From assembly GCF_045037415.1 (NCBI RefSeq), contig NZ_CP173438.1: a stretch of DNA of 64,000 nucleotides. The stretch is one strand, 5' to 3'. Made by a program: the position numbers and the translations under genes. Positions within the stretch are counted from its first letter, which is position 1, and each line of letters opens with the position of its first letter. Source of the DNA: Escherichia coli (GTDB taxonomy: Bacteria; Pseudomonadota; Gammaproteobacteria; Enterobacterales; Enterobacteriaceae). This document shows, piece after piece, positions 1-64,000 of the stretch. The notes beneath the pieces were generated by a model. That model was not told the DNA's origin. It was given only the letters and a program-made list of their open reading frames with translations, and did not search any database.

Positions 1-2
1 AG

Positions 3-1625
3 CGTCAGTCGTTCGAGCCGCACTGGCGCGAGTTGAGTGATTACATCAACCCGCGTGGTTCCCGCTTTCTGACTTCTGAGGCCAACCGTAACGATCGGCG
101 CAATACACGCATTATTGATTCGACCGGGACTATGGCGGCGCGCACTCTCGCCAGCGGCATGATGTCAGGCATCACAAGCCCCGCGCGTCCGTGGTTTCGC
201 CTGGCTACGCCAGATCCTGAAATGATGGATTATGGCCCTGTTAAGTTGTGGCTTGAGGCGGTGCAGAACCGCATGAACGATATGTTCAATAAGTCGAATC
301 TCTATCAGTCTCTGCCGCAGTTATACGGAAGCCTCGGCACATACAGCACTGGTGCAATGGCAGTGCTGGAGGATGACGAGGACATCATTCGCACAATGCC
401 ATTCCCGATAGGCAGTTACTACCTGGCTAACTCACCTCGTGGCAGTGTGGACACCTGTTTTCGCAAGTTCTCTATGACTGTTCGTCAGCTTGTTCAGGAG
501 TTCGGGCTAAATAACGTCAGCGAATCCGTAAAAAGCATGTGGGAAAGCGGCACCTACGAGAAGTGGATTGACGTGATGCATTCGGTTTACCCGAACATTG
601 ACCGCGATACATCGAAGCTGGATAGCAAGAACAAGCCATTCAAATCGGTTTATTACGAGGTTGGTGGCGATAACGACAAGTTGTTGCGTGAGTCCGGATT
701 TGATGAGTTTCCAATTATGGCTCCGCGCTGGGAAGTTAACGGCGAAGATGTTTATGGATCATCATGCCCGGGTATGCTGGCGCTTGGACCTGTTAAGGCA
801 TTGCAGCTTCTCCAGAAGCGCAAGTCGCAGTTGATTGATAAAGCCACCAATCCGCCGATGGTTGCTCCGACTTCCCTCAAGAATCAGCGCGCCTCCCTTC
901 TTCCTGGCGACATCACGTATATCGATCAGATTACTGGTCAGGATGGCTTCAGGCCTGCTTATCTGGTTAACCCCAGTACAGCAGATTTGGTAGCAGACAT
1001 TCAGGACACTCGTCAAATCATTAACAGCGCCTACTTTGTCGATCTGTTCATGATGTTGCAGAACATCAATACCCGCTCGATGCCTGTTGAAGCGGTGATC
1101 GAAATGAAAGAAGAAAAACTTCTGATGTTGGGGCCGGTTCTGGAGCGCCTGAACGACGAATGTCTTAATCCTCTCATTGACCGCGCTTTCTCGATGATGG
1201 TGCGTAAAAACATGCTGCCGCCACCGCCAGACGTGATGGAAGGTATGCCCCTGAAGGTCGAATACATTTCCGTCATGGCTCAGGCGCAGAAGTCTATCGG
1301 CCTGTCCAGTCTGGCGTCCACGGTTAACTTCATTGGTCAACTTGCGCAAGCGAAACCAGAAGCTCTCGACAAACTCAACGTTGATCAGGCGATCGATGCA
1401 TTCGCTGATATGTCCGGAGTGTCTCCAACCGTCATTGTTCCGCAGGAACAGGTTGAGCAGGCTCGCCAGCAACGGGCACAGCAGCAACAGCAACAACAAA
1501 TGATGGCGGTGGGGATGGCGGCGGCACAGGGTGCCAAGACGCTAAGCGAAGCTAAAACTTCGGATCCGAGTGTTTTGACAGCTATGGCGAATGCAGTTAG
1601 TGGTCAGGGTGGGCAATCACAATGA
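3..1625 (+). CDS. Portal (head-to-tail connector) protein, 5' end outside window
   Basis: Frame is open to the window edge; at least 540 aa; sits just upstream of scaffold and capsid genes; Gln-rich C-terminus. Confidence 0.7.
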   Translation, partial: RQSFEPHWRELSDYINPRGSRFLTSEANRNDRRNTRIIDSTGTMAARTLASGMMSGITSPARPWFRLATPDPEMMDYGPVKLWLEAVQNRMNDMFNKSNLYQSLPQLYGSLGTYSTGAMAVLEDDEDIIRTMPFPIGSYYLANSPRGSVDTCFRKFSMTVRQLVQEFGLNNVSESVKSMWESGTYEKWIDVMHSVYPNIDRDTSKLDSKNKPFKSVYYEVGGDNDKLLRESGFDEFPIMAPRWEVNGEDVYGSSCPGMLALGPVKALQLLQKRKSQLIDKATNPPMVAPTSLKNQRASLLPGDITYIDQITGQDGFRPAYLVNPSTADLVADIQDTRQIINSAYFVDLFMMLQNINTRSMPVEAVIEMKEEKLLMLGPVLERLNDECLNPLIDRAFSMMVRKNMLPPPPDVMEGMPLKVEYISVMAQAQKSIGLSSLASTVNFIGQLAQAKPEALDKLNVDQAIDAFADMSGVSPTVIVPQEQVEQARQQRAQQQQQQQMMAVGMAAAQGAKTLSEAKTSDPSVLTAMANAVSGQGGQSQ

Positions 1626-1918
1626 CAGATTACGAAGACGATCAACTGAAAGAAGAAAACGCCCGTAAGCAACGTGACATGGCGCAGCGTGAAATTGATG
1701 ACATTCGCTTTGTCATGAGCAGTGAACAAGGGCGTCGCGTTGTCTGGTCGGTGCTGGAGAAAGGCCGTGTGTTTTCCGCTATCTCACCGATGGACGCTAT
1801 GGCAATGGCATTTAATGAGGGGCAACGCAATCTGGCGCTGGAACTGTTTCAGCGCGTTATGGCGCATTGCCCTGAACAGTATTTGAAGATGGCCAAAGAG
1901 GCCAGTGAACAGGAGTGA
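1622..1918 (+). CDS. Hypothetical phage protein (98 aa)
   Basis: ATGA overlap with portal stop; co-oriented in the late operon. Confidence 0.6.
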   Translation: MTDYEDDQLKEENARKQRDMAQREIDDIRFVMSSEQGRRVVWSVLEKGRVFSAISPMDAMAMAFNEGQRNLALELFQRVMAHCPEQYLKMAKEASEQE

Positions 1919-1920
1919 TC

Positions 1921-2616
1921 ATGAATTTATTTGAGCGTTTGCTGTATCGCCGTCTTTGCAATGAGCAACCAGTCGATGGTGGAGCAGCTCCGGCTGCGTC
2001 AGAACCGTCAGCGCCTGCAGGTGATAACCCTGCTCCAGTTGGTGATCCATCACAACCGGAAGGTGATAAGCCACAACCTGTTGCTGATGGCGATAAACCT
2101 GCTGATGACAAAAAGCCTGAAAACGATAAGCAGGGTGAAAAAAAGGACGGCGATAAACCAGAGGGTGCGCCTGAGAAGTACGAGTTTCAGGCTGCCGAAG
2201 GCGTAGAGCTGGATACAGAAGCGTTGAAGGAATTCGAGCCGGTGGCGCGAGAACTTAACCTGACCAACGAGCAAGCGCAAAAGCTGGTTGATGCTTATCC
2301 GAAGATTCTGGCAGGTGTTCAGCAGCGCCAGGCAGAAGCCTGGCAGAAAACAACCGAGCAGTGGGCTGCGGATGTAAAAGCTGACAAAGAAATCGGTGGC
2401 GGCAAGTTGATTTCTAACCTTAGCGTCGCACAGCGTGCGCTTGACCAGTTCGGGACACCTGAACTCAAAGAATATCTGAACACCACCGGGCTGGGTAATC
2501 ACCCTGATCTGGTCAAAACGTTCGTGAGAATCGGAAAGGCGATGTCTGAAGATGGCATGGTCACCGGTGGTAATGAAGGCCAGCGTAGTGCGGCCGAAGT
2601 GCTCTATGGCAAATAA
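1921..2616 (+). CDS. Putative scaffolding protein
   Basis: AGGAG RBS then ATG at 1921; acidic Pro/Lys/Asp-rich N-terminus then helical region; position between portal and capsid. Confidence 0.6.
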   Translation: MNLFERLLYRRLCNEQPVDGGAAPAASEPSAPAGDNPAPVGDPSQPEGDKPQPVADGDKPADDKKPENDKQGEKKDGDKPEGAPEKYEFQAAEGVELDTEALKEFEPVARELNLTNEQAQKLVDAYPKILAGVQQRQAEAWQKTTEQWAADVKADKEIGGGKLISNLSVAQRALDQFGTPELKEYLNTTGLGNHPDLVKTFVRIGKAMSEDGMVTGGNEGQRSAAEVLYGK

Positions 2617-2624
2617 GAGAGGAA

Positions 2625-3617
2625 ATGACAATGGCTGTTAAAGGCTTAACTGCGCTAACGCTGGCTGACTGGGGTAAGCGCGTCGATCCAAACGGGAAAG
2701 TCGATAAGATTATCGAGCTTCTCGGTCAAACAAACCCGATCCTTCAGGATATGCCTTTTGTCGAAGGGAACCTTCCTACCGGACACCGAACCACCATTCG
2801 TTCTGGTTTACCTTCAGCTACCTGGCGTTTGCTGAACTATGGCGTACAGCCAAGCAAATCAACCACAGTGCAGGTAACCGATTACGTTGGCATGCTGGAA
2901 ACCTATGCTGAAGTCGATAAGTCACTGGCTGATCTGAACGGTAATACTGCCGAATTCCGCCTGTCTGAAGACCGCGCATTTATTGAAGCGATGAATCAGC
3001 AGATGGCGCAGACACTGTTTTATGGTGATTCCAGCGTTAACCCTCAGCAGTTTATGGGACTGTCCTCCCGCTATTCCAGCCTGTCTGCGGGTAATGCTCA
3101 GAACATCATTGATGCTGGTGGCACGAGTACAGATAACACCTCAATCTGGTTAGTGGTGTGGGGCGAAAACACCGTGCATGGCATCTTCCCGAAAGGGCAG
3201 AAGGCTGGCATCCAGATGGAAGATAAAGGCCAGGTGACACTGGAAGATGCGAATGGCGGCAAGTACGAAGGCTACCGTACCCATTACAAATGGGACAACG
3301 GACTTGCTCTGCGTGACTGGCGTTATGTTGTTCGCATTGCAAACATCGATGTCAGCAATCTTTCAGAACCTTCCTCTGCCGCAAATATTGCGAAGTTGAT
3401 GGTTAAAGCACTGCATCGCATTCCAAATCGTGGCATGGGTCGCCCGGTGTTCTACATGAACCGCACTGTAGGCCAGGCTCTTGATCTGCAATCTCTGGAG
3501 AAAACATCTCTGGCGATCAGCGTAAAAGAGACAGAAGGCGAGTGGTGGACTTCATTCCGTGGTGTACCAATCCGTGAAACTGATGCGCTTCTGGAAACAG
3601 AAGCCCGCGTGGTGTAA
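2625..3617 (+). CDS. Major capsid protein (about 330 aa)
   Basis: Position after scaffold; size typical of HK97-fold capsid proteins; ATG at 2631 has the better RBS spacing; stem-loop immediately downstream. Confidence 0.7.
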   Translation: MTMAVKGLTALTLADWGKRVDPNGKVDKIIELLGQTNPILQDMPFVEGNLPTGHRTTIRSGLPSATWRLLNYGVQPSKSTTVQVTDYVGMLETYAEVDKSLADLNGNTAEFRLSEDRAFIEAMNQQMAQTLFYGDSSVNPQQFMGLSSRYSSLSAGNAQNIIDAGGTSTDNTSIWLVVWGENTVHGIFPKGQKAGIQMEDKGQVTLEDANGGKYEGYRTHYKWDNGLALRDWRYVVRIANIDVSNLSEPSSAANIAKLMVKALHRIPNRGMGRPVFYMNRTVGQALDLQSLEKTSLAISVKETEGEWWTSFRGVPIRETDALLETEARVV

Positions 3618-3668
3618 CGCCTGTTATTAACCTGTGGGTCGTAACAGACCCACTAATGGAGAAAGAAG

Positions 3669-4106
3669 ATGATCACCGACAAACTGTTGATGTTCTCCGA
3701 AGCTCAGGCGGTTACGAATACCGCGGCTTCTACTGACGTAATCGATCTCGGTCCAATTGACGGAAAACGTCGTGATATCGGCGTGGGTTATCCGCTTGAG
3801 TTTTGGGTGCTGGTTAACGAAGCCGCCACGGCAAGTGGTGAGGAAACTGTAAACATCCAGTTGCAGACGAGTGAGAATAACAGCTCATGGTCCACTATTT
3901 ATGATAGTGGCGCACTGGCAAAGGATACCCTGACAGCAGGTAAACGAGTTGTTTCTGCAAAGGTGCCTGCCGGTGTTCAGCGATATCTGCGTGTTAACTA
4001 CTCCGTCGCAACTGGCCCACTAACGGCTGGCGAATTCACTGCTGGTATCAGTCTTGATGTTGATGCCAATACGCCGTATCCGATCCGCTCAAAAGTAACT
4101 GGTTAA
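3669..4106 (+). CDS. Hypothetical virion protein (145 aa)
   Basis: ORF with RBS (GGAGAAAG) in late operon. Confidence 0.55.
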   Translation: MITDKLLMFSEAQAVTNTAASTDVIDLGPIDGKRRDIGVGYPLEFWVLVNEAATASGEETVNIQLQTSENNSSWSTIYDSGALAKDTLTAGKRVVSAKVPAGVQRYLRVNYSVATGPLTAGEFTAGISLDVDANTPYPIRSKVTG

Positions 4107-4116
4107 GGTGATATTT

Positions 4117-4452
4117 ATGTCAGGTGAGAAACCAAGATACCGCGTTCTGCGCCTCTCTCATATCCATAACACTCTGTGGCCGGAGGGGGCAGAAATCGAA
4201 TACGAAGGTGAGCCTGGTAGCGCACTGGAACCTGTTAACGATGCAGCCAGACAGGCAAAAGCAAAGGTAGCAGGAAAGGTGTCTATGGCAGCAACCAGCA
4301 CCAAAATCATCAACGATGTGTCAGATGATGGTGAACTGGATAAGCTCCGTGAAGAGTACGAATTGCTCTTTAACGAGAAGCCACACCATAACGCCAAAGC
4401 AGAAACGCTCCGCGAGAAGATCGCAGATAAGCGTAAAGAACTGGGCGTGTAA
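4117..4452 (+). CDS. Hypothetical phage protein (about 111 aa)
   Basis: ORF in late operon; ATG at 4117 preceded by AAGGTG. Confidence 0.55.
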   Translation: MSGEKPRYRVLRLSHIHNTLWPEGAEIEYEGEPGSALEPVNDAARQAKAKVAGKVSMAATSTKIINDVSDDGELDKLREEYELLFNEKPHHNAKAETLREKIADKRKELGV

Positions 4453-4502
4453 GCCTCGCGGATGAGACAAGGGGCTTCGGCCCCTTTATTGCAGGAGTGT
4501 AT

Positions 4503-4826
4503 ATGGAACTCGTAAACCTCAAAACCGGCACTGACAGCTACCAGGATGAGAGCGGAGAAACCAGAACTCGCGATGAATACCCGTGGGGGCTGTGCATCAC
4601 GCTGAATAACGACACATTGAATAAGCTGAAGGCGCAACCTCAGGGCGTCGGAACAGAAGTGATGATAACTGCAAAGGCTGTTATCCGAGGCCTGTCTGCC
4701 AGAGAAACTGACGATGGCGTTAATCGCAGCGCCGATCTGCAGATCACTGATATGGCGATCGCTCCTGTTTCCGGGGATGTAGAAAAATCAGCGGCTGAAA
4801 CTCTGTACGGTAACGGAGGTGAGTGA
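4503..4826 (+). CDS. Small virion protein, possible capsid decoration protein
   Basis: CAGGAG RBS then ATG at 4503; size and position match a small capsid-associated protein in epsilon15-type layouts (inference). Confidence 0.45.
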   Translation: MELVNLKTGTDSYQDESGETRTRDEYPWGLCITLNNDTLNKLKAQPQGVGTEVMITAKAVIRGLSARETDDGVNRSADLQITDMAIAPVSGDVEKSAAETLYGNGGE

Positions 4827-5431
4827 TGGCCTCTGTAGTAGAGATCTGTAATCGTGCGCTGTCCAATATTGGCAACAGCCGCAGCATTAACAGCCTGACG
4901 GAAGCCAGCAAGGAAGCGGGGGAATGTTCGCTGCACTTTGAGGCCTGCCGTGATGCTGTGCTTTCTGATTTTGACTGGAACTTTGCTACCAAACGCGTGG
5001 CGCTTGCAGATACGAGCAATCCACCGCCTGACTGGGAATATGCGTACCAGTACCCGTCAGATTGTCTGCGCATTACTGAAATTATGCTTCCTGGTGTACG
5101 CAATCCAACAGCAGCAATGCGCGTTCAGTACGAAGTTGGTGCAGACACCAACGGAACAGGAAAATTGATCTACACAGACCAGCCGCAGGCATGGCTCAAG
5201 TATGTCTCTCGCGTTTCAGATGTAAACATGTTTGATGCCATTTTTATGGAGGCGCTGGCCTGGCGTCTTGCGGCAGCCATTAACATGGCGCTGACTGGGA
5301 ATGCGGATCTCGGTACATTTGCTCTCAATATGTACAATCGCGTGATTCTTAGTGCTGGCTCGCATAGCCAGAATGAATCACAGGAACCACAGCCACCGGT
5401 TGACGAGTTTACCATTGCGAGGTTGTCCTGA
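4826..5431 (+). CDS. Tail tubular protein A-like adaptor (about 200 aa)
   Basis: GGAGG RBS; size and position before a roughly 820-aa protein as in T7 gp11/gp12. Confidence 0.55.
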   Translation: MASVVEICNRALSNIGNSRSINSLTEASKEAGECSLHFEACRDAVLSDFDWNFATKRVALADTSNPPPDWEYAYQYPSDCLRITEIMLPGVRNPTAAMRVQYEVGADTNGTGKLIYTDQPQAWLKYVSRVSDVNMFDAIFMEALAWRLAAAINMALTGNADLGTFALNMYNRVILSAGSHSQNESQEPQPPVDEFTIARLS

Positions 5432-7902
5432 TGGCTATCAGTTGGATCCAGCCCAGCTTTGCCGGTGGTGAGATTGGACCGTCGTTGTACGGGCGTATTG
5501 ACATGGCGAAGTACCAGGTGGCATTGCGCAAGTGCGATAACTTTATCGTGCGGCAGTATGGCGGCGTTGAGAATCGACCAGGTACGCGTTTTGTCGGTGC
5601 CGCCAAATACCCAAATCGGAAATGCCGCCTGATCCCGTTCCAGTTCTCGACGGTTCAGACCTATGCTCTGGAGTTCGGACACCAGTACATGCGCGTTATC
5701 AAAGATGGTGCGTTGGTGCTGAACAGCAGCAATGTTATTTATGAAATTGCCACGCCATATACTGAAGCCGATCTGTTCCGAATTAAATTCACGCAAAGCG
5801 CCGACGTGCTTACGCTTGTTCATCCGGCATACCCGCCGAAAGAGTTGCGTCGCTATGCGCATGACAACTGGCAACTGGTTGATGTGGTAACGAAGAACGG
5901 ACCATTTGAAGATATCAATATTGACGAGTCAGTGACGGTTTATGCCAGCGCCAGCACCGGGACAATTACGTTAACGGCAAGCGCCTCTATTTTTGGCGCG
6001 GAGCAGGTAGGCAAATTGTTCTATCTGGAACAGCCTGCAGTGGATTCTGTGCCGGTATGGGAAACCAGTAAGAGTACGTCAATTGGCGATATTCGCCGTG
6101 CAGACAGTAACTACTATCGCGCCGTTACAGTAGGCAAAACAGGCACTTTGCGCCCTTCGCATACAGAAGGCACATCATGGGATGGCTGGGGCGGATCCGG
6201 TGATGATGATACCGGCATTGAGTGGGAGTATCTGCACAGTGGTTTTGGCATTGCCCGTATCTCTGCTGCAAATGGAACTACTGCAACTGCCGAGGTGATT
6301 TCCTATATCCCTTCGCAGGTAGTTGGCGAGGATAATGCCAGCTATAAATGGGCTAAATATGCCTGGAACAGTGTTAATGGTTATCCTGGCACTGTTGTTT
6401 ATTATCAACAACGTCTTTACTTCGCCGCATCGACTGCGTTTCCTCAGACTATCTGGGCCAGCCGTACCGGGGATTATAAGGATTTTGGCAAAAGCAATCC
6501 TACGCAGGATGACGACAGAATTATCTACACCTATGCCGGGCGTCAGGTTAATGAGATCCGCCACCTGATTGATGTTGGTTCGCTGGTGGCGCTGACTTCC
6601 GGAGGTGAGTACGTCATCACTGGCGACCAGAACAAAGTGCTTACCCCATCATCATTTGCATTCAGCTCTCAGGGATCAAATGGCTCGAGCAATGTCCCAC
6701 CAATTGCCGTGGCGAATATTGCTCTGTTCGTCCAAGAGAAAGGCAGTGTTGTCCGTGATCTGGCCTACTCATTCGATGTTGACGGCTATCAGGGGAACGA
6801 CCTGACCATCCTTGCCAATCATCTTTTTCAGAAGCACAGCATTGTTGACTGGTGCTTCTCGATAGTCCCTTACTCCAGCGCCTTCTGCATTCGTGATGAC
6901 GGTAAATTACTGGTGATGACCTATTTGCGTGATCAGCAGGTTTTTGCATGGGCACCACAATCCAGTACCGGAAAATATGAAAGCACATGCAGTATCAGCG
7001 AAGGAAATGAAGATGCGGTGTATTTCGTCGTTAACCGAACCGTTAACGGGCAAACAGTGAGATACATCGAGCGACTGTCCAGCCGTTTATTTACCAGCGA
7101 TGAAGATGCTTTCTTTGTTGATTCTGGCCTTAGCTATGATGGAAGAAATACGTCTGACAGAACGATGATCATCACTGGTGGTTCTGGCGAATGGGATTAC
7201 CGCGAGGAATATACAATCAGTGTTTCTGGTGGTGCGTACTTCACCAGTAGTGATATCGGTGCCCAACTACAGTTCCCTTATACCGGAACTGATCCTGATA
7301 CTGGCGATGAAGTGTCAAAAGAATTACGTTGCGACATTATTTCTGTAACCAGCAATACCGCTGTAGTGGTTCGTGCTAACAGGAACGTCCCGCCATCCCT
7401 CAGGAATGTGGCCACCACGAACTGGCAGATGGCGCGCCGGACATTTGGAGGCCTGTCTCATCTTGAAGGCCAGACCGTAAACATTCTCTCTGATGCGAAC
7501 GTGGAACCACAGAAAGTGGTTTCCGGAGGTGCCGTCACGCTGGAATCTCCGGGGGCTGTAGTGCACATCGGCCTGCCAATAACTGCTGAATTCGAAACAC
7601 TGGATATCAACATTAACGGACAGGAAACGCTGCTGGACAAAAAACAGGTGATCCCCTCCGTTACTCTGGTTGTGAATGCCAGTCGCGGCATCTGGGCGAC
7701 TACGCCCGGCGGTAAATGGTACGAATATCCACAGCGTGAATTCGAGTTCTACGATGATCCTGTTGATGATGCTACCGGAAAAGTAGAAGTGAAACTGGAC
7801 AGTAACTGGGGCAAAAACGGACGTGTAAAAATCCGTCAGCTTGATCCGTTGCCGCTGTCTGTTCTTGCCGTTATTCCTCGCCTTACTGTTGGGGGATTCT
7901 GA
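5431..7902 (+). CDS. Tail tubular protein B-like nozzle protein (823 aa)
   Basis: ATGA overlap with upstream gene; size and position equivalent to T7 gp12. Confidence 0.55.
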   Translation: MAISWIQPSFAGGEIGPSLYGRIDMAKYQVALRKCDNFIVRQYGGVENRPGTRFVGAAKYPNRKCRLIPFQFSTVQTYALEFGHQYMRVIKDGALVLNSSNVIYEIATPYTEADLFRIKFTQSADVLTLVHPAYPPKELRRYAHDNWQLVDVVTKNGPFEDINIDESVTVYASASTGTITLTASASIFGAEQVGKLFYLEQPAVDSVPVWETSKSTSIGDIRRADSNYYRAVTVGKTGTLRPSHTEGTSWDGWGGSGDDDTGIEWEYLHSGFGIARISAANGTTATAEVISYIPSQVVGEDNASYKWAKYAWNSVNGYPGTVVYYQQRLYFAASTAFPQTIWASRTGDYKDFGKSNPTQDDDRIIYTYAGRQVNEIRHLIDVGSLVALTSGGEYVITGDQNKVLTPSSFAFSSQGSNGSSNVPPIAVANIALFVQEKGSVVRDLAYSFDVDGYQGNDLTILANHLFQKHSIVDWCFSIVPYSSAFCIRDDGKLLVMTYLRDQQVFAWAPQSSTGKYESTCSISEGNEDAVYFVVNRTVNGQTVRYIERLSSRLFTSDEDAFFVDSGLSYDGRNTSDRTMIITGGSGEWDYREEYTISVSGGAYFTSSDIGAQLQFPYTGTDPDTGDEVSKELRCDIISVTSNTAVVVRANRNVPPSLRNVATTNWQMARRTFGGLSHLEGQTVNILSDANVEPQKVVSGGAVTLESPGAVVHIGLPITAEFETLDININGQETLLDKKQVIPSVTLVVNASRGIWATTPGGKWYEYPQREFEFYDDPVDDATGKVEVKLDSNWGKNGRVKIRQLDPLPLSVLAVIPRLTVGGF

Positions 7903-8366
7903 TGATCGATGTTCAAATTATTCCCGCAACCGAAGAGCATCTTCAGATGATTTTGCCGGATGTTCGTCAGGCTGATATTGACGAACTGTATGCGGTATCA
8001 CTGATGACTACCGAAGATGCGCTGCGTGTTGGTCTGCGTACTGCGACTATGGCCTGGTCAGGATTTGCGAACGGAGAACTGGTAACCATGTTTGGCGTAT
8101 CTCCGGCGTCAATGATCGGTGGCAATGGTACGCCATGGCTGGTAGGAACCAGCCGTATTGAAAAATATCAGAAGACATTTCTTCGCCACTGCCGCCCTGT
8201 ATTGCAGCAGATGCTGGCAGTTTATCCGCGTCTGGAAAACTACGTCGACGAGCGAAACCATGTTGCCAAAGCATGGCTCCACTGGCTTGGATTCAGGCTT
8301 GAAGAAGCCGCGCCTTATGGTGCTCTTGGTCTTAATTTCCACAGATTTCACATGGAGAGAAAATAA
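7902..8366 (+). CDS. Hypothetical virion protein (154 aa)
   Basis: Overlapping start and stop in late operon. Confidence 0.55.
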   Translation: MIDVQIIPATEEHLQMILPDVRQADIDELYAVSLMTTEDALRVGLRTATMAWSGFANGELVTMFGVSPASMIGGNGTPWLVGTSRIEKYQKTFLRHCRPVLQQMLAVYPRLENYVDERNHVAKAWLHWLGFRLEEAAPYGALGLNFHRFHMERK

Positions 8367-8905
8367 TGTGTAACCCAGCCATCGCTTTGGTTGCCGTCAC
8401 AGTGGCATCCACAGCCGCGTCAATGTACAGCCAGAGCAAGCAGGCAAAATACCAGTCAGCCATAGCTGATCGGAATGCTGAAATTGCTGAAGCTCAGGCA
8501 CAGGATTCAATCAATCGTGGGAATATTGAAGCGGATCAGCGTCGTCGTGAAATGCGTCAACGCTCAGGCACTGCGGCGGCCACTATGGGGGCTACCGGTG
8601 CGGAATTAAGTAGCGGAACAGCTCTTGACGTTTTTGCGGATAATGCTCAGTTCGGCGCTCTTGATGCGTTAACGACAGTGAATAATGCTCAGCGTGAGGC
8701 ATATGGGTATCAGGTTCAGGGAATGAATGCTCAGGCACAGGGGGCTGCTGCTCAGTCGGCTGCTAAATCATCGATGACCAGCACTTTGTTAACAGCACCA
8801 CTAAAAGCATACGGTGCATACCAGATGGGCGGAGGAACGTGGAGCCCATTCTCTCAGAAGGCTGCGCCGATTTCTGCTGCTGTTGGCACTCCAACCGGTC
8901 GATAA
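8366..8905 (+). CDS. Internal virion protein with hydrophobic N-terminus (179 aa)
   Basis: TAATG overlap; hydrophobic N-terminal segment; position equivalent to T7 gp14. Confidence 0.5.
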   Translation: MCNPAIALVAVTVASTAASMYSQSKQAKYQSAIADRNAEIAEAQAQDSINRGNIEADQRRREMRQRSGTAAATMGATGAELSSGTALDVFADNAQFGALDALTTVNNAQREAYGYQVQGMNAQAQGAAAQSAAKSSMTSTLLTAPLKAYGAYQMGGGTWSPFSQKAAPISAAVGTPTGR

Positions 8906-8917
8906 GGGGATAATAAG

Positions 8918-11431
8918 ATGCCAGTTGTACCAACAACATCGGGCCGTCAGGTTCAGAGCAGAGGGATTTCGACGCAGGGATTCTCATCGTTTCAGACGCC
9001 AAATGTCGGTGATGTACTTGGCGATGTTGCAGAGCAATATGCAGGTATTATTGCGCAGGCAAAACAGCGTGCGAATGTTGCTATGGCTCAGGATGCTTCT
9101 CTTAGCTTAAGCCAGATAAGCAGCGATCTGCTGAATAACCCTGAAACAGGTTTGCTTAACCTGAAAGGGAAAAATGCTATTGGAAAAGGTCAGGAGTATA
9201 CGCAGCAGTTTGATGCCCAGGTCGAGCAACTGGCTATGTCGCTGCCGGATGAACAGGCTCGTAATGCTTTCATGCAGCAGGCGCAGCAGCAGCGCATTCA
9301 GTTCACTACGCAGGCCGGGCGGCACGAGATAGGGCAAATAAATGCCTACGAAGAAGGCCAGTTTCAGGCGACGCTGCTGAACAATGGTAAAAATGCCGCA
9401 GCATTGTATGGCGACAACGCCGCATACGTATTGGCTAATAAGCAAACTTTCCAGCAAATTGAGGATTACGGCATTGCGCATGGCTGGAGCGACGAGCAAA
9501 TCCAGGCCAAGAAAATCGAGTTTAAAGAGAAGGTTGCTGATGCAGCATTGTCCCAGTGGTCGGCAAACAATGCGACCGCATTCATCCAAAGTAATGGCGA
9601 GTTAAGTGATACTGCTGCTGGAGCTAGCCGTGCTGTAGCAGATAGTGATTCTTCCGAGCGTGCCCGTGGCATACGCAACAATAACCCAGGAAATCTCGAA
9701 TACAGCAAAACCAATCCGTGGGTAGGCCAGACCGGTGATGATGGTCGATTTGCTAAATTCGAAACACCTGAACACGGGATTCGTGCATTAGGGCGGAACC
9801 TGATGTCGTATCAGAGGCAGGGTATTGATACCGTCAGCGAGATAATTAATCGCTGGGCACCGCCTACTGATAAAAATGACACTATGTCGTATATCAAAGC
9901 AGTGTGCGAACAACTTGGCGTTTCTGCTGATGAGCCTCTCGATGCATCTAATCCTGATACCCTGAAGGCGCTTTGTGCAGCCATTATCCATCATGAGAAC
10001 GGTAGCCAGCCATACAGTGATCAGCTGTTAAGTGCTGGTGTCAGTGCAGCACTTGGTTTATCAACAATTCCAACCAACACCAAACGCTATACCGGTAATG
10101 CAGCATTCGATGCGGCATCTCCTGAGGCGCAGGCAAGTTTTATGCGACAGGCGGATCAACTGCGTCGGCAGCAGCAGGCTGAATATAAAACGATGATTGA
10201 CAGCCAAGTTCGCGATGCGACAGCTGCGTATATGCGTGGCGTTGAATTTCCTAACCCACCTGGTGAGGCTGATTTTATTGCAGCTTATGGAGTCAGAGAA
10301 GGAAACCTGCGATATACCGAGTTCAGAAATACGCAAATCGCCGGACAGTATATAGGCTCTTTCCGCAACATGCCGACAAGCAGCATTACAGCATATGTTG
10401 AGCAATTACGCCCGGATACTGGTGAGACAGGGGAGGGTTATGCGGCACGAGCCGCTCTTTATGACAACGTTGTGTCGGCTGCAAGTCAGGTGATAAAGCA
10501 GCGACAGGCTGATCCTGTACAGTTCTCTCTTGCCGCCGGACAGGCAAAGCCTATCGACATGAGCAATAAGGATAACTTTGGACAGAGCGTTGCCTTGCGT
10601 GCTGCTCAGGTCAGTGACCTTGCTAAGTCATATGGCACTCCACTGACGTTCTTTTCCAAAGACGAGGCCAATCAGATCGGTGTTTTCTTTCGTAATGCGC
10701 CCGTTTCCCAACAGGCAGCATATCTCGATACCATCAGGCAGAGCACTGGTGGTGGGCAGGTGTATATGTCAGCACTACAGCAGATCAGTGCCAACGCTCC
10801 ATCTGCTGCCGTTGCCGGGATACTGATGGATAAGCCAGGTGGTATTTTGGCAGAAAAAAACTGGTTTAATCCGGATGTTTCCGTGTCTCCTGAAACCGCT
10901 GCGCAGACAATTCTTGCTGGCGCGGCGGCTCGTAAAGGTACTGATGACGCGAAAGGTATTCCGATGCCTAAAGATGCTGATCTTCGCCTTGAGTTTTCTG
11001 ACATGGTGAAGGATGCATTTGCTGGTGATGCTCAGGGGGCATCAATGGCATACGAGATCGCAAAGGACTATTACGCTGGTGTGATGGCGAAAAAAGGCGT
11101 GGTATCAGGCGAAATTGACAATGATATCTGGAAACAGGCTGTTAACGTAGCTACAGGTGGCGTGCATGACTATAACGGAATGGGGAATGTTCTTTTGCCT
11201 TGGGGAATGTCTGCAGAGCAATTCGATAAGCAGGTTAATCAGGTTTGGAATGAACAAGTTGTTGGCACAGGGATAAAAACACCGCCTGGTCAGTATGGTT
11301 TGCAAAGTTACGGCGATAGTCAGTACCTGGTGAAACTTGGTACTGGTTATCTGCTAAAAGATGATGGTTCTCCCGTTGTTCTTGATCTGACACAGAAGCG
11401 TCAGAGATTCTCCGGAGATATTCCGCAATGA
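8918..11431 (+). CDS. Large internal virion (ejection/core) protein, 837 aa
   Basis: RBS AAGGGGA; first of three consecutive large proteins equivalent to podovirus core proteins; contains a GIRNNNPGNL motif block. Confidence 0.6.
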   Translation: MPVVPTTSGRQVQSRGISTQGFSSFQTPNVGDVLGDVAEQYAGIIAQAKQRANVAMAQDASLSLSQISSDLLNNPETGLLNLKGKNAIGKGQEYTQQFDAQVEQLAMSLPDEQARNAFMQQAQQQRIQFTTQAGRHEIGQINAYEEGQFQATLLNNGKNAAALYGDNAAYVLANKQTFQQIEDYGIAHGWSDEQIQAKKIEFKEKVADAALSQWSANNATAFIQSNGELSDTAAGASRAVADSDSSERARGIRNNNPGNLEYSKTNPWVGQTGDDGRFAKFETPEHGIRALGRNLMSYQRQGIDTVSEIINRWAPPTDKNDTMSYIKAVCEQLGVSADEPLDASNPDTLKALCAAIIHHENGSQPYSDQLLSAGVSAALGLSTIPTNTKRYTGNAAFDAASPEAQASFMRQADQLRRQQQAEYKTMIDSQVRDATAAYMRGVEFPNPPGEADFIAAYGVREGNLRYTEFRNTQIAGQYIGSFRNMPTSSITAYVEQLRPDTGETGEGYAARAALYDNVVSAASQVIKQRQADPVQFSLAAGQAKPIDMSNKDNFGQSVALRAAQVSDLAKSYGTPLTFFSKDEANQIGVFFRNAPVSQQAAYLDTIRQSTGGGQVYMSALQQISANAPSAAVAGILMDKPGGILAEKNWFNPDVSVSPETAAQTILAGAAARKGTDDAKGIPMPKDADLRLEFSDMVKDAFAGDAQGASMAYEIAKDYYAGVMAKKGVVSGEIDNDIWKQAVNVATGGVHDYNGMGNVLLPWGMSAEQFDKQVNQVWNEQVVGTGIKTPPGQYGLQSYGDSQYLVKLGTGYLLKDDGSPVVLDLTQKRQRFSGDIPQ

Positions 11432-13230
11432 GTTACTTTGGCCTTAATCCAGTAAACCAGAATCAGCAGCTTGACGAAGCAGCATCAAATCCAGCTGGCT
11501 TTAACAGCGATGTTGGTTTTTTCGACAATGCTGTAGGAGCGGCATTGTCTGGTTTGTACTCCGGGCTGGTGGCAAAGCCAGATCAGTTGCTCTGGGCAGG
11601 GATGGATAAAATCGTATCCCCGATTGCTCAGTTTGTTAACGAAAACACCTCGCTCAATGACACTTCAGTTTCATACATTGCCGAGCAGAGAAAACTAGCA
11701 GAGCAGCAGGTTAAGCGGCTGACGCCTGATGCCGCGACAACCGGAACCGCCGGGCAGGTTCTTTATGGGTTGTTCGATATGGGCGGGCAGGCTGTTGTCG
11801 GTACAACGCTCGGTGGTCCTGTCGGAGGTGCAGCGGCGGTAACTTCGCTACAGGGTTTTTCTGAGTTTGAACGGCTGACAGCACAGGGTGTTGATTTCAG
11901 GACAGCGCAGGAAGCGGGATTAGTGCAGGGCATTACTGCTGGGGCCGGGACATTGATCCCTATGAGCCTCGGGTTACGTGCTGGTGGTGCGCTGGCGGAA
12001 GGTGTGGCGGCTCAGCTCGCGCGGACGGGTGAGAGTTCAGTGCGACGCGCCGCAGCAACAGCAGTACGTGCAACGCCAGATATTGCCTATGCCGCAGGTA
12101 CAAATATTGCGTTCGGTATGGCACAGCGTGGGCTTACTGCAAAAACGCTTCGTGATGGTGGCTATAGCGAAATGGCTAACCAGTATGATGTGTTGGATCG
12201 ACAGGCAATTGCTATTGATGCTGTTCTTGGGGTGGCGTTTGGTGGTGTCGGCAGATTTATTAACTCTCGCGGCGAGTCTACAAGCGCACCAAATTTTTCA
12301 CAAGTTGATGTTGATGCTGCACTGGCGGCGAATGCCGCTCATCATGCTGAAATTGATATTGCGCCCGGCGTGCCGATCAACGTGCTTTCGCGCAATTCTC
12401 ACATTCAGGCTCTGCGAAAAGCTATGTCTGATGTTAGCCAAGGGAGACCTGTAGACGTTGCCAGCATTGTTGAGTCTGCATCTTTCAGTGAAATTCCTGG
12501 GCGCAAGAGTCTGCTGTCTCAGGCAGTTAATGAGGCTCTGTCATCTGTAGATGATGGAGTAACGGCGCGCTCTATAGAAAATCGGTTGCTTGAAGAACAG
12601 GCCGCGCAGCTTTTGCCGCGTGGAGATAGACAGGTTTACCAGTCTGAAATCGCTAATAGCCAACGAATTATTGAAAATCTCACTGAACAGCGTGCACAAA
12701 TTCTTGCAGAAGATCCAACCGGTAGCGGTAAAGCTTTGTCTCGTGCTCGATCAGATAAACAGGCCAGACTTCGCGATATTGATCAACGAATCCGGCAGGC
12801 ACAAGAACGCCTGGAATTTTCCCGTAACGCGTTGGCACCGCACGAGCCTGGCGGTCAGTTTTTTGAAGCTCGAGCAGAACTGGCTCGGAGACAGCAGGCA
12901 GAAAGTGAACTTAATGCTCAGGCTGTTTCATTCTATAAAACAGCAGAGGTCAGGACGCCAGACGAAGTAGCTCCTTTTGAGCCTGATAAAATATTGCAAC
13001 AGGCAGAACAAAAAATGATGGCGGATCAGGCGGGAGATATTGATCTGCGCATAGCTGAAGACTCGCTGCTTGAATCACCTGACATGATAATCACCGTGCT
13101 GGATGATGATGGTAATCCACAATCGCGCAGCGCGCGTGAAGTACTGGATGAAGCGAACAGGGAAAGTGAGCAGGCAATACAGGATTCAAGCCTGTTTGAT
13201 GTAGCTGTGGCGTGTTTCTTGAGAGGTTAA
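11428..13230 (+). CDS. Internal virion protein, 600 aa
   Basis: ATGA overlap; Ala/Gly-rich N-terminal half, coiled-coil-like C-terminal half. Confidence 0.55.
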   Translation: MSYFGLNPVNQNQQLDEAASNPAGFNSDVGFFDNAVGAALSGLYSGLVAKPDQLLWAGMDKIVSPIAQFVNENTSLNDTSVSYIAEQRKLAEQQVKRLTPDAATTGTAGQVLYGLFDMGGQAVVGTTLGGPVGGAAAVTSLQGFSEFERLTAQGVDFRTAQEAGLVQGITAGAGTLIPMSLGLRAGGALAEGVAAQLARTGESSVRRAAATAVRATPDIAYAAGTNIAFGMAQRGLTAKTLRDGGYSEMANQYDVLDRQAIAIDAVLGVAFGGVGRFINSRGESTSAPNFSQVDVDAALAANAAHHAEIDIAPGVPINVLSRNSHIQALRKAMSDVSQGRPVDVASIVESASFSEIPGRKSLLSQAVNEALSSVDDGVTARSIENRLLEEQAAQLLPRGDRQVYQSEIANSQRIIENLTEQRAQILAEDPTGSGKALSRARSDKQARLRDIDQRIRQAQERLEFSRNALAPHEPGGQFFEARAELARRQQAESELNAQAVSFYKTAEVRTPDEVAPFEPDKILQQAEQKMMADQAGDIDLRIAEDSLLESPDMIITVLDDDGNPQSRSAREVLDEANRESEQAIQDSSLFDVAVACFLRG

Positions 13231-13235
13231 ATTAA

Positions 13236-15710
13236 ATGAGACAGGAATGTATACAAGCGGTCCAGCAGGCGGCGCAGCGCACGTTAACGGCGCGAGAAAT
13301 ACAGAACATTGAAGACCGCATTTATCGAAATATGCGCTCCATTGCTCGTGATGACCCGATGTCGTGGAGACAACTTTCCGAATCAGAGCGGCTATATCGT
13401 GCAGCACAATTGGCATCTGAAGAATTACAGCGAGAAGCGGCATTAAAGAAACGTCGTGTGGCCCTCACTATAGCCGCACGTCAGAGATTGGATAAATTTA
13501 TCAATAGCTATCAAGGGGCTGATGGGAAACTTGGCGCTCTTAACCGTACTATTGCTTTTAATGCAGACGGTAAATCGAATTTCCTCTCTGTTGAGTCCAG
13601 AACAAAAGCCACTCGTGATTATGCATTGAGTCAATTGCAAGAGGCATTTGAAGCAGTTGATCCTCGCTTTTTTGGCCTGTTTGAAGATGAAGCTGGCGTG
13701 CGTGACCTGGTATATGAAATGCGAGGGCAAAATACTGGCAATGCTAAAGCAAGAAAAGGTGCTAAGGCGTGGAGAGAAGTTACAGAGCTGCTGCGCCGCC
13801 GGTTTAATGATGCTGGTGGGGACATTGGCTATCTCGAAAACTGGGGGATCCCTCAACATCATTCTATGGAAAAGGTTGGGGCGGTATCAAAGGATAAGTG
13901 GGTTGGCGATGTTATAGGTAAGCTGGATCGCAAATATTATACCCGAGCCGATGGACAACTGATGAACGATGCCGAGTTGTCTGCATTTCTTGGAGAGGCT
14001 TATAACACGATAGCTACTGGTGGGCTGAATAAGCTTACTGATACCGGAATGCGAATTTCCGGCGCACGTGCTAACCGTGGTAATGCATCACGACAGATAC
14101 ATTTCAAAAATGCAGATTCCTATCTCCAATATCAACAACTTTATGGTGATCGCTCTCTATGGGAAATCATGGTCGGTCACCTGGAAGGTATCAGTAAAGA
14201 TATTGCTCTGGTGGAAACATATGGTCCAAACCCCGATCATGTTTTCCGCTCCCTTCTTGATCAGGTGAAGGCAGAAACGGCAACAGCTAACCCGAGTAAA
14301 ACCGGTAAAGTCGAGCGGCTGGCGAACAACACAGAGAATCTGTACAACTTTATTTCCGGAAAGACACAGCCTGTAGCGAATCCGCACATCGCGCGATGGT
14401 CTGACAATATCCGCAACTGGCTGGTTGCCAGCAGACTCGGATCCGCGTTGCTGTCATCGTTCTCTGATCTTGGAACCATGTATCTGTCTGCGAAGGTTAC
14501 CAACCTTCCAATGAACCAGTTATTCCGCAACCAGCTTGAAGCTATGGACCCAACGAACCGTACAGAACTTGCGCGGGCGCGCCGCGCTGGTCTGGCGATG
14601 GAATCTCTACTTGGCAGCGTTAACCGCTGGGCGATGGATAATATGGGGCCGTCTGTGTCTCGTTGGGCTGCAACGGCGGTAATGCGTGCCAGTGGGCTTA
14701 CAGCATGGTCAGATGCGCACAAGCGCGCCTATGGCGTAACCATGATGGGAAGCCTGGGAGAAGTAGTGTCACGGACACCAGACCTTCGTAGCCTCGATGA
14801 TTCTGATTTTCGTATCCTGAAAAGCAAAGGGATTACTGACACAGACTGGAGCGTATGGAAGCTGGCGCAACAGGAGGACTGGGGGAACGGCAATAATACG
14901 ATGCTGACACCGGAAAGCATTATGCGTATCCCTGATTCAGCAGTTAAACATCTTGGTGAGCCTGAACGCGTGAAATTTGAGGCAATGCGTAAACTGCTCG
15001 GTGCCGTAACTGAAGAAGTTGATATGGCTGTTATTACACCGGGAGCACGTGAGCAACTGATAACCGGTTCTGGTATTCAGCGTGGAACATGGAAAGGTGA
15101 ATTAACGAGAAGTGTTTTCCTGTTTAAATCGTTCCCTATCTCGGTGGTTATGCGTCACTGGTCACGCGCTATGGGTATGCCGTCTGCTGGTGGGCGTGCG
15201 GCATATATTGCGACGTTTATTGCCAGTACGACCATTCTTGGCGCTTTGTCGCAGCAACTTAACGACCTTGCGTCTGGTCGTAATCCTCGCGAGATGACAG
15301 GAGAAGATGCTGCTAAATTTTGGCTTGGTGCTCTACTGAAAGGTGGTGGTCTTGGCCTTTACGGTGACTTTTTATTGTCAGATCACACTAGGTACGGAAG
15401 CGGCGCGCTGGCGTCGATGCTTGGCCCGGTAGCTGGTCTGGTTGATGACGTAGTGAAGATTGCTCAGGGCATACCGTTAAATGCTGTGGAAGGGAAGAGT
15501 GAGCAGACTGGTGGTGATCTGGTGAAGCTGGGGAAAGGTTTGATGCCTGGTGCGAATCTCTGGTACTTGAAGGCGGCTCTCGATCACATGATCTTTAACC
15601 AGATGCAGGAGTATTTTTCACCAGGCTATTTGCGTAAAATGGAGCAACGTTCGAAGAAAGAGTTTAACCAGACATACTGGTGGCGACCACAGGATGTCAC
15701 TCCGCAATAA
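13236..15710 (+). CDS. Large internal virion (core/ejection) protein, 824 aa
   Basis: Third large protein of the internal-protein block. Confidence 0.6.
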   Translation: MRQECIQAVQQAAQRTLTAREIQNIEDRIYRNMRSIARDDPMSWRQLSESERLYRAAQLASEELQREAALKKRRVALTIAARQRLDKFINSYQGADGKLGALNRTIAFNADGKSNFLSVESRTKATRDYALSQLQEAFEAVDPRFFGLFEDEAGVRDLVYEMRGQNTGNAKARKGAKAWREVTELLRRRFNDAGGDIGYLENWGIPQHHSMEKVGAVSKDKWVGDVIGKLDRKYYTRADGQLMNDAELSAFLGEAYNTIATGGLNKLTDTGMRISGARANRGNASRQIHFKNADSYLQYQQLYGDRSLWEIMVGHLEGISKDIALVETYGPNPDHVFRSLLDQVKAETATANPSKTGKVERLANNTENLYNFISGKTQPVANPHIARWSDNIRNWLVASRLGSALLSSFSDLGTMYLSAKVTNLPMNQLFRNQLEAMDPTNRTELARARRAGLAMESLLGSVNRWAMDNMGPSVSRWAATAVMRASGLTAWSDAHKRAYGVTMMGSLGEVVSRTPDLRSLDDSDFRILKSKGITDTDWSVWKLAQQEDWGNGNNTMLTPESIMRIPDSAVKHLGEPERVKFEAMRKLLGAVTEEVDMAVITPGAREQLITGSGIQRGTWKGELTRSVFLFKSFPISVVMRHWSRAMGMPSAGGRAAYIATFIASTTILGALSQQLNDLASGRNPREMTGEDAAKFWLGALLKGGGLGLYGDFLLSDHTRYGSGALASMLGPVAGLVDDVVKIAQGIPLNAVEGKSEQTGGDLVKLGKGLMPGANLWYLKAALDHMIFNQMQEYFSPGYLRKMEQRSKKEFNQTYWWRPQDVTPQ

Positions 15711-15721
15711 AAGGAGATATG

Positions 15722-15844
15722 ATGGTTCAAATAACTTTTATTGTACTAATATGTGCAGCGTTTTTATGCTATTCATACATTTTGATAAAAATGGGTTTCA
15801 ATTGGAATCTCTGTTGCGTGCAGCGGCATGGTTCGGCTTTGTAG
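15722..15844 (+). CDS. Possible small hydrophobic protein (40 aa) in AT-rich moron
   Basis: AAGGAG RBS at 15711-15716 with 5-nt spacer to ATG; hydrophobic product; a competing 62-aa ORF (15694-15882) uses another frame. Confidence 0.3.
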   Translation: MVQITFIVLICAAFLCYSYILIKMGFNWNLCCVQRHGSAL

Positions 15845-15929
15845 TATTAGGAATTGTATTGTTCGGAAGAATAATAAAATAACTAGTTAATTTGTGGATT
15901 GGTGCTGTTTTTCCATGATAGGGGTAATT

Positions 15930-16310
15930 ATGAGAAAAGTATTTTTGATTTTTGGATTTATGCTTCTCGTTGGATGCCAGTCAGCTGCACAGTTTGAAAG
16001 AAATATGCTTACGTGGCGCGGGCAGAGTATAGACGCAATGGTTCAGCAGTGGGGGTATCCTCAGGGAGAGCTTACATCTCCAGATGGAAACAGAGTGTAT
16101 GTTTACTCAAGCTCTGGTAGTTATAACGTACCACAAACCACAACGTATAATACTACGTCTAATCTAATTGGTAATACTATATATTCAAACACATACGCAA
16201 CAACTGATGGCGGTTATACACTCCATTTCAGTTGCTCTGTTTACGTTGAGTTTGGTGCTGATAAGATTATTAAAAATGTTACATGGCGCGGTAATAATTG
16301 CGTTGCGTGA
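15930..16310 (+). CDS. Lipoprotein (moron), 126 aa
   Basis: Signal peptide MRKVFLIFGFMLLVGC with lipobox LLVGC; AT-rich context; terminator directly downstream. Confidence 0.7.
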   Translation: MRKVFLIFGFMLLVGCQSAAQFERNMLTWRGQSIDAMVQQWGYPQGELTSPDGNRVYVYSSSGSYNVPQTTTYNTTSNLIGNTIYSNTYATTDGGYTLHFSCSVYVEFGADKIIKNVTWRGNNCVA

Positions 16311-16319
16311 CATGTCACA

Positions 16320-16343
16320 GGCCGCTTTCGCGGCCTTGTTTTT
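16320..16343 (+). terminator. Rho-independent terminator after lipoprotein gene
   Basis: GGCCGC-TTTC-GCGGCC hairpin followed by TTGTTTTT. Confidence 0.7.
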
Positions 16344-16503
16344 AACGAATGCCACCGCCACCCGGGCGGGAATCCGCAGAACGCCCACCGCAGCGGGAGC
16401 CGTCAGCAGCAGTGTCGCTGTCGTGCTGACAACGACCGGCAAAGGCCTGAGTTGAAGCTACCAGAGACAACAAAACGAACAGTGCAGCAAATGCTTTTTT
16501 CAT
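16342..16503 (-). CDS. Possible small secreted peptide (53 aa)
   Basis: Signal-peptide-like N-terminus MKKAFAALFVLLSLVASTQAFA; GC-rich low-complexity mature part with two Cys; weak RBS. Confidence 0.3.
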   Translation of the reverse strand: MKKAFAALFVLLSLVASTQAFAGRCQHDSDTAADGSRCGGRSADSRPGGGGIR

Positions 16504-16575
16504 TGTGAAATTTCCATCTATAAGCCACCTCAATGTGGCGTCAATGAGTGTAGCACTGACTTTTGTTTCGTCCAC

Positions 16576-16597
16576 AAAAAAGCCCGCGCTGCGGGCT
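16576..16597 (-). terminator. Rho-independent terminator of the reverse cassette
   Basis: GCCCGC-GCT-GCGGGC hairpin followed by a U-run on the minus strand, directly after the 16602 stop. Confidence 0.7.
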
Positions 16598-16601
16598 TCT
16601 A

Positions 16602-17234
16602 TTAATGCAGTTTATCTTTGCTTATAACCAGTAGTCTGTGGGTATGCACATCTTTATCACTGCCCCAACAGAAATCAGCCCACTGGCTATAGAAATCATC
16701 CCATGATGTCATGAAGCTAAGAGGTCTATCTTCTTCAGAGCCATCTGAAACGTATACATTATATCCTGGGGTGTTTATAGCCCAAGAAATCATTCTTTCC
16801 CAGAATCTTCTCCCATCGATTGTTTGTTGCTCATCAGATACAACGATCGCATATTGCTCTAGGAAGAACTGAAAAAAAATCTGAGGCAAACCATGAACAG
16901 CACGGTCATGAATAACATTAGGCGTACGCCATACCATGATCTGCGTACATGTTCTTTTGGCTTCGACGATATCTTCCCGAAAGATTAACTTAACCGCATA
17001 CACCGTTTCTGGAGTATCGCTGGTAGTAATCATTCTGTAATGATCGCCATTACAAGATTTTACAAGGCGATAACCATAAGGTGTTGTGAATCCCGGAAGA
17101 ACGAAATCAACCACACCTTTCGCTAAGTAGCTTTCGGTGTGACTAGTGTTCTTCTCAGACATGTTCAGTTTTCTATCGAAATCTGCTTCTGGGATAATGT
17201 ATGGCATCGCTTTTCTTGTTGTATTTGTTCTCAT
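16602..17234 (-). CDS. Uncharacterised cargo protein, 210 aa
   Basis: Strong RBS GGGAGG 5 nt before ATG; own sigma70-like promoter and operator upstream; no family recognised; AT-rich. Confidence 0.75.
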   Translation of the reverse strand: MRTNTTRKAMPYIIPEADFDRKLNMSEKNTSHTESYLAKGVVDFVLPGFTTPYGYRLVKSCNGDHYRMITTSDTPETVYAVKLIFREDIVEAKRTCTQIMVWRTPNVIHDRAVHGLPQIFFQFFLEQYAIVVSDEQQTIDGRRFWERMISWAINTPGYNVYVSDGSEEDRPLSFMTSWDDFYSQWADFCWGSDKDVHTHRLLVISKDKLH

Positions 17235-17293
17235 TTCGTCCTCCCATGTTTGGCTACAGGACGCGTTTTGAAGGGAAGATTAAAAATGCTTTC

Positions 17294-17308
17294 TTACCCT
17301 TGAGGTAA
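17294..17308. promoter_or_regulatory. Operator-like palindrome TTACC-N5-GGTAA (copy 1) overlapping the start region of the 16602-17234 gene
   Basis: Perfect 5-bp inverted repeat with 5-bp spacer; abuts the predicted -10. Confidence 0.5.
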
Positions 17309-17336
17309 TAGTACGCTATTCACCCCCAGTCTGCAA
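17308..17336 (-). promoter_or_regulatory. Sigma70-like promoter for the 210-aa gene
   Basis: Minus-strand TTGCAG-N17-TACTAT, about 75 nt upstream of the ATG. Confidence 0.45.
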
Positions 17337-17380
17337 TCTGTACAGAATTATTTAAAGGCACATCCCTGTGCCGCCGCCCG

Positions 17381-18037
17381 TCAGAAGAACCCTGCCTTGT
17401 CGTTGATGTACTCCGCGTGCGTCTGGATATCACGCAGGCATTTGCTCACACCAACGATGTAGCAGAACATGGTGGTCAGCTCCGCCGCCGCGCCCGATAC
17501 GTCGTGCCCGTCGTCCTGTAACTGGTTCAGCAGATTCATCAGCAGTGAGTTCTCCGTCAGGCCGAGAACACCAGACGGCGAGTGAATCAGGCTGCGGTAG
17601 CCGGGCTTCAGTGGGGCACTGTATTCTTTTTTGTCTTCCAGCTTGATCGCCTCCATAATGGCGGGCATGAAGCCTGACAAGACCTTCTCCACTTTTGTTT
17701 CTTGTTGTCTTAAACGTTTCTCGCATTCAATGAAGTAGCGTCGCACCTGGCGACCTTTTTCGTTACGCTCGACCATCGCCAGCTCTTTGGCTGTATCAAG
17801 GGTGAGGTGGTACTCTTTGCGGTTGTGGCCGCCTCTACCAGATGTTTGCTTTCCCAAATTGGAAAGCAAAATATAGTCTTGATTTTCAATGAATTCGTAT
17901 TCTGATATGCGATTTGTAATCCATGCTGCAAACACCTTTTTAACACCTAAAAAAGCGTGCAGATCGCGGGCATTACAAAGTAGGGCTGTTTCGTTAGATA
18001 TAGTGCCGTTGAATACGGGGATGAGTTGAGCGTTCAT
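17381..18037 (-). CDS. Antirepressor-like protein: AntA-type N-terminal domain plus C-terminal domain paralogous to the small SOS-controlled protein
   Basis: GGAG RBS; N-terminal motif [27 protein letters not shown] typical of AntA/AntB antirepressor domains; C-terminal 70 aa about 40% identical to the 18357-18614 product. Confidence 0.65.
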
Positions 18038-18196
18038 GATGGCGTCTCCACTTAGCGAATTACATCACCACCGCTGAGAACCAATCAGATGGTGGTGAAC
18101 TGAACGGAGTTGGTCTTACCGGCCTAAGTGGTACCGGCGTCCTTTCGGACCCCCATTCAGCCCACCATAATTCTGGCATGACTGTGCTATACGCAT

Positions 18197-18218
18197 AAAA
18201 AAACCACGTCTGGCGTGG
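18197..18218 (-). terminator. Putative rho-independent terminator between the small SOS-controlled gene and the antirepressor gene
   Basis: CCACG-N5-CGTGG hairpin followed by seven U on the minus strand; short stem. Confidence 0.4.
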
Positions 18219-18308
18219 TATGCGCCACTTAGTAATCCGGGAGAACCAATCCCGGCACTGGATTTTGCCAGTGCCCGATTACTATGGCACAAGAGGAGTG
18301 CGATGTAA

Positions 18309-18327
18309 ATTTACCGCAAAGGTAAAT
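18309..18327. promoter_or_regulatory. Operator-like palindrome ATTTACC-N5-GGTAAAT (copy 2)
   Basis: 7-bp inverted repeat with 5-bp spacer, same core as copies 1 and 3. Confidence 0.45.
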
Positions 18328-18356
18328 ATAAGCACTCCATTTGGTAATTTCAAACC

Positions 18357-18614
18357 TTATCTGGTTTGTTTTCGTAATTGTTCGGCACAATAGTCGAGAT
18401 GTGTTTGCAGATCCTGCATAGACATCTGTGAGCTGGTGACGTAGTTAATCAGTGCAGTCAGTTCGGCAAGTGGGCCATCGACATTAAATCCATCCTTATC
18501 GAGATCCCGGAGTAATTTCATCAAGTGCGATCCCTCCACCAGTGACCTGACGCCTCCCGGCGTGTGAATCCTTTCGGTAAATCCGTCTTCCAGTGGATAG
18601 TGATACTGCTGCAT
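18357..18614 (-). CDS. Small SOS-box-controlled protein (about 85 aa), candidate SOS-inducible antirepressor
   Basis: GGAGAA RBS before ATG at 18614; LexA box 19 nt upstream; homologous to C-terminus of the adjacent AntA-like protein; ORF track extends to 18737 but upstream part covers promoter and operator. Confidence 0.6.
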   Translation of the reverse strand: MQQYHYPLEDGFTERIHTPGGVRSLVEGSHLMKLLRDLDKDGFNVDGPLAELTALINYVTSSQMSMQDLQTHLDYCAEQLRKQTR

Positions 18615-18633
18615 CTTATCTTCTCCATGCAAT

Positions 18634-18653
18634 AACTGTATATTTATACAGTA
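18634..18653. promoter_or_regulatory. LexA (SOS) box
   Basis: AACTGTATATTTATACAGTA matches the E. coli LexA consensus TACTGTATATATATACAGTA at 18 of 20 positions, with CTGT-N8-ACAG intact. Confidence 0.75.
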
Positions 18654-18689
18654 GCAAATAATTTGTTTGCTATCCAGCACGTTTTGCAA

Positions 18690-18706
18690 ATTACCTGAAA
18701 GGTAAT
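18690..18706. promoter_or_regulatory. Operator-like palindrome ATTACC-N5-GGTAAT (copy 3) upstream of the LexA box
   Basis: Perfect 6-bp inverted repeat with 5-bp spacer. Confidence 0.5.
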
Positions 18707-18809
18707 ATCTATTCGTATTTACAGCCTTTCTATCCATATGTGGTTTTCCAGGTAATAGAATAACCAGATATGCGGCGCAACGGGTGCTGCGACTATCTGG
18801 AGATTTAAC

Positions 18810-21461
18810 ATGACGGTTTCAACCGAAGTTGACCACAACGAATACACCGGTAACGGAGCTACGACATCATTTCCGTATACCTTCCGTATTTTCAAAAAAT
18901 CCGACCTGGTTGTTCAGGTGTCTGACCTGAACGGGAACGTAACAGAATTGGTTCTGGATACTGACTACACAGTAACCAATGCTGGAGGATATAATGGCGG
19001 TAATGTAATTCTGTCGAAGGCGTTGGCTAACGGTTATCATATTTCTATATCACGAGAGCTCCCGGTTACGCAGGATACTGATTTGCGTAATCAGGGTAAG
19101 TTCTTCGCTGAGGTACATGAAGACGCGTTCGATAAACTGACAATGCTTATTCAAAAGTGTTTTTCATGGATGAGGTTAGCACTTATAAAACCAAGCATTC
19201 TGGCTAACTATTATGATGCAAAAAATAATAAGATATCAAATCTAGCAAATGCCACTGACAGAAACGATGCTGTCAATAAAGGTTATGTTGATGATCTTTT
19301 TACTGGAGGTGTAACGCCTACATCTAACAGCGCTAAAAACGATATTTTTACAAATCACCAAAGAAAGATTGTAGCTACGATGCCGCTTCTTTTTCCTGAA
19401 TATGATGCGATTATGGCTGCTAACCCGTCAGCAACTTATATGTATCCTCAAGGATTCTGCGTTAGCGAAGATTTGATATACATCACTTATCCATTTGAGC
19501 CTAAACAGACGAATAATGTCGTCGCAGTATTTAACATATCTGGTATTTATCAAGGTTATTTCTATGTTCAGGCTGGCGGCCCAGGCTTCGCTGCTGAAGG
19601 AATCGTGGTTACGTCAGACTATGGCCCCAAAAAAATGTTTGTTGGTCACACAAACGGAATACTGCGTGAATTTAATATGGAGGGGGCATTATACGGAAGC
19701 AATCTGCCTCTTGTACAAAACCATGATGTTGGATTATTCAACCAGTTCAGCTACAGAAGAGGTATATGGCTCGTTGAGCAGAATGCGCCAGAAGTAGGAC
19801 AGAAAATCACAAGAACTGTACTTGCAGTGTTCGACAGTGGTTTCAATCGCCTGTCAACTATAACGCTGCCGTTACATGATGTTGGGTATGTAACTAAAAG
19901 CACCTCACCTTATGCGCCTTATTTCAACAAGCGTCAGGGTATTGCGGTAGGTGATAACTACTTTGTCTGCGGCTATGGCGGCTTCATAGCTGATGGGGCA
20001 GGAAGCGCAGGATATAACGAATATCAGGGCAGCAAAGTTTTTAACCCTGACGGTACAAAGCGAACTGAATCAATGCTTCATCCTCAGGCCATGATGGATT
20101 TAATGAAAGCCGCAGGATTGAACGTCACTCGCATAGAAAATGAAGGCGTTTGTGTTTCTCAGGATGGAAAATCCATTTATTCACTTTACATTCATCAGGA
20201 AAGAACTGGCTCTGAACCTTACAATTCAGGTTTGGTTATTTTCGAAGATTTCTCCACTGATAAAGATGCTATCGATTTTACACCTGCATCCAGGCTTTAC
20301 CGCGGATTTGATATCGATCACGCGAGCATTGGGGTATATCCCCGTAGTGCGAAGGGGATTGTTAACCCTGTAGATGGTACGTTGTTCACTAACATGACTG
20401 AAATTCTTCGCTATATGCAGGAGATGAGTCAGAAGGCATTTAATTTTTACACAGGGACTGTCAGCATTGCTGATATATCTGGCGTGGCAATCCCTTCCAG
20501 CACATATGTTGAAATACTGAATGCGAATAATCAGACTTTTATAGTCAACTATTATTCATCTGATAGTGGCATTAGTTATTTGGTTGCAACTAATCCTTCT
20601 GGTGACTTTGTATTTGTGCGCCAGCGACCGGCACAGTGGGCATCTAACTTAACCATTCAGCAAAACGCAGATCCTGATACAAACCAATTAAACCGCATCA
20701 CTGCATCATCATATGCCGGTGCAACTACAAACTCTCAGAAAATATTGGTCCTTGACCAGCAGGCTACAGCTAGCGCAAATAGCTTGGTATTGGGCGGTAG
20801 TTCTTCTGTGTTTAGGTCTGCCACCACGGTGGATATTGCATGCAACAGCGACCCGACAGCATTGGGAGGAACCATACGCTGGCGGTTTTATGATACAGGT
20901 CTTCGCCCGTTTGCTGACAATACCTATAATTTTGGTCAGGCATCGTTTCGTATTAAAGACGCCTACTTTGCAAATGCCCCAACCGTTTCATCAGATGCCA
21001 CGCTGAAAACCAATCCCGAGGCAATATCAGATTTAAGTGAAATGCTTTCTTCTGATAGAGACAGCATTCTTGATGCCTGGGGCGATATTTCTGTTGTGGC
21101 GTATCGATGGCTCGACGCTATATCCATGAAGGGCGATGGTGCCAGATGGCATTTTGGCGTCATGGCTCAGCAGGTAAGGGATGTATTCTTGGCGCACGGA
21201 ATTGATGGAACCAGATTTGGCCTTCTTTGCTATGACGAGTGGGATGATATTTTTGAGCCGGTAATCGCGACTAAAGAGATTACCGATACGTCTGGTGAGT
21301 TGGTCACCGTCGAATATGACACCGGAGAACAGAGGCTGGTTAAAAAAGCGGGTAGTTCATGGGGTATACGGCCTGACCAGTGCGCTTGGCTTGAGGCTGC
21401 ATATCAGCGCCGTCGATGCGATCGTATTGAAGAGCGACTCGAACTATTGGAATCAAAATAA
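18810..21461 (+). CDS. Tailspike protein with C-terminal intramolecular chaperone (peptidase S74-like) domain, 883 aa
   Basis: RBS CTGGAG; conserved-looking N-terminal virion-anchor region; C-terminal block (RWHFGVMAQQVRDVF...) resembles the self-cleaving chaperone domain of endosialidases and tail fibres. Confidence 0.75.
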   Translation: MTVSTEVDHNEYTGNGATTSFPYTFRIFKKSDLVVQVSDLNGNVTELVLDTDYTVTNAGGYNGGNVILSKALANGYHISISRELPVTQDTDLRNQGKFFAEVHEDAFDKLTMLIQKCFSWMRLALIKPSILANYYDAKNNKISNLANATDRNDAVNKGYVDDLFTGGVTPTSNSAKNDIFTNHQRKIVATMPLLFPEYDAIMAANPSATYMYPQGFCVSEDLIYITYPFEPKQTNNVVAVFNISGIYQGYFYVQAGGPGFAAEGIVVTSDYGPKKMFVGHTNGILREFNMEGALYGSNLPLVQNHDVGLFNQFSYRRGIWLVEQNAPEVGQKITRTVLAVFDSGFNRLSTITLPLHDVGYVTKSTSPYAPYFNKRQGIAVGDNYFVCGYGGFIADGAGSAGYNEYQGSKVFNPDGTKRTESMLHPQAMMDLMKAAGLNVTRIENEGVCVSQDGKSIYSLYIHQERTGSEPYNSGLVIFEDFSTDKDAIDFTPASRLYRGFDIDHASIGVYPRSAKGIVNPVDGTLFTNMTEILRYMQEMSQKAFNFYTGTVSIADISGVAIPSSTYVEILNANNQTFIVNYYSSDSGISYLVATNPSGDFVFVRQRPAQWASNLTIQQNADPDTNQLNRITASSYAGATTNSQKILVLDQQATASANSLVLGGSSSVFRSATTVDIACNSDPTALGGTIRWRFYDTGLRPFADNTYNFGQASFRIKDAYFANAPTVSSDATLKTNPEAISDLSEMLSSDRDSILDAWGDISVVAYRWLDAISMKGDGARWHFGVMAQQVRDVFLAHGIDGTRFGLLCYDEWDDIFEPVIATKEITDTSGELVTVEYDTGEQRLVKKAGSSWGIRPDQCAWLEAAYQRRRCDRIEERLELLESK

Positions 21462-21558
21462 GACCAAATTTAGGTAATTATTATCCGTAAATGGTTTATT
21501 GTGTATGATGGACCTCATCTTCTAAGGGGGTTTTTATGCACAATAAACGGTGGTTACC

Positions 21559-21960
21559 ATGAATGGCACGGTTACGGCGGATTCACTGAATCAAGGGTTA
21601 AGCTTGGGTGCGCTGGCCTCTGTCGTCTACGGCGTTCCGCCAGAGGTGGCTCTCGGTGCTCTGGCTGGTGCGGTAATATTTGTTACCTCTGCTGTAGAGT
21701 ATCCTGTTCGTCGTCGTGTACTCTTGTCGATACTCAGCTTTCTTTGTGGTCTTCTCTTTTACAAACCAACAACATCAATTCTTATCGGAATAGCCAGCAT
21801 GATACCTACCATCACGCAGGACTCTTTCGAGAAAGGGATTGTTTTCTCTGCTGGCGCATTCGTGTCAGCAATTGTCGCAGTGCGAATTGGTATATGGCTC
21901 TATCACCGTTCTGATAATCCACGCCAGTTAATTCCTGGGAGAAAAGGCGATGGTAACTAA
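21559..21960 (+). CDS. Membrane protein with about four TM segments (holin or antiholin candidate)
   Basis: Hydrophobic helices; immediately upstream of holin-like and endolysin genes. Confidence 0.45.
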   Translation: MNGTVTADSLNQGLSLGALASVVYGVPPEVALGALAGAVIFVTSAVEYPVRRRVLLSILSFLCGLLFYKPTTSILIGIASMIPTITQDSFEKGIVFSAGAFVSAIVAVRIGIWLYHRSDNPRQLIPGRKGDGN

Positions 21961-22258
21961 TGAGCTTGTTTTGCTTATCACCAATGCAATTATTTGTACT
22001 GGCATAGCAATTCGCGTTGTCACATTCCGGCGTAACGGCTCTCAACATCGAAGATGGGGAGGGTGGCTTGCTTATTTCCTTATTGTTGCTGCGGCCAGTA
22101 TTCCTGTTCGTGTCGCCTATGCAATCTGGTTACGTACGCCAATGGCTGTGGATTTATCTGAGGTCATTATCAACGCTGTCATGCTTGCCGCGGTTATTAA
22201 AACACGCGGTAACGTTGTTCAGATTTTCAAAACATCGAGGTCTAAACATGGAGATTAA
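21950..22258 (+). CDS. Putative holin (102 aa, about three TM segments)
   Basis: Small membrane protein with charged C-terminus directly before the endolysin. Confidence 0.55.
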
Positions 22259-22877
22259 ACAATTCCAGCGAGCTGCTGGTATTAGCGAGGCTCTGGCCGC
22301 ACGCTGGTTCTCGCATATAACTTCTGCGATGAAAGAGTTTGGTATCAGAAAACCCGAAGATCAGGCAATGTTTATTGCTCAGGTCGGGCATGAGTCTGGT
22401 GGCTTCACCAGGTTGCAGGAGAATTTCAATTACAGCGTCACCGGACTGGCTAACTTCGTTCGTGCCGGTCGTCTTACTCAGGGACAGGCTAACGCATTGG
22501 GTCGTCGTGCAGGCGAGCCACCATTGCCACCTGAGCGCCAGCGTGCGATTGCCAATCTGGTGTACAGCAAACGCATGGGGAACAATGCCTCTGGTGATGG
22601 CTGGAATTACCGTGGCCGCGGACTTATCCAGATTACCGGTTTGAATAACTATCGTGATTGCGGAAACGGCCTGAAAGTGGACCTGCTGGAGAATCCTGAA
22701 CTGTTGGCGCAGGACGAATACGCGGCTCGTAGCGCGGCGTGGTTCTTCTCCAGCAAAGGTTGCATGAAGTATACCGGCGATATTGCACGTGTAACTCTGA
22801 TTATCAATGGTGGCAGGAATGGCATCGACGACCGGCGCGTGCGGTACATCACTGCCAGTAAGGTGCTGGCGGTATGA
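22248..22877 (+). CDS. Endolysin, glycoside hydrolase family 19-like
   Basis: GAGG RBS then ATG at 22248; motif [12 protein letters not shown] and [12 protein letters not shown] typical of GH19 lysozymes; ORF track start at 22017 is an in-frame upstream extension. Confidence 0.75.
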
Positions 22878-23371
22878 TCTGGGCATTCGCAAAAGCATAC
22901 CGGAAACAGTTGGTTGTCATGGCGATGCTTGCTGTTCTGGTCATATCAGGAGTTGTTGCCTGGAATGTGCATGGCAGCCGCCAGTACGATGCCGGGTATG
23001 CTCAGGCGAAGGAAGATCAGAAACAGGCTGATGATAAGTTAAGGTCACAGCGTGAGCAGGAGAAAACACAAATTGAACGTGAAGCACAATCCCGTATCGA
23101 TGCGGCGCGTGCTGATGCTGAGTATGCTAATTCCGCTGCTGACAGCATGCGCGCCGAGCTTGACAAAACCAGGCGGCTCGCCGAACACTATACCGGATCT
23201 TTCCCCCCTGGCACGCCAGCCAGCAAGGTCATCGGTGTGCTCGCCGACATGCTTGAAGAAAGCAACCGAGTTTACAACGCAACAGCAGCTGAGGCTGAAA
23301 AGTATCGTATCGCAGGGGAATTCTGCGAGCAGCAATACGATTCACTGAAGAAGCAAAAATCGTGGCACTGA
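22874..23371 (+). CDS. Rz-like i-spanin
   Basis: ATGA overlap with endolysin; N-terminal TM segment then charged coiled-coil region. Confidence 0.65.
23100..23348 (+). CDS. Rz1-like o-spanin lipoprotein embedded in the Rz gene (+1 frame)
   Basis: Lipobox LLTAC followed by a Pro-rich sequence; fully embedded in the spanin gene; start codon uncertain. Confidence 0.5.
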   Translation: MRRVLMLSMLIPLLTACAPSLTKPGGSPNTIPDLSPLARQPARSSVCSPTCLKKATEFTTQQQLRLKSIVSQGNSASSNTIH

Positions 23372-23458
23372 TTTCCGGTGACGGTATATAAAACGGTACG
23401 GTGAAAATCAGGTTACAGAAAGTTGTTACCAGTCAATTGGTTATGCATGCCGTAAATA

Positions 23459-23473
23459 ATTGAGTGGGAATGA
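23459..23473 (+). other. guaA: Retained 3' end of guaA (IEWE-stop) at the prophage-host junction; probable att core region
   Basis: ATTGAGTGGGAATGA encodes IEWE plus stop, matching the GMP synthase C-terminus as I recall it; an in-frame TAA sits 2 codons upstream, so the guaA body is not present here. Confidence 0.6.
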
Positions 23474-23501
23474 TTTGACCCTGCACTATGAATGAACAAA
23501 A

Positions 23502-23527
23502 CCCTCTGTTACTACAGAGGGTTTTTT
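23502..23527 (+). terminator. Rho-independent terminator (guaA terminator)
   Basis: CCCTCTGT-TACT-ACAGAGGG hairpin followed by TTTTTT. Confidence 0.8.
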
Positions 23528-23565
23528 ATCCTAAAGAATTATAGGTTTGAAGTTACTAACATCGT

Positions 23566-24105
23566 TTAGTTAAACCAGCTATCTGATTTATTCTCTTCTG
23601 CTTTACCCACGCTTTTCATCAGATCGCGACCGCCTTCAGTCATATTTCTGTTTGCGTCAGCTTCAGATTGCACCACATCGGTTTGCGCAGCTTTGTGCTT
23701 CAGTTCCTGATCGATAAATTCGTTTTCGCGCTTAACGCGGGCTTCTTCTTTCGCCAGCGCCAGTTTTTGTTTCTGAATCTCTAAGCTACGTAGCTCATCT
23801 TCATAACTTTGATCGCGTTTTTTGTCCGCAGTGGCTTCGGCGTCCAGTTTATCCTGACGAGCTTTCTTATTCGCTGCTGCCGTTGCCGCTCTTTTATTAG
23901 CCGCGGCCTGGGCGTTTGCGCGACGTTGCTTCTCTTGCTGGATTTCCCTGTTGCGCTCCGCGACCCATTCGTCATGCTGCCTTTGCTCTTCATTTTTACC
24001 TTGCTGTTCCGCTTCTGCGACAGCCGAGAGTTGATCCTGCAATGATGAGGCGATAGCCGGATAGCTTAAGGAGGCTAAGATGGCGCAAAGAAAAACTTTC
24101 TTCAT
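23566..24105 (-). CDS. yfgI: Uncharacterised protein YfgI
   Basis: 179-aa product with signal peptide and charged coiled-coil; matches K-12 neighbourhood. Confidence 0.85.
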   Translation of the reverse strand: MKKVFLCAILASLSYPAIASSLQDQLSAVAEAEQQGKNEEQRQHDEWVAERNREIQQEKQRRANAQAAANKRAATAAANKKARQDKLDAEATADKKRDQSYEDELRSLEIQKQKLALAKEEARVKRENEFIDQELKHKAAQTDVVQSEADANRNMTEGGRDLMKSVGKAEENKSDSWFN

Positions 24106-24120
24106 GACTCCTCCTGATTA

Positions 24121-24639
24121 TTAGCTCTTTTCAGGACATTTGGTATTTGGCTGAATACGCGTTTCGTTATACGTCGTGGTAATAACAACGGCTAAACCTG
24201 TCGTAAACTGGCACTCTTTACCCACTTGGGTGGAGGTATACACTTTGGTGCCTTCCTTATATGTTAAAGAAACACCTTCCACTAAGGTTTTATCATTCAC
24301 CATAGAACCCGCTGCCGCGCCTACAGCTCCGCCGCCAACTGCACCTGCCGTCGTTCCGGAATTGCTGCCAGACCCGACGTTGTGGCCGATAACACCGCCA
24401 GCGACAGCGCCAATAAGCGCGCCGAAGGCTTGTGCGTTCCGTTTATTTTGGGCGTTGTCTACGGCAACTTTTGCGGGAAGAATGGAAATAATATTAACGG
24501 TTTTAGTTTCTTGTTTGGTATTCAGTTGATCGGTTTGATAAACATCGGCGGCATGATCATCAGCATTTGACTGGCATCCTGCCAGAGTGAATGACGCTAA
24601 CATTGCCACAGGCAGAAGACATTTTTTAAATTTCATCAC
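24121..24639 (-). CDS. yfgH: Glycine-zipper outer-membrane lipoprotein YfgH
   Basis: 172 aa, lipobox LAGC, Gly-rich zipper region. Confidence 0.85.
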   Translation of the reverse strand: MMKFKKCLLPVAMLASFTLAGCQSNADDHAADVYQTDQLNTKQETKTVNIISILPAKVAVDNAQNKRNAQAFGALIGAVAGGVIGHNVGSGSNSGTTAGAVGGGAVGAAAGSMVNDKTLVEGVSLTYKEGTKVYTSTQVGKECQFTTGLAVVITTTYNETRIQPNTKCPEKS

Positions 24640-24940
24640 TATTCCTTGTTATACACATTACGAAAAATAAGACATTTAAGATCATCAAAAGAGGAAAGTA
24701 AATGTATTGCGTATAAAGGAATAGATTAAATTTATTAAAATTCATGTGGGGAATAATTTATAAAAATACATCATCACAACATATGTATTAATGATGTATT
24801 TATTTCGCAGCCGAACTGCAGTCAGAACAAAGACGTAAAATTTAAGATGAAAGAATATCTGCCGCTTTGATAATCTCAAAGAGCAAAAGCATCCGACAGC
24901 GAGGTGCCGTTATGTTCTGTGAGAGTGGAGAAGGTAACCG

Positions 24941-25132
24941 CTAACGTTGTACCGGTGATTCGACGGAGAGTGTGGATTGCTGAGCTTCTTTTTTGCTCTG
25001 ATGGTGCTGCCAGGCACCGACGGACGAGTAGATAAAACGGCCAAAGAAGAAGATAAAGCTGATGAGCAGTACGATACGGGTCATGCGACTGTTAAATCGG
25101 TGTCGTTTTCGCATACTGGTTGCCTGACTCAC
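24941..25132 (-). CDS. yfgG: Small protein YfgG (63 aa)
   Basis: Size, TM segment and position between yfgH and the c-di-GMP phosphodiesterase gene. Confidence 0.75.
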   Translation of the reverse strand: MSQATSMRKRHRFNSRMTRIVLLISFIFFFGRFIYSSVGAWQHHQSKKEAQQSTLSVESPVQR

Positions 25133-25483
25133 AAAAGGTTCCTTGAAGTATGTCCCACGCCGTGGACGGTACTTACATTAAGGCACAACAGGACAAAATG
25201 GTCAATTCTTCGTTATGTAAAGAAGCGTCAGTGAATACATATTTTAATGTTATGGAAGTTAATTTAATTATTTACAATGATGATGTAATAATGATGAGTT
25301 AACATGATAAACGTAATAATTCATTAATCAGGGTTATTTTGTTTGATATATATCAATTGGAACTTTCATATGACACTTAGAATCATTGCTCTCTATAGTG
25401 ATGAATAATCATCATTCGAAGTCAGGTGGGATGCCTGTCTGAATACACCTCCTTCAGGATGTGGGGGATTCTGCTGAGCATCT

Positions 25484-27727
25484 ATGAAACTGAATGCAAC
25501 TTATATAAAAATACGTGATAAATGGTGGGGGCTTCCGCTGTTCCTGCCTTCTTTAATCTTGCCCATTTTCGCCCACATTAATACTTTCGCGCATATTTCT
25601 TCCGGTGAAGTTTTTCTCTTTTATCTGCCACTGGCACTGATGATCAGCATGATGATGTTTTTCAGCTGGGCGGCATTGCCAGGGATCGCCTTAGGGATTT
25701 TTGTCCGCAAATATGCAGAGCTGGGTTTTTACGAAACGCTCTCATTAACGGCTAATTTTATTATCATTATCATTCTCTGTTGGGGCGGTTACAGGGTTTT
25801 TACCCCCCGGCGTAACAACGTTTCACATGGTGATAGCCGTTTAATTTCCCAGCGACTATTCTGGCAGATTGTGTTTCCTGCAACGCTGTTTCTGATACTT
25901 TTCCAGTTTGCTGCGTTTGTAGGGTTACTGGCGAGCAGAGAAAATCTGGTCGGCGTCATGCCCTTTAACCTCGGGACCTTAATCAATTATCAGGCCTTGC
26001 TGGTGGGTAATCTGATTGGTGTCCCGCTGTGCTACTTTATCATTCGGGTGGTGCGAAATCCGTTTTATTTACGTAGCTATTATTCGCAATTAAAACAGCA
26101 GGTTGATGCCAAAGTTACCAAAAAAGAGTTCGCAATCTGGCTACTGGCATTAGGTGCCTTATTGTTGCTGTTATGCATGCCGTTAAATGAAAAAAGCACG
26201 ATTTTTAGCACCAATTACACCTTGTCATTATTGCTGCCCCTGATGATGTGGGGAGCGATGCGCTATGGTTATAAGTTGATTTCATTGCTCTGGGCGGTCG
26301 TGTTGATGATCAGCATCCATAGCTATCAAAATTACATTCCCATTTATCCTGGCTATACCACGCAGCTGACCATAACCTCCTCCAGTTATCTGGTATTCTC
26401 TTTTATTGTCAATTATATGGCTGTACTGGCAACCCGTCAGCGAGCTGTAGTCAGACGCATTCAGCGGCTTGCGTATGTGGACCCGGTGGTTCATCTGCCA
26501 AATGTTCGCGCCCTGAATCGCGCGTTGCGTGATGCCCCCTGGTCTGCGCTATGCTATTTACACATCCCTGGCATGGAAATGCTGGTTAAGAACTATGGCA
26601 TCATGCTGCGGATTCAATACAAGCAAAAACTTTCTCACTGGCTGTCACCATTGCTGGAACCGGGTGAAGATGTTTATCAGCTTTCGGGTAACGATCTCGC
26701 GCTGCGGCTGAATACAGAATCGCACCAGGAGCGCATTACCGCACTGGATAGCCATCTCAAGCAATTTCGTTTCTTTTGGGATGGAATGCCGATGCAACCG
26801 CAGATTGGCGTCAGTTACTGCTATGTGCGCTCGCCAGTGAATCATATCTACCTGCTGCTGGGAGAGCTAAATACGGTGGCCGAACTTTCCATCGTGACCA
26901 ACGTCCCGGAAAATATGCAGCGTCGCGGAGCAATGTATTTGCAACGCGAATTGAAAGATAAAGTCGCGATGATGAATCGACTACAGCAGGCGCTGGAACA
27001 CAACCATTTTTTCCTGATGGCCCAGCCGATTACCGGTATGCGTGGTGATGTTTACCATGAAATTCTTCTGCGCATGAAGGGTGAGAATGATGAGCTGATC
27101 AGCCCCGATAGCTTCTTACCGGTCGCGCACGAATTTGGTTTATCGTCGAGTATCGACATGTGGGTCATTGAGCATACGCTGCAATTTATGGCTGAAAACA
27201 GAGCGAAGATGCCCGCTCACCGTTTTGCTATTAATCTGTCTCCAACCTCGGTATGTCAGGCTCGTTTTCCTGTTGAAGTCAGTCAGCTGCTGGCTAAATA
27301 TCAGATTGAAGCGTGGCAACTTATTTTTGAAGTCACCGAAAGTAATGCTCTGACCAATGTTAAGCAGGCGCAAATCACCTTGCAGCATCTTCAGGAATTA
27401 GGCTGCCAGATTGCGATTGATGATTTCGGCACCGGCTACGCCAGCTATGCGCGGCTTAAAAATGTGAATGCCGATCTGCTTAAAATTGACGGCAGTTTTA
27501 TCCGCAATATTGTGTCAAATAGTCTGGATTATCAGATAGTGGCGTCGATTTGCCACCTGGCGCGAATGAAGAAAATGCGGGTAGTGGCAGAGTACGTTGA
27601 AAACGAAGAGATCCGCGAGGCGGTGCTCTCTTTGGGGATCGATTATATGCAGGGTTATCTTATTGGTAAGCCGCAACCGTTAATTGATACGCTGAATGAA
27701 ATCGAACCCATTCGCGAAAGTGCCTGA
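25484..27727 (+). CDS. pdeF: Membrane-anchored cyclic-di-GMP phosphodiesterase PdeF (YfgF)
   Basis: 747 aa; multi-TM N-terminus, degenerate GGDEF and EAL domain (EVTES...DDFGTGYAS). Confidence 0.9.
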   Translation: MKLNATYIKIRDKWWGLPLFLPSLILPIFAHINTFAHISSGEVFLFYLPLALMISMMMFFSWAALPGIALGIFVRKYAELGFYETLSLTANFIIIIILCWGGYRVFTPRRNNVSHGDSRLISQRLFWQIVFPATLFLILFQFAAFVGLLASRENLVGVMPFNLGTLINYQALLVGNLIGVPLCYFIIRVVRNPFYLRSYYSQLKQQVDAKVTKKEFAIWLLALGALLLLLCMPLNEKSTIFSTNYTLSLLLPLMMWGAMRYGYKLISLLWAVVLMISIHSYQNYIPIYPGYTTQLTITSSSYLVFSFIVNYMAVLATRQRAVVRRIQRLAYVDPVVHLPNVRALNRALRDAPWSALCYLHIPGMEMLVKNYGIMLRIQYKQKLSHWLSPLLEPGEDVYQLSGNDLALRLNTESHQERITALDSHLKQFRFFWDGMPMQPQIGVSYCYVRSPVNHIYLLLGELNTVAELSIVTNVPENMQRRGAMYLQRELKDKVAMMNRLQQALEHNHFFLMAQPITGMRGDVYHEILLRMKGENDELISPDSFLPVAHEFGLSSSIDMWVIEHTLQFMAENRAKMPAHRFAINLSPTSVCQARFPVEVSQLLAKYQIEAWQLIFEVTESNALTNVKQAQITLQHLQELGCQIAIDDFGTGYASYARLKNVNADLLKIDGSFIRNIVSNSLDYQIVASICHLARMKKMRVVAEYVENEEIREAVLSLGIDYMQGYLIGKPQPLIDTLNEIEPIRESA

Positions 27728-27732
27728 ATAAT

Positions 27733-27759
27733 GCGGGCCGACATTTCTCGTCGGCCCGC
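27733..27759. terminator. Bidirectional terminator between pdeF and ppx
   Basis: GCGGGCCGAC-N7-GTCGGCCCGC hairpin between convergent genes. Confidence 0.6.
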
Positions 27760-27765
27760 AAAGCA

Positions 27766-31378
<3,613 letters not shown>

Positions 31379-31549
31379 TACCACTTTTACTCCGTTTTAT
31401 TCACGGGACACTGCCTGGATATTATGGCGAGCAATATTGGCAGATGTCCAACTATGCCAGAAAAGGGGGAAAAAAACTGCTGGAGCTTGCGATTTACAGG
31501 TGAATTGAAAAACGCCAGCGGCAGAGCTGGCGCTTTAACTACGGGGGCA

Positions 31550-32187
31550 TTACTCGTCGGCAGCGTAGCCCTGCGGCGGCAGACGTTGACCATCCAGCCA
31601 CGCGGCGTTTTCGTGCATTTTCAGACGACCATCGGCAAACCAGCTAATCACCAGTGGATAAATAGCGTGTTCCTGGGTTTGCACGCGGGCGGTGATGTCA
31701 TCTTCCGTATCACCAGCAAATACCGGGACTTTCGCCTGTAAAATAACCGGGCCACCGTCCAGTTCATCGGTGACGAAATGCACCGATGTACCGTGCTCTT
31801 CATCGCCATTTTCCAGCGCCTGACGATGGGTGTGTAATCCGGGATATTTCGGCAGCAGAGAAGGGTGAATGTTCAGCAAACGCCCAGCATAGTGGGAGAC
31901 AAACGCCGGGCTGAGAATGCGCATAAAACCAGCCAGCACGACCACATCGGGTGCGTACATGTCGATTTCATGAATCAACTCCCGGTCATAGGCTTCACGA
32001 CTGTCAAACGCGCTGGTGATGAGCGTATGCGTTGCAATACCCGCCTGGCGGGCGCGTTCAAGGCCGAACGCGTCGGCCTTATTGCTGAAAACTGCCCGTA
32101 CGGTGCCTTTAATTTTGTTGGTTTTGCAGGCGTCAATAATTGCCTGCAAATTACTTCCGTTGCCGGAAATAAGCACCACAATATTCA

Positions 32188-32188
<1 letters not shown>
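31550..32188 (-). CDS. purN: Phosphoribosylglycinamide formyltransferase
   Basis: 212 aa PurN. Confidence 0.95.
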
Positions 32189-33243
<1,055 letters not shown>

Positions 33244-33288
33244 TTACTTGCGGTAGAAAAATAAAATTCGGCGCAATTCTAACAGGGA

Positions 33289-33304
33289 AAGCAAACGTTT
33301 GCGA
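33289..33304. promoter_or_regulatory. PurR operator (PUR box) of purMN
   Basis: AAGCAAACGTTTGCGA with palindromic core GCAAACGTTTGC upstream of purM. Confidence 0.75.
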
Positions 33305-33501
33305 GACTGCTTTACACAACCTTTTTGCACGTCTTTTCCCCAGGCGCGCGGCGAAAGAATACTTGTACCAGGGCAAAGGATCGTTTTCGGATGGAATAAT
33401 CTTCTTTCATAACTATTTGAATATAAAATAACTTTATCTCAAACCGTTATCATTTTGACTAAAGTCAACGAAAATAATATTGCCGCCTTGAAGAAAGGAG
33501 G

Positions 33502-33523
33502 TATAATCCGTCGATTTTTTTTG
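33502..33523 (+). promoter_or_regulatory. upp promoter -10 and UTP-sensitive initiation region
   Basis: TATAAT followed by GATTTTTTTTG, the T-tract start region described for reiterative transcription at upp. Confidence 0.75.
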
Positions 33524-33549
33524 TGGCTGCCCCTCAAAGGAGAAAGAGT

Positions 33550-34176
33550 ATGAAGATCGTGGAAGTCAAACACCCACTCGTCAAACACAAGCTGGGACTG
33601 ATGCGTGAGCAAGATATCAGCACCAAGCGCTTTCGCGAACTCGCTTCCGAAGTGGGTAGCCTGCTGACTTACGAAGCGACCGCCGACCTCGAAACGGAAA
33701 AAGTAACTATCGAAGGCTGGAACGGCCCGGTAGAAATCGACCAGATCAAAGGTAAGAAAATTACCGTTGTGCCAATTCTGCGTGCGGGTCTGGGGATGAT
33801 GGACGGTGTGCTGGAAAACGTTCCGAGCGCGCGCATCAGCGTCGTCGGTATGTACCGTAATGAAGAAACGCTGGAGCCGGTACCGTACTTCCAGAAACTG
33901 GTTTCTAACATCGATGAGCGTATGGCGCTGATCGTTGACCCAATGCTGGCAACCGGTGGTTCCGTTATCGCGACCATCGACCTGCTGAAAAAAGCGGGCT
34001 GCAGCAGCATCAAAGTTCTGGTGCTGGTAGCTGCACCAGAAGGTATCGCTGCGCTGGAAAAAGCGCACCCGGACGTCGAACTGTATACTGCATCGATTGA
34101 CCAGGGACTGAACGAGCACGGATACATTATTCCGGGCCTCGGCGATGCCGGTGACAAAATCTTTGGTACGAAATAA
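33550..34176 (+). CDS. upp: Uracil phosphoribosyltransferase
   Basis: 208 aa from [14 protein letters not shown]; ORF track start is upstream in frame. Confidence 0.95.
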
Positions 34177-34191
34177 AGAATAAAAATAATT

Positions 34192-34221
34192 AAAGCCGAC
34201 TTTAAGAGTCGGCTTTTTTTT
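34192..34221 (+). terminator. Hairpin terminator/attenuator between upp and uraA
   Basis: AAAGCCGAC-N8-GTCGGCTTT followed by T-run. Confidence 0.7.
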
Positions 34222-34261
34222 GAGTAAAGCGCCTATAACACATAATACAGAGGATAATACT

Positions 34262-35551
34262 ATGACGCGCCGTGCTATCGGGGTGAGTGAAAGACCGCCA
34301 CTTTTACAGACAATCCCGCTTAGTTTGCAACATTTGTTCGCCATGTTTGGTGCAACCGTCCTGGTGCCCGTCTTATTTCATATTAACCCGGCGACTGTAC
34401 TGTTATTTAACGGTATAGGAACACTGCTGTATCTCTTCATCTGTAAAGGGAAAATTCCGGCTTATCTTGGTTCCAGCTTTGCCTTTATTTCACCGGTATT
34501 GTTACTGTTGCCGTTGGGGTATGAAGTCGCGCTGGGCGGCTTTATTATGTGCGGCGTGCTGTTCTGCCTGGTTTCTTTTATCGTGAAGAAAGCGGGGACC
34601 GGCTGGCTGGACGTGCTGTTTCCACCTGCGGCAATGGGCGCAATCGTTGCCGTCATCGGTCTGGAGCTGGCGGGCGTAGCTGCCGGTATGGCGGGTTTAC
34701 TCCCGGCTGAAGGGCAAACGCCAGACTCCAAAACCATCATCATCTCTATTACCACCCTGGCGGTCACGGTTTTAGGTTCCGTGCTGTTTCGTGGTTTCCT
34801 GGCAATTATCCCGATTTTAATTGGCGTGCTGGTGGGGTACGCGCTCTCTTTCGCAATGGGAATTGTCGATACCACGCCGATTATTAATGCTCACTGGTTT
34901 GCGCTGCCGACCCTCTATACGCCGCGCTTCGAGTGGTTTGCCATTCTGACTATTCTGCCAGCGGCGTTAGTGGTTATTGCCGAACACGTAGGGCACCTGG
35001 TAGTAACGGCTAATATCGTCAAAAAAGATCTGCTGCGCGATCCAGGTCTGCACCGTTCGATGTTTGCTAACGGCTTGTCGACCGTGATCTCCGGCTTCTT
35101 TGGCTCCACGCCAAACACCACTTACGGAGAAAACATTGGCGTGATGGCGATCACCCGTGTTTACAGTACCTGGGTTATCGGCGGTGCGGCGATTTTCGCT
35201 ATCCTGCTTTCCTGCGTCGGTAAACTGGCTGCTGCTATCCAGATGATTCCATTGCCGGTGATGGGCGGCGTTTCGCTGCTGCTTTACGGTGTCATCGGTG
35301 CTTCCGGTATTCGTGTGTTGATCGAATCGAAAGTGGATTACAACAAAGCACAGAACCTGATCCTGACTTCCGTGATTTTGATCATCGGCGTCAGTGGCGC
35401 GAAGGTAAACATTGGGGCGGCGGAGCTGAAAGGTATGGCGCTGGCGACCATCGTCGGTATCGGCTTAAGTTTGATCTTCAAACTGATTAGTATGCTGCGC
35501 CCTGAAGAAGTGGTGCTGGACGCAGAAGACGCGGATATAACAGACAAATAA
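34262..35551 (+). CDS. uraA: Uracil:proton symporter
   Basis: 429 aa from [15 protein letters not shown]; NCS2 family. Confidence 0.95.
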
Positions 35552-35645
35552 TGTACCGACCGGGCAGTGTTGCTGCCCGGTTCAAACATCATGGGATTCT
35601 GTGGTAAACTTCTCGCGATTTTGTGAAATCCTGGTTGAGGTATCT

Positions 35646-36347
35646 CTGAACACACCGGCACAGCTCTCTTTGCCACTTTATCTTCCTGACGACGAAACCT
35701 TTGCAAGTTTCTGGCCGGGGGATAACTCCTCTTTACTGGCCGCGCTGCAAAACGTGCTGCGTCAGGAACATAGCGGTTACATCTATCTCTGGGCACGCGA
35801 AGGCGCGGGGCGCAGCCATCTGCTGCACGCGGCTTGCGCGGAATTGTCGCAGCGTGGCGATGCGGTGGGCTATGTCCCGCTGGATAAACGCACCTGGTTT
35901 GTTCCGGAAGTGCTCGACGGTATGGAGCATTTGTCGCTGGTCTGTATTGACAACATTGAGTGTATTGCCGGCGATGAGTTGTGGGAGATGGCGATTTTCG
36001 ATCTCTACAATCGAATTCTGGAATCGGGCAAAACACGGTTGTTGATCACCGGCGATCGTCCACCGCGGCAGTTGAATCTGGGATTACCGGATCTCGCGTC
36101 GCGTCTCGACTGGGGGCAGATCTACAAATTGCAGCCACTTTCTGATGAAGATAAGTTGCAGGCGCTACAGTTACGCGCGCGTTTGCGTGGTTTTGAACTG
36201 CCGGAAGATGTGGGGCGTTTCTTGCTGAAGCGGCTCGACAGAGAAATGCGCACGTTGTTTATGACGCTGGATCAGCTGGATCGTGCGTCGATTACCGCGC
36301 AACGCAAGCTGACCATTCCTTTTGTGAAAGAAATTCTGAAGTTGTAG
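35646..36347 (+). CDS. hda: DnaA-inactivating protein Hda
   Basis: AAA+ protein; start placed at the CTG codon (LNTPAQ...) per the published revised start; an in-frame GTG lies at 35601. Confidence 0.85.
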
Positions 36348-36360
36348 ATAAGGTGTTTAT

Positions 36361-36459
36361 TGTCGGATGCGGCGCGAACGCCTTATCCGACCTACGCGAA
36401 GTTAATCCATAGTATTCGTAGGCCGGATAAGACGCGGCAAGCGTCGCATCCGGCAATGT
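36361..36459. repeat. REP/BIME element (two inverted REP units)
   Basis: GCCGGATGCGGCG...CGCCTTATCCGGCCTAC-type palindromic units. Confidence 0.8.
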
Positions 36460-36484
36460 GCTTCAACTAGCGATGGAGCACATC

Positions 36485-36844
36485 TTAACCCACGATTTCC
36501 AGTACCTGCTCCGGTGGACGACCAATCCGTGCTTTGCCATTCGCGACCACAATCGGGCGTTCCATTAGTTTCGGATTATCCACCATCGCCTGAATCAGCG
36601 CCTCTTCGCTAAGTGAACTGTCAGCCAGGTTCAGTTCTTTATAAAGATCCTCTTTTTGGCGCATCAATTCACGAGCGCTATTCATCCCCAGCATTTTCAG
36701 CAAATCACGCAGCGTTGCCGCATCGGCGGGTGTCTCAAGGTAGAGCACCACTTCTGGCTCCACGCCGTTTTCTTTCAGCAGGTTCAGCGTTTCCCGGCTC
36801 TTTGAACAGCGTGGGTTATGGTAGATTTTTACCTGTTTGGTCAT
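36485..36844 (-). CDS. yfgD: ArsC-family protein YfgD
   Basis: 119 aa; CSKSR thioredoxin-like motif. Confidence 0.9.
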   Translation of the reverse strand: MTKQVKIYHNPRCSKSRETLNLLKENGVEPEVVLYLETPADAATLRDLLKMLGMNSARELMRQKEDLYKELNLADSSLSEEALIQAMVDNPKLMERPIVVANGKARIGRPPEQVLEIVG

Positions 36845-36864
36845 TGTTCTTCCTTTAATGCGAA

Positions 36865-38328
36865 TTACATCTTGGTATAAGGCTTAAAGCGTTCCTGCAG
36901 CTGGCGCAACTGGTCGATGCGCGCATCGTAACGCGCTTGTTGCAGGCTGCCTAATTTCACCTGCGAACTGGCGCTACTCAACAAGGAAATAGCCTGATCG
37001 AGTCGCCCGGCGAGCGCATAACCTTCTGCTCGCGCAGCCAGTTCCTGATCGCGGTTATTTAGTGCGGCTTCCGCCTGTGCCAGTAAATCCCAGCCGTTGC
37101 TGTCATCTTTATTGTTAAAAGTGTAGCGATTCAGAATATTGGCCGCTTCCTGTGGTTGCCCCCCTTGCAGATAAGCGTTCGCCAGGTTGAGCTGCAACAC
37201 CGGATTGGTGCGCAAATCGCGGGCATTTTTCAGGCGATTGATAGCGTCATTGGCTTTGTTTTGCCCAAGATCGATATCGGTAGCCAGATCGAGATACCAT
37301 GCGTTGCCAGGTTCTGCTGCCAGTAACGGTTGCAGCGTTTTACGCGCTTCGTCGTATTTATTGGCTTCCATCGCCTGTAGAGCACGACCATATTGCGCCG
37401 CTCGTTGCTGACGAACGTTTCCTTTCGCCCATTCATCCAGCAAATCACTGGTGAGCTGGTTACGTCCGGAATTATACATCCCCAGTGTGCGCGCTTTCGC
37501 CAGATAGAAATCTTCCGACGACTGCACCACCATCGGGCGCATCTGATTAGCACGGTTGCGGGCATCTGCCAGACGACTTTCCGGCAACGGGTGAGTCAAT
37601 AAAATTTCCGGCGGACGCGAGGAGTAACGCGCCTGATCGAGTAATTTTTCGAGGAAGGTCGGCATCGCCTGCGGATCGAATCCCGAGCGTTGCAGCACCT
37701 GAATACCAATGCGGTCCGCTTCCTGTTCATTTTGCTGGGTGAAACTGATCATCCCCTGGCGCGTTCCCGCCAGTGTACCGGTCAGCGCCGCCATCCCCGC
37801 CTGCGGACTGGCCATCGCCAGTAAAATAGAACCTAACGCGCCGACCCAGGTCAGCGGCGCGCTGCGCTGCTGATCTTCCATCGCTCGCGCCAGGTGACGT
37901 TGGGTGACGTGGGAGATTTCGTGCGCCATAACTGAAGCCAGTTGACTTTCGTTATCGGAATAACGGAACAGGGCAGAGTGCAGCACCACGTTGCCGCCAA
38001 AGAAAGCAAAGGCGTTAATTTCGTCGTTGTTGATCAGAAAGAAATGAAACGGTGTCTTAACCGAATTGGCATGCGAAACCAGACGCATTCCTAGCGAATT
38101 AATATATTGCGTTAATAGCGGGTCATTAATTAACGGCGCGCTGCCGCGTAACTGGCGGACATAATAGTCGCCCATCTGCATTTCCTGACCAATGGAAAGT
38201 GTGCTTCCTGCGGAGGTTCCCATATCCGGCAAGGTGTCTGCGCTGTCGGCAAACGCCGGGGCTACCTGACCAATGGTCATAGCAGCAATGAGGGTTGCAA
38301 CCAGGTTTTTTTTCAACTGCCTGAACAT
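36865..38328 (-). CDS. bepA: Beta-barrel assembly-enhancing protease BepA (YfgC)
   Basis: 487 aa; signal peptide, HEISH zinc motif (M48) and TPR region. Confidence 0.95.
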
Positions 38329-38540
38329 AACCTCTATCCTGTATTTCTGGAGATAGTCATTTGACCGATACTGTGAAATATCGTTCCCACCGCGCCGCCT
38401 TTGAGTGTAACGACGAAGATTAGCCCACTCAAATAACTTTTCAGTTTCCTGAATCCGTCATAAAAAGCGAAGTCTTTTTTGTGACATTTCGATACAATTG
38501 CGGATCGCAATCCCGCTCTTGAGGTTCAGGTAAGGTCTGT

Positions 38541-39602
38541 ATGCTCGAAATGTTGATGCAATGGTATCGCCGCCGTTTTAGCGACCCGGAAGCGATTGCC
38601 TTGCTGGTTATTTTAGTCGCCGGATTTGGCATTATCTTTTTCTTTAGTGGCCTGCTTGCTCCGTTGCTGGTGGCTATTGTGCTGGCCTATTTGCTGGAGT
38701 GGCCAACCGTGCGCCTGCAATCTATTGGCTGTTCCCGCCGCTGGGCGACGTCGATTGTATTGGTGGTTTTCGTCGGTATATTGCTACTGATGGCGTTCGT
38801 GGTTCTGCCTATTGCCTGGCAGCAGGGCATCTACTTAATCCGCGATATGCCGGGGATGCTCAATAAGCTTTCTGACTTTGCCGCCACGTTGCCGCGCCGC
38901 TATCCGGCGTTAATGGATGCGGGCATTATTGATGCAATGGCCGAAAATATGCGCAGTCGGATGCTGACCATGGGCGATTCGGTGGTGAAAATTTCCCTCG
39001 CCTCGTTGGTCGGTTTGCTGACCATTGCCGTCTATCTGGTGCTGGTGCCATTGATGGTCTTCTTCCTGCTGAAAGACAAAGAGCAGATGCTGAACGCCGT
39101 TCGCCGGGTGCTGCCGCGCAACCGTGGACTGGCAGGACAGGTGTGGAAGGAGATGAATCAACAAATCACCAACTATATCCGCGGCAAAGTGCTGGAGATG
39201 ATCGTGGTAGGGATCGCCACCTGGCTGGGGTTCTTGCTCTTTGGGCTGAACTATTCGCTGCTGCTGGCGGTGCTGGTCGGCTTCTCGGTACTTATTCCGT
39301 ACATTGGCGCATTTGTGGTGACCATTCCGGTGGTTGGCGTGGCGCTATTCCAGTTTGGTGCTGGCACGGAATTCTGGAGCTGCTTCGCGGTGTATCTGAT
39401 TATTCAGGCGCTGGACGGCAACCTGTTAGTACCGGTGTTGTTCTCCGAAGCGGTTAACCTGCATCCTCTGGTGATTATTTTATCGGTGGTGATCTTCGGT
39501 GGTTTGTGGGGATTCTGGGGCGTATTCTTCGCTATTCCATTGGCGACGCTGATCAAAGCCGTGATTCACGCCTGGCCTGATGGGCAAATCGCGCAAGACT
39601 GA
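38541..39602 (+). CDS. perM: AI-2E family permease PerM (YfgO)
   Basis: 353 aa polytopic membrane protein. Confidence 0.9.
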   Translation: MLEMLMQWYRRRFSDPEAIALLVILVAGFGIIFFFSGLLAPLLVAIVLAYLLEWPTVRLQSIGCSRRWATSIVLVVFVGILLLMAFVVLPIAWQQGIYLIRDMPGMLNKLSDFAATLPRRYPALMDAGIIDAMAENMRSRMLTMGDSVVKISLASLVGLLTIAVYLVLVPLMVFFLLKDKEQMLNAVRRVLPRNRGLAGQVWKEMNQQITNYIRGKVLEMIVVGIATWLGFLLFGLNYSLLLAVLVGFSVLIPYIGAFVVTIPVVGVALFQFGAGTEFWSCFAVYLIIQALDGNLLVPVLFSEAVNLHPLVIILSVVIFGGLWGFWGVFFAIPLATLIKAVIHAWPDGQIAQD

Positions 39603-39699
39603 CCTTCAGCGAAAAATTTGAAACGAGTGTTGCAGGGCAGTGAGAAGATTTGAGATGTGCTGGCCGCAAGCGCAGCCAGCACGGAATGGAGCAAAGTAA

Positions 39700-40170
39700 T
39701 CAGGCGTGTTCTTTCAGCCAGTTCAGCACAACGTCGTGGTGATTGCTGGTTTTGAAATCGTCAAAGACATGTTCGATTTTGCCATCAGCGTCAATCAGGA
39801 AGCTGATGCGATGAATACCATCGTAGGTTTTGCCCATGAAGGACTTTTCACCCCAGACGCCGAATTGTTCGCACACCTGGTGGTCCTCATCAGACAGGAG
39901 CGTAAAGTTAAGCAGCTCTTTTTCCGCAAAACGGGAGAGTTTTTCGGGTTTATCGGTGCTGATACCCAGCACATCAACGCCCGCTTTTTTCAACTCATCC
40001 ATGTTATCGCGTAAGCCGCAGGCCTGTACGGTACAGCCGGGGGTCATGGCTTTCGGGTAGAAATAAACCAGAACACGCTGTCCCTGGAAGTCGGTCAAAT
40101 TAACTTGTTCTCCGTCTTGATCCGGCAAGCTAAATTTCGGTGCGATATCACCGGCTTTCAGTGGATTCAT
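39700..40170 (-). CDS. bcp: Thiol peroxidase Bcp (peroxiredoxin)
   Basis: 156 aa; catalytic Cys context MTPGCT. Confidence 0.95.
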   Translation of the reverse strand: MNPLKAGDIAPKFSLPDQDGEQVNLTDFQGQRVLVYFYPKAMTPGCTVQACGLRDNMDELKKAGVDVLGISTDKPEKLSRFAEKELLNFTLLSDEDHQVCEQFGVWGEKSFMGKTYDGIHRISFLIDADGKIEHVFDDFKTSNHHDVVLNWLKEHA

Positions 40171-40742
40171 TACTTAACTCCATCCTGTTCATCATGTTGG
40201 GAATAATTGACGACGTTAATACTGCCTTGTGCATTGAGTTCTGTACATAGGGCTTTGAACGCTTGCTCAATATTTGCTGCGTCCGCAGATGCGGGGCTGT
40301 GGGCAGTTATCTGAATATGTAACTGCGCAGCCCGTTCATTTTCAGCAGGTTGCGTGCGCGACACCAGCTCCGCAATGTTCATATGATGCGCGTCGAAAAG
40401 TGCTGTGAAGCGTTCAATTAAATGCGGGGAGTCTGCCACATCGACCTGAACCCAGACAGATGCTGGCATTGGTGGACGCGGACGCGCCGTCGTGCGCTTC
40501 ATCACGATTAAAAGATCCAGTTCGGCACCTTTCAACGGTAACGTTGATTCAATCAGGGTGATTGCATTCCATGAACCGGAAAGCAGCATGATAAACGTGA
40601 ACTCTTCTCCCAGCATCGCCAGGCGACTGTCTTCAATATTACAGCCGCAACTACTGACATGACGGGTGATGGTGTTCACTATTCCAGGGCGATCGGCACC
40701 CAACGCAGTGATCACCAGATAATGTTGCGATGACAGTGTCAA
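40170..40742 (-). CDS. gcvR: Glycine cleavage system transcriptional repressor GcvR
   Basis: 190 aa from TTG start (TLSSQHYLVITALGADRPG); stop overlaps bcp start. Confidence 0.9.
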   Translation of the reverse strand: MTLSSQHYLVITALGADRPGIVNTITRHVSSCGCNIEDSRLAMLGEEFTFIMLLSGSWNAITLIESTLPLKGAELDLLIVMKRTTARPRPPMPASVWVQVDVADSPHLIERFTALFDAHHMNIAELVSRTQPAENERAAQLHIQITAHSPASADAANIEQAFKALCTELNAQGSINVVNYSQHDEQDGVK

Positions 40743-40887
40743 ACTGGTTATTCCTTCAAGGGGTGAGTTGTTCTTAAGGAAAGCATAAAAAAAACATGCA
40801 TACAACAATCAGAACGGTTCTGTCTGCTTGCTTTTAATGCCATACCAAACGTACCATTGAGACACTTGTTTGCACAGAGGATGGCCC

Positions 40888-41766
40888 ATGTTCACGGGAA
40901 GTATTGTCGCGATTGTTACTCCGATGGATGAAAAAGGTAATGTCTGTCGGGCTAGCTTGAAAAAACTGATTGATTATCATGTCGCCAGCGGTACTTCGGC
41001 GATCGTTTCTGTTGGCACCACTGGCGAGTCCGCTACCTTAAATCATGACGAACATGCTGATGTGGTGATGATGACGCTGGAGCTGGCTGACGGGCGCATT
41101 CCGGTGATTGCCGGGACCGGTGCTAACGCTACTGCGGAAGCCATTAGCCTGACGCAGCGCTTCAATGACAGCGGTATCGTCGGCTGCCTGACGGTAACCC
41201 CTTACTACAATCGTCCGTCGCAAGAAGGTTTGTATCAGCATTTCAAAGCCATCGCTGAACATACTGACCTGCCGCAAATTCTGTATAATGTGCCGTCCCG
41301 TACTGGCTGCGATCTGCTCCCGGAAACGGTGGGCCGTCTGGCGAAAGTAAAAAATATTATCGGAATCAAAGAGGCAACAGGGAACTTAACGCGTGTAAAC
41401 CAGATCAAAGAGCTGGTTTCAGATGATTTTGTTCTGCTGAGCGGCGATGATGCGAGCGCGCTGGACTTCATGCAATTAGGCGGTCATGGGGTTATTTCCG
41501 TTACGGCTAACGTCGCAGCGCGTGATATGGCCCAGATGTGCAAACTGGCAGCAGAAGGGCATTTTGCCGAGGCACGCGTTATTAATCAGCGTCTGATGCC
41601 ATTACACAACAAACTATTTGTCGAACCCAATCCAATCCCGGTGAAATGGGCATGTAAGGAACTGGGTCTTGTGGCGACCGATACGCTGCGCCTGCCAATG
41701 ACACCAATCACCGACAGTGGTCGTGAGACGGTCAGAGCGGCGCTTAAGCATGCCGGTTTGCTGTAA
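40888..41766 (+). CDS. dapA: 4-hydroxy-tetrahydrodipicolinate synthase
   Basis: 292 aa from [17 protein letters not shown]. Confidence 0.95.
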
Positions 41767-41782
41767 AGTTTAGGGAGATTTG

Positions 41783-42817
41783 ATGGCTTACTCTGTTCAA
41801 AAGTCGCGCCTGGCAAAGGTTGCGGGTGTTTCGCTTGTTTTATTACTCGCTGCCTGTAGTTCTGACTCACGCTATAAGCGTCAGGTCAGTGGTGATGAAG
41901 CCTACCTGGAAGCGGCACCGCTTGCGGAGCTTCATGCCCCGGCTGGAATGATTTTGCCGGTGACCTCCGGCGATTATGCAATCCCGGTGACCAACGGTAG
42001 TGGTGCTGTCGGTAAGGCGCTGGACATTCGTCCACCAGCCCAGCCGTTGGCACTGGTTTCTGGCGCGCGTACCCAGTTCACGGGCGATACCGCTTCATTG
42101 CTGGTGGAAAATGGTCGTGGCAATACTCTGTGGCCGCAGGTGGTTAGCGTGCTGCAGGCGAAAAACTACACCATCACCCAACGTGATGATGCTGGTCAGA
42201 CACTGACCACCGATTGGGTACAATGGAACCGTCTGGACGAAGACGAGCAGTATCGTGGTCGTTATCAAATCTCTGTTAAGCCGCAGGGTTATCAGCAGGC
42301 GGTTACGGTTAAACTGCTGAACCTGGAACAGGCGGGCAAACCGGTTGCAGACGCGGCGTCCATGCAGCGTTACAGCACGGAGATGATGAACGTTATTTCC
42401 GCCGGTCTGGATAAATCTGCCACTGACGCCGCGAACGCTGCGCAAAATCGTGCCTCCACCACTATGGACGTACAAAGTGCAGCTGATGACACCGGTTTAC
42501 CAATGCTGGTCGTACGCGGGCCGTTCAATGTGGTTTGGCAACGTCTGCCAGCTGCGCTGGAAAAAGTGGGCATGAAAGTGACCGACAGCACCCGTTCGCA
42601 GGGCAACATGGCCGTAACTTATAAGCCGCTGTCTGACAGCGAATGGCACGAACTGGGCGCGAGCGATCCAGGTCTGGCATCCGGTGACTATAAACTGCAG
42701 GTTGGCGATTTAGATAACCGCAGCAGCCTACAGTTCATCGATCCGAAAGGTCATACTCTGACTCAGAGTCAGAACGACGCGCTGGTAGCTGTCTTCCAGG
42801 CTGCGTTTAGCAAGTAA
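41783..42817 (+). CDS. bamC: Outer-membrane protein assembly factor BamC (NlpB)
   Basis: 344 aa lipoprotein, lipobox LLAAC. Confidence 0.95.
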
Positions 42818-42860
42818 AAATACAGGGCTGGAGTCATCCGGCCCTTTTTTCTGATATGAT

Positions 42861-42876
42861 ACGCAAACGTGTGCGT
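42861..42876. promoter_or_regulatory. PurR operator-like site upstream of purC
   Basis: ACGCAAACGTGTGCGT, close to the PUR-box consensus. Confidence 0.65.
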
Positions 42877-42920
42877 CGGCAGAAAAACGCGATTTTAGCG
42901 GTAATTCGCACGAAATTTGT

Positions 42921-42975
<55 letters not shown>

Positions 42976-43029
42976 ACACCAGACAGCAAAAGATTTTAAA
43001 ACGTTAATTCACACCCAGGAGTGATAAAG

Positions 43030-43743
43030 ATGCAAAAGCAAGCTGAGTTGTATCGTGGTAAAGCGAAAACCGTATACAGCACGGAAAACCCGGACCTGTT
43101 GGTGCTCGAATTCCGCAATGATACGTCAGCAGGGGATGGCGCGCGCATTGAGCAGTTTGATCGCAAAGGTATGGTGAACAACAAGTTCAACTACTTCATT
43201 ATGAGCAAACTGGCTGAAGCGGGTATCCCGACTCAAATGGAGCGTCTGCTCTCCGATACCGAATGTCTGGTGAAAAAGCTGGATATGGTGCCGGTTGAGT
43301 GTGTCGTGCGTAACCGTGCTGCTGGCTCTCTGGTGAAACGTCTTGGAATCGAAGAAGGTATTGAGCTGAACCCGCCGCTGTTCGATCTGTTCCTGAAAAA
43401 CGACGCCATGCACGATCCGATGGTCAACGAATCTTACTGCGAAACCTTTGGCTGGGTGAGCAAAGAGAACCTGGCGCGTATGAAAGAGCTGACCTACAAA
43501 GCGAACGACGTGCTGAAAAAACTGTTCGATGATGCTGGTCTGATTCTGGTCGACTTCAAGCTGGAGTTTGGTCTGTACAAAGGCGAAGTGGTTCTGGGCG
43601 ATGAGTTCTCCCCGGACGGCAGCCGCCTGTGGGACAAAGAAACGCTGGAGAAAATGGACAAAGACCGTTTCCGCCAGAGCCTCGGTGGCCTGATCGAAGC
43701 CTATGAAGCCGTCGCCCGCCGCCTGGGTGTACAGCTGGACTGA
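43030..43743 (+). CDS. purC: SAICAR synthetase
   Basis: 237 aa from [16 protein letters not shown]. Confidence 0.95.
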
Positions 43744-43910
43744 TTTTTCTGTTCATCATCTTGCCGTGCTGCTGGCACGGCAAGACAACCGCTCTCATAA
43801 GATGAGTATTGAACGCTCATTCCTCCGCCATTTCATCCCGCTTTCCTGTGGTAATCTTCCTCTGAACCACCTACGATCATTTCTATAATGAATATAATGT
43901 TGAGGTATCT

Positions 43911-44774
43911 ATGCGTTGGCAAGGGCGACGTGAAAGTGACAATGTTGAAGACAGGCGCAATAGCTCCGGCGGTCCGTCAATGGGCGGTCCCGGTTTTCGC
44001 CTGCCAAGCGGTAAAGGCGGGCTGATTTTACTGATAGTCGTGCTGGTTGCAGGCTACTATGGCGTTGATTTAACCGGGTTGATGACCGGACAGCCGGTTT
44101 CCCAACAGCAATCAACGCGGTCAATTAGCCCTAATGAAGACGAAGCCGCAAAATTCACCTCGGTGATTCTGGCAACCACGGAAGACACCTGGGGACAGCA
44201 ATTCGAGAAGATGGGTAAAACCTATCAGCAACCGAAGCTGGTCATGTACCGTGGAATGACGCGTACCGGCTGCGGGGCGGGCCAGTCCATAATGGGGCCA
44301 TTCTATTGCCCGGCGGATGGCACAGTTTATATCGATCTCTCCTTCTATGATGACATGAAAGACAAACTTGGCGCGGATGGCGATTTTGCCCAGGGGTACG
44401 TTATCGCTCATGAAGTCGGTCATCATGTGCAGAAACTGTTAGGCATCGAGCCGAAAGTTCGTCAACTGCAACAAAACGCGACGCAGGCGGAAGTAAACCG
44501 CTTATCTGTGCGTATGGAACTCCAGGCCGACTGTTTTGCCGGTGTCTGGGGGCATAGTATGCAGCAGCAAGGTGTTCTGGAAACCGGCGATCTGGAAGAG
44601 GCGCTGAACGCGGCGCAGGCCATCGGCGATGACCGTTTACAACAGCAAAGTCAGGGGCGAGTAGTACCAGACAGTTTCACTCATGGCACTTCTCAGCAAC
44701 GCTACAGCTGGTTTAAACGTGGTTTCGACAGCGGCGATCCGGCACAATGCAATACTTTTGGTAAAAGCATTTAA
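43911..44774 (+). CDS. ypfJ: Putative zinc metallopeptidase-like protein YpfJ
   Basis: 287 aa; TM anchor; HEVGHH motif. Confidence 0.9.
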
Positions 44775-44788
44775 CTTCCGGGGCAGGG

Positions 44789-46804
44789 ATGGCTGAACTG
44801 ACTGCGCTTCACACATTAACAGCGCAAATGAAACGTGAAGGGATCCGCCGCTTGCTGGTGTTGAGCGGGGAAGAGCGTTGGTGTTTTGATCATGCGCTTA
44901 AGTTGCGTGATGCCTTACCTGGCGACTGGCTGTGGATTTCGCCGCAGCCAGATGCTGAAAACCACTGTTCTCCCTCGGCACTACAAACTTTACTTGGGCG
45001 CGAGTTCCGGCATGCGGTATTCGACGCCCGCCACGGCTTTGATGCCGCTGCCTTTGCGGCACTTAGCGGAACGTTGAAAGCGGGAAGCTGGCTGGTGTTG
45101 TTACTCCCTGTATGGGATGAGTGGGAAAACCAACCTGATGCCGACTCGCTGCGCTGGAGTGATTGCCCTGACCCTATTGCGACGCCGCATTTTGTCCAGC
45201 ATTTCAAACGCGTACTTACGGCGAATAACGACGCTATCCTCTGGCGGCAAAACCAGCCGTTCTCGTTGGCGCATTTTACTCCCCGTACTGACTGGCACCC
45301 CGCTACCGGCGCACCACAACCAGAACAACAGCAACTCTTACAGCAGCTACTGACCATGCCGCCGGGTGTGGCAGCGGTAACTGCTGCGCGTGGGCGCGGT
45401 AAGTCGGCGTTGGCAGGGCAACTCATTTCTCGTATTGCGGGCAGTGCGATTGTCACCGCTCCCGCAAAAGCGGCAACGGATGTACTGGCACAATTTGCGG
45501 GCGAGAAGTTTCGCTTTATTGCGCCGGATGCCTTGTTAGCCAGCGATGAGCAAGCCGACTGGCTGGTGGTCGATGAAGCCGCAGCTATACCTGCGCCGTT
45601 GTTGTATCAACTGGTATCGCGTTTTCCTCGAACGTTGTTAACTACTACGGTGCAGGGCTACGAAGGCACCGGACGTGGTTTTTTGCTGAAATTTTGCGCT
45701 CGCTTTCCGCATTTACACCGTTTTGAACTACAACAGCCGATCCGTTGGGCGCAGGGATGCCCGCTGGAAAAAATGGTTAGTGAGGCACTGGTGTTTGACG
45801 ATGAAAACTTCACCCATACACCACAAGGCAATATCGTTATTTCCGCATTTGAACAGACGTTATGGCGAAGCGAGCCAGAAACGCCGTTAAAGGTTTATCA
45901 GTTATTGTCTGGTGCGCACTACCGGACCTCGCCGCTGGATTTACGCCGCATGATGGATGCACCAGGTCAACATTTTTTACAGGCGGCTGGCGGAAACGAG
46001 ATTGCCGGAGCGCTGTGGCTGGTGGATGAGGGCGGATTATCTCAAGAACTCAGTCAGGCGGTATGGGCGGGTTTTCGTCGCCCGCGGGGTAATCTGGTGG
46101 CCCAGTCGCTGGCGGCGCACGGCAGCAATCCACTGGCGGCGACATTGCGCGGACGGCGGGTTAGCCGGATAGCAGTTCATCCGACTCGTCAGCGGGAAGG
46201 CACAGGGCGACAGCTTATTGCTGGTGCTTTGCAATATATTCATGACCTCGACTATCTTTCGGTGAGTTTTGGTTACACCGAGGAGTTATGGCGTTTCTGG
46301 CAACGCTGCGGTTTTGTGCTGGTGCGAATGGGTAATCATCGTGAAGCCAGCAGCGGTTGCTATACGGCGATGGCGCTGTTACCGATGAGTGATGCGGGTA
46401 AACAGCTGGCTGAACGTGAGCATTACCGTTTACGTCGCGATGCGCAAGCTCTCGCGCAGTGGAATGGCGAAATGCTTCCTGTTGATCCACTAAACGATGC
46501 CGTCCTTTCTGACGACGACTGGCTTGAACTGGCCGGTTTTGCTTTCACTCATCGTCCGCTATTAACGTCGTTAGGTTGCTTATTGCGTCTGCTACAAACC
46601 AGCGAACTGGCATTACCGGCGCTGCGTGGGCGTTTACAGAAAAACGCCAGTGACGCGCAGTTATGTACCACACTTAAACTTTCAGGCCGTAAGCTGTTAC
46701 TGGTTCGCCAGCGGGAAGAGGCCGCGCAGGCGCTATTCGCACTTGATGATGTTCGCACTGAGCGTCTGCGCGATCGCATAACGCAATGGCAATTTTTTCA
46801 CTGA
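44789..46804 (+). CDS. tmcA: tRNA(Met) cytidine acetyltransferase TmcA
   Basis: 671 aa; helicase-like and GNAT regions. Confidence 0.9.
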   Translation: MAELTALHTLTAQMKREGIRRLLVLSGEERWCFDHALKLRDALPGDWLWISPQPDAENHCSPSALQTLLGREFRHAVFDARHGFDAAAFAALSGTLKAGSWLVLLLPVWDEWENQPDADSLRWSDCPDPIATPHFVQHFKRVLTANNDAILWRQNQPFSLAHFTPRTDWHPATGAPQPEQQQLLQQLLTMPPGVAAVTAARGRGKSALAGQLISRIAGSAIVTAPAKAATDVLAQFAGEKFRFIAPDALLASDEQADWLVVDEAAAIPAPLLYQLVSRFPRTLLTTTVQGYEGTGRGFLLKFCARFPHLHRFELQQPIRWAQGCPLEKMVSEALVFDDENFTHTPQGNIVISAFEQTLWRSEPETPLKVYQLLSGAHYRTSPLDLRRMMDAPGQHFLQAAGGNEIAGALWLVDEGGLSQELSQAVWAGFRRPRGNLVAQSLAAHGSNPLAATLRGRRVSRIAVHPTRQREGTGRQLIAGALQYIHDLDYLSVSFGYTEELWRFWQRCGFVLVRMGNHREASSGCYTAMALLPMSDAGKQLAEREHYRLRRDAQALAQWNGEMLPVDPLNDAVLSDDDWLELAGFAFTHRPLLTSLGCLLRLLQTSELALPALRGRLQKNASDAQLCTTLKLSGRKLLLVRQREEAAQALFALDDVRTERLRDRITQWQFFH

Positions 46805-46877
46805 CTCCTTCAATTTTCTCCCATGGTCATTGTGAGTCAGCGGCGTAAAATTAATGACATCAGTTAAGGAGTTCGCC

Positions 46878-47576
46878 ATGAAACATGACCATTTTGTTGT
46901 TCAAAGCCCGGATAAACCAGCACAACAGTTGTTACTGCTTTTCCACGGTGTCGGGGATAACCCGGTGGCAATGGGGGAAATAGGTAGCTGGTTTGCGCCG
47001 CTGTTTCCTGATGCGCTGGTGGTGAGTGTCGGTGGCGCGGAGCCGAGCGGTAATCCGGCGGGGCGTCAGTGGTTTTCGGTGCAGGGTATTACGGAAGATA
47101 ATCGCCAGGCGCGTGTGAATGCCATCATGCCGACGTTTATTGAGACGGTGCGCTACTGGCAGAAACAAAGCGGAGTAGGGGCTAACGCCACGGCGCTAAT
47201 CGGTTTCTCACAAGGCGCGATTATGGCGCTGGAGAGCATTAAAGCCGAACCGGGCCTTGCTTCGCGCGTCATTGCCTTCAACGGACGCTACGCGAGCCTG
47301 CCGGAAACCGCGTCTACAGCCACAACAATTCACTTGATTCATGGCGGTGAAGATCCGGTTATCGATCTGGCGCATGCGGTTGCGGCGCAGGAAGCGTTAA
47401 TCAGTGCCGGTGGTGACGTGACGCTGGATATCGTGGAGGATTTAGGCCATGCGATCGACAATCGCAGTATGCAATTTGCCCTGGATCACTTGCGTTATAC
47501 CATTCCGAAACATTATTTCGACGAAGCGCTAAGCGGCGGTAAGCCTGGCGATGATGATGTGATTGAAATGATGTAA
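46878..47576 (+). CDS. ypfH: Esterase YpfH
   Basis: 232 aa from MKHDHFVVQSPDKP; alpha/beta hydrolase with GFSQG serine motif. Confidence 0.9.
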   Translation: MKHDHFVVQSPDKPAQQLLLLFHGVGDNPVAMGEIGSWFAPLFPDALVVSVGGAEPSGNPAGRQWFSVQGITEDNRQARVNAIMPTFIETVRYWQKQSGVGANATALIGFSQGAIMALESIKAEPGLASRVIAFNGRYASLPETASTATTIHLIHGGEDPVIDLAHAVAAQEALISAGGDVTLDIVEDLGHAIDNRSMQFALDHLRYTIPKHYFDEALSGGKPGDDDVIEMM

Positions 47577-47616
47577 TAATAGCCGGGTAGGTCTGATAAG
47601 ACTGTATCAGGCATCA

Positions 47617-47652
47617 TGGCCGGATGCGGCGTTAACGCCTTATCCGGCCACT
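47617..47652. repeat. REP element
   Basis: GCCGGATGCGGCGTTAACGCCTTATCCGGCC. Confidence 0.8.
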
Positions 47653-47656
47653 TAGC

Positions 47657-47857
47657 TTACTTCTTCGGTTGATCCTTTTTCGGCCAGTCGTCGTCATCGT
47701 CCCACTTATCGTTGAAATCACGATGCGGGGGAAGCTCCGGCTTGTTGGCGAGAAATTTCTTATGGTCGACGCGCTTGAGATCTTTAATCACGTTCAGCAG
47801 GACGCCTACCAAAAAGACAATCACCAGAATCCACCAATATTTAGCCAGCCAGTCCAT
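47657..47857 (-). CDS. ypfN: Small membrane protein YpfN (66 aa)
   Basis: [21 protein letters not shown]... with acidic/basic tail. Confidence 0.85.
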
Positions 47858-47884
47858 GCTTATTTCCTCTTGCAGAACCACTCA

Positions 47885-49012
47885 TCAGGCGACGAGCTGT
47901 TCCATGATACGTTGATACATACGGGCAAGTAGCTGCAGGTCGGCAGCGTTCACACATTCATTGATTTTATGAATCGTGGCATTGACCGGCCCGAGTTCCA
48001 CCACCTGCGCCCCCATGCGGGCAATAAAGCGCCCGTCGGACGTTCCGCCTGTGGTCAGTAGCTGCGGTTTAATTTCATTATAGTGCTCAACCGCGTTAAC
48101 GACCGCATCCACCAGTTTACCGCGCGCGGTCAAAAATGGCTGCCCGGAAAGCCACCAATCCACCGTATAGCGCAGTTGATGTTTTTCAAGCAGGGCAAGC
48201 ACCTGCGCTTTGATCATCTCATCCGTCAGTTCGGTGCTAAAGCGGAAGTTAAACTGCACAAACAGTTCACCTGGAATAACGTTGTTACTGCCCGTTCCCG
48301 CCTGAATATTGGCAATCTGCATACTGGTCGCCGGGAAGAAGTCATTACCCTGATCCCACTCAATAGCCACTAATTCATTAATGAAAGGTGCTGCGCGATG
48401 TACCGGATTGTCAGCCAGATGTGGGTAGGCAACATGCCCCTGAACGCCATGAATGGTAAGGTTGCAGGTTAACGATCCGCGACGACCATTTTTCACCACA
48501 TCACCTACCACTTCGATACTCGACGGTTCGCCAACCAGACAGTAATCGAGACGCTCATTACGCGCCATTAACGCTTCGACGACTTTTACCGTACCGTTGT
48601 GGGCACTAGCTTCTTCATCAGAGGTGATCAGAAATGCCAGTCGCCCTGTATGGTTGGGATGTTGTGCGACAAAGCGTTCTGCCGCTACCACCATCGCCGC
48701 CAGCGAGCCTTTCATATCTGCCGCACCTCGCCCAAATAACATGCCGTCACGAATGGTTGGTTCAAATGGTGGATTGATCCAACGGTCGGCGTCGCCAGGC
48801 GGCACCACGTCGGTATGCCCGGCAAAGGCTAACGTTTCACCCTGCCCGCGCCATGCCCAAAAATTCTGCGTATCGGCAAAGTCCATGCGTTCAACGGTAA
48901 AACCGATCGCCTGCAAACGTTCAATCAACAAAGCCTGGCATCCTGCGTCATCAGGACTCAGGGAAGGGCGGCGAATAAGCTGTTGTGTCAGCTCAATAAC
49001 CGGGCACGACAT
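47885..49012 (-). CDS. dapE: Succinyl-diaminopimelate desuccinylase
   Basis: 375 aa M20 peptidase-family enzyme. Confidence 0.95.
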
Positions 49013-49015
49013 AGA

Positions 49016-49390
<375 letters not shown>

Positions 49391-49752
49391 TTATGAGAAT
49401 AAATACTCATTTAAGGGTGAAAACATTTTGCCTGCAAATGATTATCAGGAAATATAACATTATCGAAGTATTCAAATTAACAACTATTAAATAACATTAA
49501 ACATTTTTAACGTAAACATTAAGAATATTCATCTTGTTATCTGTCTGTATTTTAACCAGAATTAAATCAGTATTAGATGCCGTATGAATATCTCGAAATG
49601 TTGCGGTGTATCACATACAAATCATCACCGCAGGACCATAGTATTTACATAAGGTTTGTCCCCCGGAGGTAGTCATCGCAGCAATCGAGTAAATTAGCTT
49701 CACCACGGTATATTGTTTCCGTAGAATACCCATAATTATAAGAGAGGTTGTT

Positions 49753-49812
49753 ATGATTGAACGTGAACTGGGGAACTGGAAAGACTTTATCGAAGTTATG
49801 CTTCGTAAGTAA
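49753..49812 (+). CDS. ypfM: Small protein YpfM (19 aa)
   Basis: AGAGAGG RBS then ATG; MIERELGNWKDFIEVMLRK; not in ORF track because below size cutoff. Confidence 0.7.
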   Translation: MIERELGNWKDFIEVMLRK

Positions 49813-49877
49813 TTCCTGAGACAAAGTACAAACAGCAAGAACCCGCTGAGCAGGTTCTTAATCGGAAAGTTGAAAAG

Positions 49878-49905
49878 GGCGACACATTGGCATGTCGCCT
49901 TTTTT
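49878..49905 (+). terminator. Rho-independent terminator between ypfM and the 3' end of acrD
   Basis: GGCGACA-N8-TGTCGCC hairpin followed by TTTTTT. Confidence 0.75.
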
Positions 49906-49910
49906 ATTGC

Positions 49911-52900
49911 TTATTCCGGGCGCGGCTTCAGCGGGAAGCGGCGGCGCACCAGCACAAAGAACAGCGGCACGAAGTAAATAGCCAGAATAGTGGCCGAAAT
50001 CATCCCGCCCATTACGCCAGTACCCACCGCATGCTGACCACCGGAACCGGCACCTGTGCTGGTTGCCATTGGCAATACGCCGAAGATAAATGCCAGCGAG
50101 GTCATCAGAATCGGGCGTAAACGCTGACGGCAGGCGTGGAGCGTCGCTTCAAACAGGTCGTGGCCTTTTTGGTTCATCTCGTTAGCAAACTCGACGATCA
50201 GGATGGCGTTTTTCGCCGATAAACCAATGACCGTTAACAGGCCCACCTGGAAGTAAACATCGTTTTCCAGCCCGCGCATCCAGGTTGCCAGCAGCGCGCC
50301 GATAACCCCCAGCGGCACGACCAGCATTACCGAGAACGGCACCGACCAGCTTTCATACAGCGCAGCCAGACACAGGAATACCACCAGCAAGGAAATGGCG
50401 TACAGCGCCGGAGCCTGCGCGCCGGAAAGCCGCTCCTGATACGACATCGCCGTCCACTCCAGACCAAAGCCGTTTGGCAACTGCTTCACTAACGATTCCA
50501 TAATATCCATCGCCGTACCGGTACTGACCCCCGGTGCGGCTTCCCCAACAATCTCAACCGCAGAATAACCGTTATAGCGTTCCAGACGCGGCGAGCCTGT
50601 CTCCCAGCGTGAGGTCGCGAAAGCAGAGAAGGGCACCATGCCGCCATCTTTATTTCGGACATACCAGAGATTGATGTCATCTGGCAGCATGCGATACGGC
50701 GCAGCTGCCTGCACATAGACTTTCTTCACGCGACCGCGATCCATAAAGTCATTCACATAGCTCGAACCCCAGGCGGTTTGCAGTGTGTCGTTAATATCGT
50801 CGATAGCAACGCCCAGCGCCTGAGCTTTACGCTGGTCGATATCAATCTGCAACTGCGGACTGTCGTCGAGGCCGTTATGGCGCACACGGGTTAGCTCCGG
50901 GTTTTCCGCTGCCAGCGCCAGCAACTGGTTTCGTGCTGCCATCAGCGCATCGTGACCCGCTCCAGCGTGGTCCTGCAACTCCATATCAAAACCCGCAGAA
51001 CTACCAAGACCGCTAATTGCTGGCGGGCTGCTGGCGATAACGCGAGCTTCTTTAATCTTGTTAAACGCCTTCGTTGCACGCTCGATAATGGCAAACGAGG
51101 TGCCGGTCTTACTGTCGCGTTCGCTCCAGTCTTTCAGGCGGATAAACATTCGCGCCACGTTTTGCCCGTTCCCCCCAGGGCCAGAACCCACGGTGGCAAA
51201 CACCGACATGATGTTGTCTTTTTCATGGGTGAAGTAATATTTCTCGATTTGCTCAACGACTTTCAGGGTCTGTTGCTGGGTTGAACCGCTGGGCAACTGT
51301 ACCGAGGTAGTAAACATGCCACGGTCTTCCAGCGGTAAGAACGACGTCGGCAAACGCAGGAACAGGAACACCATGCCGCCAAGCAGCAGGACATAAATCA
51401 CAATCCAGCGCAGGCTACGGTGGAGAATTTTCGCCACCCCTTTTTCGTAGCGTTCGGCGTTGCGGTTAAACATCTGGTTAAACCAGGCAAAAAAGCCTTT
51501 TTGCCCGTGATGCTCACCTTTTTTCAGTGGCTTAAGTAGTGTGGCACACAGAGCCGGAGTGAGGATCATCGCTACCAGTACTGACAGCACCATCGCCGCA
51601 ACAATGGTAATAGAGAACTGGCGATAGATGGCACCGGTGGTGCCGCCGAAGAAGGCCATTGGCACAAATACCGCCGAAAGCACCATCGCAATCCCGACCA
51701 GTGCCCCCTGGATCTGCCCCATCGATTTACGTGTGGCTTCGCGAGGAGTGAGTCCTTCCTCACTCATAATACGTTCGACGTTTTCCACCACCACGATGGC
51801 ATCATCCACCAGCAGACCGATCGCCAGCACCATCGCGAACATGGTTAAGGTGTTGACGCTATAGCCGAAGGCATAAAGCACCGAGAAGGTTCCCATCAAC
51901 ACCACCGGCACGGCGATAGTGGGTATCAGCGTGGCGCGGAAGTTTTGCAGGAACAGATACATAACGAGGAAAACCAGGGCGATAGCTTCCAGAAGCGTTT
52001 TCACCACGTCTTCAATGGAGGCTTTTACAAAAGAGGTGGTTTCATACGCCACCTTGTATTCCAGTCCGTGTGGAAAATACTGCGCCAGCTCGTCGAGACG
52101 ATTGAGCACCAGCTCCGCTGTCGCCATTTCGTTCGCGCCGGAGGCCAGTTTTACCCCCAGCCCGGAGGCTGGCTTACCATTGAAGCGGCTAAGATAATCG
52201 TATTTCTCCGCCCCCATTTCGACGGTGGCGACATCGCCCAGCCTTACCTCTGAGCCGTCCTGATTCACCCGCAAGGTGATATCGCGGAACTGTTCTGGTG
52301 TTTGCAGCAGTGACTGGGCGTTAATGGTGGCGTTGAGCGCCTGCTTATCGACGGAAGGCGTACCACCAAGTTGCCCAACCGCAATCTGCGCGTTCTGTGA
52401 TTCAATGGCATCGGTGACATCTTTAGCCGTCATCTGGAAACTGTTGAGTTTCGCCGGGTCCAGCCAGATACGCATGGAATATTGCGAACCATAGGCATCG
52501 ATATCCCCGACGCCATTCACGCGGCTTAACGGGTCCTGAATATTACTGGCAACATAATCGGCAATATCCTGTTTATCCATCGAACCATCGGTAGAGACGA
52601 AGGCAATGGTCAGAATGTTGGTATCGCCGGTTTTACGCACCGTCACGCCCTGATTTTGCACCGCCTGCGGTAACTTTCGCATGGCTGATTGCAGCTGGTT
52701 TTGTACTTGCTGCACGGCTTCGTCCGGATCGGTGCCTGCTTTAAAACTTAACGTGACAGATGCCTGACCGGTGCCGCTGCTCTGAGATGACATATACATC
52801 AGATTATCGAGGCCGGTCATATTTTGCTCGATAACCTGGGTCACGGTGTTTTCCAGCGTCTGGGCCGATGCGCCGGGATAGTTAGCGGTCACTCGCACAT

Positions 52901-53024
52901 TCGGTGGCGCGAGATCGGGGTATTGTTCAACGGGCAATGAAAAAATCGCCAGGGTACCTGTCAGACACAACAGGATTGCCAGCACCCAGGCAAAAATGGG
53001 GCGATCAATAAAGAAATTCGCCAT
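49911..53024 (-). CDS. acrD: RND aminoglycoside efflux pump AcrD
   Basis: 1037-aa RND transporter. Confidence 0.95.
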
Positions 53025-53094
53025 TAAAAGAGGACCTCGTGTTTCTGCGTATCGTTGTAGGCTTGGCTTGCTTCACTGTAGCGGCAAGGTACGA

Positions 53095-53112
53095 GCCAAT
53101 CGTGGAGAAAAA
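53095..53112 (-). promoter_or_regulatory. BaeR-binding site upstream of acrD
   Basis: Minus-strand TTTTTCTCCACGATTGGC, one mismatch to the reported BaeR consensus TTTTTCTCCATDATTGGC. Confidence 0.7.
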
Positions 53113-53187
53113 AAGGAGTTAATGTAAATTATCATGCCCTTTTATACTGAACCTTAAGTGCCACTATTCTTTGGTCAATAAGAGGCA

Positions 53188-54888
53188 TTACATCAGCTGA
53201 CTTTCCTCACCCTCCGCAGAGCGAAAGCTAATACTCACTAACGTGCCGCCGCCGGAAGGTTGTGAAAAAGTCAGCGTCCCACCCAATCTTTCCGCGCGTT
53301 CGCGCATGATATTCAGACCATAATGGCCTTCGGGTTCTTTCGGTTCACCGATGCCAATCCCGTTGTCGCGAATATAGACTGTGTGATTGCCATCCGGCGC
53401 GGTGACGCAGCTAACGGCGATTTCGCTGGCGTTGGCGTGCTTCATCGCATTCAGCACCGCTTCGCGAATAATTTGCAACAAATGCACCTGCATTTGCGCA
53501 TCCAGCGCCAGGGTTGGCAGACGGCAGTCGAGGGTCAGTTTGGCGCTGGTTTGATTTTGTAACGTATCCAGCATTTCCCTCAACGCGGAGGGGAGATCCG
53601 CCTGCTGCAGCGTCAGGCGGAAAGTAGTCAACAGCTCGCGTAACTGCCGATAAGCATCATTCAACGCCTGGGAAAAATCGGCCATGATACTTTGTGCGGT
53701 GGCGTTATCTTCCGGTATCGAACGCTTCAGTAACGTCAACTGGATACGTAAGTAAGAAAGTACCTGAGCCAGCGAGTCGTGCAATTCGCGGGCGATGGTC
53801 GCACGTTCTTCCATCAACAATAACTGCTGAAAATGCTTCTGCGCCTGATTAAAGTACAAACCGCGTCCCAGCATCGACGAAACGCTGTTAAGCAGCGGTT
53901 CTGATGATGAAACGTGACTATTTTGCCAGTGCAGTTCTCCGTAAACCGTCTCTTGCATTGTCACCGGTAAAATCTGCATCGGCAATTCCGGGTTTGGCTG
54001 CCCTTCGCTAATCCGCCAGTTGTCACCGACATTTAACTCCAGATATTCAGCCGCTTCATTGTCGCGAACAATCTGCAAAATATGGCGGAAACAATGCACA
54101 TCAATCTGGCTGGTGTTTAGCGCCTGCGAACACTGATACAACACCTCCAGACGACGCTTGGCCTCGTGGAGATCGCGGGTCTTTTCTTCTACTGACGCCT
54201 CCAGCGAACGGTACAATTTATGCAGCTCGCTCGACATCTGGTTAAAGGTTTTTGCAAGCAGGCCAAGCTCATTCGGCAGGCTGGTATCCAGCGGCGGCGA
54301 GTCGAACTGCCCGTGTTCAATACGCTGACTGGCGGTAACCAGCTGATTCAGCGGGGCAACCACCTGATGGCGTATGCGGCGCAAAGTAAAAAAGACCAGC
54401 GTGAAAATACCGATGCCGCCAGCCAGGGAAATTGCCACCACCAGCAGCATTTTGCGTTCAGCGTAGTGCTGTAAAGCCAGCACGAACAGGTCTATCTGAT
54501 TAACATAATTATTAATATTGGCCTGATACCACGGCAAGTCGCCCTTGCTGAGCCGATTATTCATCTCCAGCCAGTTGGCATTCAGATGCGCATAGCGGGT
54601 TTTTACTGCCTCTGGCACATACCAGACGTTGAGATTGGTTAATACCGGTGAATGCAGTGCCTGCTGAAATAACTGGCGATGTGCATTGAGTTGTGGACTG
54701 CCACTTTGCAAGTCGTAGCCCAGGCGGTAACTCTGCATACGCAGCGATCCGGCAATATTGATAGCCTCAGCGTCGCGTAAACTGCTCGCCAGCGTTAGCA
54801 GAGCGATACCCGTGGAAAGAATCGACAGCAGCACAATGTAAAAAAAGGCCCGGGCCAGACTGGCCGAGACGGGTCGTTTAACAATCAC
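53188..54888 (-). CDS. narQ: Nitrate/nitrite sensor histidine kinase NarQ
   Basis: 566 aa from GTG start (IVKRPVSASLARAFFYIV). Confidence 0.95.
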   Translation of the reverse strand: MIVKRPVSASLARAFFYIVLLSILSTGIALLTLASSLRDAEAINIAGSLRMQSYRLGYDLQSGSPQLNAHRQLFQQALHSPVLTNLNVWYVPEAVKTRYAHLNANWLEMNNRLSKGDLPWYQANINNYVNQIDLFVLALQHYAERKMLLVVAISLAGGIGIFTLVFFTLRRIRHQVVAPLNQLVTASQRIEHGQFDSPPLDTSLPNELGLLAKTFNQMSSELHKLYRSLEASVEEKTRDLHEAKRRLEVLYQCSQALNTSQIDVHCFRHILQIVRDNEAAEYLELNVGDNWRISEGQPNPELPMQILPVTMQETVYGELHWQNSHVSSSEPLLNSVSSMLGRGLYFNQAQKHFQQLLLMEERATIARELHDSLAQVLSYLRIQLTLLKRSIPEDNATAQSIMADFSQALNDAYRQLRELLTTFRLTLQQADLPSALREMLDTLQNQTSAKLTLDCRLPTLALDAQMQVHLLQIIREAVLNAMKHANASEIAVSCVTAPDGNHTVYIRDNGIGIGEPKEPEGHYGLNIMRERAERLGGTLTFSQPSGGGTLVSISFRSAEGEESQLM

Positions 54889-55093
54889 ACGCGTCTTCTC
54901 CACAAAAAATCATTAATCTTCCAGTTCGCTGAAACGCAATTTAGTCAGTGATGGGATTATTTGATCTGCCACAGTTTATAGCGAAATAGTTACTTATTCT
55001 GGGCACATGAACATTGCCGATTCCCCTGTAAGTCGGGTAATAACAACACTCATATAAAGAATAAGGTTTTTACAACCAAAAAAGAAGGTCGTT

Positions 55094-57073
55094 ATGAATC
55101 GTTTTATTATGGCCAACAGTCAGCAATGTCTGGGTTGTCATGCTTGTGAAATCGCCTGTGTCATGGCTCACAATGACGAGCAACATGTCCTGAGCCAACA
55201 CCATTTTCATCCCCGAATTACGGTTATCAAACATCAGCAGCAACGTAGTGCCGTGACCTGTCACCATTGTGAAGATGCGCCCTGCGCCCGTAGCTGCCCT
55301 AATGGCGCAATCAGCCACGTTGATGACAGCATTCAGGTCAATCAGCAAAAGTGTATTGGCTGTAAATCCTGCGTGGTGGCCTGTCCATTTGGTACGATGC
55401 AAATCGTTCTGACACCCGTTGCGGCAGGAAAAGTAAAAGCCACGGCGCATAAATGCGACCTTTGTGCAGGGCGCGAAAACGGTCCTGCCTGTGTCGAAAA
55501 TTGCCCGGCGGACGCGCTGCAACTGGTCACTGACGCCGCACTCTCCGGCATGGCGAAATCCCGCCGCTTGCGCACCGCACGTCAGGAACATCAACCGTGG
55601 CATGCCAGTACCGCGGCGCAAGAAATGCCGGTAATGAGTAAAGTCGAGCAAATGCAGGCAACGCCCGCGCGTGGCGAGCCAGATAAACTGGCGATTGAAG
55701 CGCGCAAAACCGGTTTTGATGAAATTTATCTGCCATTCCGTGCCGATCAGGCACAACGGGAAGCCTCGCGCTGCCTTAAGTGCGGCGAGCACAGCGTTTG
55801 TGAATGGACCTGCCCGCTGCATAACCATATACCGCAGTGGATTGAACTGGTGAAAGCCGGAAACATCGACGCCGCCGTCGAGCTTTCTCACCAGACCAAC
55901 ACCCTGCCGGAAATTACCGGACGCGTTTGCCCGCAAGACCGTTTGTGTGAAGGTGCCTGTACTATTCGCGATGAGCACGGCGCAGTAACTATCGGTAACA
56001 TTGAACGCTACATTTCAGATCAGGCGTTGGCGAAAGGTTGGCGTCCTGACTTAAGCCATGTCACCAAAGTGGACAAGCGGGTGGCGATTATCGGTGCGGG
56101 TCCGGCAGGGCTGGCCTGTGCAGATGTTCTGACCCGCAATGGCGTGGCGGTGACGGTGTACGATCGCCATCCAGAAATCGGTGGCTTGCTCACTTTCGGC
56201 ATTCCTTCTTTCAAACTGGATAAATCCCTGCTGGCACGCCGTCGGGAAATCTTCAGCGCGATGGGGATTCACTTCGAACTCAATTGTGAAGTGGGTAAAG
56301 ATGTCTCTTTGAATTCGCTTTTGGAACAATACGACGCGGTCTTCGTTGGCGTAGGCACTTACCGTTCCATGAAAGCGGGTTTACCCAATGAAGATGCGCC
56401 GGGCGTTTATGACGCGCTGCCGTTCCTCATCGCCAACACTAAACAGGTGATGGGACTCGAAGAGCTACCGGAAGAGCCGTTTATCAATACCGCCGGACTT
56501 AACGTCGTGGTACTGGGCGGCGGCGACACCGCGATGGACTGTGTGCGTACCGCGCTGCGCCATGGCGCGAGTAACGTCACCTGCGCTTATCGTCGTGATG
56601 AAGCTAACATGCCAGGCTCGAAGAAAGAGGTGAAGAACGCCCGTGAAGAGGGGGCCAACTTCGAATTTAACGTCCAGCCGGTGGCGCTTGAGCTGAATGA
56701 ACAAGGTCACGTCTGCGGGATTCGTTTCCTGCGCACGCGTCTTGGCGAGCCGGATGCCCAGGGACGTCGGCGTCCAGTGCCGGTGGAAGGCAGTGAATTT
56801 GTCATGCCAGCCGATGCGGTGATTATGGCGTTTGGCTTCAATCCGCACGGGATGCCGTGGCTGGAGTCGCACGGTGTAACGGTAGACAAATGGGGCCGCA
56901 TCATCGCGGATGTGGAAAGCCAGTACCGTTACCAGACCACGAATCCGAAAATCTTCGCCGGTGGTGACGCCGTGCGTGGTGCGGATCTGGTGGTTACCGC
57001 AATGGCAGAAGGACGTCATGCGGCACAGGGGATCATTGACTGGCTGGGCGTAAAATCAGTCAAATCTCACTGA
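55094..57073 (+). CDS. aegA: Fe-S/FAD oxidoreductase AegA (glutamate-synthase small-subunit-like)
   Basis: 659 aa; N-terminal 4Fe-4S ferredoxin Cys clusters; NAD(P)-binding GAGPAG. Confidence 0.95.
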   Translation: MNRFIMANSQQCLGCHACEIACVMAHNDEQHVLSQHHFHPRITVIKHQQQRSAVTCHHCEDAPCARSCPNGAISHVDDSIQVNQQKCIGCKSCVVACPFGTMQIVLTPVAAGKVKATAHKCDLCAGRENGPACVENCPADALQLVTDAALSGMAKSRRLRTARQEHQPWHASTAAQEMPVMSKVEQMQATPARGEPDKLAIEARKTGFDEIYLPFRADQAQREASRCLKCGEHSVCEWTCPLHNHIPQWIELVKAGNIDAAVELSHQTNTLPEITGRVCPQDRLCEGACTIRDEHGAVTIGNIERYISDQALAKGWRPDLSHVTKVDKRVAIIGAGPAGLACADVLTRNGVAVTVYDRHPEIGGLLTFGIPSFKLDKSLLARRREIFSAMGIHFELNCEVGKDVSLNSLLEQYDAVFVGVGTYRSMKAGLPNEDAPGVYDALPFLIANTKQVMGLEELPEEPFINTAGLNVVVLGGGDTAMDCVRTALRHGASNVTCAYRRDEANMPGSKKEVKNAREEGANFEFNVQPVALELNEQGHVCGIRFLRTRLGEPDAQGRRRPVPVEGSEFVMPADAVIMAFGFNPHGMPWLESHGVTVDKWGRIIADVESQYRYQTTNPKIFAGGDAVRGADLVVTAMAEGRHAAQGIIDWLGVKSVKSH

Positions 57074-57140
57074 TAGCCTGCGCAGACAAACCCGACTTCA
57101 CAGCGTAAGATAATTGTTCATTTCGCGCTGTGGAGTCGGT

Positions 57141-57716
57141 ATGACGCAACAAATCACCCTCGTTAAAGACAAAATTCTCTCCGATAACTATTTCACCCTG
57201 CACAACATTACTTACGATCTCACGCGCAAAGATGGCGAAGTTATCCGCCATAAACGTGAAGTTTACGATCGCGGTAATGGTGCGACGATCCTCCTGTACA
57301 ACGCGAAGAAAAAGACCGTGGTTCTGATTCGCCAGTTCCGCGTCGCTACCTGGGTTAATGGCAATGAAAGCGGGCAACTGATTGAAACCTGCGCCGGGCT
57401 GCTGGATAACGACGAACCGGAAGTGTGCATTCGCAAAGAAGCGATTGAAGAGACGGGCTATGAAGTTGGCGAAGTCCGCAAATTATTTGAACTGTATATG
57501 TCGCCAGGCGGTGTGACTGAGCTAATCCACTTTTTTATCGCCGAATACAGTGACAGCCAGCGCGCTAACGCCGGTGGTGGTGTCGAAGATGAAGATATTG
57601 AAGTGCTTGAGCTGCCGTTCAGCCAGGCGCTGGAGATGATTAAAACCGGCGAGATACGTGACGGTAAGACGGTGTTATTGCTTAACTATTTGCAAATGTC
57701 ACATTTAATGGACTGA
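57141..57716 (+). CDS. nudK: GDP-mannose pyrophosphatase NudK
   Basis: 191 aa from [13 protein letters not shown]; Nudix box. Confidence 0.9.
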
Positions 57717-57841
57717 AAAATAACAATAATATTTCGTTGTTTATTATTGGCTCAATCCGACAAATCCGATTGAGCCGCGCTACCTGCGCAACGAAGATAC
57801 GACTTGTGCTGTTTGTTTGAACTTCTGGGGTCGTACCGTCC

Positions 57842-58886
57842 ATGCGATATCGCATTTTCCTTCTCTTTTTTTTCGCTTTGTTGCCGATGTCTTTGGTGTG
57901 GGCGGCACCAGCGCAACGGGCGTTTTCCGACTGGCAGGTCACCTGTAATAATCAAAATTTCTGTGTAGCGCGCAATACGGGCGATCATAATGGACTGGTG
58001 ATGACCCTGAGCCGCAGCGCCGGGGCGCATACCGATGCCGTTTTACGTATTGAGCGCGGCGGGTTGAAGTCGCCGGATGCGTCAGAAGGGGAGATAGCGC
58101 CACGGCTGCTGTTAGATGGTGAGCCGTTGGCGTTAAGTGGTGACAAGTGGCGGATTTCACCATGGTTATTAGTAACCGATGATACGGCAACCATCACCGC
58201 GTTTTTGCAGATGATTCAGGAAGGGAGGGCGATCACCTTACGCGACGGCAATCAGACTATTTCTCTGAGTGGCTTAAAAGCGGCGTTGTTGTTTATTGAT
58301 GCCCAGCAAAAGCGCGTTGGCAGTGAGAACCGCGTGGATAAAGAAAGGGGACGAACCGCCGCTCAGCGTACCGCCAGCGCCTGCGCTGAAAGAGGTCGCG
58401 GTGGTTAACCCAACGCCGACGCCACTCTCACTCGAAGAACGTAACGATTTGCTGGATTATGGAAACTGGCGGATGAATGGTCTGCGCTGTTCGCTTGATC
58501 CGTTACGTCGTGAGGTGAATGTCACTGCGCTGACCGATGATAAAGCGCTGATGATGATTAGCTGTGAGGCAGGGGCCTATAACACCATTGATTTGGCATG
58601 GATTGTGTCGCGTAAAAAGCCGCAGGCCTCGCGCCCGGTACGGTTGCGTTTGCCGTTCAACAACGGTCAGGAGACCAATGAACTGGAACTGATGAACGCA
58701 ACATTCGATGAAAAATCGCGTGAACTGGTGACCTTAGCAAAAGGGCGCGGATTAAGCGATTGTGGCATTCAGGCGCGCTGGCGCTTTGACGGTCAGCGTT
58801 TTCGCCTGGTGCGTTACGCCGCAGAACCCACCTGCGATAACTGGCATGGGCCAGACGCCTGGCCCACGTTGTGGATCACCCGTTAA
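57842..58886 (+). pseudogene. ypfG: ypfG (DUF1176 periplasmic protein) apparently interrupted by a frameshift
   Basis: Two overlapping ORFs in different frames (57842-58408 and 58296-58886) together span the expected length of about 347 aa; switch point near GATAAAGAAAGGGG (58338-58352). Confidence 0.6.
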
Positions 58887-58905
58887 ACAAAATGGCGGGG
58901 ACATG

Positions 58906-58955
58906 TAGACCGGATAAGACGCACCAGCGTCACATCCGACAATCAGCATCCGGCG
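58906..58955. repeat. REP element
   Basis: GACCGGATAAGACGCACCAGCGTCACATCCGACA palindromic unit. Confidence 0.7.
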
Positions 58956-58962
58956 ATCACCA

Positions 58963-60966
58963 TCAGGCACCTTTCACTCCCAGTACCTTATGCGCTTTTG
59001 CCACAATATTCTCGGCGGTAAAGCCAAAGAACGGGAACAGCTTATCCGCCGGAGCTGATTCCCCATAACCTGTCATCCCGACAATTGCCCCTTTCAGGCC
59101 AACATATTTGTACCAGTAATCGGCAATACCCGCTTCTACTGCCACGCGGGCAGAAACATTTGAAGGCAGTACCGACTCCCGATATTTCTCATCCTGGGCA
59201 TCGAAAATATCGGTCGAGGGCAGGGAAACTACGCGAACATTGCGACCTTCTCCCGCTAATTTCTCTGCCGCTTGCAGGGTGATTTCCATCTCTGAACCGG
59301 TGGCAATCAGAATAATATCTGGCTTACCGCCGCTGTCTTTCAGCACATAACCGCCACGAGCAATCTCTTTAACCTGATCCGGTGTTCGTTCTACCTGTGC
59401 CAGATTCTGCCTGGAGAGGATCAGTGCTGTCGGTCCGTTGTGGCGCTCAACCGCCAGCTTCCAGCCAACCGCCGCTTCCACCTGATCGCACGGTCGCCAG
59501 GTGCTGAAATTTGGCGTTAAGCGCAGACTAGCCAGTTGCTCAACAGCCTGGTGCGTCGGACCATCTTCGCCCAGACCAATTGAGTCGTGGGTATAAACCA
59601 TAATCTGCCGCGCTTTCATCAGTGCCGCCATCCGCGCGGCGTTACGGGCGTATTCAACAAACATCAGGAACGTCGCGGTATACGGCACAAAGCCGCCGTG
59701 GTGCGCGATGCCGTTGGCGATAGCGGTCATACCAAATTCACGCACCCCGTAGTGAATGTAGTTGCCCGCCGGATCTTCCTTCAGCGAAACAGAACCTTTC
59801 CAGATGGTCAGGTTGCTGGGAGCCAGATCCGCCGAACCGCCGAGCAACTCAGGCAGCATCGGCCCGTAAGCGTTAAGCGTATTTTGCGAAGCCTTACGGG
59901 TAGCGATTTTCGCCGGATTCGCCTGCAACTCATTGATATATTTCTGAGTCGTTTTCTCCCAGTCCTTCGGCAAACCGCCGCTCATCCGACGGGTAAACTC
60001 TTCTGCCAGTTGCGGATGAGCCTTTTTATAGGCGGCAAACTTCTCATTCCAGCTCTGCTGCGCTTTTTCGCCTTTTTCGCGGGCATCCCAGGCGTGATAA
60101 ATCTCTTTAGGGATCTCAAATGGCGGATGGTGCCAGCCCAGTTTTTGCCGTGCCAGAGCTACTTCTTCTTCCCCCAGCGGTGCGCCGTGCGCCTCTTCCT
60201 TACCTGCTTTATTCGGCGAACCAAAGCCAATCACCGTACGGCAGATAATCAGCGACGGCTTATCTTTCACGCTTTGCGCTTCAAGGATCGCTTCCTTCAC
60301 CGCCTGCGGATCGTGGCCGTCGATCTCGTGGACCACATGCCAGTGATAGGCTTCAAAACGTTTTGCCGTATCGTCGGTAAACCAGCCTTCGGTTTCACCG
60401 TCGATGGAAATACCGTTGTGATCGTAAAAACCAATCAGCTTGCCCAGCCCCAGCGTGCCCGCCAGCGAACAGACTTCGTGAGAGATACCTTCCATCAGGC
60501 AGCCGTCGCCCATAAACACATAGGTGAAGTGATCGACAATTTCATGATCCGGCTGATTAAATTGCGCCGCCAGCGTACGCTCTGCTATCGCCAGCCCGAC
60601 GGCGTTCGCCAAACCTTGTCCAAGAGGACCGGTGGTGGTTTCAACACCTGGCGTATAACCGATTTCCGGGTGACCAGGGGTTTTCGAATGCAACTGACGG
60701 AAGTTCTTCAGTTCTTCCAGTGGCAGGTCGTAACCGGTCAGATGCAGCAAACTGTAGAGCAGCATCGACGCGTGACCGTTGGAAAGAATAAAGCGGTCGC
60801 GATCATACCAGGTTGGGTCGGTAGGGTTATGTTTAAGAAAATCGTTCCACAGCACTTCGGCAATATCAGCCATGCCCATCGGCGCGCCGGGATGACCAGA
60901 ATTGGCTTTTTGTACCGCATCCATACTGAGTGCGCGAATCGCATTGGCAAGGTCTTTTCGGGACAT
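58963..60966 (-). CDS. tktB: Transketolase 2
   Basis: 667 aa from [18 protein letters not shown]; ORF track start is an upstream in-frame extension. Confidence 0.95.
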
Positions 60967-60985
60967 ATAACACTCCGTGGCTGGT

Positions 60986-61936
60986 TTATAGTTTGGCGGC
61001 AAGAAGATCTTCCAGTTTGCGTTGATCAACGGCGAACAGACGAATGCCTTCAGACAGTTTTTCTACCGCCATCGCATCCTGATTGTGCTCCCAACGGAAC
61101 TCTGCTTCGCTCATGGGAGCTGGGCGTGGGAACGTCTGAGAAGGTGGGATTAATTTACGTACCACTGGCGAAACTTTTTCCTGTAGCTCCTTCAGCAAAT
61201 TCGGTGCGATAGTCAGTCGGTCGCAGCCGGTTAAGGCGAGGATTTGTTCGGTGCGACGGAAGCTCGCGCCCATCACAATGGTTTCATAGTGGTGTTGCTT
61301 ATAGTAGTCGTAGATATTGCGTACTGATTTAACGCCTGGATCTTCTTCCACCACATACGGGTCCATCGGCTTGCGTGCCTGATACCAGTCATAAATACGC
61401 CCGACAAATGGCGAAATCAGAAAAACGCCTGCTTCTGCACAGGCCCGCGCCTGTGCAAAAGAAAACAGCAGCGTCAGGTTGCAGTTAATACCTTCTTTTT
61501 CCAGCTCTTCTGCCGCGCGAATTCCTTCCCAGGTCGAAGCCAGCTTGATCAGAATGCGCGATTTCTCAACGCCTTGTTGCTGATACAAATCCACCAGATG
61601 GCGCGCCTTCTCAATACTCTTTTCTTTATCAAAAGAGAGGCGTGCATCAACTTCTGTTGACACGCGACCGGGTACGATTTTGAGAATTTCAGCACCGAAA
61701 TTGACCGCCAGTTTGTCACACGCTGCGACCACCTGTTGTTCCTGGGTCTTGCCATTTTTTTTACCCCAGGCGATAGCATCGTCTATTAAATGCTCATATT
61801 GTGATAATCCGGCAGCCTTGAGTAACAGCGAAGGATTGGTGGTGGCATCCTGGGGATGATAATGGCGAATGGACTCAATATCGCCGCTGTCTGCCACGAC
61901 AGTGGTGAACTGTTTGATGCCGTCTAACTCGTTCAT
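60986..61936 (-). CDS. talA: Transaldolase A
   Basis: 316 aa. Confidence 0.95.
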
Positions 61937-62224
61937 AGGAAATACTCCTTGAAAAGTAAAGTGTTAGATGAGTGCGTTAATTCACACTTCTGAGAAATTT
62001 CGCTAAACGCATCAAAAAAGCATAGCAGACAGGCATGGTATTGCTGGATTAAGCAGGTAACATCAGTGTTATATGATTATTACCAAAACATTATATTAAT
62101 GGTGAGAGTTTGGACTTGCTCAAAGTCTGTAGACTCCGGCAGGGTAATAATGTGCGCCACGTTGTGGGCAGGGGCTGTTGCCCACACAATTTATTTGTGA
62201 ACGTTACGTGAAAGGAACAACCAA

Positions 62225-64000
62225 ATGGATGACCAGTTAAAACAAAGTGCACTTGATTTCCATGAATTTCCAGTTCCAGGGAAAATCCAGGTTTCTCCAA
62301 CCAAGCCTCTGGCAACGCAGCGCGATCTGGCGCTGGCCTACTCACCAGGCGTTGCCGCACCTTGTCTTGAAATCGAAAAAGACCCGTTAAAAGCCTACAA
62401 ATATACCGCGCGCGGTAACCTGGTAGCGGTGATCTCTAACGGTACGGCGGTGCTGGGGTTAGGCAACATTGGCGCGCTGGCAGGCAAACCGGTGATGGAA
62501 GGCAAGGGCGTTCTGTTTAAGAAATTCGCCGGGATTGATGTATTTGACATTGAAGTTGATGAACTCGACCCGGACAAATTTATTGAAGTCGTCGCTGCGC
62601 TCGAACCGACCTTCGGCGGCATCAACCTCGAAGACATTAAAGCGCCAGAATGTTTCTATATTGAACAGAAACTGCGCGAGCGGATGAATATTCCGGTATT
62701 CCACGACGATCAGCACGGCACGGCAATTATCAGCACTGCCGCCATCCTCAACGGCTTGCGCGTGGTGGAGAAAAACATCTCCGACGTGCGGATGGTGGTT
62801 TCTGGCGCGGGTGCCGCAGCAATCGCCTGTATGAACCTGCTGGTAGCGCTGGGTCTGCAAAAACATAACATCGTGGTTTGCGATTCAAAAGGCGTTATCT
62901 ATCAGGGCCGTGAGCCAAACATGGCGGAAACCAAAGCCGCATATGCGGTGGTGGATGACGGCAAACGAACCCTCGATGATGTGATTGAAGGCGCGGATAT
63001 TTTCCTCGGCTGTTCCGGCCCGAAAGTGCTGACCCAGGAAATGGTGAAGAAAATGGCCCGTGCGCCAATGATCCTGGCGCTGGCGAACCCGGAACCGGAA
63101 ATTCTGCCGCCGCTGGCGAAAGAAGTGCGTCCGGATGCCATCATCTGTACCGGTCGTTCCGACTACCCGAACCAGGTGAACAACGTCCTTTGCTTCCCGT
63201 TTATCTTCCGTGGCGCGCTGGACGTTGGCGCAACCGCCATCAACGAAGAGATGAAACTGGCGGCGGTACGCGCGATTGCAGAACTGGCCCATGCGGAACA
63301 GAGTGAAGTGGTGGCTTCAGCGTATGGCGATCAGGATCTGAGCTTTGGTCCGGAATACATCATTCCAAAACCGTTTGATCCGCGCTTGATCGTTAAGATC
63401 GCTCCTGCGGTGGCGAAAGCGGCGATGGAGTCGGGCGTGGCGACGCGTCCGATTGCTGATTTCGACGTCTACATCGACAAGCTGACGGAGTTCGTTTACA
63501 AAACCAACCTGTTTATGAAGCCGATTTTCTCCCAGGCTCGCAAAGCGCCGAAGCGCGTAGTTCTGCCAGAAGGGGAAGAGGCGCGCGTTCTACATGCCAC
63601 TCAGGAACTGGTAACGCTGGGACTGGCGAAACCGATCCTTATTGGTCGTCCGAACGTGATCGAAATGCGCATTCAGAAACTGGGCTTGCAGATCAAGGCG
63701 GGCGTTGATTTTGAGATCGTCAATAACGAATCCGATCCGCGCTTTAAGGAGTACTGGACCGAATACTTCCAGATCATGAAGCGTCGCGGTGTCACTCAGG
63801 AGCAGGCGCAGCGTGCGCTGATCAGTAACCCGACAGTGATCGGCGCGATCATGGTTCAGCGTGGCGAAGCCGATGCAATGATTTGCGGTACGGTGGGCGA
63901 TTATCATGAACACTTTAGCGTGGTGAAAAATGTCTTTGGTTATCGCGATGGCGTTCACACCGCAGGTGCAATGAACGCGCTGCTGTTGCCGAGTGGTAAC
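62225..64000 (+). CDS. maeB: NADP-dependent malic enzyme, 3' end outside window
   Basis: Open frame from ATG at 62225 to the window end (592 codons): [23 protein letters not shown]...; absent from ORF track because no stop in window. Confidence 0.9.

Follow-up and report, generated by a model that had tools for sequence, protein, structure and literature searches.

One open reading frame occupies 18810..21461 of the window, the 64,000-nucleotide stretch of Escherichia coli DNA analyzed here; it lies on the + strand, starts with an ATG at 18810, ends with a stop codon that finishes at 21461 and encodes 883 amino acids. It is the tailspike gene of an epsilon15-like E. coli prophage, and it recurs with 99.5–99.9% identity in 18 genome records of E. 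coli under the annotation "tail fiber domain-containing protein". A scan for promoters and terminators around the gene found sites no more numerous than in shuffled sequence. Such a protein would set the host range of the phage, here a temperate, epsilon15-like podovirus that infects E. coli. The original prediction divided it into three modules, and Pfam, structure matches and the alignment with epsilon15 gp20 confirm this layout: an anchor of the epsilon15 type, a center without a β-helix and a self-cleaving chaperone of the peptidase S74 type (Table 1).

Table 1. Features of the tailspike gene (positions in the window)
Feature	Position	Strand	Basis
Complete tailspike gene, 883 aa + stop	18810..21461	+	ORF listing; PHROG 1171 "tail spike protein", 728 bits
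N-terminal virion-anchor domain, aa 1 to ~163, epsilon15 gp20 type	18810..19298	+	gp20 alignment, Dpo31 D1 match
Five-bladed β-propeller, aa ~180–490, putative capsule-recognition domain	19347..20279	+	AlphaFold2, fold searches
Small α/β domain after the propeller, aa ~500–606	20307..20627	+	AlphaFold2, Foldseek
C-terminal stalk of the mature protein, aa ~607–727; holds GGTIRWRFYDTG and helper residues D703 and R714	20628..20990	+	3gw6/9vvr alignments
Self-cleaving intramolecular chaperone (peptidase S74), aa 728–883; predicted cleavage S727/S728	20991..21458	+	PF13884, 3gw6

The first 150 amino acids had been taken for a conserved virion anchor, and this is well founded. The N-terminus is 61% identical to epsilon15 gp20 within a 232-amino acid alignment (E 9e-78) in which similarity decays after about amino acid 165, and the nucleotide match to epsilon15 spans the first 344 bases of the gene. 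Many PHROG tail families match amino acids 1–165 only, and domain D1 of the Dpo31 tailspike (28lx/8ck1) matches amino acids 1–130 (E 2e-25). These ~163 residues would attach the trimer to the phage tail.

At the other end of the protein, the Pfam family Peptidase_S74 (PF13884) matches amino acids 728–797 with 47.1 bits (cut-off 22; E 2.9e-12), and the chaperone structure of the K1F endosialidase (3gw6) aligns with amino acids 665–883 (E 4e-39); the pre-cleavage part of 3gw6 aligns with amino acids 665–727, and 9vvr with amino acids 637–727. S728 and K733, which follows it by five residues, lie within the motif SDATLK. The deposited 3gw6 chain has a lysine aligned with K733 and an alanine aligned with S728, the latter presumably a serine-to-alanine mutation that prevents cleavage. 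The spacing of D703, R714, S728 and K733 (11/14/5) is that of D1239, R1250, S1264 and K1269 in T5 pb1, and, as judged from these alignments, the four residues of the S74 self-cleavage set are all in place. The proposed self-cleaving chaperone domain is thus upheld by the family match, the structure match and the retained residues predicted to mediate cleavage. Three hallmark motifs had been assigned to it, GGTIRWRFYDTG (amino acids 686–697), RWHFGVMAQQVRDVF (amino acids 779–793) and YDEWDD (amino acids 808–813); all three are present, but GGTIRWRFYDTG is upstream of the predicted cut, so that after cleavage it would stay with the mature stalk and not with the released domain. The stalk is modeled with low confidence in the AlphaFold2 monomer (pLDDT 47–84), as is expected of a structure that depends on the trimer. 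The 156 C-terminal residues, as an intramolecular chaperone, would drive trimerization of the stalk, after which the chaperone would cut itself off at S728 by means of a Ser-Lys dyad.

Pfam and NCBIfam searches of the central region gave no match to a β-helix or any other family. AlphaFold2 predicts a confident five-bladed propeller (pLDDT >92 for amino acids 180–600), with which fold searches agree, and the small domain that follows consists of one helix and a five-stranded sheet (pLDDT >88) and seems, in the model, to resemble the tower domain of phage phi11 Gp45. Foldseek alignments to Gp45-type proteins extend over 569–596 columns, nearly the whole length of the query, and no β-helix is among the top fold matches of the model. 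The suspicion that the center lacks a β-helix is therefore correct, and of the proposed "propeller-type glycanase" the propeller stands. The glycanase part fares less well, since the closest folds are those of staphylococcal phage receptor-binding proteins, which are treated as non-enzymatic teichoic acid binders (PMC4901313; PMC12860735); a non-enzymatic fiber fold in the center, named beforehand as the finding that would count against an enzyme, is thus in part what was found.

Comparison of sequences with phi11 Gp45 gave no direct signal; hhalign of the family returned a probability of 3% and the pairwise Smith-Waterman score fell within the range of shuffled sequences, so it is the fold that relates the two proteins. 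When a profile of 142 family members was run against PDB sequences, the chaperone part of 3gw6 was the one significant match, and the match to Cj1041c was non-significant (E 0.65). The sequence link to Gp45 that could be traced is indirect and passes through the receptor-binding protein of Staphylococcus phage HHU-22, which is 32% identical to the tailspike over 404 amino acids (E 2e-54), keeps the small domain up to amino acid 579 and retains residues matching E263, K374, Q376, E443 and E445; at its N-terminus it is similar to the stem of phi11 Gp45 (E 1.6e-6), and it occupies the receptor-binding-protein slot adjoining BppU. The propeller is homologous to staphylococcal phage modules that bind wall teichoic acid, and one recognition device seems to serve polyol-phosphate polymers on both Gram-positive and Gram-negative hosts. 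The same module is found behind P22-type, CBA120-type, P2-type and T7-type anchors, in slots of depolymerizing tailspikes. Q376 and E443 never vary among the 142 sequences, which come from very different hosts, and conservation of K374 and E445 is 99%. Their modeled position at the start of inner strands would place these residues in a polar central funnel (Q214, E263, R335, K374, Q376, E443 and E445), the candidate site of K2 recognition, but the conserved residues could be structural or metal-binding instead of ligand-binding.

It had been stated that the receptor, whether O-antigen or capsule, cannot be inferred from the sequence; this holds for the sequence alone, but comparative genomics ties the gene to the K2 capsule locus and not to an O-antigen type. 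A marker for the K2-type kps region 2, which is 100% identical in the K2 strain CFT073 (PMC12488582), is present in 16 of the 18 complete E. coli records that carry the gene and in 140 of 5426 genomes (2.6%), with presence judged by how many "places per record" chimeric BLAST queries matched and not by formal K-typing. This enrichment has a Fisher p of 2e-24, or 1e-16 when near-identical strains are collapsed. The two remaining carriers, Nord58 and B19695, have instead a ribitol-phosphate-type locus with a TagF-like polymerase. A propeller 53% identical to this one (P0004) occurs in the fiber of a Mu-like prophage in 57 genomes, 54 of which have the K2 marker; every one of the 57 is positive for a polyol-phosphate capsule marker. 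The K2 link was seen as co-occurrence in lysogens, and common descent of K2 lineages may account for part of it; this concern is tempered by the presence of the link in two O-type strata and in two unrelated prophage types. K2 is described as a teichoic acid-like polymer (Jann et al. 1980, as cited in PMC13171606), and the host association points to this glycerol-phosphate capsule as the receptor.

Two other targets can be weighed against K2. The phage backbone is epsilon15-like and the epsilon15 spike is an O-antigen endorhamnosidase, so the tailspike might, like those of epsilon15 and P22, be directed at an O-antigen (for example O25b of ST131), with the K2 link a by-product of lineage. O25 is indeed enriched among carriers (8/18, over a background of 8.5%). 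However, the O25 flippase gene is absent from the other 10, of which eight have the K2 marker (the background in non-O25 hosts is 1.35%), and the O25 carriers are themselves all K2 (8/8) where 15.9% would be expected (the marker is in 73/459 O25 genomes). The related propeller in a different prophage has the same K2 bias, and the seroconversion genes that come after gp20 in epsilon15 are absent downstream of this spike. O25 as the common host factor is ruled out by its presence in only 8 of 18 carriers, and an O-antigen target as a whole appears improbable. The idea of an endosialidase, that is, a K1 capsule depolymerase, comes from the "endo-N-acetylneuraminidase" label on homologs in phages U8, ZCEC08, PBM-2 and ST1UNAM and from the fact that the strongest solved-structure match is the K1F endosialidase. 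That match is limited to the stalk end and chaperone, no endosialidase catalytic-domain family comes up in Pfam at E values as high as 1, the five-bladed propeller best matches Gp45-type proteins and not sialidases, and the host loci are K2-type rather than K1. With no catalytic family and only the chaperone part of 3gw6 matched, GH58 identity is rejected at the domain level and we give it almost no credence. The labels appear to derive from the chaperone domain alone, a recurrent misannotation that arises where this shared domain is all that matches K1F.

The best overall explanation, to which we assign a probability of about two in three, is that this is an epsilon15-like tailspike with an S74 chaperone whose propeller recognizes K2 by way of the funnel; the propeller and the small following domain would together recognize the group 2 K2 capsule, a galactosyl-glycerol-phosphate polymer. 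A short-tailed phage would seem to need a depolymerase, so cleavage of K2 has to be considered beside binding; this is a stronger form of the same explanation and is compatible with it. The odds that the propeller also depolymerizes K2, as a phosphodiesterase or a glycosidase, are about even, and slightly under even for a true depolymerase that cuts the phosphodiester or galactosidic bond of the repeat with the invariant Glu/Glu/Lys/Gln funnel as its active site, possibly a metal-dependent one. In short-tailed phages the module fills the sole tailspike slot, the place of bona fide depolymerases (for example in versions 71% and 42% identical in Kayfunavirus gp17, and behind a P22-type anchor), and the conservation of the four funnel residues favors catalysis as well. 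Siphovirus vB_Eco_ZCEC08, with a tailspike ~42% identical to this one, forms haloed plaques (PMC12001532), although that evidence comes from a 42% identical homolog on an untyped host. On the other hand, the nearest folds are binders without catalysis in the literature, and phi11 Gp45 seems, by eye, to have similar motifs (MQSF, PMQGI, EAEGL), so these residues may not imply catalysis. The protein may also be compared with the five-bladed propeller glycoside hydrolases (GH43/32/62/68 type), which join to this fold a set of catalytic acidic residues in the funnel. A homolog, P0031, has an added GDSL esterase domain and a related PHROG is labeled glycerophosphodiester phosphodiesterase, a hint that in some relatives the enzymatic activity comes from separate domains.

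More tentatively, and with the balance of probability against it, the propeller family could be a hitherto unrecognized class of capsule-specific phage enzymes, Gp45-like in fold, that recognize and cleave polyol-phosphate polymers. If so, the present protein would be the first depolymerase specific for the K2 capsule of E. coli, and the staphylococcal "platform" propellers would belong to the same ancient teichoic acid-targeting lineage, which phages of Gram-positive hosts and phages of Gram-negative hosts would have exchanged. A literature search on K2-specific phages and propeller depolymerases found no characterized relative, and the papers on phages 6947 and HC6 contain no receptor data. 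K2, the capsule of the reference strain CFT073, ranks among the main capsules of extraintestinal pathogenic E. coli, and it is missing from the K types for which a 2025 paper lists known phage depolymerases (PMC12488582). A K2-specific binder or depolymerase would have uses in capsule typing, capsule stripping and the choice or engineering of therapeutic phages. The β-propeller tailspikes are currently the least predictable class of depolymerases (PMC12491483), and the suggested reuse of one module for staphylococcal wall teichoic acid and for Gram-negative teichoic acid-like capsules offers a concrete, testable rule by which a phage receptor can be predicted from fold.

The tailspike shares with Salmonella phage epsilon15 gp20 its virion anchor, a gene position that follows the internal virion proteins, and its phage type. 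Relatives of gp20 are annotated as right-handed β-helices, and an HHpred similarity to the 9NA tailspike is noted in the gp20 record, whereas the center of the present protein is a propeller; gp20 also lacks an S74 domain. It follows the general plan of the coliphage K1F endosialidase (gp17; 3gw6, 3GVJ), a modular capsule-specific tailspike, with an exchangeable anchor, a center that contains a propeller, a trimeric stalk and an S74 chaperone destined for release; the chaperone and stalk end of the two are clearly homologous. The K1F protein has a GH58 sialidase propeller of six blades and a nested barrel; the present propeller is five-bladed and the linked capsule is K2 instead of K1. In Kayfunavirus gp17, the endosialidase has given way to versions of this module. 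A self-cleaving chaperone of this kind also ends the neck appendages (gp12) of Bacillus phages phi29 and GA-1 (3gud matches with E 1.3e-19, and BFVD returned the GA-1 appendage with E 4.5e-11), and the relatedness shown is limited to this region; phi29 gp12 acts on teichoic acid and its catalytic part is a β-helix. The receptor-binding proteins phi11 Gp45, 80alpha gp61, NF5 Gp17 and the P68 tail fiber share with the present protein a five-bladed propeller platform followed by one or more small β-rich domains. Gp45 is bound to a siphovirus baseplate by a helical stem and has no S74 chaperone, whereas the present tailspike has an epsilon15 podovirus anchor at its N-terminus and a self-cleaving chaperone at its C-terminus, and, unlike the staphylococcal proteins, it belongs to a phage of a Gram-negative host.

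The tailspike gene is a single open reading frame within an epsilon15-like prophage whose right half (portal gene through lysis cassette) lies in the window, with E. coli chromosome (yfgI, pdeF, ppx, ppk and onward) beyond it. This assignment rests on a 77.7% nucleotide match to the epsilon15 tailspike gene across the first 344 bases, on adjoining ORFs that match PHROG families of tail, internal virion, holin and endolysin proteins, and on the recurrence of the gene, 99.5–99.9% identical and with the same surroundings, in 18 complete E. coli genomes out of 5426, whose annotation calls it just “tail fiber domain-containing protein”. Separating the virion genes from the tailspike is an accessory region with a 210-aa ORF of unknown function (phrog_1349), an Ant antirepressor gene and, just upstream of the tailspike, a 126-aa ORF; this region differs from that of carrier strain 2/0, in which two YafO-family toxin genes replace part of it. 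The C-terminal ∼85 residues of the 126-aa protein are also found at the Ant C-terminus (phrog_450 and phrog_15539), as if the ORF had come from duplication or truncation of that Ant domain.

Positions of the tailspike, its modules and the loci compared with it (nt, nucleotides; aa, residues)
Feature	Record	Position	Strand	Remark
Tailspike gene	window	18810–21461 nt	+	883 aa
Virion anchor	tailspike	1–∼163 aa
Core common to homologs	tailspike	∼183–595 aa
Presumed trimer-dependent stalk	tailspike	608–727 aa		low AlphaFold2 confidence
PF13884 match	tailspike	728–797 aa
Accessory region	window	15711–18809 nt
Ant gene	window	17381–18037 nt	−
126-aa ORF	window	18357–18737 nt	−
Accessory region, strain 2/0	L001	15284–19805 nt
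vB_EcoP-U8 tailspike	L003	754–3609 nt
HHU-22 receptor-binding protein	L004	2087–4099 nt		XRA13965.1
Gp45	L005	7200–9110 nt
DUF6088/AbiEii-type genes	L009	15787–17068 nt
DUF6088/AbiEii-type genes	L011	2–1324 nt
kps locus, Nord58	L011	2722–18443 nt
kps locus, B19695	L012	1–9218 nt
P0004 fibre gene	L013	3001–5376 nt		791 aa
Esterase domain, P0031	P0031	824–1033 aa

The anchor is 61% identical to epsilon15 gp20 (E = 9e-78), with similarity fading past about residue 165, and the structure of the Dpo31 tailspike provides a second match, its domain D1 aligning with residues 1–130 (E = 2e-25). The C-terminus is a peptidase S74 intramolecular chaperone (47.1 bits for the Pfam match, against a cut-off of 22), and the three motifs quoted for such a domain in the original prediction are all present, at residues 686–697, 779–793 and 808–813. 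Residues 665–883 align (E = 4e-39) with 3gw6, the structure of the K1F endosialidase chaperone; an alanine of the deposited chain, which replaces the scissile serine, falls opposite S728 and a lysine opposite K733. The 11/14/5 spacing of D703, R714, S728 and K733 is exactly that of D1239, R1250, S1264 and K1269 of T5 pb1, which are assigned to its autoproteolytic mechanism (PMC4690869). From this alignment and spacing, cleavage is predicted between S727 and S728, freeing 156 residues.

The central region has no Pfam or NCBIfam match. In an exhaustive phmmer search with residues 161–640, 284 cluster representatives scored E values of 1e-3 or better, 111 of them 1e-30 or better. An AlphaFold2 model built on an alignment of 142 family members has a mean pLDDT of 87.8 (above 92 at residues 180–600) and a pTM of 0.81. 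Its Foldseek alignments to PDB entries span nearly the whole query, the best being 9m7x, 5efv, 80alpha gp61 (6v8i) and the P68 tail fibre (6iab) at E values of 1e-9 to 1e-11; the best viral model is the Staphylococcus phage vB_SscM-1 tail fibre (E = 5e-34, TM 0.68). On these matches the modeled center consists of a five-bladed propeller and, after it, a small alpha/beta domain, as in the arrangement reported for Gp45, the receptor-binding protein of Staphylococcus phage phi11 (PMC4901313). Among its polar residues Q214, E263, R335, K374, Q376, E443 and E445 are conserved (Q376 and E443 are invariant in the 142 members), and by the model's secondary structure most of these sit at the first strand of consecutive blades or immediately ahead of it. 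In propellers the start of each blade's first strand lines the central funnel, and these residues probably do so here, judging from that placement.

No sequence homology of the tailspike to Gp45 itself was detectable. An indirect sequence link runs through Staphylococcus phage HHU-22, whose receptor-binding protein has a Gp45-type stem (E = 1.6e-6), is encoded next to BppU, and has a propeller with 32% identity to the E. coli tailspike across 404 residues (E = 2e-54). This protein is a chimera, its propeller having more sequence in common with the E. coli tailspike than with Gp45; immediately upstream is a gene for an SGNH/GDSL hydrolase. The start of the E. coli and HHU-22 propeller modules (LPLxFPxY...YxYPQ) also resembles Gp45 residues 445–472, which begin the Gp45 tower, not its propeller; this similarity is short and non-significant (phmmer and hhalign) and is probably due to chance, though it was picked up twice.

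The module is mobile, since homologs carry the same core behind different anchors: a P22 head-binding domain, a CBA120/G7C-type Tail_spike_N domain, a P2-type fibre N-terminus or a T7-type gp17 N-terminus (Kayfunavirus; 71% and 42% identical), as well as in a Mu-like fibre slot. Family member P0031 (1395 aa) has a GDSL/SGNH esterase domain after the propeller, and P0007 (Avibacterium) has a gp53-like C-terminal domain in place of the S74 chaperone.

The host of a temperate phage should carry that phage's receptor, a logic already applied to Klebsiella prophage depolymerases (PMC12491483). Carrier strain 2/0 has an “O25 family” flippase in its O locus and, in kps region 2, genes for a protein of the CDP-glycerol glycerophosphotransferase family and for a cytidylyltransferase-like protein. 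A 1-kb fragment of the former gene, 100% identical in the K2 reference strain CFT073 (PMC12488582), served as K2 marker, and co-occurrence was read from chimeric queries (tailspike core plus marker), two matched places in a record meaning that both are present. The K2 marker is in 16 of the 18 carriers, compared with 140 of all 5426 genomes (Fisher, 2e-24; 1e-16 with near-identical isolates collapsed). Eight carriers have the O25 marker, and all eight are K2 against a background of 73/459 (15.9%) for O25 genomes (3e-7; collapsed, 8e-5); so are 8 of the 10 non-O25 carriers, against 67/4967 (1.35%) (3e-14; collapsed, 1e-10).

The two exceptions, Nord58 and B19695, have a common, different region 2 that encodes a CDP-ribitol-synthase-like bifunctional cytidylyltransferase/SDR enzyme and a TagF-like polymerase, and this gene content suggests a capsule of ribitol-phosphate type such as K18, K22 or K100. 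Those three are ribosyl-ribitol phosphates and K2 is “a teichoic acid-like polymer”, as PMC13171606 cites Rodriguez et al. 1988 and Jann et al. 1980, respectively. The exceptions may have arisen because hosts switched capsule once lysogenized, or because the tailspike also recognizes this second capsule type. The kpsM gene of Nord58 carries an annotated frameshift, and immediately beyond that strain's kps locus is a CTX-M-15/OXA-1 resistance island. Directly upstream of kpsF, carriers have a DUF6088 gene and an AbiEii-type toxin gene (the latter frameshifted in both exceptions), a pair that matches the CFT073 capsule-linked toxin-antitoxin system (PMC12488582).

An independent replicate of the K2 association is provided by P0004, a fibre protein that fills the tail-fibre slot in a Mu-like prophage and has an S74 domain and a 53%-identical propeller core. 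All 57 E. coli genomes that carry it have one of the two polyol-phosphate markers (54 K2, 3 ribitol type), and it occurs in none of about 5150 genomes without either. Several strains, among them Ecol_AZ146, C25, P4/FP4, Ec55, A1.S1.18 and Nord58, carry both prophages.

In the best-supported reading the anchor would dock the tailspike trimer onto the tail, the chaperone would fold the stalk and then cut itself off, and the propeller would bind the K2 capsule, its funnel being the likely site. The propeller may also cut the polymer: it occupies the sole spike slot of short-tailed phages, its acidic funnel is invariant across the family, and a phage with a 42%-identical homolog gives halos (PMC12001532). 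Against this, the proteins of closest fold are held to be binders, what look by eye like the same motifs occur in Gp45, and some relatives carry an additional, separate domain, an esterase or a phosphodiesterase. Two enzymatic readings were rejected, a beta-helix depolymerase because the center is a five-bladed propeller, and an endosialidase because the K1F enzyme is matched only at the stalk end and self-cleaving chaperone. For the latter reason the “endo-N-acetylneuraminidase” labels on ∼42%-identical tailspikes, found in several phage records (e.g., vB_EcoP-U8) and in print (PMC12001532), are probably wrong.

Within an incomplete literature coverage, no paper was found that characterizes this propeller family in Gram-negative phages or describes a K2-specific phage protein. 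As a tailspike the gene itself is ordinary; what makes it of interest is the inferred receptor and the apparent reuse of one teichoic-acid recognition module across phyla. In overall plan the protein is like the K1F-type capsule tailspikes, and it belongs to the S74-chaperone and epsilon15-anchor families, while its center, as modeled, is a member of an unnamed family with the Gp45-type fold.

Follow-up and report, generated by a model that had tools for sequence, protein, structure and literature searches.

An AlpB-family membrane protein is predicted in the lysis module of an epsilon15/phiV10-like Escherichia coli prophage

Two consecutive genes for small membrane proteins precede an endolysin gene in a stretch of Escherichia coli DNA (64,000 nucleotides, called the window below), and the question raised by this locus is which of the two proteins opens the inner membrane and what its neighbour contributes. 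A sequence-only reading had proposed a lysis cassette with two membrane proteins, a GH19 endolysin and an embedded spanin pair at 21550-23371. All of these elements were recovered, and the end and content of that span stand, but its start moves to 21559. The cassette is an ordinary late lysis module of an epsilon15/phiV10-like prophage and is already catalogued; as a standard prophage module, annotated in reference phages, the locus itself is of small importance. What is new is that the first membrane protein of epsilon15-like cassettes belongs, as judged by profile comparison, to the family of AlpB from Pseudomonas aeruginosa, and an E. coli/Salmonella phage system is thereby offered for dissecting an AlpB/AlpC-type pair. 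The features of the region, with the two membrane protein genes called A and B, are as follows.

21494..21548, plus strand: imperfect hairpin of about 21 bp, directly 5' of the gene A ribosome-binding site, conserved
21549..21553, plus strand: Shine-Dalgarno sequence GGTGG of gene A, 5 nt before ATG 21559, read from the sequence
21559-23371, plus strand: lysis cassette of five tightly packed genes (A, B, GH19 endolysin, Rz-like and embedded Rz1-like)
21559..21960, plus strand: gene A, 133-aa integral membrane protein of the PF16931 (Phage_holin_8)/AlpB family, from profile matches
21950..22258, plus strand: gene B, 102-aa protein with three transmembrane (TM) segments, PF05449 (Phage_holin_3_7)/AlpC family, from profile matches and hydropathy
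22248..22877, plus strand: soluble GH19-type endolysin (muramidase), 209 aa, from profile and PDB matches
22874..23371, plus strand: Rz-like i-spanin, 165 aa, DUF2514, with an ATGA overlap with the endolysin gene, from profile matches
23100..23348, plus strand: Rz1-like o-spanin, 82 aa (mature lipoprotein 66 aa), wholly inside Rz in the +1 frame
23372..23458, no strand assigned: phage-derived arm from the Rz stop to the prophage/host junction (attR side), from junction mapping
23502..23527, no strand assigned: host stem-loop CCCTCTGT-TACT-ACAGAGGG followed by T6, A-rich on the other side, read from the sequence

The host prophage is very probably of the epsilon15/phiV10 kind (Uetakevirus-type), intact-looking, inserted at the 3' end of guaA and equipped with canonical three-step lysis. 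Prophage-free E. coli genomes align to the window only from about 23459 on, the aligned part covering the guaA 3' end, and structural prophage genes were found upstream of the cassette. The five-gene cassettes of the phages epsilon15, phiV10 and SPN1S (Uetakevirus) agree with this one in gene content, order and overlaps: a gp23-type membrane protein comes first, then a PF05449 holin, a GH19 endolysin, Rz and the Rz1 embedded in it. A putative RNase III hairpin likewise lies upstream, and attP/int come after the cassette in the phage map; the epsilon15 record places integrase/IHF sites and the int gene after Rz. Co-linear cassettes with 77-93% DNA identity occur in epsilon15, phiV10, TL-2011b, Tyrion, PAT1 and others, and the SPN1S cassette is also co-linear. 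Identities to the epsilon15/phiV10/SPN1S proteins are 83-85% for A, 80-82% for B and 83-95% for the endolysin, whereas the Rz/Rz1 allele differs from that of epsilon15/phiV10 (about 50% and 34% identity, respectively) and is common to Tyrion-like and other prophages. The O-antigen-modifying genes located between the tail fibre and lysis genes of epsilon15/phiV10 are absent here. Reference phage records label the cassette genes membrane protein, holin, endolysin, Rz and Rz1, while PGAP labels in E. coli read putative holin, phage holin family protein, GH19 protein and DUF2514 protein. Matches of all five proteins to Pfam and PHROG profiles lie well above cut-offs and chance; NCBIfam returned no usable match for any of the five.

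It is very improbable that the cassette is a decaying remnant, or that gene A serves a non-lysis function such as superinfection exclusion or transport. The position at the very edge of the prophage would suit decay, but structural genes persist upstream, and the stretch is 100% identical in 11 E. coli chromosomes, with all five ORFs intact. The module is present in 564 of 5426 complete E. coli genomes, about a tenth. The dN/dS values of about 0.1 for gene A (0.10-0.11) and gene B (0.10-0.13), similar to that of the endolysin, also speak against decay and reflect purifying selection. Faint sub-threshold similarities of gene A to transporters could be taken to favour a non-lysis role, yet they amount to 13-15 bits against cut-offs of 185-231, and gene A is always found inside lysis cassettes, adjoining B and endolysins.

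The need for a membrane-opening protein follows from the endolysin. The GH19 assignment, as opposed to a lambda-type transglycosylase or T4-type lysozyme, was borne out by matches to PF00182 (39 bits, cut-off 25.5, E 1e-9), phrog_181 (E 9e-91), the SPN1S endolysin over its full length (PDB 4OK7, E 8e-115) and PaGH19Lys (PDB 9EOI, E 1e-32). The conserved residues E49/E58 align with E51/E60 of PaGH19Lys, the putative catalytic base and acid, of which E60 has been examined by lysis assay of an E60Q variant. The GHES...LQEN motif with both catalytic glutamates is identical to that of SPN1S endolysin and PaGH19Lys, and the remaining differences are scattered substitutions, with no functional difference of note. 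Neither a signal peptide nor a SAR domain was detected in the endolysin, no 19-residue window across the protein reaching the hydropathy threshold. Lacking a hydrophobic N-terminus, it depends on a holin; the hydrophilic N-terminus also sets this cassette apart from pinholin/SAR-endolysin systems. In the scheme that we propose, the muramidase, without an export signal of its own, would leave through holes in the inner membrane and cut the glycan strands of the wall.

Gene A starts at ATG 21559 in PGAP and in relatives. The GTG at 21550, called mechanically as its start, was rejected, as it sits within the Shine-Dalgarno GGTGG; this in-frame codon, 9 nt 5' of the ATG, would add no charge. The surrounding motif aaacggtgg is kept in relatives. 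Had the first membrane protein fitted a non-lysis family, the idea of a two-membrane-protein cassette would have suffered, but its matches are to PF16931 (45.7 bits, cut-off 26.4, E 8.7e-12, residues 3-121 of 133) and to phrog_198, 'holin' (E 1e-38). A profile of the gene A family aligned with AlpB in hhalign at 99.8% (E 1.4e-29). Among 66 members the Gly/Ala-rich motif G..GA.AGA is conserved, with G25, G37 and G64 invariant and G33, A36 and A38 near-invariant. The protein encoded here is a divergent member, 20-30% identical to typical ones and with a 9-residue insertion, and pairwise BLAST against AlpB was non-significant, so the transfer of AlpB function holds at the family level only. A Foldseek search of the gene A model against the PDB gave nothing below E = 1.

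The topology of A is less settled than its family. AlphaFold models of moderate confidence (pLDDT 67-71) contain four hydrophobic helical segments at about 5-24, 28-44, 50-79 (kinked) and 88-119, in agreement with the earlier estimate of about four TM segments, whereas the published epsilon15/phiV10 annotation gives this protein three. Helices 1-2 are weakly hydrophobic and Gly/Ala-rich, and in the wider two-protein holin reading given below they would resemble SAR-type domains able to exit the membrane.

Gene B, which overlaps gene A by 11 nt and the start of the endolysin gene by a further 11 nt, matches PF05449 over the full model (2-80/80, 93.6 bits, cut-off 25.4, E 7.5e-27) and phrog_217 (E 4.5e-35). 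Hydropathy and AlphaFold place its helices at 2-24, 35-61 and 69-84; three segments and the overlap with the endolysin start had both been read correctly from the sequence. Its loop RRNGSQHRR is basic, as is the C-terminal tail, and this charge distribution fits an N-out/C-in orientation. Both genes form part of a cassette that follows the logic of lambda S-R-Rz/Rz1, namely a holin, a soluble endolysin and an Rz1 in the +1 frame inside Rz. Unlike in lambda, a dual-start holin gene (S105/S107) is lacking, gene B having a single Met start, and two distinct genes, from other families, would share the holin function; the endolysin is of the GH19 type and not a lytic transglycosylase, and the spanins are of the DUF2514, 'Bcep176' group.

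In the epsilon15 and phiV10 records gene B is annotated as 'holin' and gene A merely as a membrane protein. We consider it unlikely that this annotation, with B as the holin and A as an antiholin or accessory membrane protein, describes the division of labour correctly. Besides the statements in these records, it has in its favour the Pfam naming of B as a member of holin superfamily III and its class I-like shape, but the annotation rests on similarity alone, and A is conserved as strongly as B, as the dN/dS values indicate. The genetic lysis phenotype, moreover, belongs to AlpB, a member of the A family (PMC8131026).

The two genes are linked without exception in the loci that were sampled. 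A PF16931 gene lies directly 5' of a PF05449 gene in all eight hand-sampled distant phages (sipho-, podo-, N4-like and P2-like); B is present at 80 of 80 IMG/VR loci found via gene A, and A at 228 of 228 loci found via gene B with enough upstream DNA. The latter were retrieved with single B proteins as queries, the B-family alignment being too divergent, and the 316 related loci (8 + 80 + 228), drawn from at least five phage lineages, are phylogenetically redundant. The A/B gene overlap in relatives measures 1-14 nt. The pair precedes endolysins of four families (GH19, PF11860, GH24 and GH108), as expected of a non-specific hole-former. This linkage before varied endolysins, together with membership of the AlpB/AlpC families, assigns gene A to lysis, where it is probably the holin itself or an indispensable subunit of it; gene B is probably its holin partner or antiholin. 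One protein (P0011) in which A and B are fused was given no weight, as it is a singleton and resembles a frameshift at the gene overlap.

Second membrane or regulatory proteins beside a holin, thought to tune the timing of lysis, are also present in P2 (Y/LysA), P1 (LydA/LydB) and T4 (T/RI). Their families are unrelated to A and B, the regulator is dispensable and the linkage is not universal; in contrast to these holin/regulator pairs, neither A nor B occurred without the other in the sampled loci. Two-component holins have been reported for some Gram-positive phages, e.g., SPP1. A heteromeric holin, in which A and B are both obligatory subunits and neither makes holes alone, is a tentative possibility here. 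It would account for the absolute co-occurrence and gene order across the sampled lineages, although the redundancy of the loci weakens this argument, and the gene overlaps imply coupled translation. A tethered A-B AlphaFold model reached a pTM of 0.62, with the A core about 10 pLDDT above that of A alone, and may point to an interaction, but the artificial linker and the lack of PAE make it weak evidence.

The closest link to experiment comes from the alpBCDE self-lysis genes of P. aeruginosa, whose locus was recovered from published primers (a primer-derived 21-mer with a match in IMG/VR). AlpB belongs to PF16931 (E 3e-45) and AlpC to PF05449 (E 6e-30), and the order and overlap of their genes are as in A-B. 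Identity to the alp proteins is low: the pairwise comparison of A is non-significant, as noted above, and B shows 35% identity to AlpC over 31 residues. The alp genes are chromosomal, domesticated and controlled by AlpR/AlpA, without an adjacent endolysin or spanin; their downstream neighbours match phage tail/neck families. AlpB works with the GH19 endolysin Lys/PaGH19Lys. Joint deletion of alpB and hol abolishes lysis by Lys, either holin alone being enough, and alpB in trans complements the lysis defect (PMC8131026). The alpB deletion phenotype could partly stem from lost coupled translation of alpC. The searched literature held no experiment on A/B of epsilon15-like phages (epsilon15, phiV10 and SPN1S) or on PF16931/PF05449.

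These data favour A as the holin proper and B as an antiholin delaying its triggering, a plausible reading in which our confidence falls somewhat short of even. The lysis phenotype and trans-complementation of AlpB support the first part and the description of alpC as an anti-holin (PMC7969949) the second; profile matches confirmed that AlpB and AlpC belong to these families, and the Center for Phage Technology labels the pair of phage Seifer 'holin-antiholin'. The antiholin label of AlpC is itself putative, however, and B has textbook class I holin features, with three TMDs and a charged C-terminal tail. The linkage of A and B is also stronger than a dispensable regulator would predict. In either case, A and B would be made from overlapping genes, probably with translational coupling, collect in the inner membrane and open it at a set time, A most likely as the hole-former or an indispensable subunit and B as its partner or as a timing regulator (antiholin). 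A wider generalisation, which we offer with clear reserve, is that PF16931 and PF05449 proteins together may constitute a two-protein holin of wide distribution, with A as an overlooked hole-former or dynamic trigger subunit, B as its obligate partner and the hairpin upstream tuning the timing.

The last step of lysis is assigned to the spanins. Rz matches PF10721 (DUF2514; 76 bits, cut-off 26, E 4.6e-21) and phrog_312, 'Rz-like spanin' (E 2e-51), and consists of an N-terminal TM helix at about 12-32 (with the hydropathy peak at residues 14-32) followed by a highly charged periplasmic domain with one cysteine (C152). The lipoprotein encoded in the +1 frame had been read as an embedded Rz1, and its match to phrog_11621, 'Rz-like spanin' (E 3e-24), agrees with this. 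It retains the lipobox L-T-A-C with Cys17 and has Ala at +2, an outer-membrane sorting residue, and 7 prolines in the 66-aa mature part. An open +1 frame alone was rejected as proof, as a frame of that length is also open in 25% of codon-shuffled Rz genes; the case for Rz1 hence rests on the lipoprotein signal and on conservation. Loss of the frame in relatives would have told against Rz1, but all 71 related loci whose same-family Rz is complete carry such a lipoprotein ORF inside it, in the +1 frame, with a mature length of 66 aa in each and nearly always three cysteines (four in three loci). The motif RQP...C.PTC is conserved, though identity between the two alleles is just 33-37%. Third-position diversity of Rz falls in the overlap with Rz1, from 0.228 to 0.129 and from 0.272 to 0.115. 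The cysteines C47 and C51 of mature Rz1, within the conserved C.PTC motif, are candidates for intermolecular disulfides with C152 of Rz.

Relative to the length of Rz, the Rz1 ORF runs from 0.46 to 0.96, which is the commonest arrangement reported for embedded o-spanins (PMC6139136). Kongari et al. list epsilon15, phiV10 and SPN1S in the embedded two-component spanin family 'Bcep176' (PMC6139136), and by sequence Rz/Rz1 of the E. coli prophage is a spanin of this family with a predicted role at the outer membrane. Rz in the inner membrane and the lipoprotein Rz1 in the outer membrane would form a periplasm-spanning complex and destroy the outer membrane. In these E. coli genomes the NCBI pipeline leaves the embedded Rz1 gene unannotated.

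Expression of the cassette may be controlled after transcription. The epsilon15 record bears a protein_bind feature, 'RNaseIII' (a putative processing site), at the place equivalent to the hairpin 5' of gene A. The fold of 21455-21575 has an MFE of -36.5 kcal/mol (z -3.95), and none of 200 shuffles was equally stable. Across 60 distinct relatives 91% of the cells are paired, compared with 36-54% in slid controls; ten pairs are altered on both sides, and none of 500 shuffles attained the observed covariation score. Covariation now backs a hairpin that had only been predicted. It was scored on a hand-specified structure, as RNAalifold, run on the raw MAFFT alignment, did not recover the hairpin due to register shifts, and no Rfam family matches the region. 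Through the hairpin, RNase III probably processes the late transcript. Should the two-protein holin prove true, lysis timing would, through such an RNase III-type hairpin, also be set at the post-transcriptional level.

A consensus scan for promoters and terminators of the operon gave background-level results in which nothing stands out. Beyond the phage-derived arm, the stem-loop at 23502..23527 is absent from the list of that scan and lies in host DNA, according to the alignment of prophage-free genomes. It likely serves guaA and yfgI as a bidirectional terminator, which in the prophage state would also halt read-through from the lysis genes.

The right-hand end of the prophage (window 21462-23458) carries five gapless genes on the + strand, recovered from the ORF listing and by direct reading, together with an upstream hairpin:

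21494-21548, + strand, imperfect hairpin with 21 central pairs (flanks 21468-21565)
21559-21960, + strand, gene A, membrane protein of 133 aa
21950-22258, + strand, gene B, membrane protein of 102 aa, overlapping A by 11 nt
22248-22877, + strand, endolysin gene, 209 aa, overlapping B by 11 nt
22874-23371, + strand, Rz (i-spanin), 165 aa, joined to the endolysin gene by an ATGA overlap
23100-23348, + strand, Rz1 (o-spanin), 82 aa, entirely within Rz in its +1 frame

The sequence-only reading had proposed a lysis cassette of two membrane proteins, a GH19-type endolysin and an embedded spanin pair, with the second membrane protein running into the endolysin start; all five genes and this overlap are present, and the interpretation is correct. 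Only its starting point at 21550 has to be moved, as the GTG that a mechanical ORF call places there sits within the GGTGG ribosome-binding site (21549-21553); the true start of A is the ATG at 21559, in agreement with the PGAP call. Every family match of the five proteins lies above curated cut-offs, and an NCBIfam search of the cassette proteins added nothing.

The cassette is of a known, annotated type: its spanin family is catalogued, the structure of a close homologue of its enzyme has been solved, and a specialist in phage lysis would find nothing unexpected in it. Eleven complete E. coli chromosomes carry the 2-kb stretch at 100% identity, and it occurs in 564 of 5426 genomes. Co-linear relatives with 77-93% DNA identity include epsilon15, phiV10, TL-2011b, Tyrion, PAT1, ZX5 and other Uetakevirus-type phages, and the epsilon15 and phiV10 records annotate the same five genes (membrane protein gp23, holin, endolysin, Rz-like spanin and Rz1). 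The surrounding window holds the corresponding structural genes, among them those for portal, capsid, injection proteins and tail fibre. In E. coli without the prophage, the match to the window begins only at about 23459 and runs across the 3' end of guaA, which places the element in that 3' end, with yfgI adjoining.

The endolysin belongs to the GH19 family PF00182 (phrog_181) and aligns over its full length with 4OK7, the crystallised endolysin of SPN1S (E 8e-115), as well as with P. aeruginosa PaGH19Lys 9EOI (E 1e-32). Its E49 and E58 correspond to PaGH19Lys E51 and E60, the putative catalytic base and acid, which were probed by E60Q mutagenesis in an enzyme characterised as a muramidase (PMC12329726; see also PMC12391199). 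No hydrophobic N-terminal segment was found in the endolysin, which points to a soluble, holin-dependent enzyme and excludes the pinholin/SAR route.

Protein B (PF05449 Phage_holin_3_7, 93.6 bits; phrog_217 'holin') has three hydrophobic helices (2-24, 35-61, 69-84) with a basic first loop and C-terminal tail, which is the shape of a class I holin. AlphaFold models of protein A (PF16931 Phage_holin_8, 45.7 bits; phrog_198 'holin'), whose confidence is moderate (pLDDT 67-71), contain four hydrophobic helical segments, of which the first two are short and rich in Gly and Ala; the published annotation of its epsilon15 and phiV10 counterparts gives three TMs. Against epsilon15, phiV10 and a Tyrion-like locus, dN/dS for A and B is 0.10-0.13, and the purifying selection on both matches that on the endolysin in strength. 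The epsilon15-type A (window 21559-21957) carries a 9-residue insertion between helices 3 and 4 (PTITQDSFEKG region, residues ~80-90) that other PF16931 members lack, and its match to the Pfam model is much weaker (E 1e-11, versus 1e-24 to 1e-45 in other members).

The two membrane proteins travel together. B-like genes occur in 230 phage records (tblastn), and in all eight distant phages inspected (Hafnia yong2, Serratia Smarc1, Cronobacter ENT39118, Ralstonia RS-AB1, Salmonella TR2 of the Schitoviridae, Klebsiella Seifer of the Casjensviridae, lambdoid mEp390 and Pseudomonas D3) a PF16931 member (E 1e-17 to 1e-39) abuts or overlaps B directly upstream. In IMG/VR, B was present in 80/80 loci found via A, and an A-family ORF lay directly upstream in 228/228 loci found via three B proteins and having sufficient upstream DNA; no exception to the linkage was seen among the sampled loci, a phylogenetically redundant set. 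An apparent A-B fusion of 220 aa in a single ENA record (P0011, PF16931 + PF05449) was not counted as evidence, because its junction looks like a frameshift where the two genes of an mEp390-type pair overlap. The pair precedes four endolysin types (GH19, PF11860 muramidase, GH24 and GH108), and within epsilon15-like prophages the endolysin and spanins have been exchanged independently. Such an endolysin-independent pair behaves as would be expected of a non-specific hole-forming module. In the mosaic cassettes of relatives L013-L092 (for example L090:3678-4232 and L057:4280-4759), A and B are constant throughout, Rz/Rz1 occurs as two alleles (~50% and 35% identity), some loci have lambda-like Rz/Rz1, and in others a T4-lysozyme-like endolysin, accompanied by an additional small ORF, takes the place of GH19.

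The division of the holin role between A and B is a question for the whole widespread family rather than for this locus, and the P. aeruginosa self-lysis proteins AlpB and AlpC bear on it. The alp locus was recovered from IMG/VR by a 21-mer from the published primer PalpB+117_R, and it matches exactly a second primer of the same source and an independent primer of Hynen et al. AlpB (124 aa) belongs to PF16931 (E 3e-45) and AlpC (91 aa) to PF05449 (E 6e-30), in the same gene order as A and B, with an alpB-alpC overlap of 8 nt. The A-family profile matched AlpB with 99.8% probability; pairwise BLAST of A against AlpB was not significant. Hynen et al. showed that Lys, a GH19 endolysin, no longer causes lysis once alpB and hol are both deleted, either holin alone being enough (PMC8131026), so that in the one relative tested the holin function is carried by the first gene of the pair and not by the second only. 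Our ratings follow from this result: we tentatively put first a holin A with B as its antiholin, while the database reading, with B as holin and A as accessory, seems unlikely. An obligate heteromeric holin of A and B is conceivable, if rather doubtful; a tethered A-B AlphaFold model hints at packing (its pTM is 0.62, that of A alone 0.50, and the A core gains ~10 pLDDT points), but such a model is weak evidence. The two ORFs that follow alpC, presumably alpD and alpE (L326:10478-11519, - strand), gave matches to PF23961, a family of phage neck terminators (E 6e-15), and, weakly, to a Dit-like tail family; neither gave a spanin or endolysin match.

Rz (PF10721 DUF2514, phrog_312) has one TM helix at its N-terminus, is highly charged over the rest of its length and contains a single Cys. 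Rz1 (phrog_11621) has a 16-residue signal followed by the lipobox Cys with Ala at +2, and its mature 66 aa include seven Pro and two further Cys. An open +1 frame by itself is not significant, as 25% of codon-shuffled Rz sequences have one; for the predicted embedded Rz1 it is the conservation, rather than the open frame, that is decisive. The lipoprotein ORF proposed in the +1 frame occurs in 71/71 related loci having a complete same-family Rz, a count that omits L068, a locus with a much more divergent Rz (29% identity) in which the automated screen recovered no clean lipoprotein start. In these 71 loci mature Rz1 is always 66 aa, nearly always carrying three Cys (four in three loci) together with an RQP...C.PTC motif, even though identity between the two allelic classes is only 33-37% for Rz1 and ~50% for Rz. 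Third-position nucleotide diversity of Rz drops in the overlap (0.228 to 0.129 and 0.272 to 0.115), which fits double coding. Rz1 covers 0.46-0.96 of Rz, the commonest arrangement according to Kongari et al., who assign epsilon15, phiV10, TL-2011b and SPN1S to the embedded 'Bcep176' spanin family (PMC6139136). The embedded Rz1 has a CDS in the epsilon15 and phiV10 records but none in an identical E. coli sequence as annotated by RefSeq/PGAP (L003:4425-4922, NZ_CP023853.1, equal to window 22874-23371).

Folding of the 100-nt gap that follows the tail-fibre gene gives a long hairpin (z -3.95), for which no Rfam family was found. Its central 21 pairs are conserved in 60 distinct relatives regardless of the further-upstream content, with pairing in 91% of cells versus 36-54% in slid registers; ten pairs changed on both sides in a compensatory manner, and no shuffle reached the observed scores. 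The epsilon15 record has a predicted RNase III site at this position. As the stem runs exactly up to the ribosome-binding site of A, its processing or structure could set lysis-gene expression. In epsilon15 and phiV10 the tail fibre is separated from the lysis genes by O-antigen-modifying genes on the opposite strand (O-antigen ligase-like/polymerase inhibitor; O-acetyltransferase; L001:15-1406, L002:417-1433), whereas here the hairpin and gene A directly follow the tail-fibre gene (21462-21558).

In the host part, a strong, bidirectional-looking terminator hairpin lies at 23502-23527; the consensus terminator scan did not list it. Inside the prophage, the RefSeq annotation of the identical genome places two genes for YafO-family toxins and one for an Ant antirepressor (~15275-15787 and 17827-18333) in the interval from the injection-protein genes to the tail fibre.

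Follow-up and report, generated by a model that had tools for sequence, protein, structure and literature searches.

The attR junction of an epsilon15/phiV10-like prophage at the 3′ end of guaA in Escherichia coli

The window analyzed here, a 64-kb stretch of E. coli DNA, opens inside a prophage, in the portal gene. The prophage lysis cassette includes holins (21550-22258), a GH19 endolysin (22245-22877) and, as its last gene, an Rz-like i-spanin on the plus strand (22874..23371). The latter is a 165-aa ORF with a Pfam DUF2514 match (E = 4.6e-21), which carries a DUF2514 annotation in E. coli strain 447 and whose counterparts in phages phiV10 and epsilon15 are annotated as “Rz-like spanin”. 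Embedded within it in the +1 frame, on the same strand, is an Rz1-like o-spanin (23073..23348) with the lipobox LLTAC, and an embedded 276-nt Rz1 is annotated at the same place in both phages. The start of the Rz1-like gene is uncertain: the 91-aa gene of phiV10 suggests TTG at 23073, and the alternatives are ATG at 23100 or 23115. An initial annotation of this DNA had placed Rz/Rz1 genes upstream of a phage-host junction, in agreement with the DUF2514 spanin and the embedded LLTAC ORF.

Position 23372 is the first base past the stop codon of the Rz-like ORF and begins the phage (P) arm of the junction (23372..23458, plus strand), which can be aligned to the attP regions of phiV10 and epsilon15 and to eight others that are Uetakevirus or related. 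The P arm contains an arm-type motif, GGTGACGGTAT, at 23377-23387 and an in-frame TAA at 23453-23455. It is followed on the plus strand by the att core ATTGAGTGGGAATGATT (23459..23475), composed of the last four sense codons of guaA (IEWE), TGA and TT. Both the IEWE-stop codons and an in-frame TAA two codons upstream had been pointed out in the initial annotation and are present as described: ATTGAGTGGGAATGA occupies 23459-23473, and its frame reads ...LCMP*IIEWE*, with the TAA two codons before ATT.

Beyond the core lies the host (B′) arm (23476..23565, plus strand), consisting of the native guaA 3′ UTR and the guaA/yfgI intergenic region. The first host gene is yfgI (DUF5384; 23566..24105, minus strand), which is convergent with guaA. 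It is a 179-aa ORF with a Pfam DUF5384 match (E = 4e-62) and is annotated as yfgI in strains 2/0, 447 and LS4. In the B′ arm, the guaA terminator consists of a 12-bp hairpin (23498-23525; G+C core, CCCTCTG/CAGAGGG) and a T6 run ending at 23527. By RNA folding, the 77-nt stretch 23459-23535 containing this hairpin reaches -21.8 kcal/mol (z = -3.7 versus shuffles). A simple consensus terminator scan did not list it, because an A/U extension of the stem takes up part of the T run on which the tail rule of the scan depends. The earlier reading of a terminator followed by yfgI is thus matched by a predicted G+C-rich hairpin and T-tract 3′ of the guaA stop codon, with yfgI on the minus strand. Scanning the junction for Rfam families and tRNA genes gave no hits, which indicates that the att site is not tRNA- or sRNA-associated.

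The boundary between phage and host DNA was assessed with a 401-nt query across the junction. Homology to the guaA-yfgI region of prophage-free E. coli begins at query position 160 (window position 23459), and the match includes the end of guaA as annotated. Of 5,426 complete E. coli genomes, 5,416 match the host side, and from 23459 on, including the whole B′ arm, this side is 100% identical to the prophage-free strain LS4. On the phage side, homology to Uetakevirus phages reaches the core (phiv142-3, 96%; phiV10, 89%; epsilon15, 78%), and the P arm (23372-23458) has no homology to the empty attB. When the empty site of LS4, the attP sequences of phiV10 and epsilon15, and the window are aligned side by side, the block common to the phage and host sides is the 17 bp of ATTGAGTGGGAATGATT. 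Phage-only DNA extends up to 23458 and host-only DNA starts at 23476, so that the right boundary of the prophage is fixed to the base. The sequence had been described as switching to host DNA at a point; the junction does lie at the last codons of guaA, but the switch is a block of identity, 23459-23475, that reaches two bases past the stop codon.

An identity of fifteen to seventeen bases is short, and the IEWE-stop match might have arisen by chance or by a local duplication of the end of guaA, independently of integration. The 17-mer has, however, a single exact match in the window and is still unique when up to three mismatches are allowed, with a chance expectation of 0.14. Its position coincides exactly with the start of host homology, the other prophage end has a second copy, and free phages carry it in their attP. 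Position, repeat and free-phage attP together refute this explanation, whose probability is practically nil.

The left prophage end, with attL and int, lies outside the window and was read from strain 447 (NZ_CP183089), which has 99.99% identity with the window across the full 64 kb and is not proven identical to it. The two differ by one mismatch and two single-base gaps over 25.7 kb and by two mismatches over the remaining 40.7 kb; the first 24 kb of the window have matches of about 100% in strain 447 and several relatives. Strain 2/0 (NZ_CP023853) matches the junction at 100% and was rejected as a source, as BLAST showed mosaic prophage differences at 4.5-18.3 kb.

In strain 447, a second copy of the 17-mer is situated 40,004 bp to the left, where it closes an intact guaA. 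The cores are at positions 5760 and 45764 of the strain 447 locus (L002), and guaA (4197-5774) encodes 525 aa ending in ...PPATIEWE*. The left flank runs xseA, guaB, guaA, core, a 192-nt P′ arm and a tyrosine integrase gene; to the right of the integrase the order continues through terminase, portal, capsid, tail fibre, holins, endolysin, Rz, P arm and core to yfgI. Strain 2/0 has the same guaA-core-int...Rz-core-yfgI layout.

These data bear out each prediction of the initial annotation, and every refuting condition that it named is contradicted. The intact guaA expected beyond the left end of the prophage is there, adjoining the other end in strain 447; ATTGAGTGGGAATGATT is shared by both ends as a direct repeat; guaA-yfgI is continuous in prophage-free strains, with the same 17-mer at the position of the junction; and E. 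coli GuaA does have IEWE as its C-terminus. The suggestion that the phage supplies the 3′ end of guaA is correct in that the phage brings a 3′ UTR and a terminator, but the coding end is identical to that of the host and GuaA is unchanged. The guaA frame is preserved at attL because the core is identical in attP, attB, attL and attR, and the same protein (WP_000138282.1) is found in lysogens and in the non-lysogen LS4, which indicates that the enzyme is untouched by integration.

The integrase next to attL in strain 447 has 99% identity with the phiV10 integrase and 87% with that of epsilon15, and contains the Pfam domains Arm-DNA-bind_3, Phage_int_M and Phage_integrase. The attP of both phages has the same core between Rz and int. 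Assignment of the prophage to the epsilon15 family, as put forward earlier, therefore gains support from both the integrase and attP. The element in strain 447 measures 40.0 kb, compared with 39,104 bp for phiV10 and 39,672 bp for epsilon15. Taken together, window positions 23372-23530 very probably represent the attR (P-O-B′) of a Uetakevirus (epsilon15/phiV10-like) prophage of about 40 kb inserted at guaA, a reading to which we give a probability of roughly 97%.

The statement in the initial annotation that phages of the epsilon15 group integrate at the 3′ end of guaA agrees with the literature, which gives the exact 17-mer (PMC9782041) and the guaA 3′ flank (PMC8138268). attgagtgggaatgatt has been reported as the attP core of phiV10 and epsilon15 (PMC9782041). 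Phage vB_EcoP_ZX5 uses this 17-mer at the guaA 3′ end for its own integration; its attB, attL and attR were verified by PCR and Sanger sequencing, and its integration had no measurable effect on host growth or virulence (PMC9782041). The epsilon15 integrase cluster, which includes CMGI-3-type elements, targets the guaA 3′ flank (PMC8138268), and the epsilon15 attP is credited to Kropinski et al. 2007 as cited there. A phiV10-like phage is located at guaA in an O103:H25 outbreak strain (PMC3293862). The feature is thus an ordinary, textbook att site that has already been published.

Relatives of the prophage share this organization. The attP region is covered to at least 80% in 30 phage records, which come from Escherichia, Salmonella, Enterobacter and Klebsiella. 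With the Uetakevirus phages phiV10 and vB_EcoP_ZX5, the prophage has in common an identical core, the order Rz/Rz1, P arm, core, P′ arm with terminator and int, and the same E. coli attB; identity amounts to 94% over 294 nt for the reconstructed attP and to 99% for the integrase. It differs from them mosaically elsewhere in the prophage, for example in the tail-fibre/accessory-gene region and in some internal virion proteins, and by a few substitutions in the P arm. Epsilon15 has the same core (18 of 18 bases shared with the E. coli attB), the same arm motifs GGTGACGGTA, the same terminator in the P′ arm and an integrase of 87% identity, whereas its host is Salmonella, its attP region is 83% identical and its serotype-conversion genes are different.

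The 3′ end of guaA is a busy integration hot spot in E. coli, used by this phage type as well as by ICEs and islands. When a 100-nt probe across the empty site was applied (at least 80% coverage), attB was intact in 4,571 of 5,425 complete E. coli genomes, and the guaA site is thus split in about 16% of them. An attR of the type seen in the window occurs in 547 genomes, or about 10% of complete E. coli. In strain TW10573 (L007 1-6000), an element with trbJ/trbL conjugation genes abuts yfgI; the end of that element carries a SIR2 and ATPase gene pair, a candidate defence system. A non-phage island with a Fic/DOC gene abuts yfgI in strain EH53 (L006 1-6000), and a Klebsiella prophage record has the same core at the end of the Klebsiella guaA. 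Site occupancy and the exact boundary may both be useful for prophage boundary calling and strain typing.

Given such neighbors, and the presence of CMGI-3-type elements within the epsilon15 integrase cluster (PMC8138268), the junction might belong to an ICE or a genomic island that uses the guaA site. The DNA left of the core is, however, collinear with Uetakevirus (portal, capsid, tail fibre, holins, endolysin, Rz/Rz1, P arm), and at 40.0 kb the element is about as long as phiV10 and epsilon15. The gene content of window positions 1-23458 and the attP alignment rule this reading out, and its probability is very low. It is also unlikely, to a lesser degree, that the prophage is a decayed, immobile remnant with attR as a historical scar. 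One DUF551 gene fragment in the strain 447 prophage is annotated as a pseudogene, as decay would produce. Against decay stand two intact cores of identical sequence, the conservation of the arm motifs, a full-length integrase with 99% identity to its counterpart in the viable phage phiV10, and long intact ORFs in the structural and lysis modules of an element equal in size to the free phages. The close relative vB_EcoP_ZX5, moreover, is spontaneously induced from the same site (PMC9782041).

For the Uetakevirus prophage, a lambda-style mechanism is the most likely. The attP site, located between Rz and int, would recombine with attB through the phage tyrosine integrase to give attL and attR. 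The integrase, with its N-terminal arm-binding domain, would join ATTGAGTGGGAATGATT of attP with the identical 17 bp of attB, where guaA contributes its four final sense codons, its stop codon and the two bases beyond. At attL, the guaA reading frame is kept and a phage 3′ UTR with a phage-borne terminator is gained; the native guaA terminator remains at attR, downstream of the phage lysis genes and facing yfgI.

Motifs in and around the core are compatible with such a mechanism. In the epsilon15 record, GGTGACGGTA has an integrase-binding-site annotation, and three IHF sites are marked as well. The P arm has one copy of GGTGACGGTAT and the P′ arm has two, one direct and one inverted; this motif is kept in 10 of 11 sequences from the Escherichia, Salmonella, Enterobacter and Klebsiella set. 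TGACGGTAT, which recurs twice in the P′ arm, is a putative arm-type site. The core is invariant over 16 nt in the alignment of eleven attP sequences. In the epsilon15 attP, the core flanks form an inverted repeat, TGTAAATAATT / AATGATTTACA, with exactly 7 bases, GAGTGGG, between its arms, and the version in the window and phiV10, GTAAATAATT / AATGATTAAC, keeps 8 of the 10 inverted-repeat positions by manual count.

An inverted repeat around a 7-bp overlap is the usual geometry of core-type sites of tyrosine recombinases. On this basis, strand exchange probably takes place within GAGTGGG, at 23462-23468 on the plus strand of the window, a placement derived from the epsilon15 inverted repeat. 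If the exchange occurs there, ATT at 23459-23461 would be physically phage-derived and AATGATT host-derived.

The arrangement resembles lambda-type integration at gene 3′ ends, as known for P4, P22 and HP1 at tRNA genes, in its tyrosine integrase, its arm-type and core-type sites and the regeneration of the gene at attL; the IHF sites annotated in the epsilon15 attP are a further likeness. Unlike the tRNA gene cases, the target here is guaA, a protein-coding housekeeping gene, and just 15 coding bases are duplicated.

The P′ arm at attL contains elements that resemble the native 3′ end of guaA. After a 46-nt spacer it carries AACCCTCTGTTtTTACAGAGGGTTTTT, in which 25 of 27 aligned positions are identical to the native guaA terminator. 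The terminator look-alike, AACCCTCTGTT..TACAGAGGGTTTTT (L002 5777-5860), is near-invariant among the 11 attP/attL sequences compared, which are Uetakevirus or related and represent four host genera. The phage P′ arm thus appears to give guaA a replacement predicted terminator in lysogens, and this terminator would end guaBA transcription before int.

In addition, TGAGTGGGAATGA of the core and TCATTCCTATTCA of the P′ arm form an inverted repeat (attL, L002 5762-5809; phiV10, L004 2223-2270), and a third related copy lies 63 nt beyond. In RNA, a 13-bp stem formed by the first two copies encloses the guaA stop codon. In the resulting attL hairpin, UGAGUGGGAAUGA of the core pairs with the inverted P′ arm copy UCAUUCCUAUUCA, and the folding energy of the 101-nt attL segment is -35.8 kcal/mol (z = -7.9). 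A covariation search in the 11 attP sequences identified only one-sided changes, namely G-C pairs turned into G-U pairs and a single A-A mismatch. Because it codes for GuaA, the core side of the stem does not vary, and covariation consequently fits an RNA structure and DNA-level protein-binding repeats alike.

The attL terminator and hairpin might have a regulatory effect on guaBA or int. In lysogens, the P′ arm, with its terminator look-alike and the inverted core copy TCATTCCTATTCA pairing with UGAGUGGGAAUGA, could give the guaBA mRNA an altered 3′ end, either changing mRNA stability or GuaA output or insulating int from read-through from the strong guaBA promoter. We regard this idea as doubtful; if true, it would mean that integration has a regulatory effect on purine metabolism or lysogen stability.

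Some further observations concern the rest of the prophage and the window. Positions 4500-18330 are mosaic relative to the strain 2/0 prophage at the same site, with differences in the internal virion/ejection protein genes (~8.4-16.3 kb) and in the accessory region before the tail fibre. In strain 2/0, this accessory region holds two YafO-family toxin genes that are unlisted in the strain 447 annotation. Compared with strain 447, window positions 18080-19323 differ by one substitution and by two single-base indels that compensate each other; these changes fall partly before the tail-fibre gene and partly in its 5′ portion. The tail-fibre ORF in the window encodes 883 aa and starts at 18810; the start of the annotated gene in strain 447 corresponds to 18918. 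In the host DNA, ypfG (DUF1176; window ~57842-58886) is a frameshifted pseudogene according to the strain 447 annotation, a status that refers to strain 447 only. A tRNA-Arg gene is located between the terminase and portal genes of the strain 447 prophage (L002 21526-21602), just left of the window start.

Follow-up and report, generated by a model that had tools for sequence, protein, structure and literature searches.

An uninterrupted, ancestral-type perM-bcp junction at the hyf-less locus of an Escherichia coli ST131 chromosome

The window, by which we mean the whole 64-kb stretch of DNA analysed here, carries the genes hda, arsC/yfgD, bepA and perM on one side of the site of interest and bcp, gcvR, dapA, bamC, purC and ypfJ on the other, in that order. 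The perM gene (38541–39602, + strand) was taken from the ORF list and encodes an AI-2E family transporter of 353 aa with 99.7% amino acid identity to K-12 YfgO; yfgO is also the annotation of this ORF in genomes that are 100% identical to the window, and its TGA stop occupies positions 39600–39602. The bcp gene (39700–40170, − strand), likewise from the ORF list, encodes a thiol peroxidase of 156 aa with 100% amino acid identity to K-12 Bcp, and the next gene beyond it, in K-12 synteny, is gcvR (40170–40742, − strand; 100% identity to K-12 GcvR by tblastn). The sequence between perM and bcp is a spacer of 97 bp (39603–39699) in the 'empty', or hyf-less, form. An earlier note on this DNA had reported that the two genes are directly adjacent, which the coordinates of the convergent ORFs, exactly 97 bp apart, bear out, and that the flanking genes are K-12-like as proteins, which they are at 99.2–100% identity to K-12.

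Within the spacer, alignments across the junction place a single copy of the hexamer TTCAGC at 39605–39610, followed by a core of 40 bp (39611–39650) for which blastn returned no match to K-12. Just downstream of bcp lies a GC-rich hairpin (GTGCTGGC...GCCAGCAC; 39657–39682, with a − strand fold z of −2.6), which is identical in K-12, is kept in both of the alleles described below and is probably a structure of the bcp 3' end. This hairpin lacks a U-tract terminator consensus, and the 97-bp spacer gave no Rfam match and contained no consensus promoter or terminator.

Neither blastn nor tblastn detected hyf or focB remnants in the spacer or in the 64-kb window, so the absence of hyf from the whole window, as first noticed, stands; DNA and protein searches gave a paralogue only. 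This paralogue is a HyfA-like 4Fe-4S ferredoxin domain at 55094–55567 (+ strand) with 38% identity to HyfA, which we take from the K-12 map to be probably the N-terminal part of aegA.

Positions 28000–52000 of the window (24,001 bp) are 100.0% identical to EC958, JJ1886, JJ1887 and other ST131 O25b:H4 chromosomes, and because of this identity the window can be assigned, as far as sequence goes, to an E. coli ST131 chromosome of phylogroup B2. Nissle 1917, 83972 and the type strain DSM 30083 are hyf-less as well. The 80-bp contiguous perM-bcp junction matches at 100% in EC958 and at 98.8% in Nissle 1917 and 83972, and among the hyf-less B2 strains compared (EC958, JJ1886, Nissle 1917, 83972 and DSM 30083) the junction has either full or at least 97.5% identity to that of the window, and the order perM-bcp-gcvR-dapA is shared. 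The A-run of the ST131 allele is one A shorter than in several other B2 strains; otherwise the alleles show no material difference.

We drew allele counts from 5,426 complete E. coli genomes. The contiguous junction was found in 1,126 of them, about a fifth, and the K-12 hyf-focB segment in 4,299, with the K-12-type perM-focB junction in 4,299 genomes and the K-12-type bcp-hyfA junction in 4,298. Genomes with hyf and genomes with the contiguous junction together number 5,425 and so account for all genomes with a match to the locus, and the species therefore has essentially two alleles at this site. Their boundaries are uniform across E. coli, which agrees with the earlier description of a clean presence/absence difference. 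The same description would have failed if hyf lay elsewhere in the genome; at the population level this is contradicted both by the totals and by the finding of 0 hyf copies on plasmids in the 5,426 complete genomes. The totals, compared as sums rather than genome by genome, fit the absence of hyf elsewhere in hyf-less genomes. One plasmid-typed record bears the chromosomal perM-bcp locus together with hyc, and 1 of the 5,426 genomes lacks any match to the locus; these are likely to be mis-typed replicons or unusual assemblies.

The K-12 locus (L001; MG1655, NC_000913.3) served as the reference for the other allele, and its annotation gives the order bcp-hyfABCDEFGHIJR-focB-yfgO, in agreement with the earlier note. 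By blastn, window positions 36422–39610 on the yfgO side match K-12 at 97.6% and positions 39651–44648 on the bcp side at 98.8%, and the intervening 13.8 kb of K-12 (L001 4999–18812) corresponds to 40 bp in the window. The K-12 hyf locus, which encodes hydrogenase 4 (FHL-2), hence occupies the same chromosomal site between the same flanking genes, at 97.6–98.8% nucleotide identity, but differs from the window in having an additional 13,751 bp (the insert plus one TTCAGC copy), a second TTCAGC and a diverged spacer core. The insert consists of the focB terminator, focB, hyfR, hyfJ to hyfA and 135 bp upstream of hyfA.

In the orientation of the window, the left junction of K-12 reads perM ...GAATAATC TTCAGC / CCGACG..., where the sequence enters the perM/focB terminator hairpin and then focB, and the right junction reads, from the 135 bp upstream of hyfA, ...AACG TTCAGC / AAAAAATGGATTCGACACCCGTGTCGCAGGGGAAAGCGAGAATGTGATCTTGATCAC GAGAAGTGAGGTATG, followed by the hairpin and bcp. 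The single junction of the window reads perM ...GACTGACC TTCAGC GAAAAATTTGAAACGAGTGTTGCAGGGCAGTGAGAAGATTTGAGATGTG, followed by the K-12-identical hairpin and bcp. The two TTCAGC copies of K-12 (L001 18813–18818 and 5062–5067) flank the hyf-focB segment, and the left copy overlaps the stem of the perM-focB hairpin, a bidirectional terminator that is present in K-12 and lacking in the window. The 39611–39650 core has its K-12 homologue between hyfA and bcp, in a copy that is strongly diverged, bears indels and is about 20 bp longer.

We also considered whether the K-12 hyf-focB segment is a genomic island in the classical sense, with an integrase or transposase, a tRNA attachment site and atypical GC content, and found that it does not fit this description. 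All of its 12 annotated genes are hyf or focB, none being a mobility gene, and its GC content is unremarkable (53.8% vs 52.3% in the flanks). As for flanking direct repeats, the segment has only the 6-bp TTCAGC.

To place the two alleles among relatives, one genome per species was scanned with PerM and then searched by tblastn with K-12 proteins. perM and bcp are directly adjacent, with spacers of about 50–260 bp, in E. albertii, in the locus L003 and in representatives of about 60 other species of Enterobacterales and Vibrionaceae, and the genes converge over a short spacer, as in the window, in Enterobacter, Kluyvera, Yersinia, Serratia and Vibrio. As a rule, perM lies next to bcp in Enterobacterales and in some Vibrionaceae. 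Over its whole length, TGACC at the perM stop included, the spacer of the window is collinear with that of E. albertii, whereas the hyf-bearing alleles compared have TAATC at the perM stop and a diverged core. The core of the window and of other B2 strains is about 85% like the E. albertii spacer (a difference of about 15–18%) and is common to all sampled hyf-less E. coli (ST131, KE41, S87, CT265, 23AR0806, L086 and L092). L003 (NZ_JAATUR010000003.1), although labelled 'E. coli SCPM-O-B-8794', is 5.5–7.3% diverged from both B2 and K-12 at the locus and, on that divergence, probably represents a cryptic Escherichia clade; its spacer (11060–11127) is 68 bp long, lacks the core and has the K-12-like TAATC at the perM stop.

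Within the genus, the one-genome-per-species PerM scan returned E. albertii and one cryptic lineage, and E. fergusonii was absent from its output. The search for FocB homologues yielded no named non-coli Escherichia cluster, and FocB matches of intermediate identity proved to be E. coli sequences that were frameshifted or came from a low-coverage assembly. We found nothing in the literature on hyf in cryptic clades or E. fergusonii. Outside Escherichia, the nearest FocB is that of Citrobacter amalonaticus (59%), followed by those of Yokenella, Phytobacter and Kosakonia (54–58%); since the closest of these is just 59% identical, no recent donor of the island is visible.

In several genera the gap between perM and bcp is occupied by other genes. 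ORF translations only were used to describe them. Citrobacter (L004–L006) has an isoaspartyl-dipeptidase-like gene and two membrane-protein ORFs. In L018 and L019 (Pluralibacter) the ORFs resemble a glycerate kinase, a GntP-type permease and a regulator of the sugar-diacid type, to which L019 adds a sugar ABC transporter. Those of L028 resemble a glycerol dehydrogenase, the subunits of dihydroxyacetone kinase, a GlpF-like channel and a sigma-54 regulator. The content of L047 looks like a macro-domain protein and that of L048 like membrane proteins. Two further loci, from Enterobacter sp. Bisph1 and a soil MAG (L013 and L017), have a distant hyf cluster at the perM-bcp site, with 54–85% amino acid identity by tblastn. 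These contents suggest that the perM-bcp spacer is a recurrent insertion hotspot across genera.

When the K-12 segment was excised in silico between its TTCAGC copies, the product differed from the window in its perM stop context (TAATC), its diverged core and its greater length. Because of these differences, the window allele is not a simple deletion derivative of a K-12-type allele; its form is instead that of an uninterrupted, ancestral-type site.

Around the site, the left flank is strongly mosaic, in the 5' half of perM (38541–39100) and in bepA (about 37479–37678). In other B2 strains (KE41, S87, L086 and L092) the left flank has a patch that resembles E. albertii and is 9.5–12% diverged from K-12, whereas ST131 is K-12-like there. 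Since the 5' part of perM is K-12-like in ST131 and, unlike it, E. albertii-like in other B2 strains, the perM gene of ST131 looks recombinant. No long diverged block, as a sign of foreign import, is attached to the junction itself, and the patches of 9–12% divergence at about 37479–37678 and 38664–38863 are isolated. On the other side, the spacer between purC and ypfJ (43744–43910 in the window) has an inserted vapBC toxin–antitoxin pair in several E. coli lineages, annotated as vapB/VapC in CT265 and consisting of a PIN-domain gene and a 75-aa ORF in the hyf-bearing loci L084, L085, L087, L088 and L090; the pair is absent from the window, from K-12 and from hyf-less KE41 and S87.

A few genomes combine the empty core with unexpected surroundings. 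In HH45 (L096) and HH97 (L097), the flanks are 98–99.9% K-12-like, and linked SNPs of the K-12 type (TAATC and GTGAGGTATG) stand directly on both sides of the canonical empty core. Z1323CEC0015 (L099), which is also hyf-less, is of B2 type on the left side and of K-12 type on the right. These three strains show an occasional transfer of the two alleles between backgrounds. Only a few bases separate the switch points from the indel, a pattern not easily explained by ordinary RecA-dependent crossovers.

Six loci (L103–L108), reached through FocB sequences named 'Escherichia sp. MOD1-EC4550', bear on the age of the island. These have hyf at the perM-bcp site with an identical perM-focB junction, and their hda-purM region differs by 2.2–3.4% from that of all E. 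coli sensu stricto, as compared with 1.3–1.6% between B2 and A-like strains. Their hyfE-focB region is 97.1% identical to K-12 (2.9% diverged), and their flanks are 96.7% identical. From these divergence values and the source name, we infer that they belong to a clade-I-like sister lineage. Because its hyf genes have co-diverged with their surroundings, the island would predate the split between B2 and A.

Taken together, hyf in this clade-I-like lineage and the empty, ancestral-type site of B2 indicate that the polymorphism is old. In the ancestral arrangement, perM and bcp would have converged over a spacer of about 100 bp, as is the case for E. albertii and for most Enterobacterales. Adding a 13,751-bp insertion to this site would give the K-12-type allele, with TTCAGC duplicated at the edges of the insertion and a much-diverged copy of the spacer core after it. 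The hyf-bearing allele would be fixed in most non-B2 lineages and in the clade-I-like sister, while the empty allele would have been inherited by B2 and, according to the literature, F/G. The reading that we prefer, and regard as somewhat favoured by the evidence, is that B2 (with F/G) received the empty allele by lineage sorting and never had the island; the empty sites of E. albertii, L003 and the roughly 60 outgroup species were counted in its favour.

A more far-reaching proposal, which we advance tentatively and hold with a little less than even confidence, is that the 13.75-kb block and the diverged spacer copy were recombined in from a distant enterobacterial donor and persisted as an ancient polymorphism. 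Under this proposal B2/F/G never had the block, the published 'loss' in the FGB2 lineage has the wrong polarity and the spacer is a site of recurrent cargo.

Alternatively, the ancestor of E. coli might have carried hyf, with the F/G/B2 ancestor later swapping in an empty allele still segregating in Escherichia by homologous recombination, which would restore the ancestral-type spacer and leave no scar. An island that predates the B2/A split makes loss in B2/F/G the more parsimonious course, in line with the statement in PMC6896753, and such a secondary loss by allele replacement agrees in outcome with that published inference. The co-diverged island in the clade-I-like outgroup lineage also speaks for it, and the empty cores of HH45, HH97 and Z1323CEC0015 in non-B2-like backgrounds, with flanks up to 99.9% K-12-like, indicate that replacement or something equivalent occurs. 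Nevertheless, the B2 flanks at the junction are ordinary relative to other E. coli (0.8% on the bcp side and 2–3.5% over the last 540 bp of perM), with no imported block evident beside it, and the difference of about 15–18% between the B2 core and that of E. albertii argues against a recent foreign donor. Replacement also requires one event more than lineage sorting. We consider it a possible but rather unlikely origin of the B2 allele.

A simple deletion, in which illegitimate recombination or slippage between the two 6-bp TTCAGC copies of a K-12-type allele removed hyf-focB from B2, is very unlikely. The repeat does flank the K-12 segment and does occur once in the window, and microhomology of at least 6 bp at a random junction has a probability of only about 0.0013. 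However, such an event should leave the K-12-type perM stop context (TAATC) and, beside bcp, the diverged core with its roughly 20 extra bp, as did the in silico excision, whereas the window follows E. albertii in both order and length and all 1,126 of 1,126 hyf-less genomes have the empty-type junction. Finally, that hyf has simply moved elsewhere in the genome or that the adjacency is an assembly error, for which we found no support, is scarcely credible given the identical junction of hundreds of independently finished genomes, the sum of 4,299 and 1,126 to all 5,425 locus-matching genomes and the lack of plasmid copies.

FHL-2 is a putative proton-translocating formate hydrogenlyase-2. The strain represented by the window would lack hydrogenase 4 (FHL-2), together with HyfR as its activator and FocB as a formate channel, and would rely on hyc (FHL-1); of the 5,426 genomes, 5,420 have the hycBCDEFGHI operon, for hydrogenase 3 (FHL-1). 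Where hyf is retained, it is often damaged. Six of the eight sampled hyf-bearing loci have a frameshifted hyfB and a hyfD that is either frameshifted or shorter by 69 codons: in L084, L085 and L087–L090, the hyfB frameshift lies near codon 190, and hyfD either is frameshifted or has lost about 69 codons (about 210 bp) in frame. Decay of hyf extends to the matches H60–H69. In ET776 (L082), focB and hyfD are annotated as frameshifted, and in strain 300081 only 21% of the hyf segment is left, beside IS1. The K-12 hyf genes themselves have been called a silent operon (Self et al. 2004, as cited in PMC7384014). Because hyc is present, hyf is often damaged and K-12 hyf is described as silent, the phenotypic weight of hyf absence is probably small. 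The relevance to formate and hydrogen metabolism that the earlier note proposed is thus upheld as to the genes, since hydrogenase 4, HyfR and FocB are gone, but is weaker as to their impact.

That B2 (and F/G) lack hyf has been published before, and the window allele is in this respect ordinary. Touchon et al. 2009 (PMC2617782, Table 5) list hyfABCDEFGHIJ among the functions specifically absent from B2, Gonzalez-Alba et al. 2019 (PMC6896753) report that the FGB2 lineage lost the hyf operon, and Touchon et al. 2020 (PMC7314097) found B2 to be negatively associated with the Hyf system. The suggestion that the locus is useful for strain typing is consistent with these reports, as the allele tracks phylogroup, with ST131/B2 in the window and hyf absent from B2 and the F/G/B2 lineage in the literature. 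A PCR across perM-bcp, giving about 0.1 kb vs about 13.9 kb, separates hyf-less lineages (B2, and F/G according to the literature) from the rest, and the hyf-less junction confirms the window as a B2/ST131 chromosome. The only new point is evolutionary: the anatomy of the junction is that of an ancestral-type site, which qualifies, and does not overturn, the published 'loss' of hyf in B2.

Follow-up and report, generated by a model that had tools for sequence, protein, structure and literature searches.

AzuC is a 28-aa small protein that forms an amphipathic helix and has GlpD as its partner, and base-pairing activity has been demonstrated for AzuCR. AcrZ, the 49-aa partner of the RND pump AcrB, is a transmembrane helix whose gene is not next to acrB. 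Annotations of E. coli have included ypfM itself since the early 2000s, the NCBI pipeline names the gene routinely, and Hemm et al. reportedly confirmed YpfM synthesis in 2008 with a chromosomal SPA tag.

Direct detection of the peptide comes from a 2025 proteomics study, in which top-down mass spectrometry (MS) covered 100% of the YpfM sequence with N-formyl-Met retained, and in which DIA and PRM against synthetic peptides detected it as well (PMC12529367). PRM detection was most consistent in low-Mn2+ minimal medium, and Schmidt et al. 2016 is cited there as an earlier detection. According to Sittka et al. 2008 (PMC2515195), the Salmonella RNA STnc250 lies between acrD and yffB, contains the ypfM ORF and corresponds to the small mRNA of ypfM. 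Northern blots in that work reveal a stable short RNA whose expression depends on growth phase, and Hfq co-immunoprecipitation enriched it 4-fold (24 versus 6 reads). One review calls ypfM 'of unknown function' (PMC12093975), and dapE plasmids that suppress an ftsEX null mutation carry the gene as a mere passenger.

Identity and setting of ypfM

An initial annotation of the window (the whole 64,000-nt stretch of E. coli DNA analysed here) had proposed a 19-codon gene, ypfM, in the yffB-acrD spacer, with a good ribosome-binding site before it and hairpins after it, and had described it as too short for the ORF track. This description holds in every part. Direct reading places AGAGAGG ahead of an ATG at 49753-49755, which opens 19 sense codons translated as MIERELGNWKDFIEVMLRK and closed by TAA at 49810-49812; the stretch reads ...ataAGAGAGGttgttATGATTGAACGTGAACTGGGGAACTGGAAAGACTTTATCGAAGTTATGCTTCGTAAGTAA. 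The gene sits between yffB (49016..49372) and acrD (49911..53024), both on the minus strand, in a spacer of 538 nt (49373..49910), and dapE lies further upstream. At 19 aa the product falls under the 20-aa minimum of the ORF lister and is missing from its output. Two hairpins follow the stop codon, the second being a terminator with its T-run (Table 1).

The name is equally secure. RefSeq/PGAP annotates a feature over exactly these 60 nt, "ypfM: protein YpfM" (WP_001386977.1), and the WP_001386977.1 coding sequence of strain SK1144 maps exactly onto the same positions. Against the NCBIfam equivalog NF033843 (small_YpfM), whose curated cut-off is 33 bits, the product scores 59.2 bits (E = 2.4e-16) over profile positions 1-19 of 19. 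The context agrees with this membership, as ypfM is divergent from yffB-dapE and convergent with acrD here and in 70 other loci. A Pfam search with a 20-residue version of YpfM gave no match, and a PDB sequence search with the same version returned no resembling chain. The initial annotation had named conservation and translation as what could count against it if both failed to appear; both are present, the former patterned by codon and the latter as published MS. ypfM is almost certainly a real translated gene. It is an already known one, so the observation is correct and not new.

Genome comparison shows that the gene is part of the core chromosome. Of 5426 complete E. coli genomes, 5425 contain the 538-nt spacer, with ypfM annotated under it. 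An IS1 family transposase splits the spacer in two in CMZE063 and NZ_OZ040950, where it is otherwise identical and ypfM is still annotated. One additional spacer copy sits on a plasmid.

The wider surroundings belong to a particular strain background. Window positions 1..23458 form a prophage like phiV10 and phiv142-3, which aligns to Escherichia phage phiv142-3 with 79% coverage and 97.8% identity. Among its genes are those for tail fibre, antirepressor and endolysin, and its right junction is just before yfgI. From 23459 on, gene order is collinear with that of strain SK1144, in which this prophage is missing, and identity to that strain is 99.996% from 23459 to 49927. The junction segment 15000-25000 occurs in just 11 of 5426 complete E. 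coli genomes. With its phiV10-like prophage, the window is not K-12 as such. The further suggestion of the initial annotation, by which short ORFs of the prophage cargo region could also be genuine, is a separate speculation on DNA more than 26 kb from ypfM, and ypfM, belonging to the core chromosome, lends it no support.

Table 1. Features in and around ypfM, in window coordinates.
Feature	Position	Strand	Basis and remarks
Sigma-70 promoter: -35 TTCACC 49699-49704, 17-nt spacer, -10 TAGAAT 49722-49727	49699..49727	+	Consensus scan, 9/12 matches
Shine-Dalgarno AGAGAGG, 5 nt upstream of ATG	49741..49747	+	Direct reading; unpaired in centroid RNA fold
ypfM CDS, 19 codons + TAA, product MIERELGNWKDFIEVMLRK	49753..49812	+	Translation, RefSeq annotation, NF033843, pN/pS, published MS (PMC12529367)
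Hairpin inside CDS end, CGAAG-uuaug-CUUCG	49791..49805	+	RNA fold; first helix of Rfam STnc250 model
Rfam RF01409 STnc250 'Hfq binding RNA' match, 3' part of ypfM mRNA	49792..49911	+	35.0 bits
3'UTR hairpin, stem AAGAACC/GGUUCUU	49836..49860	+	Fold; only in Escherichia sequences
Intrinsic terminator hairpin, A-run and T-run at flanks	49871..49906	.	Scan and covariation; acrD stop codon 49911-49913
Overlapping ORF, 20 aa	49757..49819	+	ORF list
Overlapping ORF, 75 aa	49611..49838	minus	ORF list
Overlapping ORF, 59 aa	49645..49824	minus	ORF list

Conservation and coding selection

Comparison with other species used 80 loci anchored on the YffB protein rather than on YpfM, each searched for ypfM by tblastn of the 19-mer. 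In 72 of these loci the ORF lies upstream of yffB in divergent orientation. Carriers include Escherichia, Citrobacter, Enterobacter, Klebsiella, Kosakonia, Cedecea and Buttiauxella, and the most distant in the sample are Yersinia nurmii, Dickeya undicola and [Erwinia] mediterraneensis. With the window included, 73 sequences were compared: all 73 start with ATG, 71 have exactly 19 codons, and nearly all carry AGAGAGG or a GAGG-core variant at equal spacing.

Variation within these sequences follows the reading frame. Mean column entropy, taken over 55 distinct nucleotide versions, is 0.20 at both the first and the second codon position and 0.67 at the third, and variable sites occupy 15 of 19 third, 8 of 19 first and 5 of 19 second codon positions. 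With the window sequence as reference, pS is 0.412 and pN 0.053, giving a pN/pS of 0.128. The conserved peptide pattern is M-[IV]-[ED]-x-E-[LVM]-x-x-W-K-[DES]-F-I-[ED]-x-M-L-R-K. Within E. coli, an identical ypfM 60-mer occurs in 4787 of 5424 records, compared with 3737 of 5391 and 3821 of 5423 for the flanking 60-mers. Five control ORFs of the spacer, none of which overlaps ypfM, are recognisable in at most the two Escherichia loci. Judged by these substitutions, ypfM is under purifying selection with a codon pattern, and its start, stop and ribosome-binding site are conserved, as in a translated small gene. The data support the view that the peptide product, and not merely the act of translation, is under selection.

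Two orthologues depart from the standard length. That of Yersinia nurmii (L072, 957..898) has 20 aa, MVDVELNTWKEFIESMLRKA, and scores 32.1 bits against NF033843; because this lies just below the 33-bit cut-off, the NCBI naming rule probably misses it. In Lelliottia nimipressuralis (L028, 2111..2022), codon 19 is altered and the stop is lost, leaving a 30-aa ORF, MIERELGNWKDFIEDMLRNDLQEELQEHLI, a change suggestive of a 1-nt deletion or of faulty assembly.

Transcript architecture

A promoter scan gave TTCACC-17-TAGAAT as its only promoter-like site. A genomic SELEX study of RpoD constitutive promoters assigns this pair of hexamers to ypfM, and its catalogue also marks H-NS binding between ypfM and yffB (PMC3946193). 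Both hexamers align across genera, as does the 22-nt ypfM leader, and transcription would be expected to start near 49734. The predicted RNA folds better than shuffled versions (z = -2.7), and its ribosome-binding site and AUG are unpaired in the centroid fold. The half of the spacer nearer yffB has a core (~49400-49600) of 20-26% GC, and a weak MarA ChIP site has been reported in the Salmonella ypfM<>yffB spacer.

Three hairpins lie in or behind the coding sequence, and their evolutionary records differ. For the hairpin inside the CDS end, a separate constraint at the RNA level was considered and is unsupported, since synonymous sites there vary about as elsewhere in the ORF. The 3'UTR hairpin keeps its stem in E. 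albertii with a changed loop, and other genera have unrelated sequence at that place; across genera, the 3'UTR from the ypfM stop codon to the terminator shows no conservation of sequence or length. The terminator hairpin is a stem-loop with a U-run, as in Rho-independent termination, which is predicted here from the sequence, and its pairing has been maintained in evolution. Among 60 distinct orthologous sequences, 93.6% of cells are paired and 9 of 12 pairs have both sides changed; none of 500 shuffles attains these values, and structures slid along the alignment are 38-65% paired. Its T-run extends to within 5 nt of the stop codon of acrD. Given the symmetric A and T runs and this position beside the acrD stop, the hairpin most likely serves both ypfM on the plus strand and convergent acrD on the minus strand.

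In the proposed layout, the conserved sigma-70 promoter would give rise to a monocistronic transcript of ~175-180 nt, running from ~49734 to ~49910. It would consist of a leader of ~19 nt with a strong, unstructured Shine-Dalgarno sequence, the 19-codon ORF and a 3'UTR of ~100 nt, and would end at the conserved intrinsic terminator abutting the stop codon of convergent acrD.

The 3' part of this mRNA matches the Rfam family RF01409 over the full model length (1-94; E = 1.8e-5), with a score that does not reach the gathering threshold of 42. It falls short because a 37-nt segment of the E. coli 3'UTR stands in place of 13 nt in the model. On this match, the E. coli ypfM 3' part is homologous to RF01409 and would have diverged through an insertion in the 3'UTR. 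The Rfam label 'Hfq binding sRNA' understates the mRNA nature of STnc250.

Gene neighbourhood

Synteny analysis shows strong linkage of ypfM to acrD. Where acrD is adjacent, 70 of 71 loci carry ypfM; of the 7 assessable loci that lack acrD, 6 have no ypfM and one has it. In the Dickeya undicola locus (L080), ypfM (MIEVELNNWKSFIDAMLRK) adjoins yffB, a cold-shock-protein-like gene and crcB lie downstream, and acrD is missing. In Yersinia nurmii, ypfM adjoins acrD and is ~1.5 kb from yffB, with two other ORFs between. Erwinia endophytica (L081) has acrD directly upstream of yffB and no recognisable ypfM. Since the Dickeya undicola and Erwinia endophytica arrangements differ, ypfM, as read from these gene orders, moves or is lost independently of both neighbours. 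Synteny names no partner for YpfM: the Dickeya, Yersinia and Erwinia endophytica cases point different ways.

In two other loci the region holds different genes. Enterobacter sp. CC120223-11 (L062) lacks acrD and ypfM upstream of yffB and has a putative membrane protein there. Two paralogous ORFs in this locus (101..505 and 1823..2209) contain MPNIKDLNFDEIALVSGG, which resembles a double-glycine leader such as that of precursors of microcins or class II bacteriocins. In locus L054, the corresponding region upstream of yffB carries transposase-like ORFs.

Alternative explanations

Short ORFs are common in this DNA: 47 of at least 20 aa overlap the 3-kb region, three of them lie across ypfM (Table 1), and one antisense frame is free of stops across the 57 nt in 73 of 73 sequences. 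It is nevertheless hardly conceivable that ypfM is a chance ORF or a non-coding sRNA, or that one of the overlapping ORFs is the true gene. The distance between stops in the antisense ORFs differs among species (30-114 and 8-132 codons), which marks them as by-products, and full-length conservation of the 75-aa ORF is not seen. The +1-frame ORF starts with TTG without a Shine-Dalgarno sequence, and the wobble positions of ypfM are its second codon positions. The length, start codon and ribosome-binding site of ypfM itself are conserved across genera, its pN/pS is low, and the peptide has been sequenced by MS (PMC12529367). Conservation pattern and published MS together refute both a chance ORF and an overlapping ORF as the true gene. 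A leader peptide or attenuator was also considered and rejected, as the next gene, acrD, is convergent and the transcript is closed by a terminator.

Granted that ypfM encodes a peptide, its RNA or the act of translating it could still be what counts. The STnc250 transcript might encode YpfM and act in addition as an Hfq-dependent base-pairing regulator, in the manner of SgrS/SgrT or AzuCR/AzuC. The partial RF01409 match, the Hfq enrichment and stable, growth-phase-dependent RNA in Salmonella, the strong fold of the transcript and a terminator hairpin with U-run, the usual Hfq-binding module, all fit this dual role. It is unlikely all the same: bona fide sRNAs of the same table are enriched 20-27-fold, the authors themselves reclassified STnc250 as a small mRNA (PMC2515195), and the RF01409 match stays below the gathering score. 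Moreover, the 3'UTR is unconserved across genera, so no conserved seed is visible outside the ypfM CDS, and variation within the CDS fits a codon pattern. Very unlikely is a role in cis, in which translation of ypfM matters for its own sake, for example by tuning read-through of the shared terminator and antisense transcription into the acrD 3' end. Such a role would agree with the tail-to-tail arrangement, with the T-run so close to the acrD stop and with the frequency of ypfM beside acrD (70/71 loci, against 1/7 assessable loci without acrD); MS detection alone is compatible with it as well, given that the leader peptides TnaC and MgtL are also MS-detectable (PMC12529367). That co-occurrence, however, is confounded by phylogeny and adjacency, as one indel removes both genes, and Dickeya keeps ypfM without acrD. 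No same-strand gene follows ypfM, and its stop codon lies ~60 nt upstream of the terminator stem, beyond masking by a terminating ribosome, with unconserved sequence between. The amino acids, charged residues included, are preserved over the full length, which is more than an open frame would need.

A working model for YpfM

Taken together, ypfM is very probably a genuine, independently transcribed, monocistronic small-protein gene with a conserved promoter, a conserved terminator and an N-formylated product. The peptide accumulates in cells with its N-formyl-methionine kept. How it acts is a more evenly balanced question, and the chances stand at about half that YpfM is a helix acting in trans by binding a protein.

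Sequence periodicity is what suggests the helix. As an alpha-helix, YpfM has an Eisenberg hydrophobic moment of 0.546, compared with 0.266 +/- 0.134 for shuffles, 3.1% of which reach 0.546; the case for helicity consists of this periodicity argument, and the shuffle test of amphipathicity is only moderately significant. Residues I2, L6, W9, I13 and M16 fall within 45 degrees of the hydrophobic direction, and the variable positions 4, 7, 8 and 15 lie on the opposite face, 115-155 degrees away. Conserved Gly7 and common Gly15, both poor helix formers, speak against a helix. Charges balance (4 acidic, 4 basic), leaving the peptide net neutral. YpfM does not have the features of a small membrane protein: there is no hydrophobic stretch of ~18-20 residues, charged residues make up 8 of the 19, and the Eisenberg hydrophobicity averages -0.118.

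In the trans-acting model, the most likely one, YpfM would be a soluble, net-neutral amphipathic alpha-helix that docks onto a larger protein. The hydrophobic face (I2, L6, W9, I13, M16, L17), together with flanking conserved charged residues, would provide the docking surface, and positions 4, 7, 8 and 15 would be on a solvent-exposed face that can vary freely. A narrower proposal makes YpfM a dedicated accessory of its neighbour acrD, either as an amphipathic helix that docks onto the cytoplasmic side of the AcrD pump and tunes its activity, in a pairing like that of AcrZ with AcrB, or through a ypfM transcript that is also an Hfq-dependent or antisense regulator of the acrD 3' end. This is quite unlikely; the near-obligate tail-to-tail linkage and common terminator are compatible with it and do not demonstrate it.

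The case also offers practical lessons. ypfM serves as a positive control showing that an ORF track with a floor of 20-60 aa misses real genes. Exact conservation of length and ribosome-binding site, variation at third positions, and a promoter and terminator of its own are what set a true 19-codon gene apart from dozens of chance ORFs. Mutagenesis of YpfM could be planned from the conservation map, in which the core M-[IV]-[ED]-x-E-[LVM]-x-x-W-K-x-F-I-[ED]-x-M-L-R-K is invariant and a single face of the helix varies.

Comparison with known systems

YpfM resembles AzuC in several ways. Both are very small, non-transmembrane, predicted amphipathic peptides; both come from a short monocistronic transcript that was first catalogued among sRNA candidates and is associated with Hfq; and both were detected in the same PRM study at low Mn2+ (PMC12529367). 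The two have no sequence similarity, however; a partner (GlpD) and base-pairing activity are known for AzuC only, and YpfM is net neutral. The likeness to AcrZ is one of setting: in each case an enterobacterial genome encodes a small protein and also an RND pump, and in 70 of 71 loci the immediate neighbour of ypfM is acrD, a gene for such a pump. Unlike AcrZ, YpfM has no hydrophobic segment of membrane-spanning length.

Two further comparisons concern the same locus in other strains and species. STnc250 of Salmonella occupies the same acrD/yffB locus and is the same transcript, its model comprising the CDS end, stop codon and terminator; the E. coli version is set apart by a 37-nt 3'UTR segment with its own hairpin, in place of the 13 nt of the Salmonella-based model. 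Compared with E. coli K-12, the strain background of the window differs by the phiV10-like prophage 26 kb away. ypfM itself is no different: its 19-aa sequence, its position between yffB and acrD, the strands, the promoter hexamers and the annotation are all alike.

Follow-up and report, generated by a model that had tools for sequence, protein, structure and literature searches.

The minus-strand 18-mer TTTTTCTCCACGATTGGC lies upstream of acrD in the window, by which we mean the whole 64,000-nucleotide stretch of Escherichia coli DNA (contig NZ_CP173438.1) that was analysed. We conclude, with a probability of roughly 0.8, that this site is a functional activator operator of the acrD promoter to which BaeR binds directly. 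The analysis established the letters of the site and their departure from random expectation, showed that they agree with those at mdtA and spy, and measured how well the site is conserved and how rigidly it is spaced. A BaeR operator at acrD is known and ordinary biology and a correct landmark; the sequence-only reading, which had recorded the site as expected biology and a regulatory landmark, was apt in doing so, as this BaeR site has already been described. The refinements added here, which are of modest value, concern the register of the direct repeats, a rigid link to a -10 hexamer, and a conserved TTTACA block. Residual doubt about direct binding by BaeR stems mainly from a negative ChIP-exo result. 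BaeSR-driven expression of acrD and mdtABC aids tolerance of aminoglycosides, beta-lactams (e.g. temocillin), and metals in Enterobacteriaceae, and this contribution of BaeSR-driven efflux to tolerance makes the operator useful as an annotation landmark.

Genomic setting and match to BaeR boxes

The 18-mer, a Nishino-type BaeR box, occupies 53095..53112 on the minus strand (53112..53095 when read 5' to 3'; predicted position -44 to -27). Its letters were checked in the window, and its 3' end is separated from the acrD ATG (53024) by 70 bp, so that both the sequence and the distance of about 70 bp given by the sequence-only reading were confirmed. That reading had also named the downstream gene correctly. 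The 1037-residue product of the regulated gene (49911..53024, minus strand) matched the NCBIfam NF007842 AcrD equivalog with 2265 bits against a cutoff of 1854, and E. coli genome annotations also name the gene acrD. Its upstream neighbour, likewise on the minus strand, is narQ (53188..54903 as the longest open reading frame), identified by NCBIfam NF008184 NarQ (930 bits) and by the K-12 annotation; the NF008184 alignment begins at residue 7 of this frame, and the annotated NarQ start is probably 54888, inside the longest frame.

The site thus sits within the 163-bp narQ–acrD spacer of the E. coli chromosome. Several complete genomes, that of ATCC 11775 among them, match the 501 bp around the site at 100% identity, the 18-mer and its surroundings were unchanged in K-12 MG1655 (2587507-2587524), and of 5404 E. 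coli records, 5326 have at least 99% identity over a 65-bp core. Intrinsic-terminator prediction across the narQ–acrD spacer (53025-53187) returned none, and so none that overlaps the site; read-through from narQ could therefore add to basal acrD transcription. An Rfam search of the spacer, which bears on a structured-RNA or riboswitch reading, returned no family at E <= 1.

The published BaeR consensus, TTTTTCTCCATDATTGGC, is attributed to Nishino 2005 by secondary sources. The acrD site differs from it by a single mismatch, C for T at position 11, whereas the analytic expectation for matches with at most one mismatch was 2.8e-4 in 64 kb of sequence and 0.02 in a genome of 4.9 Mb. With up to three mismatches allowed, the window contained two matches versus 0.23 expected. 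We also compared the three K-12 sites, acrD (TTTTTCTCCACGATTGGC), mdtA (TTTTTCTCCCTTATTGGC), and spy (TTTTTCTCCATAATTGGC), the majority of which reproduces the published consensus string. The description of the acrD site as near-consensus in the sequence-only reading therefore holds as a count of mismatches and is partly circular as evidence, because acrD is among the sites that the consensus summarises. The comparison with mdtA and spy that the same reading had proposed showed that 15 of 18 positions are the same in all three sites, which sit in otherwise unrelated promoters. A leave-one-out pattern that drew on mdtA and spy only (TTTTTCTCCNTNATTGGC; at most two mismatches tolerated) found the acrD site and no other in the 64-kb window, with one mismatch and 0.04 matches expected. 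The tandem pattern TCTCC-N6-TCTCCA gave two matches in the window versus 0.62 expected, which is not significant alone, and support for the repeats comes from cross-species spacing and not from window statistics.

The other window match to the 18-mer (3649-3666, minus strand, three mismatches) was rejected as a BaeR site, as it corresponds, in reverse complement, to the ribosome-binding site of an open reading frame at 3669-4106 and is a chance match. This frame lies just 3' of an epsilon15-like major capsid gene (2625-3617), whose proximity indicates that the window begins within a prophage.

A conserved element wider than the published box

Conservation was assessed at 80 acrD orthologue loci, found by protein and not by motif, with one locus per species and 82-99% amino-acid identity. 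These loci cover about 30 genera, including Escherichia, Citrobacter, Salmonella, Enterobacter, Klebsiella, Kosakonia, Buttiauxella, Cedecea, and Erwinia. Upstream regions were aligned without reference to any motif, and information was expressed in bits per column. On the minus strand, the distal spacer (53187-53137) carried 0.23 bits per column, followed by an upstream block (53136-53120) with 1.51, an upstream repeat (53119-53109) with 1.55, a downstream repeat (53108-53098) with 1.81, a variable spacer (53094-53081) with 0.73, and the hexamer TAnAGT (53080-53075) with 1.66. For reference, the acrD Shine-Dalgarno region (ACGAGGTCC, 53031..53039, minus strand) carried 1.39 bits per column and a segment of acrD coding sequence (53024-52995) carried 1.82. 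The footprint thus stands at 1.5-1.8 bits per column versus 0.23 in the distal spacer. Lack of conservation had been named beforehand in the sequence-only reading as a refuting result, and the site proved to be conserved in 80 orthologous promoters from about 30 genera.

The 18-mer as a whole averaged 1.50 bits per column in the 80 species, and this information was distributed unevenly. Its core, TTTCTCCACG, is nearly invariant and fixed in promoter position in the 80 orthologous promoters, and TCTCCACG[AT]TT was present in 71 of 79 species. Its first two T residues (53112 and 53111) are A or T at about 50:50 across orthologues, and its final GC is variable (0.18 bit at 53096 and 0.54 bit at 53095). 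The conserved element is thus broader than the published 18-base box and shifted relative to it. As a BaeR box, the 18-mer matches and reads in the orientation of the gene, but its register is off with respect to the conserved 11-bp repeats and the TTTACA motif.

The conserved unit is a rigid module that consists of TTTACA, two 11-bp direct repeats (TCTCC-N6-TCTCCACG), and a -10-like TAnAGT. The downstream repeat, TCTCCACGATT (53098..53108, minus strand), is the putative half-site of the promoter-proximal BaeR protomer, and the 9-mer within it, TCTCCACGA, has one mismatch to the BaeR half-site TCTNCANAA. The putative upstream half-site, ACTCCTTTTTT (53109..53119, minus strand), lies exactly 11 bp from the downstream one. 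Spacing within the module is fixed across species. Measured from the CTCCACG core, CT[CT]C was placed exactly 11 bp to the 5' side in 74 of 79 species and TTACA exactly 20 bp to that side in 77 of 79; TAnAnT follows the C of CTCCACG at exactly 27 bp in 76 of 79. Between the -10-like hexamer and the ATG, on the other hand, the distance drifts from 42 to 178 bp. In Kosakonia oryziphila, Erwinia mallotivora, and Phytobacter diazotrophicus, the module is intact and the box is 198, 139, and 91 bp from the ATG, respectively, compared to a usual distance of about 70 bp, which suggests insertions or longer leaders in these three species.

The cross-species majority repeats are TCTCCTTTTTT upstream and TCTCCACGwTT downstream. 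By manual count, the majority sequence TCTCCTTww agrees with TCTNCANAA at 4 to 6 of 7 positions, whereas the E. coli upstream repeat ACTCCTTTT is degenerate (ACTCC) and agrees at 3 of 7. The TCTCC form of the upstream half-site was present in 76 of 80 species; position 53119 is T in those 76, whereas the window, K-12, and nearly all E. coli have A there. Judged by this comparison, the T-to-A change at 53119 in E. coli is predicted to weaken the upstream repeat, and it might relate to the absence of a BaeR ChIP-exo peak at acrD in K-12.

Conserved columns and fixed spacing point to TACAGT (53075..53080, minus strand) as the -10 hexamer, with column counts among the 80 species of T80, A79, n, A79, G72, and T80. 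A search of the spacer for a sigma-70 consensus promoter and a usable -35 found neither, and the lack of a consensus promoter fits an activator-dependent promoter. A conserved TTG (53099-53097) was rejected as a -35 element, as its spacer to the conserved -10 is only 13 bp. The position of the -10 predicts a transcription start at about 53068 (53066..53070, minus strand; K-12 ~2587551) and an acrD leader of about 44 nt; literature searches for acrD transcription-start data found none. Relative to this predicted start, the repeat pair would be centred near -40.5 to -41, a class II position that is typical of OmpR/PhoB-family regulators which take the place of the -35.

Within the upstream block, ATGATAATTTACATTA (53120..53135, minus strand), TTTACA is near-invariant at 53128-53123. 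The block is conserved to the same degree as the BaeR repeats, lies outside the published 18-mer, and is accounted for by no published site. It may serve as a third half-site of the BaeR type, as a single CpxR half-site in reverse orientation, or as an element of another kind. The CpxR half-site GTAAA reads TTTAC in reverse complement, and this TTTAC lies 10 bp ahead of the first CTCC; TTTACATTA agrees with the BaeR 9-mer TCTNCANAA at 5 of 7 specified positions by manual count. A literature-curated CpxR site, GTATAAAAGGGCATG, is located nearby at 53133..53147 on the minus strand (PMC9600279 Table S1, attributed there to Hirakawa 2005). Scored with a CpxR weight matrix made from 40 other curated sites, it reached 5.9 bits, whereas the training sites had a median of 13.7 and the 95th percentile of the background was 9.6; it is also unconserved at its offset in orthologues. 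The weight matrix also found no CpxR-like tandem at a fixed offset across orthologues. We rejected a CpxR box (GTAAA-N5-GTAAA) as the identity of 53135-53120, as the weight matrix speaks against it and only a single reverse TTTAC is conserved.

BaeR control of acrD and rival explanations

Expression of acrD depends on BaeR in published experiments. In 5% ethanol, knockout of baeR changed acrD mRNA by a log2 fold change of -2.91 (p 2e-39), a 7.5-fold drop by RNA-seq, whereas the change was -0.20 in the unstimulated knockout; knockout of cpxR gave a log2 value of -1.87 (PMC7657598). An acrD-lux reporter responded to indole only when baeS and baeR were supplied, and with H250A BaeS the response of the acrD reporter was reduced only partly. 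The ethanol and indole results bear out the envelope-stress control through BaeR that had been proposed from the sequence. With respect to binding, four BaeR sites have been reported in E. coli, acrD among them (PMC2731931), direct regulation of acrD by BaeR with gel-shift evidence in E. coli is cited to Hirakawa 2005, and a gel-shift assay showed binding of BaeR to DNA upstream of acrD from Erwinia amylovora (PMC3915751). ChIP-exo of K-12 in 5% ethanol, by contrast with these reports of direct regulation, gave no BaeR peak in the DNA that precedes acrD, and the authors regarded the gene as an indirect target (PMC7657598).

The same ChIP-exo data are informative about the sites that resemble acrD. 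At mdtA, the BaeR peak (2153931-2153967; TCATAATTCCTCCATTTTTCTCCCTTATTGGCTGGCT) has a signal-to-noise ratio of 10.96 (PMC7657598) and spans the homologous 18-mer and an upstream CTCC repeat, which reads CCTCC within the peak. At spy, mapping of the peak coordinates placed the peaks on distal TCTTCATAA/TCTGCAAAA repeats with an 11-bp period and on the core promoter, and the perfect-consensus 18-mer of spy (1825764-1825781) has no BaeR peak in the published data. The BaeR-occupied spy repeats are of the TCTNCANAA type and are located at 1825823-1825843, 42-62 bp upstream of the spy 18-mer. Because ChIP-exo missed the perfect 18-mer of spy too, its silence at acrD is a weak negative. The 11-bp CTCC period at acrD is also the period of the occupied spy repeats. 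These comparisons suggest that TCTNCANAA is the half-site and that the 18-mer spans one half-site's spacer (the T-tract in the upstream acrD repeat), the next half-site (the downstream repeat), and three flanking bases. On this basis the 18-mer and TCTNCANAA, both published as BaeR motifs, would be reconciled as views of one 11-bp direct-repeat architecture. BaeR-dependent expression and in vivo occupancy of the mdtA site are documented in the literature, and direct occupancy of the acrD site in vivo is probable.

On this favoured reading, regulation would proceed as follows. Envelope stress (indole, copper or zinc, tungstate, or ethanol) activates the kinase BaeS, which phosphorylates BaeR, a winged-helix response regulator of the OmpR/PhoB family. 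A BaeR dimer would bind head-to-tail to the direct repeats ACTCCTTTTTT and TCTCCACGATT, each of 11 bp (53119..53098, minus strand). With its centre about 40.5 bp ahead of the predicted start at about 53068, this pair would fill the place of the missing -35 at a distance of 17 bp from the conserved -10, TACAGT (53080..53075). From this class II-like position, BaeR could recruit sigma-70 RNA polymerase as PhoB does at pho boxes, and recruitment would raise the levels of acrD mRNA and of the AcrD pump. CpxR boosts expression only in the presence of BaeR and would act via the DNA immediately upstream.

An alternative is that BaeR affects acrD indirectly and that the conserved module binds CpxR, another OmpR-family regulator, or some other protein, an account that we consider improbable. 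It would take the ChIP-exo result at face value, in that acrD is BaeR-dependent yet lacks a peak, and could draw on spy, where the perfect 18-mer has no peak and a different site has one, on the merely partial loss of the reporter response with H250A BaeS, and on the decrease in acrD that also follows loss of CpxR. The homologous mdtA 18-mer is nevertheless inside a strong BaeR peak, the CTCC repeats fit both the BaeR half-site and the 11-bp period of the occupied spy site, and gel-shift evidence is cited for E. coli and was shown for Erwinia. CpxR is a poor candidate for the module on its own, as its tandem was undetectable and its effect on acrD reportedly has a strict requirement for BaeR. 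It is similarly improbable that the likeness to mdtA and spy reflects another shared factor or a common promoter architecture rather than contacts with BaeR. Resemblance by chance, which would make the acrD match a T-rich, low-information string in AT-rich intergenic DNA, has in its favour that the consensus was derived from very few sites, this one included, and that T-runs are common between genes. The small analytic and leave-one-out expectations given above, shuffled sequences, and conservation rule it out, leaving it a negligible probability; chance cannot yield a fixed promoter position kept across about 30 genera. The cross-genus footprint thus argues for a functional site despite the indirect-target call of the ChIP-exo study.

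Direct binding of BaeR could also be part of a larger assembly, and two further readings concern the conserved block as a whole. We tentatively propose a composite site, with BaeR on the two CTCC repeats and a protomer of CpxR, or a third protomer of BaeR, on TTTACA, to form a hetero-oligomer; should this hold, which we consider somewhat doubtful, it would extend the main BaeR explanation and not replace it. TTTACA matches the repeats in conservation and keeps a fixed 20-bp distance to the proximal CTCC in 77 of the 79 species, and both the reversed CpxR half-site in TTTAC and the 5 of 7 agreement of TTTACATTA with the BaeR 9-mer provide candidate contacts. The effect of CpxR on acrD and mdt strictly requires BaeR (PMC2731931), and published FRET between CpxR and BaeR, which needs the DNA-binding domains, is consistent with such an assembly, but the FRET signal is weak and was seen in one direction only. 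In addition, TTTACA is a single half-site whose orientation is opposite to that of the BaeR repeats, and the curated CpxR site is elsewhere, at 53147-53133. A related and equally speculative possibility is that the functional unit, rather than being the published 18-mer, is the rigid module of about 60 bp (53135-53075), in which TTTACA docks CpxR or a third BaeR only beside DNA-bound BaeR. If true, this would supply a sequence-level reason why CpxR enhancement of acrD and mdtA strictly needs BaeR, with the corollary that the operator is weakened by the 53119 T-to-A change, which turns TCTCC into ACTCC and may account for the missing K-12 peak. A protein-level reading of the block fared far worse. 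A 20-codon open reading frame (MIIYINSFFSPRLARTLPLQ), from an ATG at 53135 to a TGA at 53073, spans the conserved block almost exactly and has 20 codons in 30 of the 50 species with a start there, as might be expected of a small leader peptide. In 30 of 80 species, however, the start codon is absent from this position and the DNA block is still conserved, the length of the frame ranges from 16 to 39 codons across species, and the variable columns (53122, 53116, and 53113) fall mostly at second codon positions. The frame also has no convincing ribosome-binding site and lies upstream of the predicted acrD transcription start. We therefore rejected the leader frame at 53135-53073, primarily for its missing start codons, and regard it as very unlikely indeed.

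Comparison with known systems

A close counterpart of the acrD operator, as we read it, is the BaeR box of mdtABCD-baeSR (K-12 2153945-2153962; TTTTTCTCCCTTATTGGC), which matches the acrD site at 16 of 18 bases. As at acrD, a second CTCC lies one helical turn upstream, with a TTTCAT motif further upstream, a -10-like hexamer is found 12-14 bp 3' of ATTGGC, and the target is likewise an RND efflux gene that is co-regulated by CpxR. The two differ in that the repeat period is 10 bp at mdtA and 11 bp at acrD, the mdtA site is occupied by BaeR in ChIP-exo whereas acrD has no called peak, and BaeR dependence is larger at mdtA (log2 -4.0 compared to -2.9). The spy 18-mer (TTTTTCTCCATAATTGGC) differs from the acrD site at two positions, and the two promoters share the ATTGGC-N14-TACA[CG]T spacing and an 11-bp half-site period. 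Unlike acrD, spy has two sets of repeats, with ChIP-exo peaks on the distal set and the core promoter and not on the 18-mer, and it has a stronger promoter-like pair, TTGACG-N16-TAATCT, further downstream, so that BaeR may act from further upstream there.

In Pho box promoters, the -35 element gives way to a pair of direct repeats spaced by one helical turn, and a recognisable -10 lies downstream; their regulator, PhoB, is a phosphorylation-activated winged-helix dimer of the OmpR/PhoB family that activates in a class II-like manner. The geometry measured at acrD agrees with this layout. The Pho box half-site is CTGTCAT and is recognised by PhoB, whereas the acrD half-site is of the TCTCC type and contact between BaeR and polymerase is only proposed.

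The acrD BaeR box of E. amylovora, TTCTTCACGATTACTGGC at -166 to -148 (PMC3915751), represents the orthologous element in front of the orthologous gene, and the E. mallotivora orthologue retains TTCTCCACGATT together with an upstream CTTC repeat. The E. amylovora box has more mismatches to the E. coli 18-mer. The box is farther from the start codon in Erwinia (139 bp in E. mallotivora and 148-166 bp in E. amylovora) because the leader is longer.

Follow-up and report, generated by a model that had tools for sequence, protein, structure and literature searches.

The one-base frameshift in ypfG of an Escherichia coli ST131 assembly is very probably a nanopore basecalling artifact at a methylated GAGACC site

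The window, that is, the whole stretch of 64,000 nucleotides of Escherichia coli DNA analyzed here, belongs to ST131, and its best matches include O25b:H4, JJ1887, JJ2434, ZH193, and 81009. Toward its end lies ypfG, with aegA and nudK upstream and tktB and talA downstream. The gene is distributed over two overlapping open reading frames (ORFs):

57842..58886, + strand: ypfG, encoding a signal-peptide-bearing DUF1176 protein; 1,045 nt here, against 1,044 nt in the intact ST131 allele
57842..58408, + strand: upstream ORF, 188 aa, ATG start; 162 native residues, then 26 out of frame
58296..58886, + strand: downstream ORF, 196 aa, TTG start; the C-terminal half of ypfG

The two ORFs share 113 nt, and the downstream one runs in the +1 frame relative to the upstream one ((58296 - 57842) mod 3 = 1), its codons 1-11 being out-of-frame readthrough. 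Intact YpfG (347 aa) matches DUF1176 (PF06674) at full length with 357.6 bits, above the gathering score, over profile positions 1-322, of which the upstream ORF matches 1-137 and the downstream ORF 136-322. Since the two ORFs jointly span the profile range of the intact protein, they represent a single ypfG. The split is truly present in the sequence, and the two ORFs together with their DUF1176 coverage confirm the view taken in an earlier note that the locus is a ypfG gene divided by a frameshift. No Shine-Dalgarno sequence was found before any candidate start of the downstream ORF. An identical ypfG sequence is labeled a "frameshifted" pseudogene by PGAP in strains 446, Esc11, 447, and 98194. 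A search of PDB sequences with intact YpfG returned no match, and the literature on ypfG yielded nothing on pseudogenization and nothing informative on function, most matches concerning an unrelated acronym.

Alignment to relatives, which the earlier note had proposed, was run against the intact ST131 allele WP_001270494.1 (strain SK1144; 347 aa, 1,044 nt) and returned a single difference, one extra A at 58328/58329 that converts GAGACC to GAGAACC:

58325..58331, + strand: Eco31I/RM.EcoMI site reading GAGAACC (true GAGACC), very probably miscalled; one A of 58328-58329 would be spurious and makes up the whole lesion

The gain of one nucleotide that had been suggested is borne out by this alignment (1,045 against 1,044 nt). 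Its supposed position is not: the extra base had been placed in the A/G-rich run GATAAAGAAAGGGG, yet this run (58337-58350) is the same in the window and in the intact allele, and the extra base lies about 10 nt upstream, inside GAGACC. Once one A is dropped at 58328/58329, ypfG in this strain almost certainly encodes the intact 347-aa DUF1176 protein.

RM.EcoMI, a type IIS restriction-modification system of the Eco31I type described from ST131 (Forde et al. 2015, PMC4659465), recognizes GAGACC/GGTCTC. In EC958, 100% of GAGACC sites carry GAG-m6A-CC, and GGT-m5C-TC is predicted on the complementary strand (PMC4659465); both marks have been detected in nanopore data of ATCC 25922 (PMC12679398), which, according to our search for the locus, encodes the system. 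The A inserted in ypfG duplicates the m6A position of GAG-m6A-CC, opposite GGT-m5C-TC. Among 5,426 complete E. coli genomes, 634 carry the RM.EcoMI locus, most ST131 as well as Nissle 1917 and ATCC 25922 among them; in EC958 it lies in the leuX island, adjoining mcrBC. Clade B strains of ST131 are reported to be without the system (PMC4659465). The methyltransferase check covered Esc11 and 446, in which the locus was reached by synteny; in both, the two Eco31I-family methyltransferases are intact and are the proteins found in EC958 (WP_001295726.1 and WP_001295727.1).

The endonuclease gene of the same locus differs between these genomes. In Esc11, a chromosomal resistance module (33626-41729 in locus coordinates; ISEcp1-blaCTX-M-15 / Tn3 / IS26 / aac(6')-Ib-cr / blaOXA-1 / truncated catB3) is inserted between the Eco31I C5-methyltransferase and the endonuclease gene, which it shortens to 1,671 nt, compared with 1,740 nt in EC958, while both methyltransferases remain intact. 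In 446, the endonuclease (about 15115-16855 in locus coordinates) is annotated in two pieces owing to an extra T in GATC, where GGGATCTGG is read as GGGATTCTGG; this could be a basecalling error at a Dam site or a real inactivation. As for the motif itself, the window contains 2 called copies of GAGACC/GGTCTC (6 true copies) against about 18 expected, and we counted no copy over 40 kb of JJ1887, 3 over 75 kb of the EC958 core, and 11 over 50 kb of its leuX island. GAGACC/GGTCTC is strongly rarer than expected in core sequence, a depletion in which restriction avoidance and codon-usage effects are not separated. An enrichment of the motif in mobile elements has been reported (PMC4659465) and agrees with these counts.

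The window offers further copies of the motif for comparison, several of them in a prophage that occupies positions 1-23458 and adjoins yfgI; in JJ1887, guaA/guaB occupy the equivalent position. The prophage encodes a portal protein, a major capsid protein, a T7 gp14-like core protein, a tail fiber, holins, and a GH19 endolysin. It is nearly identical in the Taiwanese strains 439, 446, 447, and 463, in S1-KEN-05-A (Switzerland), and in A1.S1.18 (Poland), and was not found in the Esc assemblies at comparable coverage. Two sequence differences within it lie elsewhere than in the motif. At the equivalent of window positions 23198-23203, a run of six C is read as five directly before CCTGG, a Dcm site, in 463 and A1.S1.18; the lost C puts a DUF2514 gene out of frame in these two assemblies, which are unrelated, and has the look of a typical homopolymer error. 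At the equivalent of window position 495, S1-KEN-05-A has C -> T, turning CAG into TAG in the portal gene, which is annotated with an "internal stop"; the change is private to that assembly. The motif copies compared were as follows, the true state at the three prophage sites being defined by the agreement of the references S1-KEN-05-A, A1.S1.18, and Ec55:

18076..18082, + strand: prophage Eco31I site, true GAGACC; GAGAACC in the window and in 446, GAAACC in 463, correct in 447 and 439
18241..18247, + strand: prophage Eco31I site, true GAGACC; GAGAACC in the window and in 447 and 463, GAAACC in 439, correct in 446
18815..18820, + strand: prophage Eco31I site, true GGTCTC; GGTTTC in the window, GGTTCTC in 446, 447, 463, and 439
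58671..58676, + strand: second Eco31I site in ypfG; correct in the window, GAAACC in 447, GAGTCC in 98194
12444..12449, + strand: control Eco31I site; correct in the window and in all comparators

Four of the six true Eco31I sites in the window are miscalled, and these make up four of the five differences between the window and the reference over 64 kb (binomial P = 9e-13). Each prophage site occurs in three states among the window, 446, 447, 463, and 439, in combinations that are mutually incompatible, and the pattern of miscalls in the window exactly matches none of the other four. Such patterns in near-identical isolates cannot stem from descent. A comparison over 50 kb finds six differences between strain 439 and the window, four of them in GAGACC/GGTCTC-type sites. 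Several Eco31I sites in Esc11 and two in the window are read correctly, indicating that the error depends on the site. Outside these motifs, the window carries T at 19323, where all seven comparators have C (CTACACCTAAC); this private difference, lying in no recognized motif, could be a real SNP or another error. The T of the window at 63755, in maeB, recurs in the Esc assemblies and in most ST131 genomes; in 439 the base is G, and MaeB has received a new protein accession. Strains 446 and 463 each show one mismatch to the window within 39001-64000 (25 kb).

The same anomaly recurs beyond the window. In Esc11, fecA is annotated as "frameshifted" at a GAGAACC where K-12 reads GAGACC, and an exact probe for this insertion matched 16 of the 5,426 genomes, namely 446, 447, and 14 Esc assemblies, which belong to two of the projects that carry the ypfG insertion. 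The two carrier sets overlap only in part: Esc11 has both insertions, Esc10 (and others) has that in ypfG without that in fecA, and Esc15 has that in fecA without that in ypfG. Across 32 kb of the leuX island, 446 and EC958 differ at five positions, four of them within three Eco31I sites; three of the six Eco31I sites of this region are miscalled in 446 relative to EC958, and one of the miscalls frameshifts a GTPase gene. Esc11 reads GGTTTC at a site of this island where 446 reads GGTCTC. Motif-specific anomalies are thus present at several sites in all three groups of carriers. Additionally, the miscalled GGTCTC at 18815-18820 sits at the 5' end of the tail-fiber gene, just past its reference start, and in the Taiwanese assemblies PGAP has moved that start from 18808 to about 18918, with a new protein accession. 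The shifted start is a second annotation casualty of the GAGACC/GGTCTC artifact.

The distribution of the ypfG insertion was determined with a 60-nt probe centered on the extra A, exact matches being counted among the 5,426 complete genomes. The probe matched 27, comprising 23 "Esc" assemblies, the Taiwanese strains 446, 447, and 463, and the Egyptian strain 98194, which come from three projects or submitter groups; the same sequence minus one base matched another 1,512. Within 39001-64000, the extra A alone separates the window from many ST131 genomes, and JJ1887 matches 23459-39537 at 100% identity. Over 25-64 kb, ST131 varies too little for flanking SNPs to resolve the kinship of the carriers, which span at least three otherwise distinct ST131 backgrounds. 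Non-carriers lie inside the carrier clones: ypfG is intact in 439 (chromosome of 5,215,416 bp), which shares its project and the prophage with 446, 447, and 463, and in Esc15 (5,156,502 bp). At the protein level, a collection of about 15 billion proteins, assemblies of public runs included, has the intact YpfG allele on at least 1,000 contigs and lacks the exact 188-aa truncated product; this absence is weak evidence, since pseudogenes receive no protein record from NCBI.

All 27 carriers come from the three projects, and the two of these with published methods used only nanopore sequencing of native DNA. The Taiwanese isolates were sequenced with ONT R10.4.1 alone, using a native ligation kit, and assembled with Flye, with no mention of short reads; 439 and 447 came from one patient, and 446, 463, 532, and 536 from another (PMC12379366). 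EG-98194 was likewise sequenced with ONT R10.4.1 alone and processed with Flye, racon, and medaka (PMC11672413). For the Esc series, a search for a methods paper found none. Errors of this general kind have precedents: methylation-linked nanopore errors differ among the assemblies of a single outbreak clone (Lohde et al. 2024, PMC11610573), nanopore errors follow lineage-specific methyltransferase motifs (Chiou et al. 2023, PMC10687267), and about 75% of the false indels in native R10 data fall on or next to methylated bases (Bogaerts et al. 2025, PMC12506013).

Taken as a comparison of assembled sequences, these results make it very probable that the extra A in ypfG stems from systematic nanopore error, in basecalling and consensus, at a methylated GAGACC and not from a mutation. 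The change lies at or adjacent to the methylated base within a defined motif; the matching methyltransferases are intact in the affected genomes Esc11 and 446; the motif is hit repeatedly, in the window, in fecA, between 446 and EC958, and at the second ypfG site in 447 and 98194; the calls differ within one clone in ways incompatible with descent; and the Taiwanese strains and EG-98194 were sequenced as native DNA on nanopores, without short reads. Some observations point the other way: Eco31I sites in the window and in Esc11 were in part read correctly, and the insertion is very consistent at the ypfG site (23 Esc assemblies, three of the four Taiwanese strains, and 98194), a consistency that by itself would also fit inheritance. 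The likely course of events begins with RM.EcoMI, which would methylate GAG-m6A-CC on one strand and GGT-m5C-TC on the other. The two modified bases presumably distort the nanopore current in native DNA, and the basecaller would then insert a base (GAGAACC / GGTTCTC) or substitute one (GAAACC / GGTTTC, occasionally GAGTCC). Because such an error would be systematic in the reads, a long-read consensus would fail to remove it and would keep it. Which call wins appears to differ from assembly to assembly, with small differences in coverage or strand balance probably deciding. At 58325-58331, the insertion form would have won, shifting the ypfG frame by +1 and leading PGAP to report a frameshifted pseudogene. 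The assembly from which the window derives probably has the same nanopore origin.

The observations were weighed against several other readings. A real +1 A insertion, inherited in an ST131 sublineage and truncating YpfG after residue 162, would account for an identical insertion in 27 complete genomes from three submitter groups, for an extra A that does not lie in a homopolymer, and for the frameshifted pseudogene called by PGAP. However, the carriers do not form a single clade, the prophage of the window being missing from the Esc assemblies, and each clone includes a non-carrier (439 and Esc15). Furthermore, the site is an Eco31I motif, other copies of which show insertions and substitutions in incompatible patterns, every carrier project with published methods is nanopore-only, and the insertion is missing from every PacBio or hybrid ST131 genome among the 5,426. 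We consider inheritance very unlikely. The earlier note had left the choice between a genuine pseudogene of this strain and a homopolymer sequencing error. The former is contradicted by the intact ypfG of the sisters 439 and Esc15 and by miscalls at further copies of GAGACC/GGTCTC, distributed in a way that clonal descent could not bring about. Sequencing error holds up, though not of the homopolymer type, as a single A became AA at a motif methylated on both strands. An indel arising in the A/G-rich run itself would have company in these assemblies, given the loss of one C in the DUF2514 gene of 463 and A1.S1.18, but the run is unchanged and the only difference lies at 58328/58329; the likelihood of this reading is negligible. 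Variation arising in vivo would offer another route to differing isolates. If the restriction-modification system made Eco31I sites mutational hotspots through m5C deamination and slippage, the isolates would be truly heterogeneous; GGTCTC -> GGTTTC is indeed the change expected from deamination of 5-methylcytosine, and GAGACC is strongly depleted in core sequence. Nevertheless, hypermutation would require that half or more of the sites changed separately in every isolate of a near-invariant clone, with an insertion and a substitution at the same site in sister isolates. The sites are also intact in EC958, JJ1887, and hundreds of other ST131 genomes, and insertions are not a product of deamination, so that hypermutation is extremely improbable as the explanation. 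The related claim, that Eco31I-type sites are in vivo hotspots in ST131 and that some of the variants, possibly including the ypfG insertion, reflect real heterogeneity, is highly improbable in its turn; were it true, core genes would be poor in GAGACC as the result of an ongoing loss of sites.

Two overlapping ORFs, and nothing more, speak for programmed +1 frameshifting by the ribosome or for the idea, raised in the earlier note, that this lineage has two separate genes here. The extra base occurs in 27 of the 5,426 genomes and in no other matched ST131/B2 allele, and the wide occurrence of the intact 347-aa protein, on at least 1,000 contigs, opposes both ideas. As a separate gene, the downstream ORF would be without a Shine-Dalgarno sequence and would lack the signal peptide. 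The chance that either applies is minute. A scar of Eco31I cleavage and repair was also considered. Eco31I/BsaI cleaves outside its recognition site, and the extra base is inside it, so this candidate was rejected.

If ypfG was indeed miscalled, the finding has no biological consequence for the gene and matters for data quality. Nanopore-only assemblies of strains carrying RM.EcoMI can be expected to contain predictable false frameshifts and false SNPs at GAGACC/GGTCTC. The spurious annotations met so far concern ypfG (27 RefSeq genomes), fecA (16), the GTPase gene, and the misplaced start of the tail-fiber gene. The artifact also creates apparent differences between isolates from the same patient, and the same-patient differences at ypfG, fecA, and other Eco31I sites are artifacts of this GAGACC/GGTCTC kind. 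At least one published study of within-host evolution rests on nanopore-only Flye assemblies of 439, 447, 446, and 463 (PMC12379366), and calls of gene presence or absence or of pseudogenes made from these assemblies may need to be re-checked. Masking or correcting GAGACC/GGTCTC, or polishing with short reads, would remove the errors.

Compared with RM.EcoMI as described in EC958 (PMC4659465), the recognition sequence and the two methyltransferase proteins are the same in Esc11 and 446. The system lies outside the window and would act as the cause through the effect of methylation on the nanopore signal, with no functional link to ypfG. The resemblance to documented methylation errors of nanopore sequencing is close. 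As in those, the anomalies lie at or next to a base methylated by a strain-specific methyltransferase, recur with the motif, survive consensus, vary within an outbreak clone, and produce false allelic differences; indels at methylated positions are likewise known from native R10 data, one paper reporting them. The differences are that GAGACC/GGTCTC is not named in PMC11610573, PMC10687267, or PMC12506013, that the ypfG case is known from assembled sequence, and that the +1 insertion dominates here, whereas the literature describes mostly purine/purine or pyrimidine/pyrimidine substitutions. With the frameshifted pseudogenes that PGAP annotates in E. coli, ypfG shares two overlapping ORFs over one conserved protein and the "frameshifted" flag. 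It departs from them in that its lesion neither follows inheritance within the carrier clones nor appears independently of sequencing platform, and for these reasons it should not be treated as gene decay.
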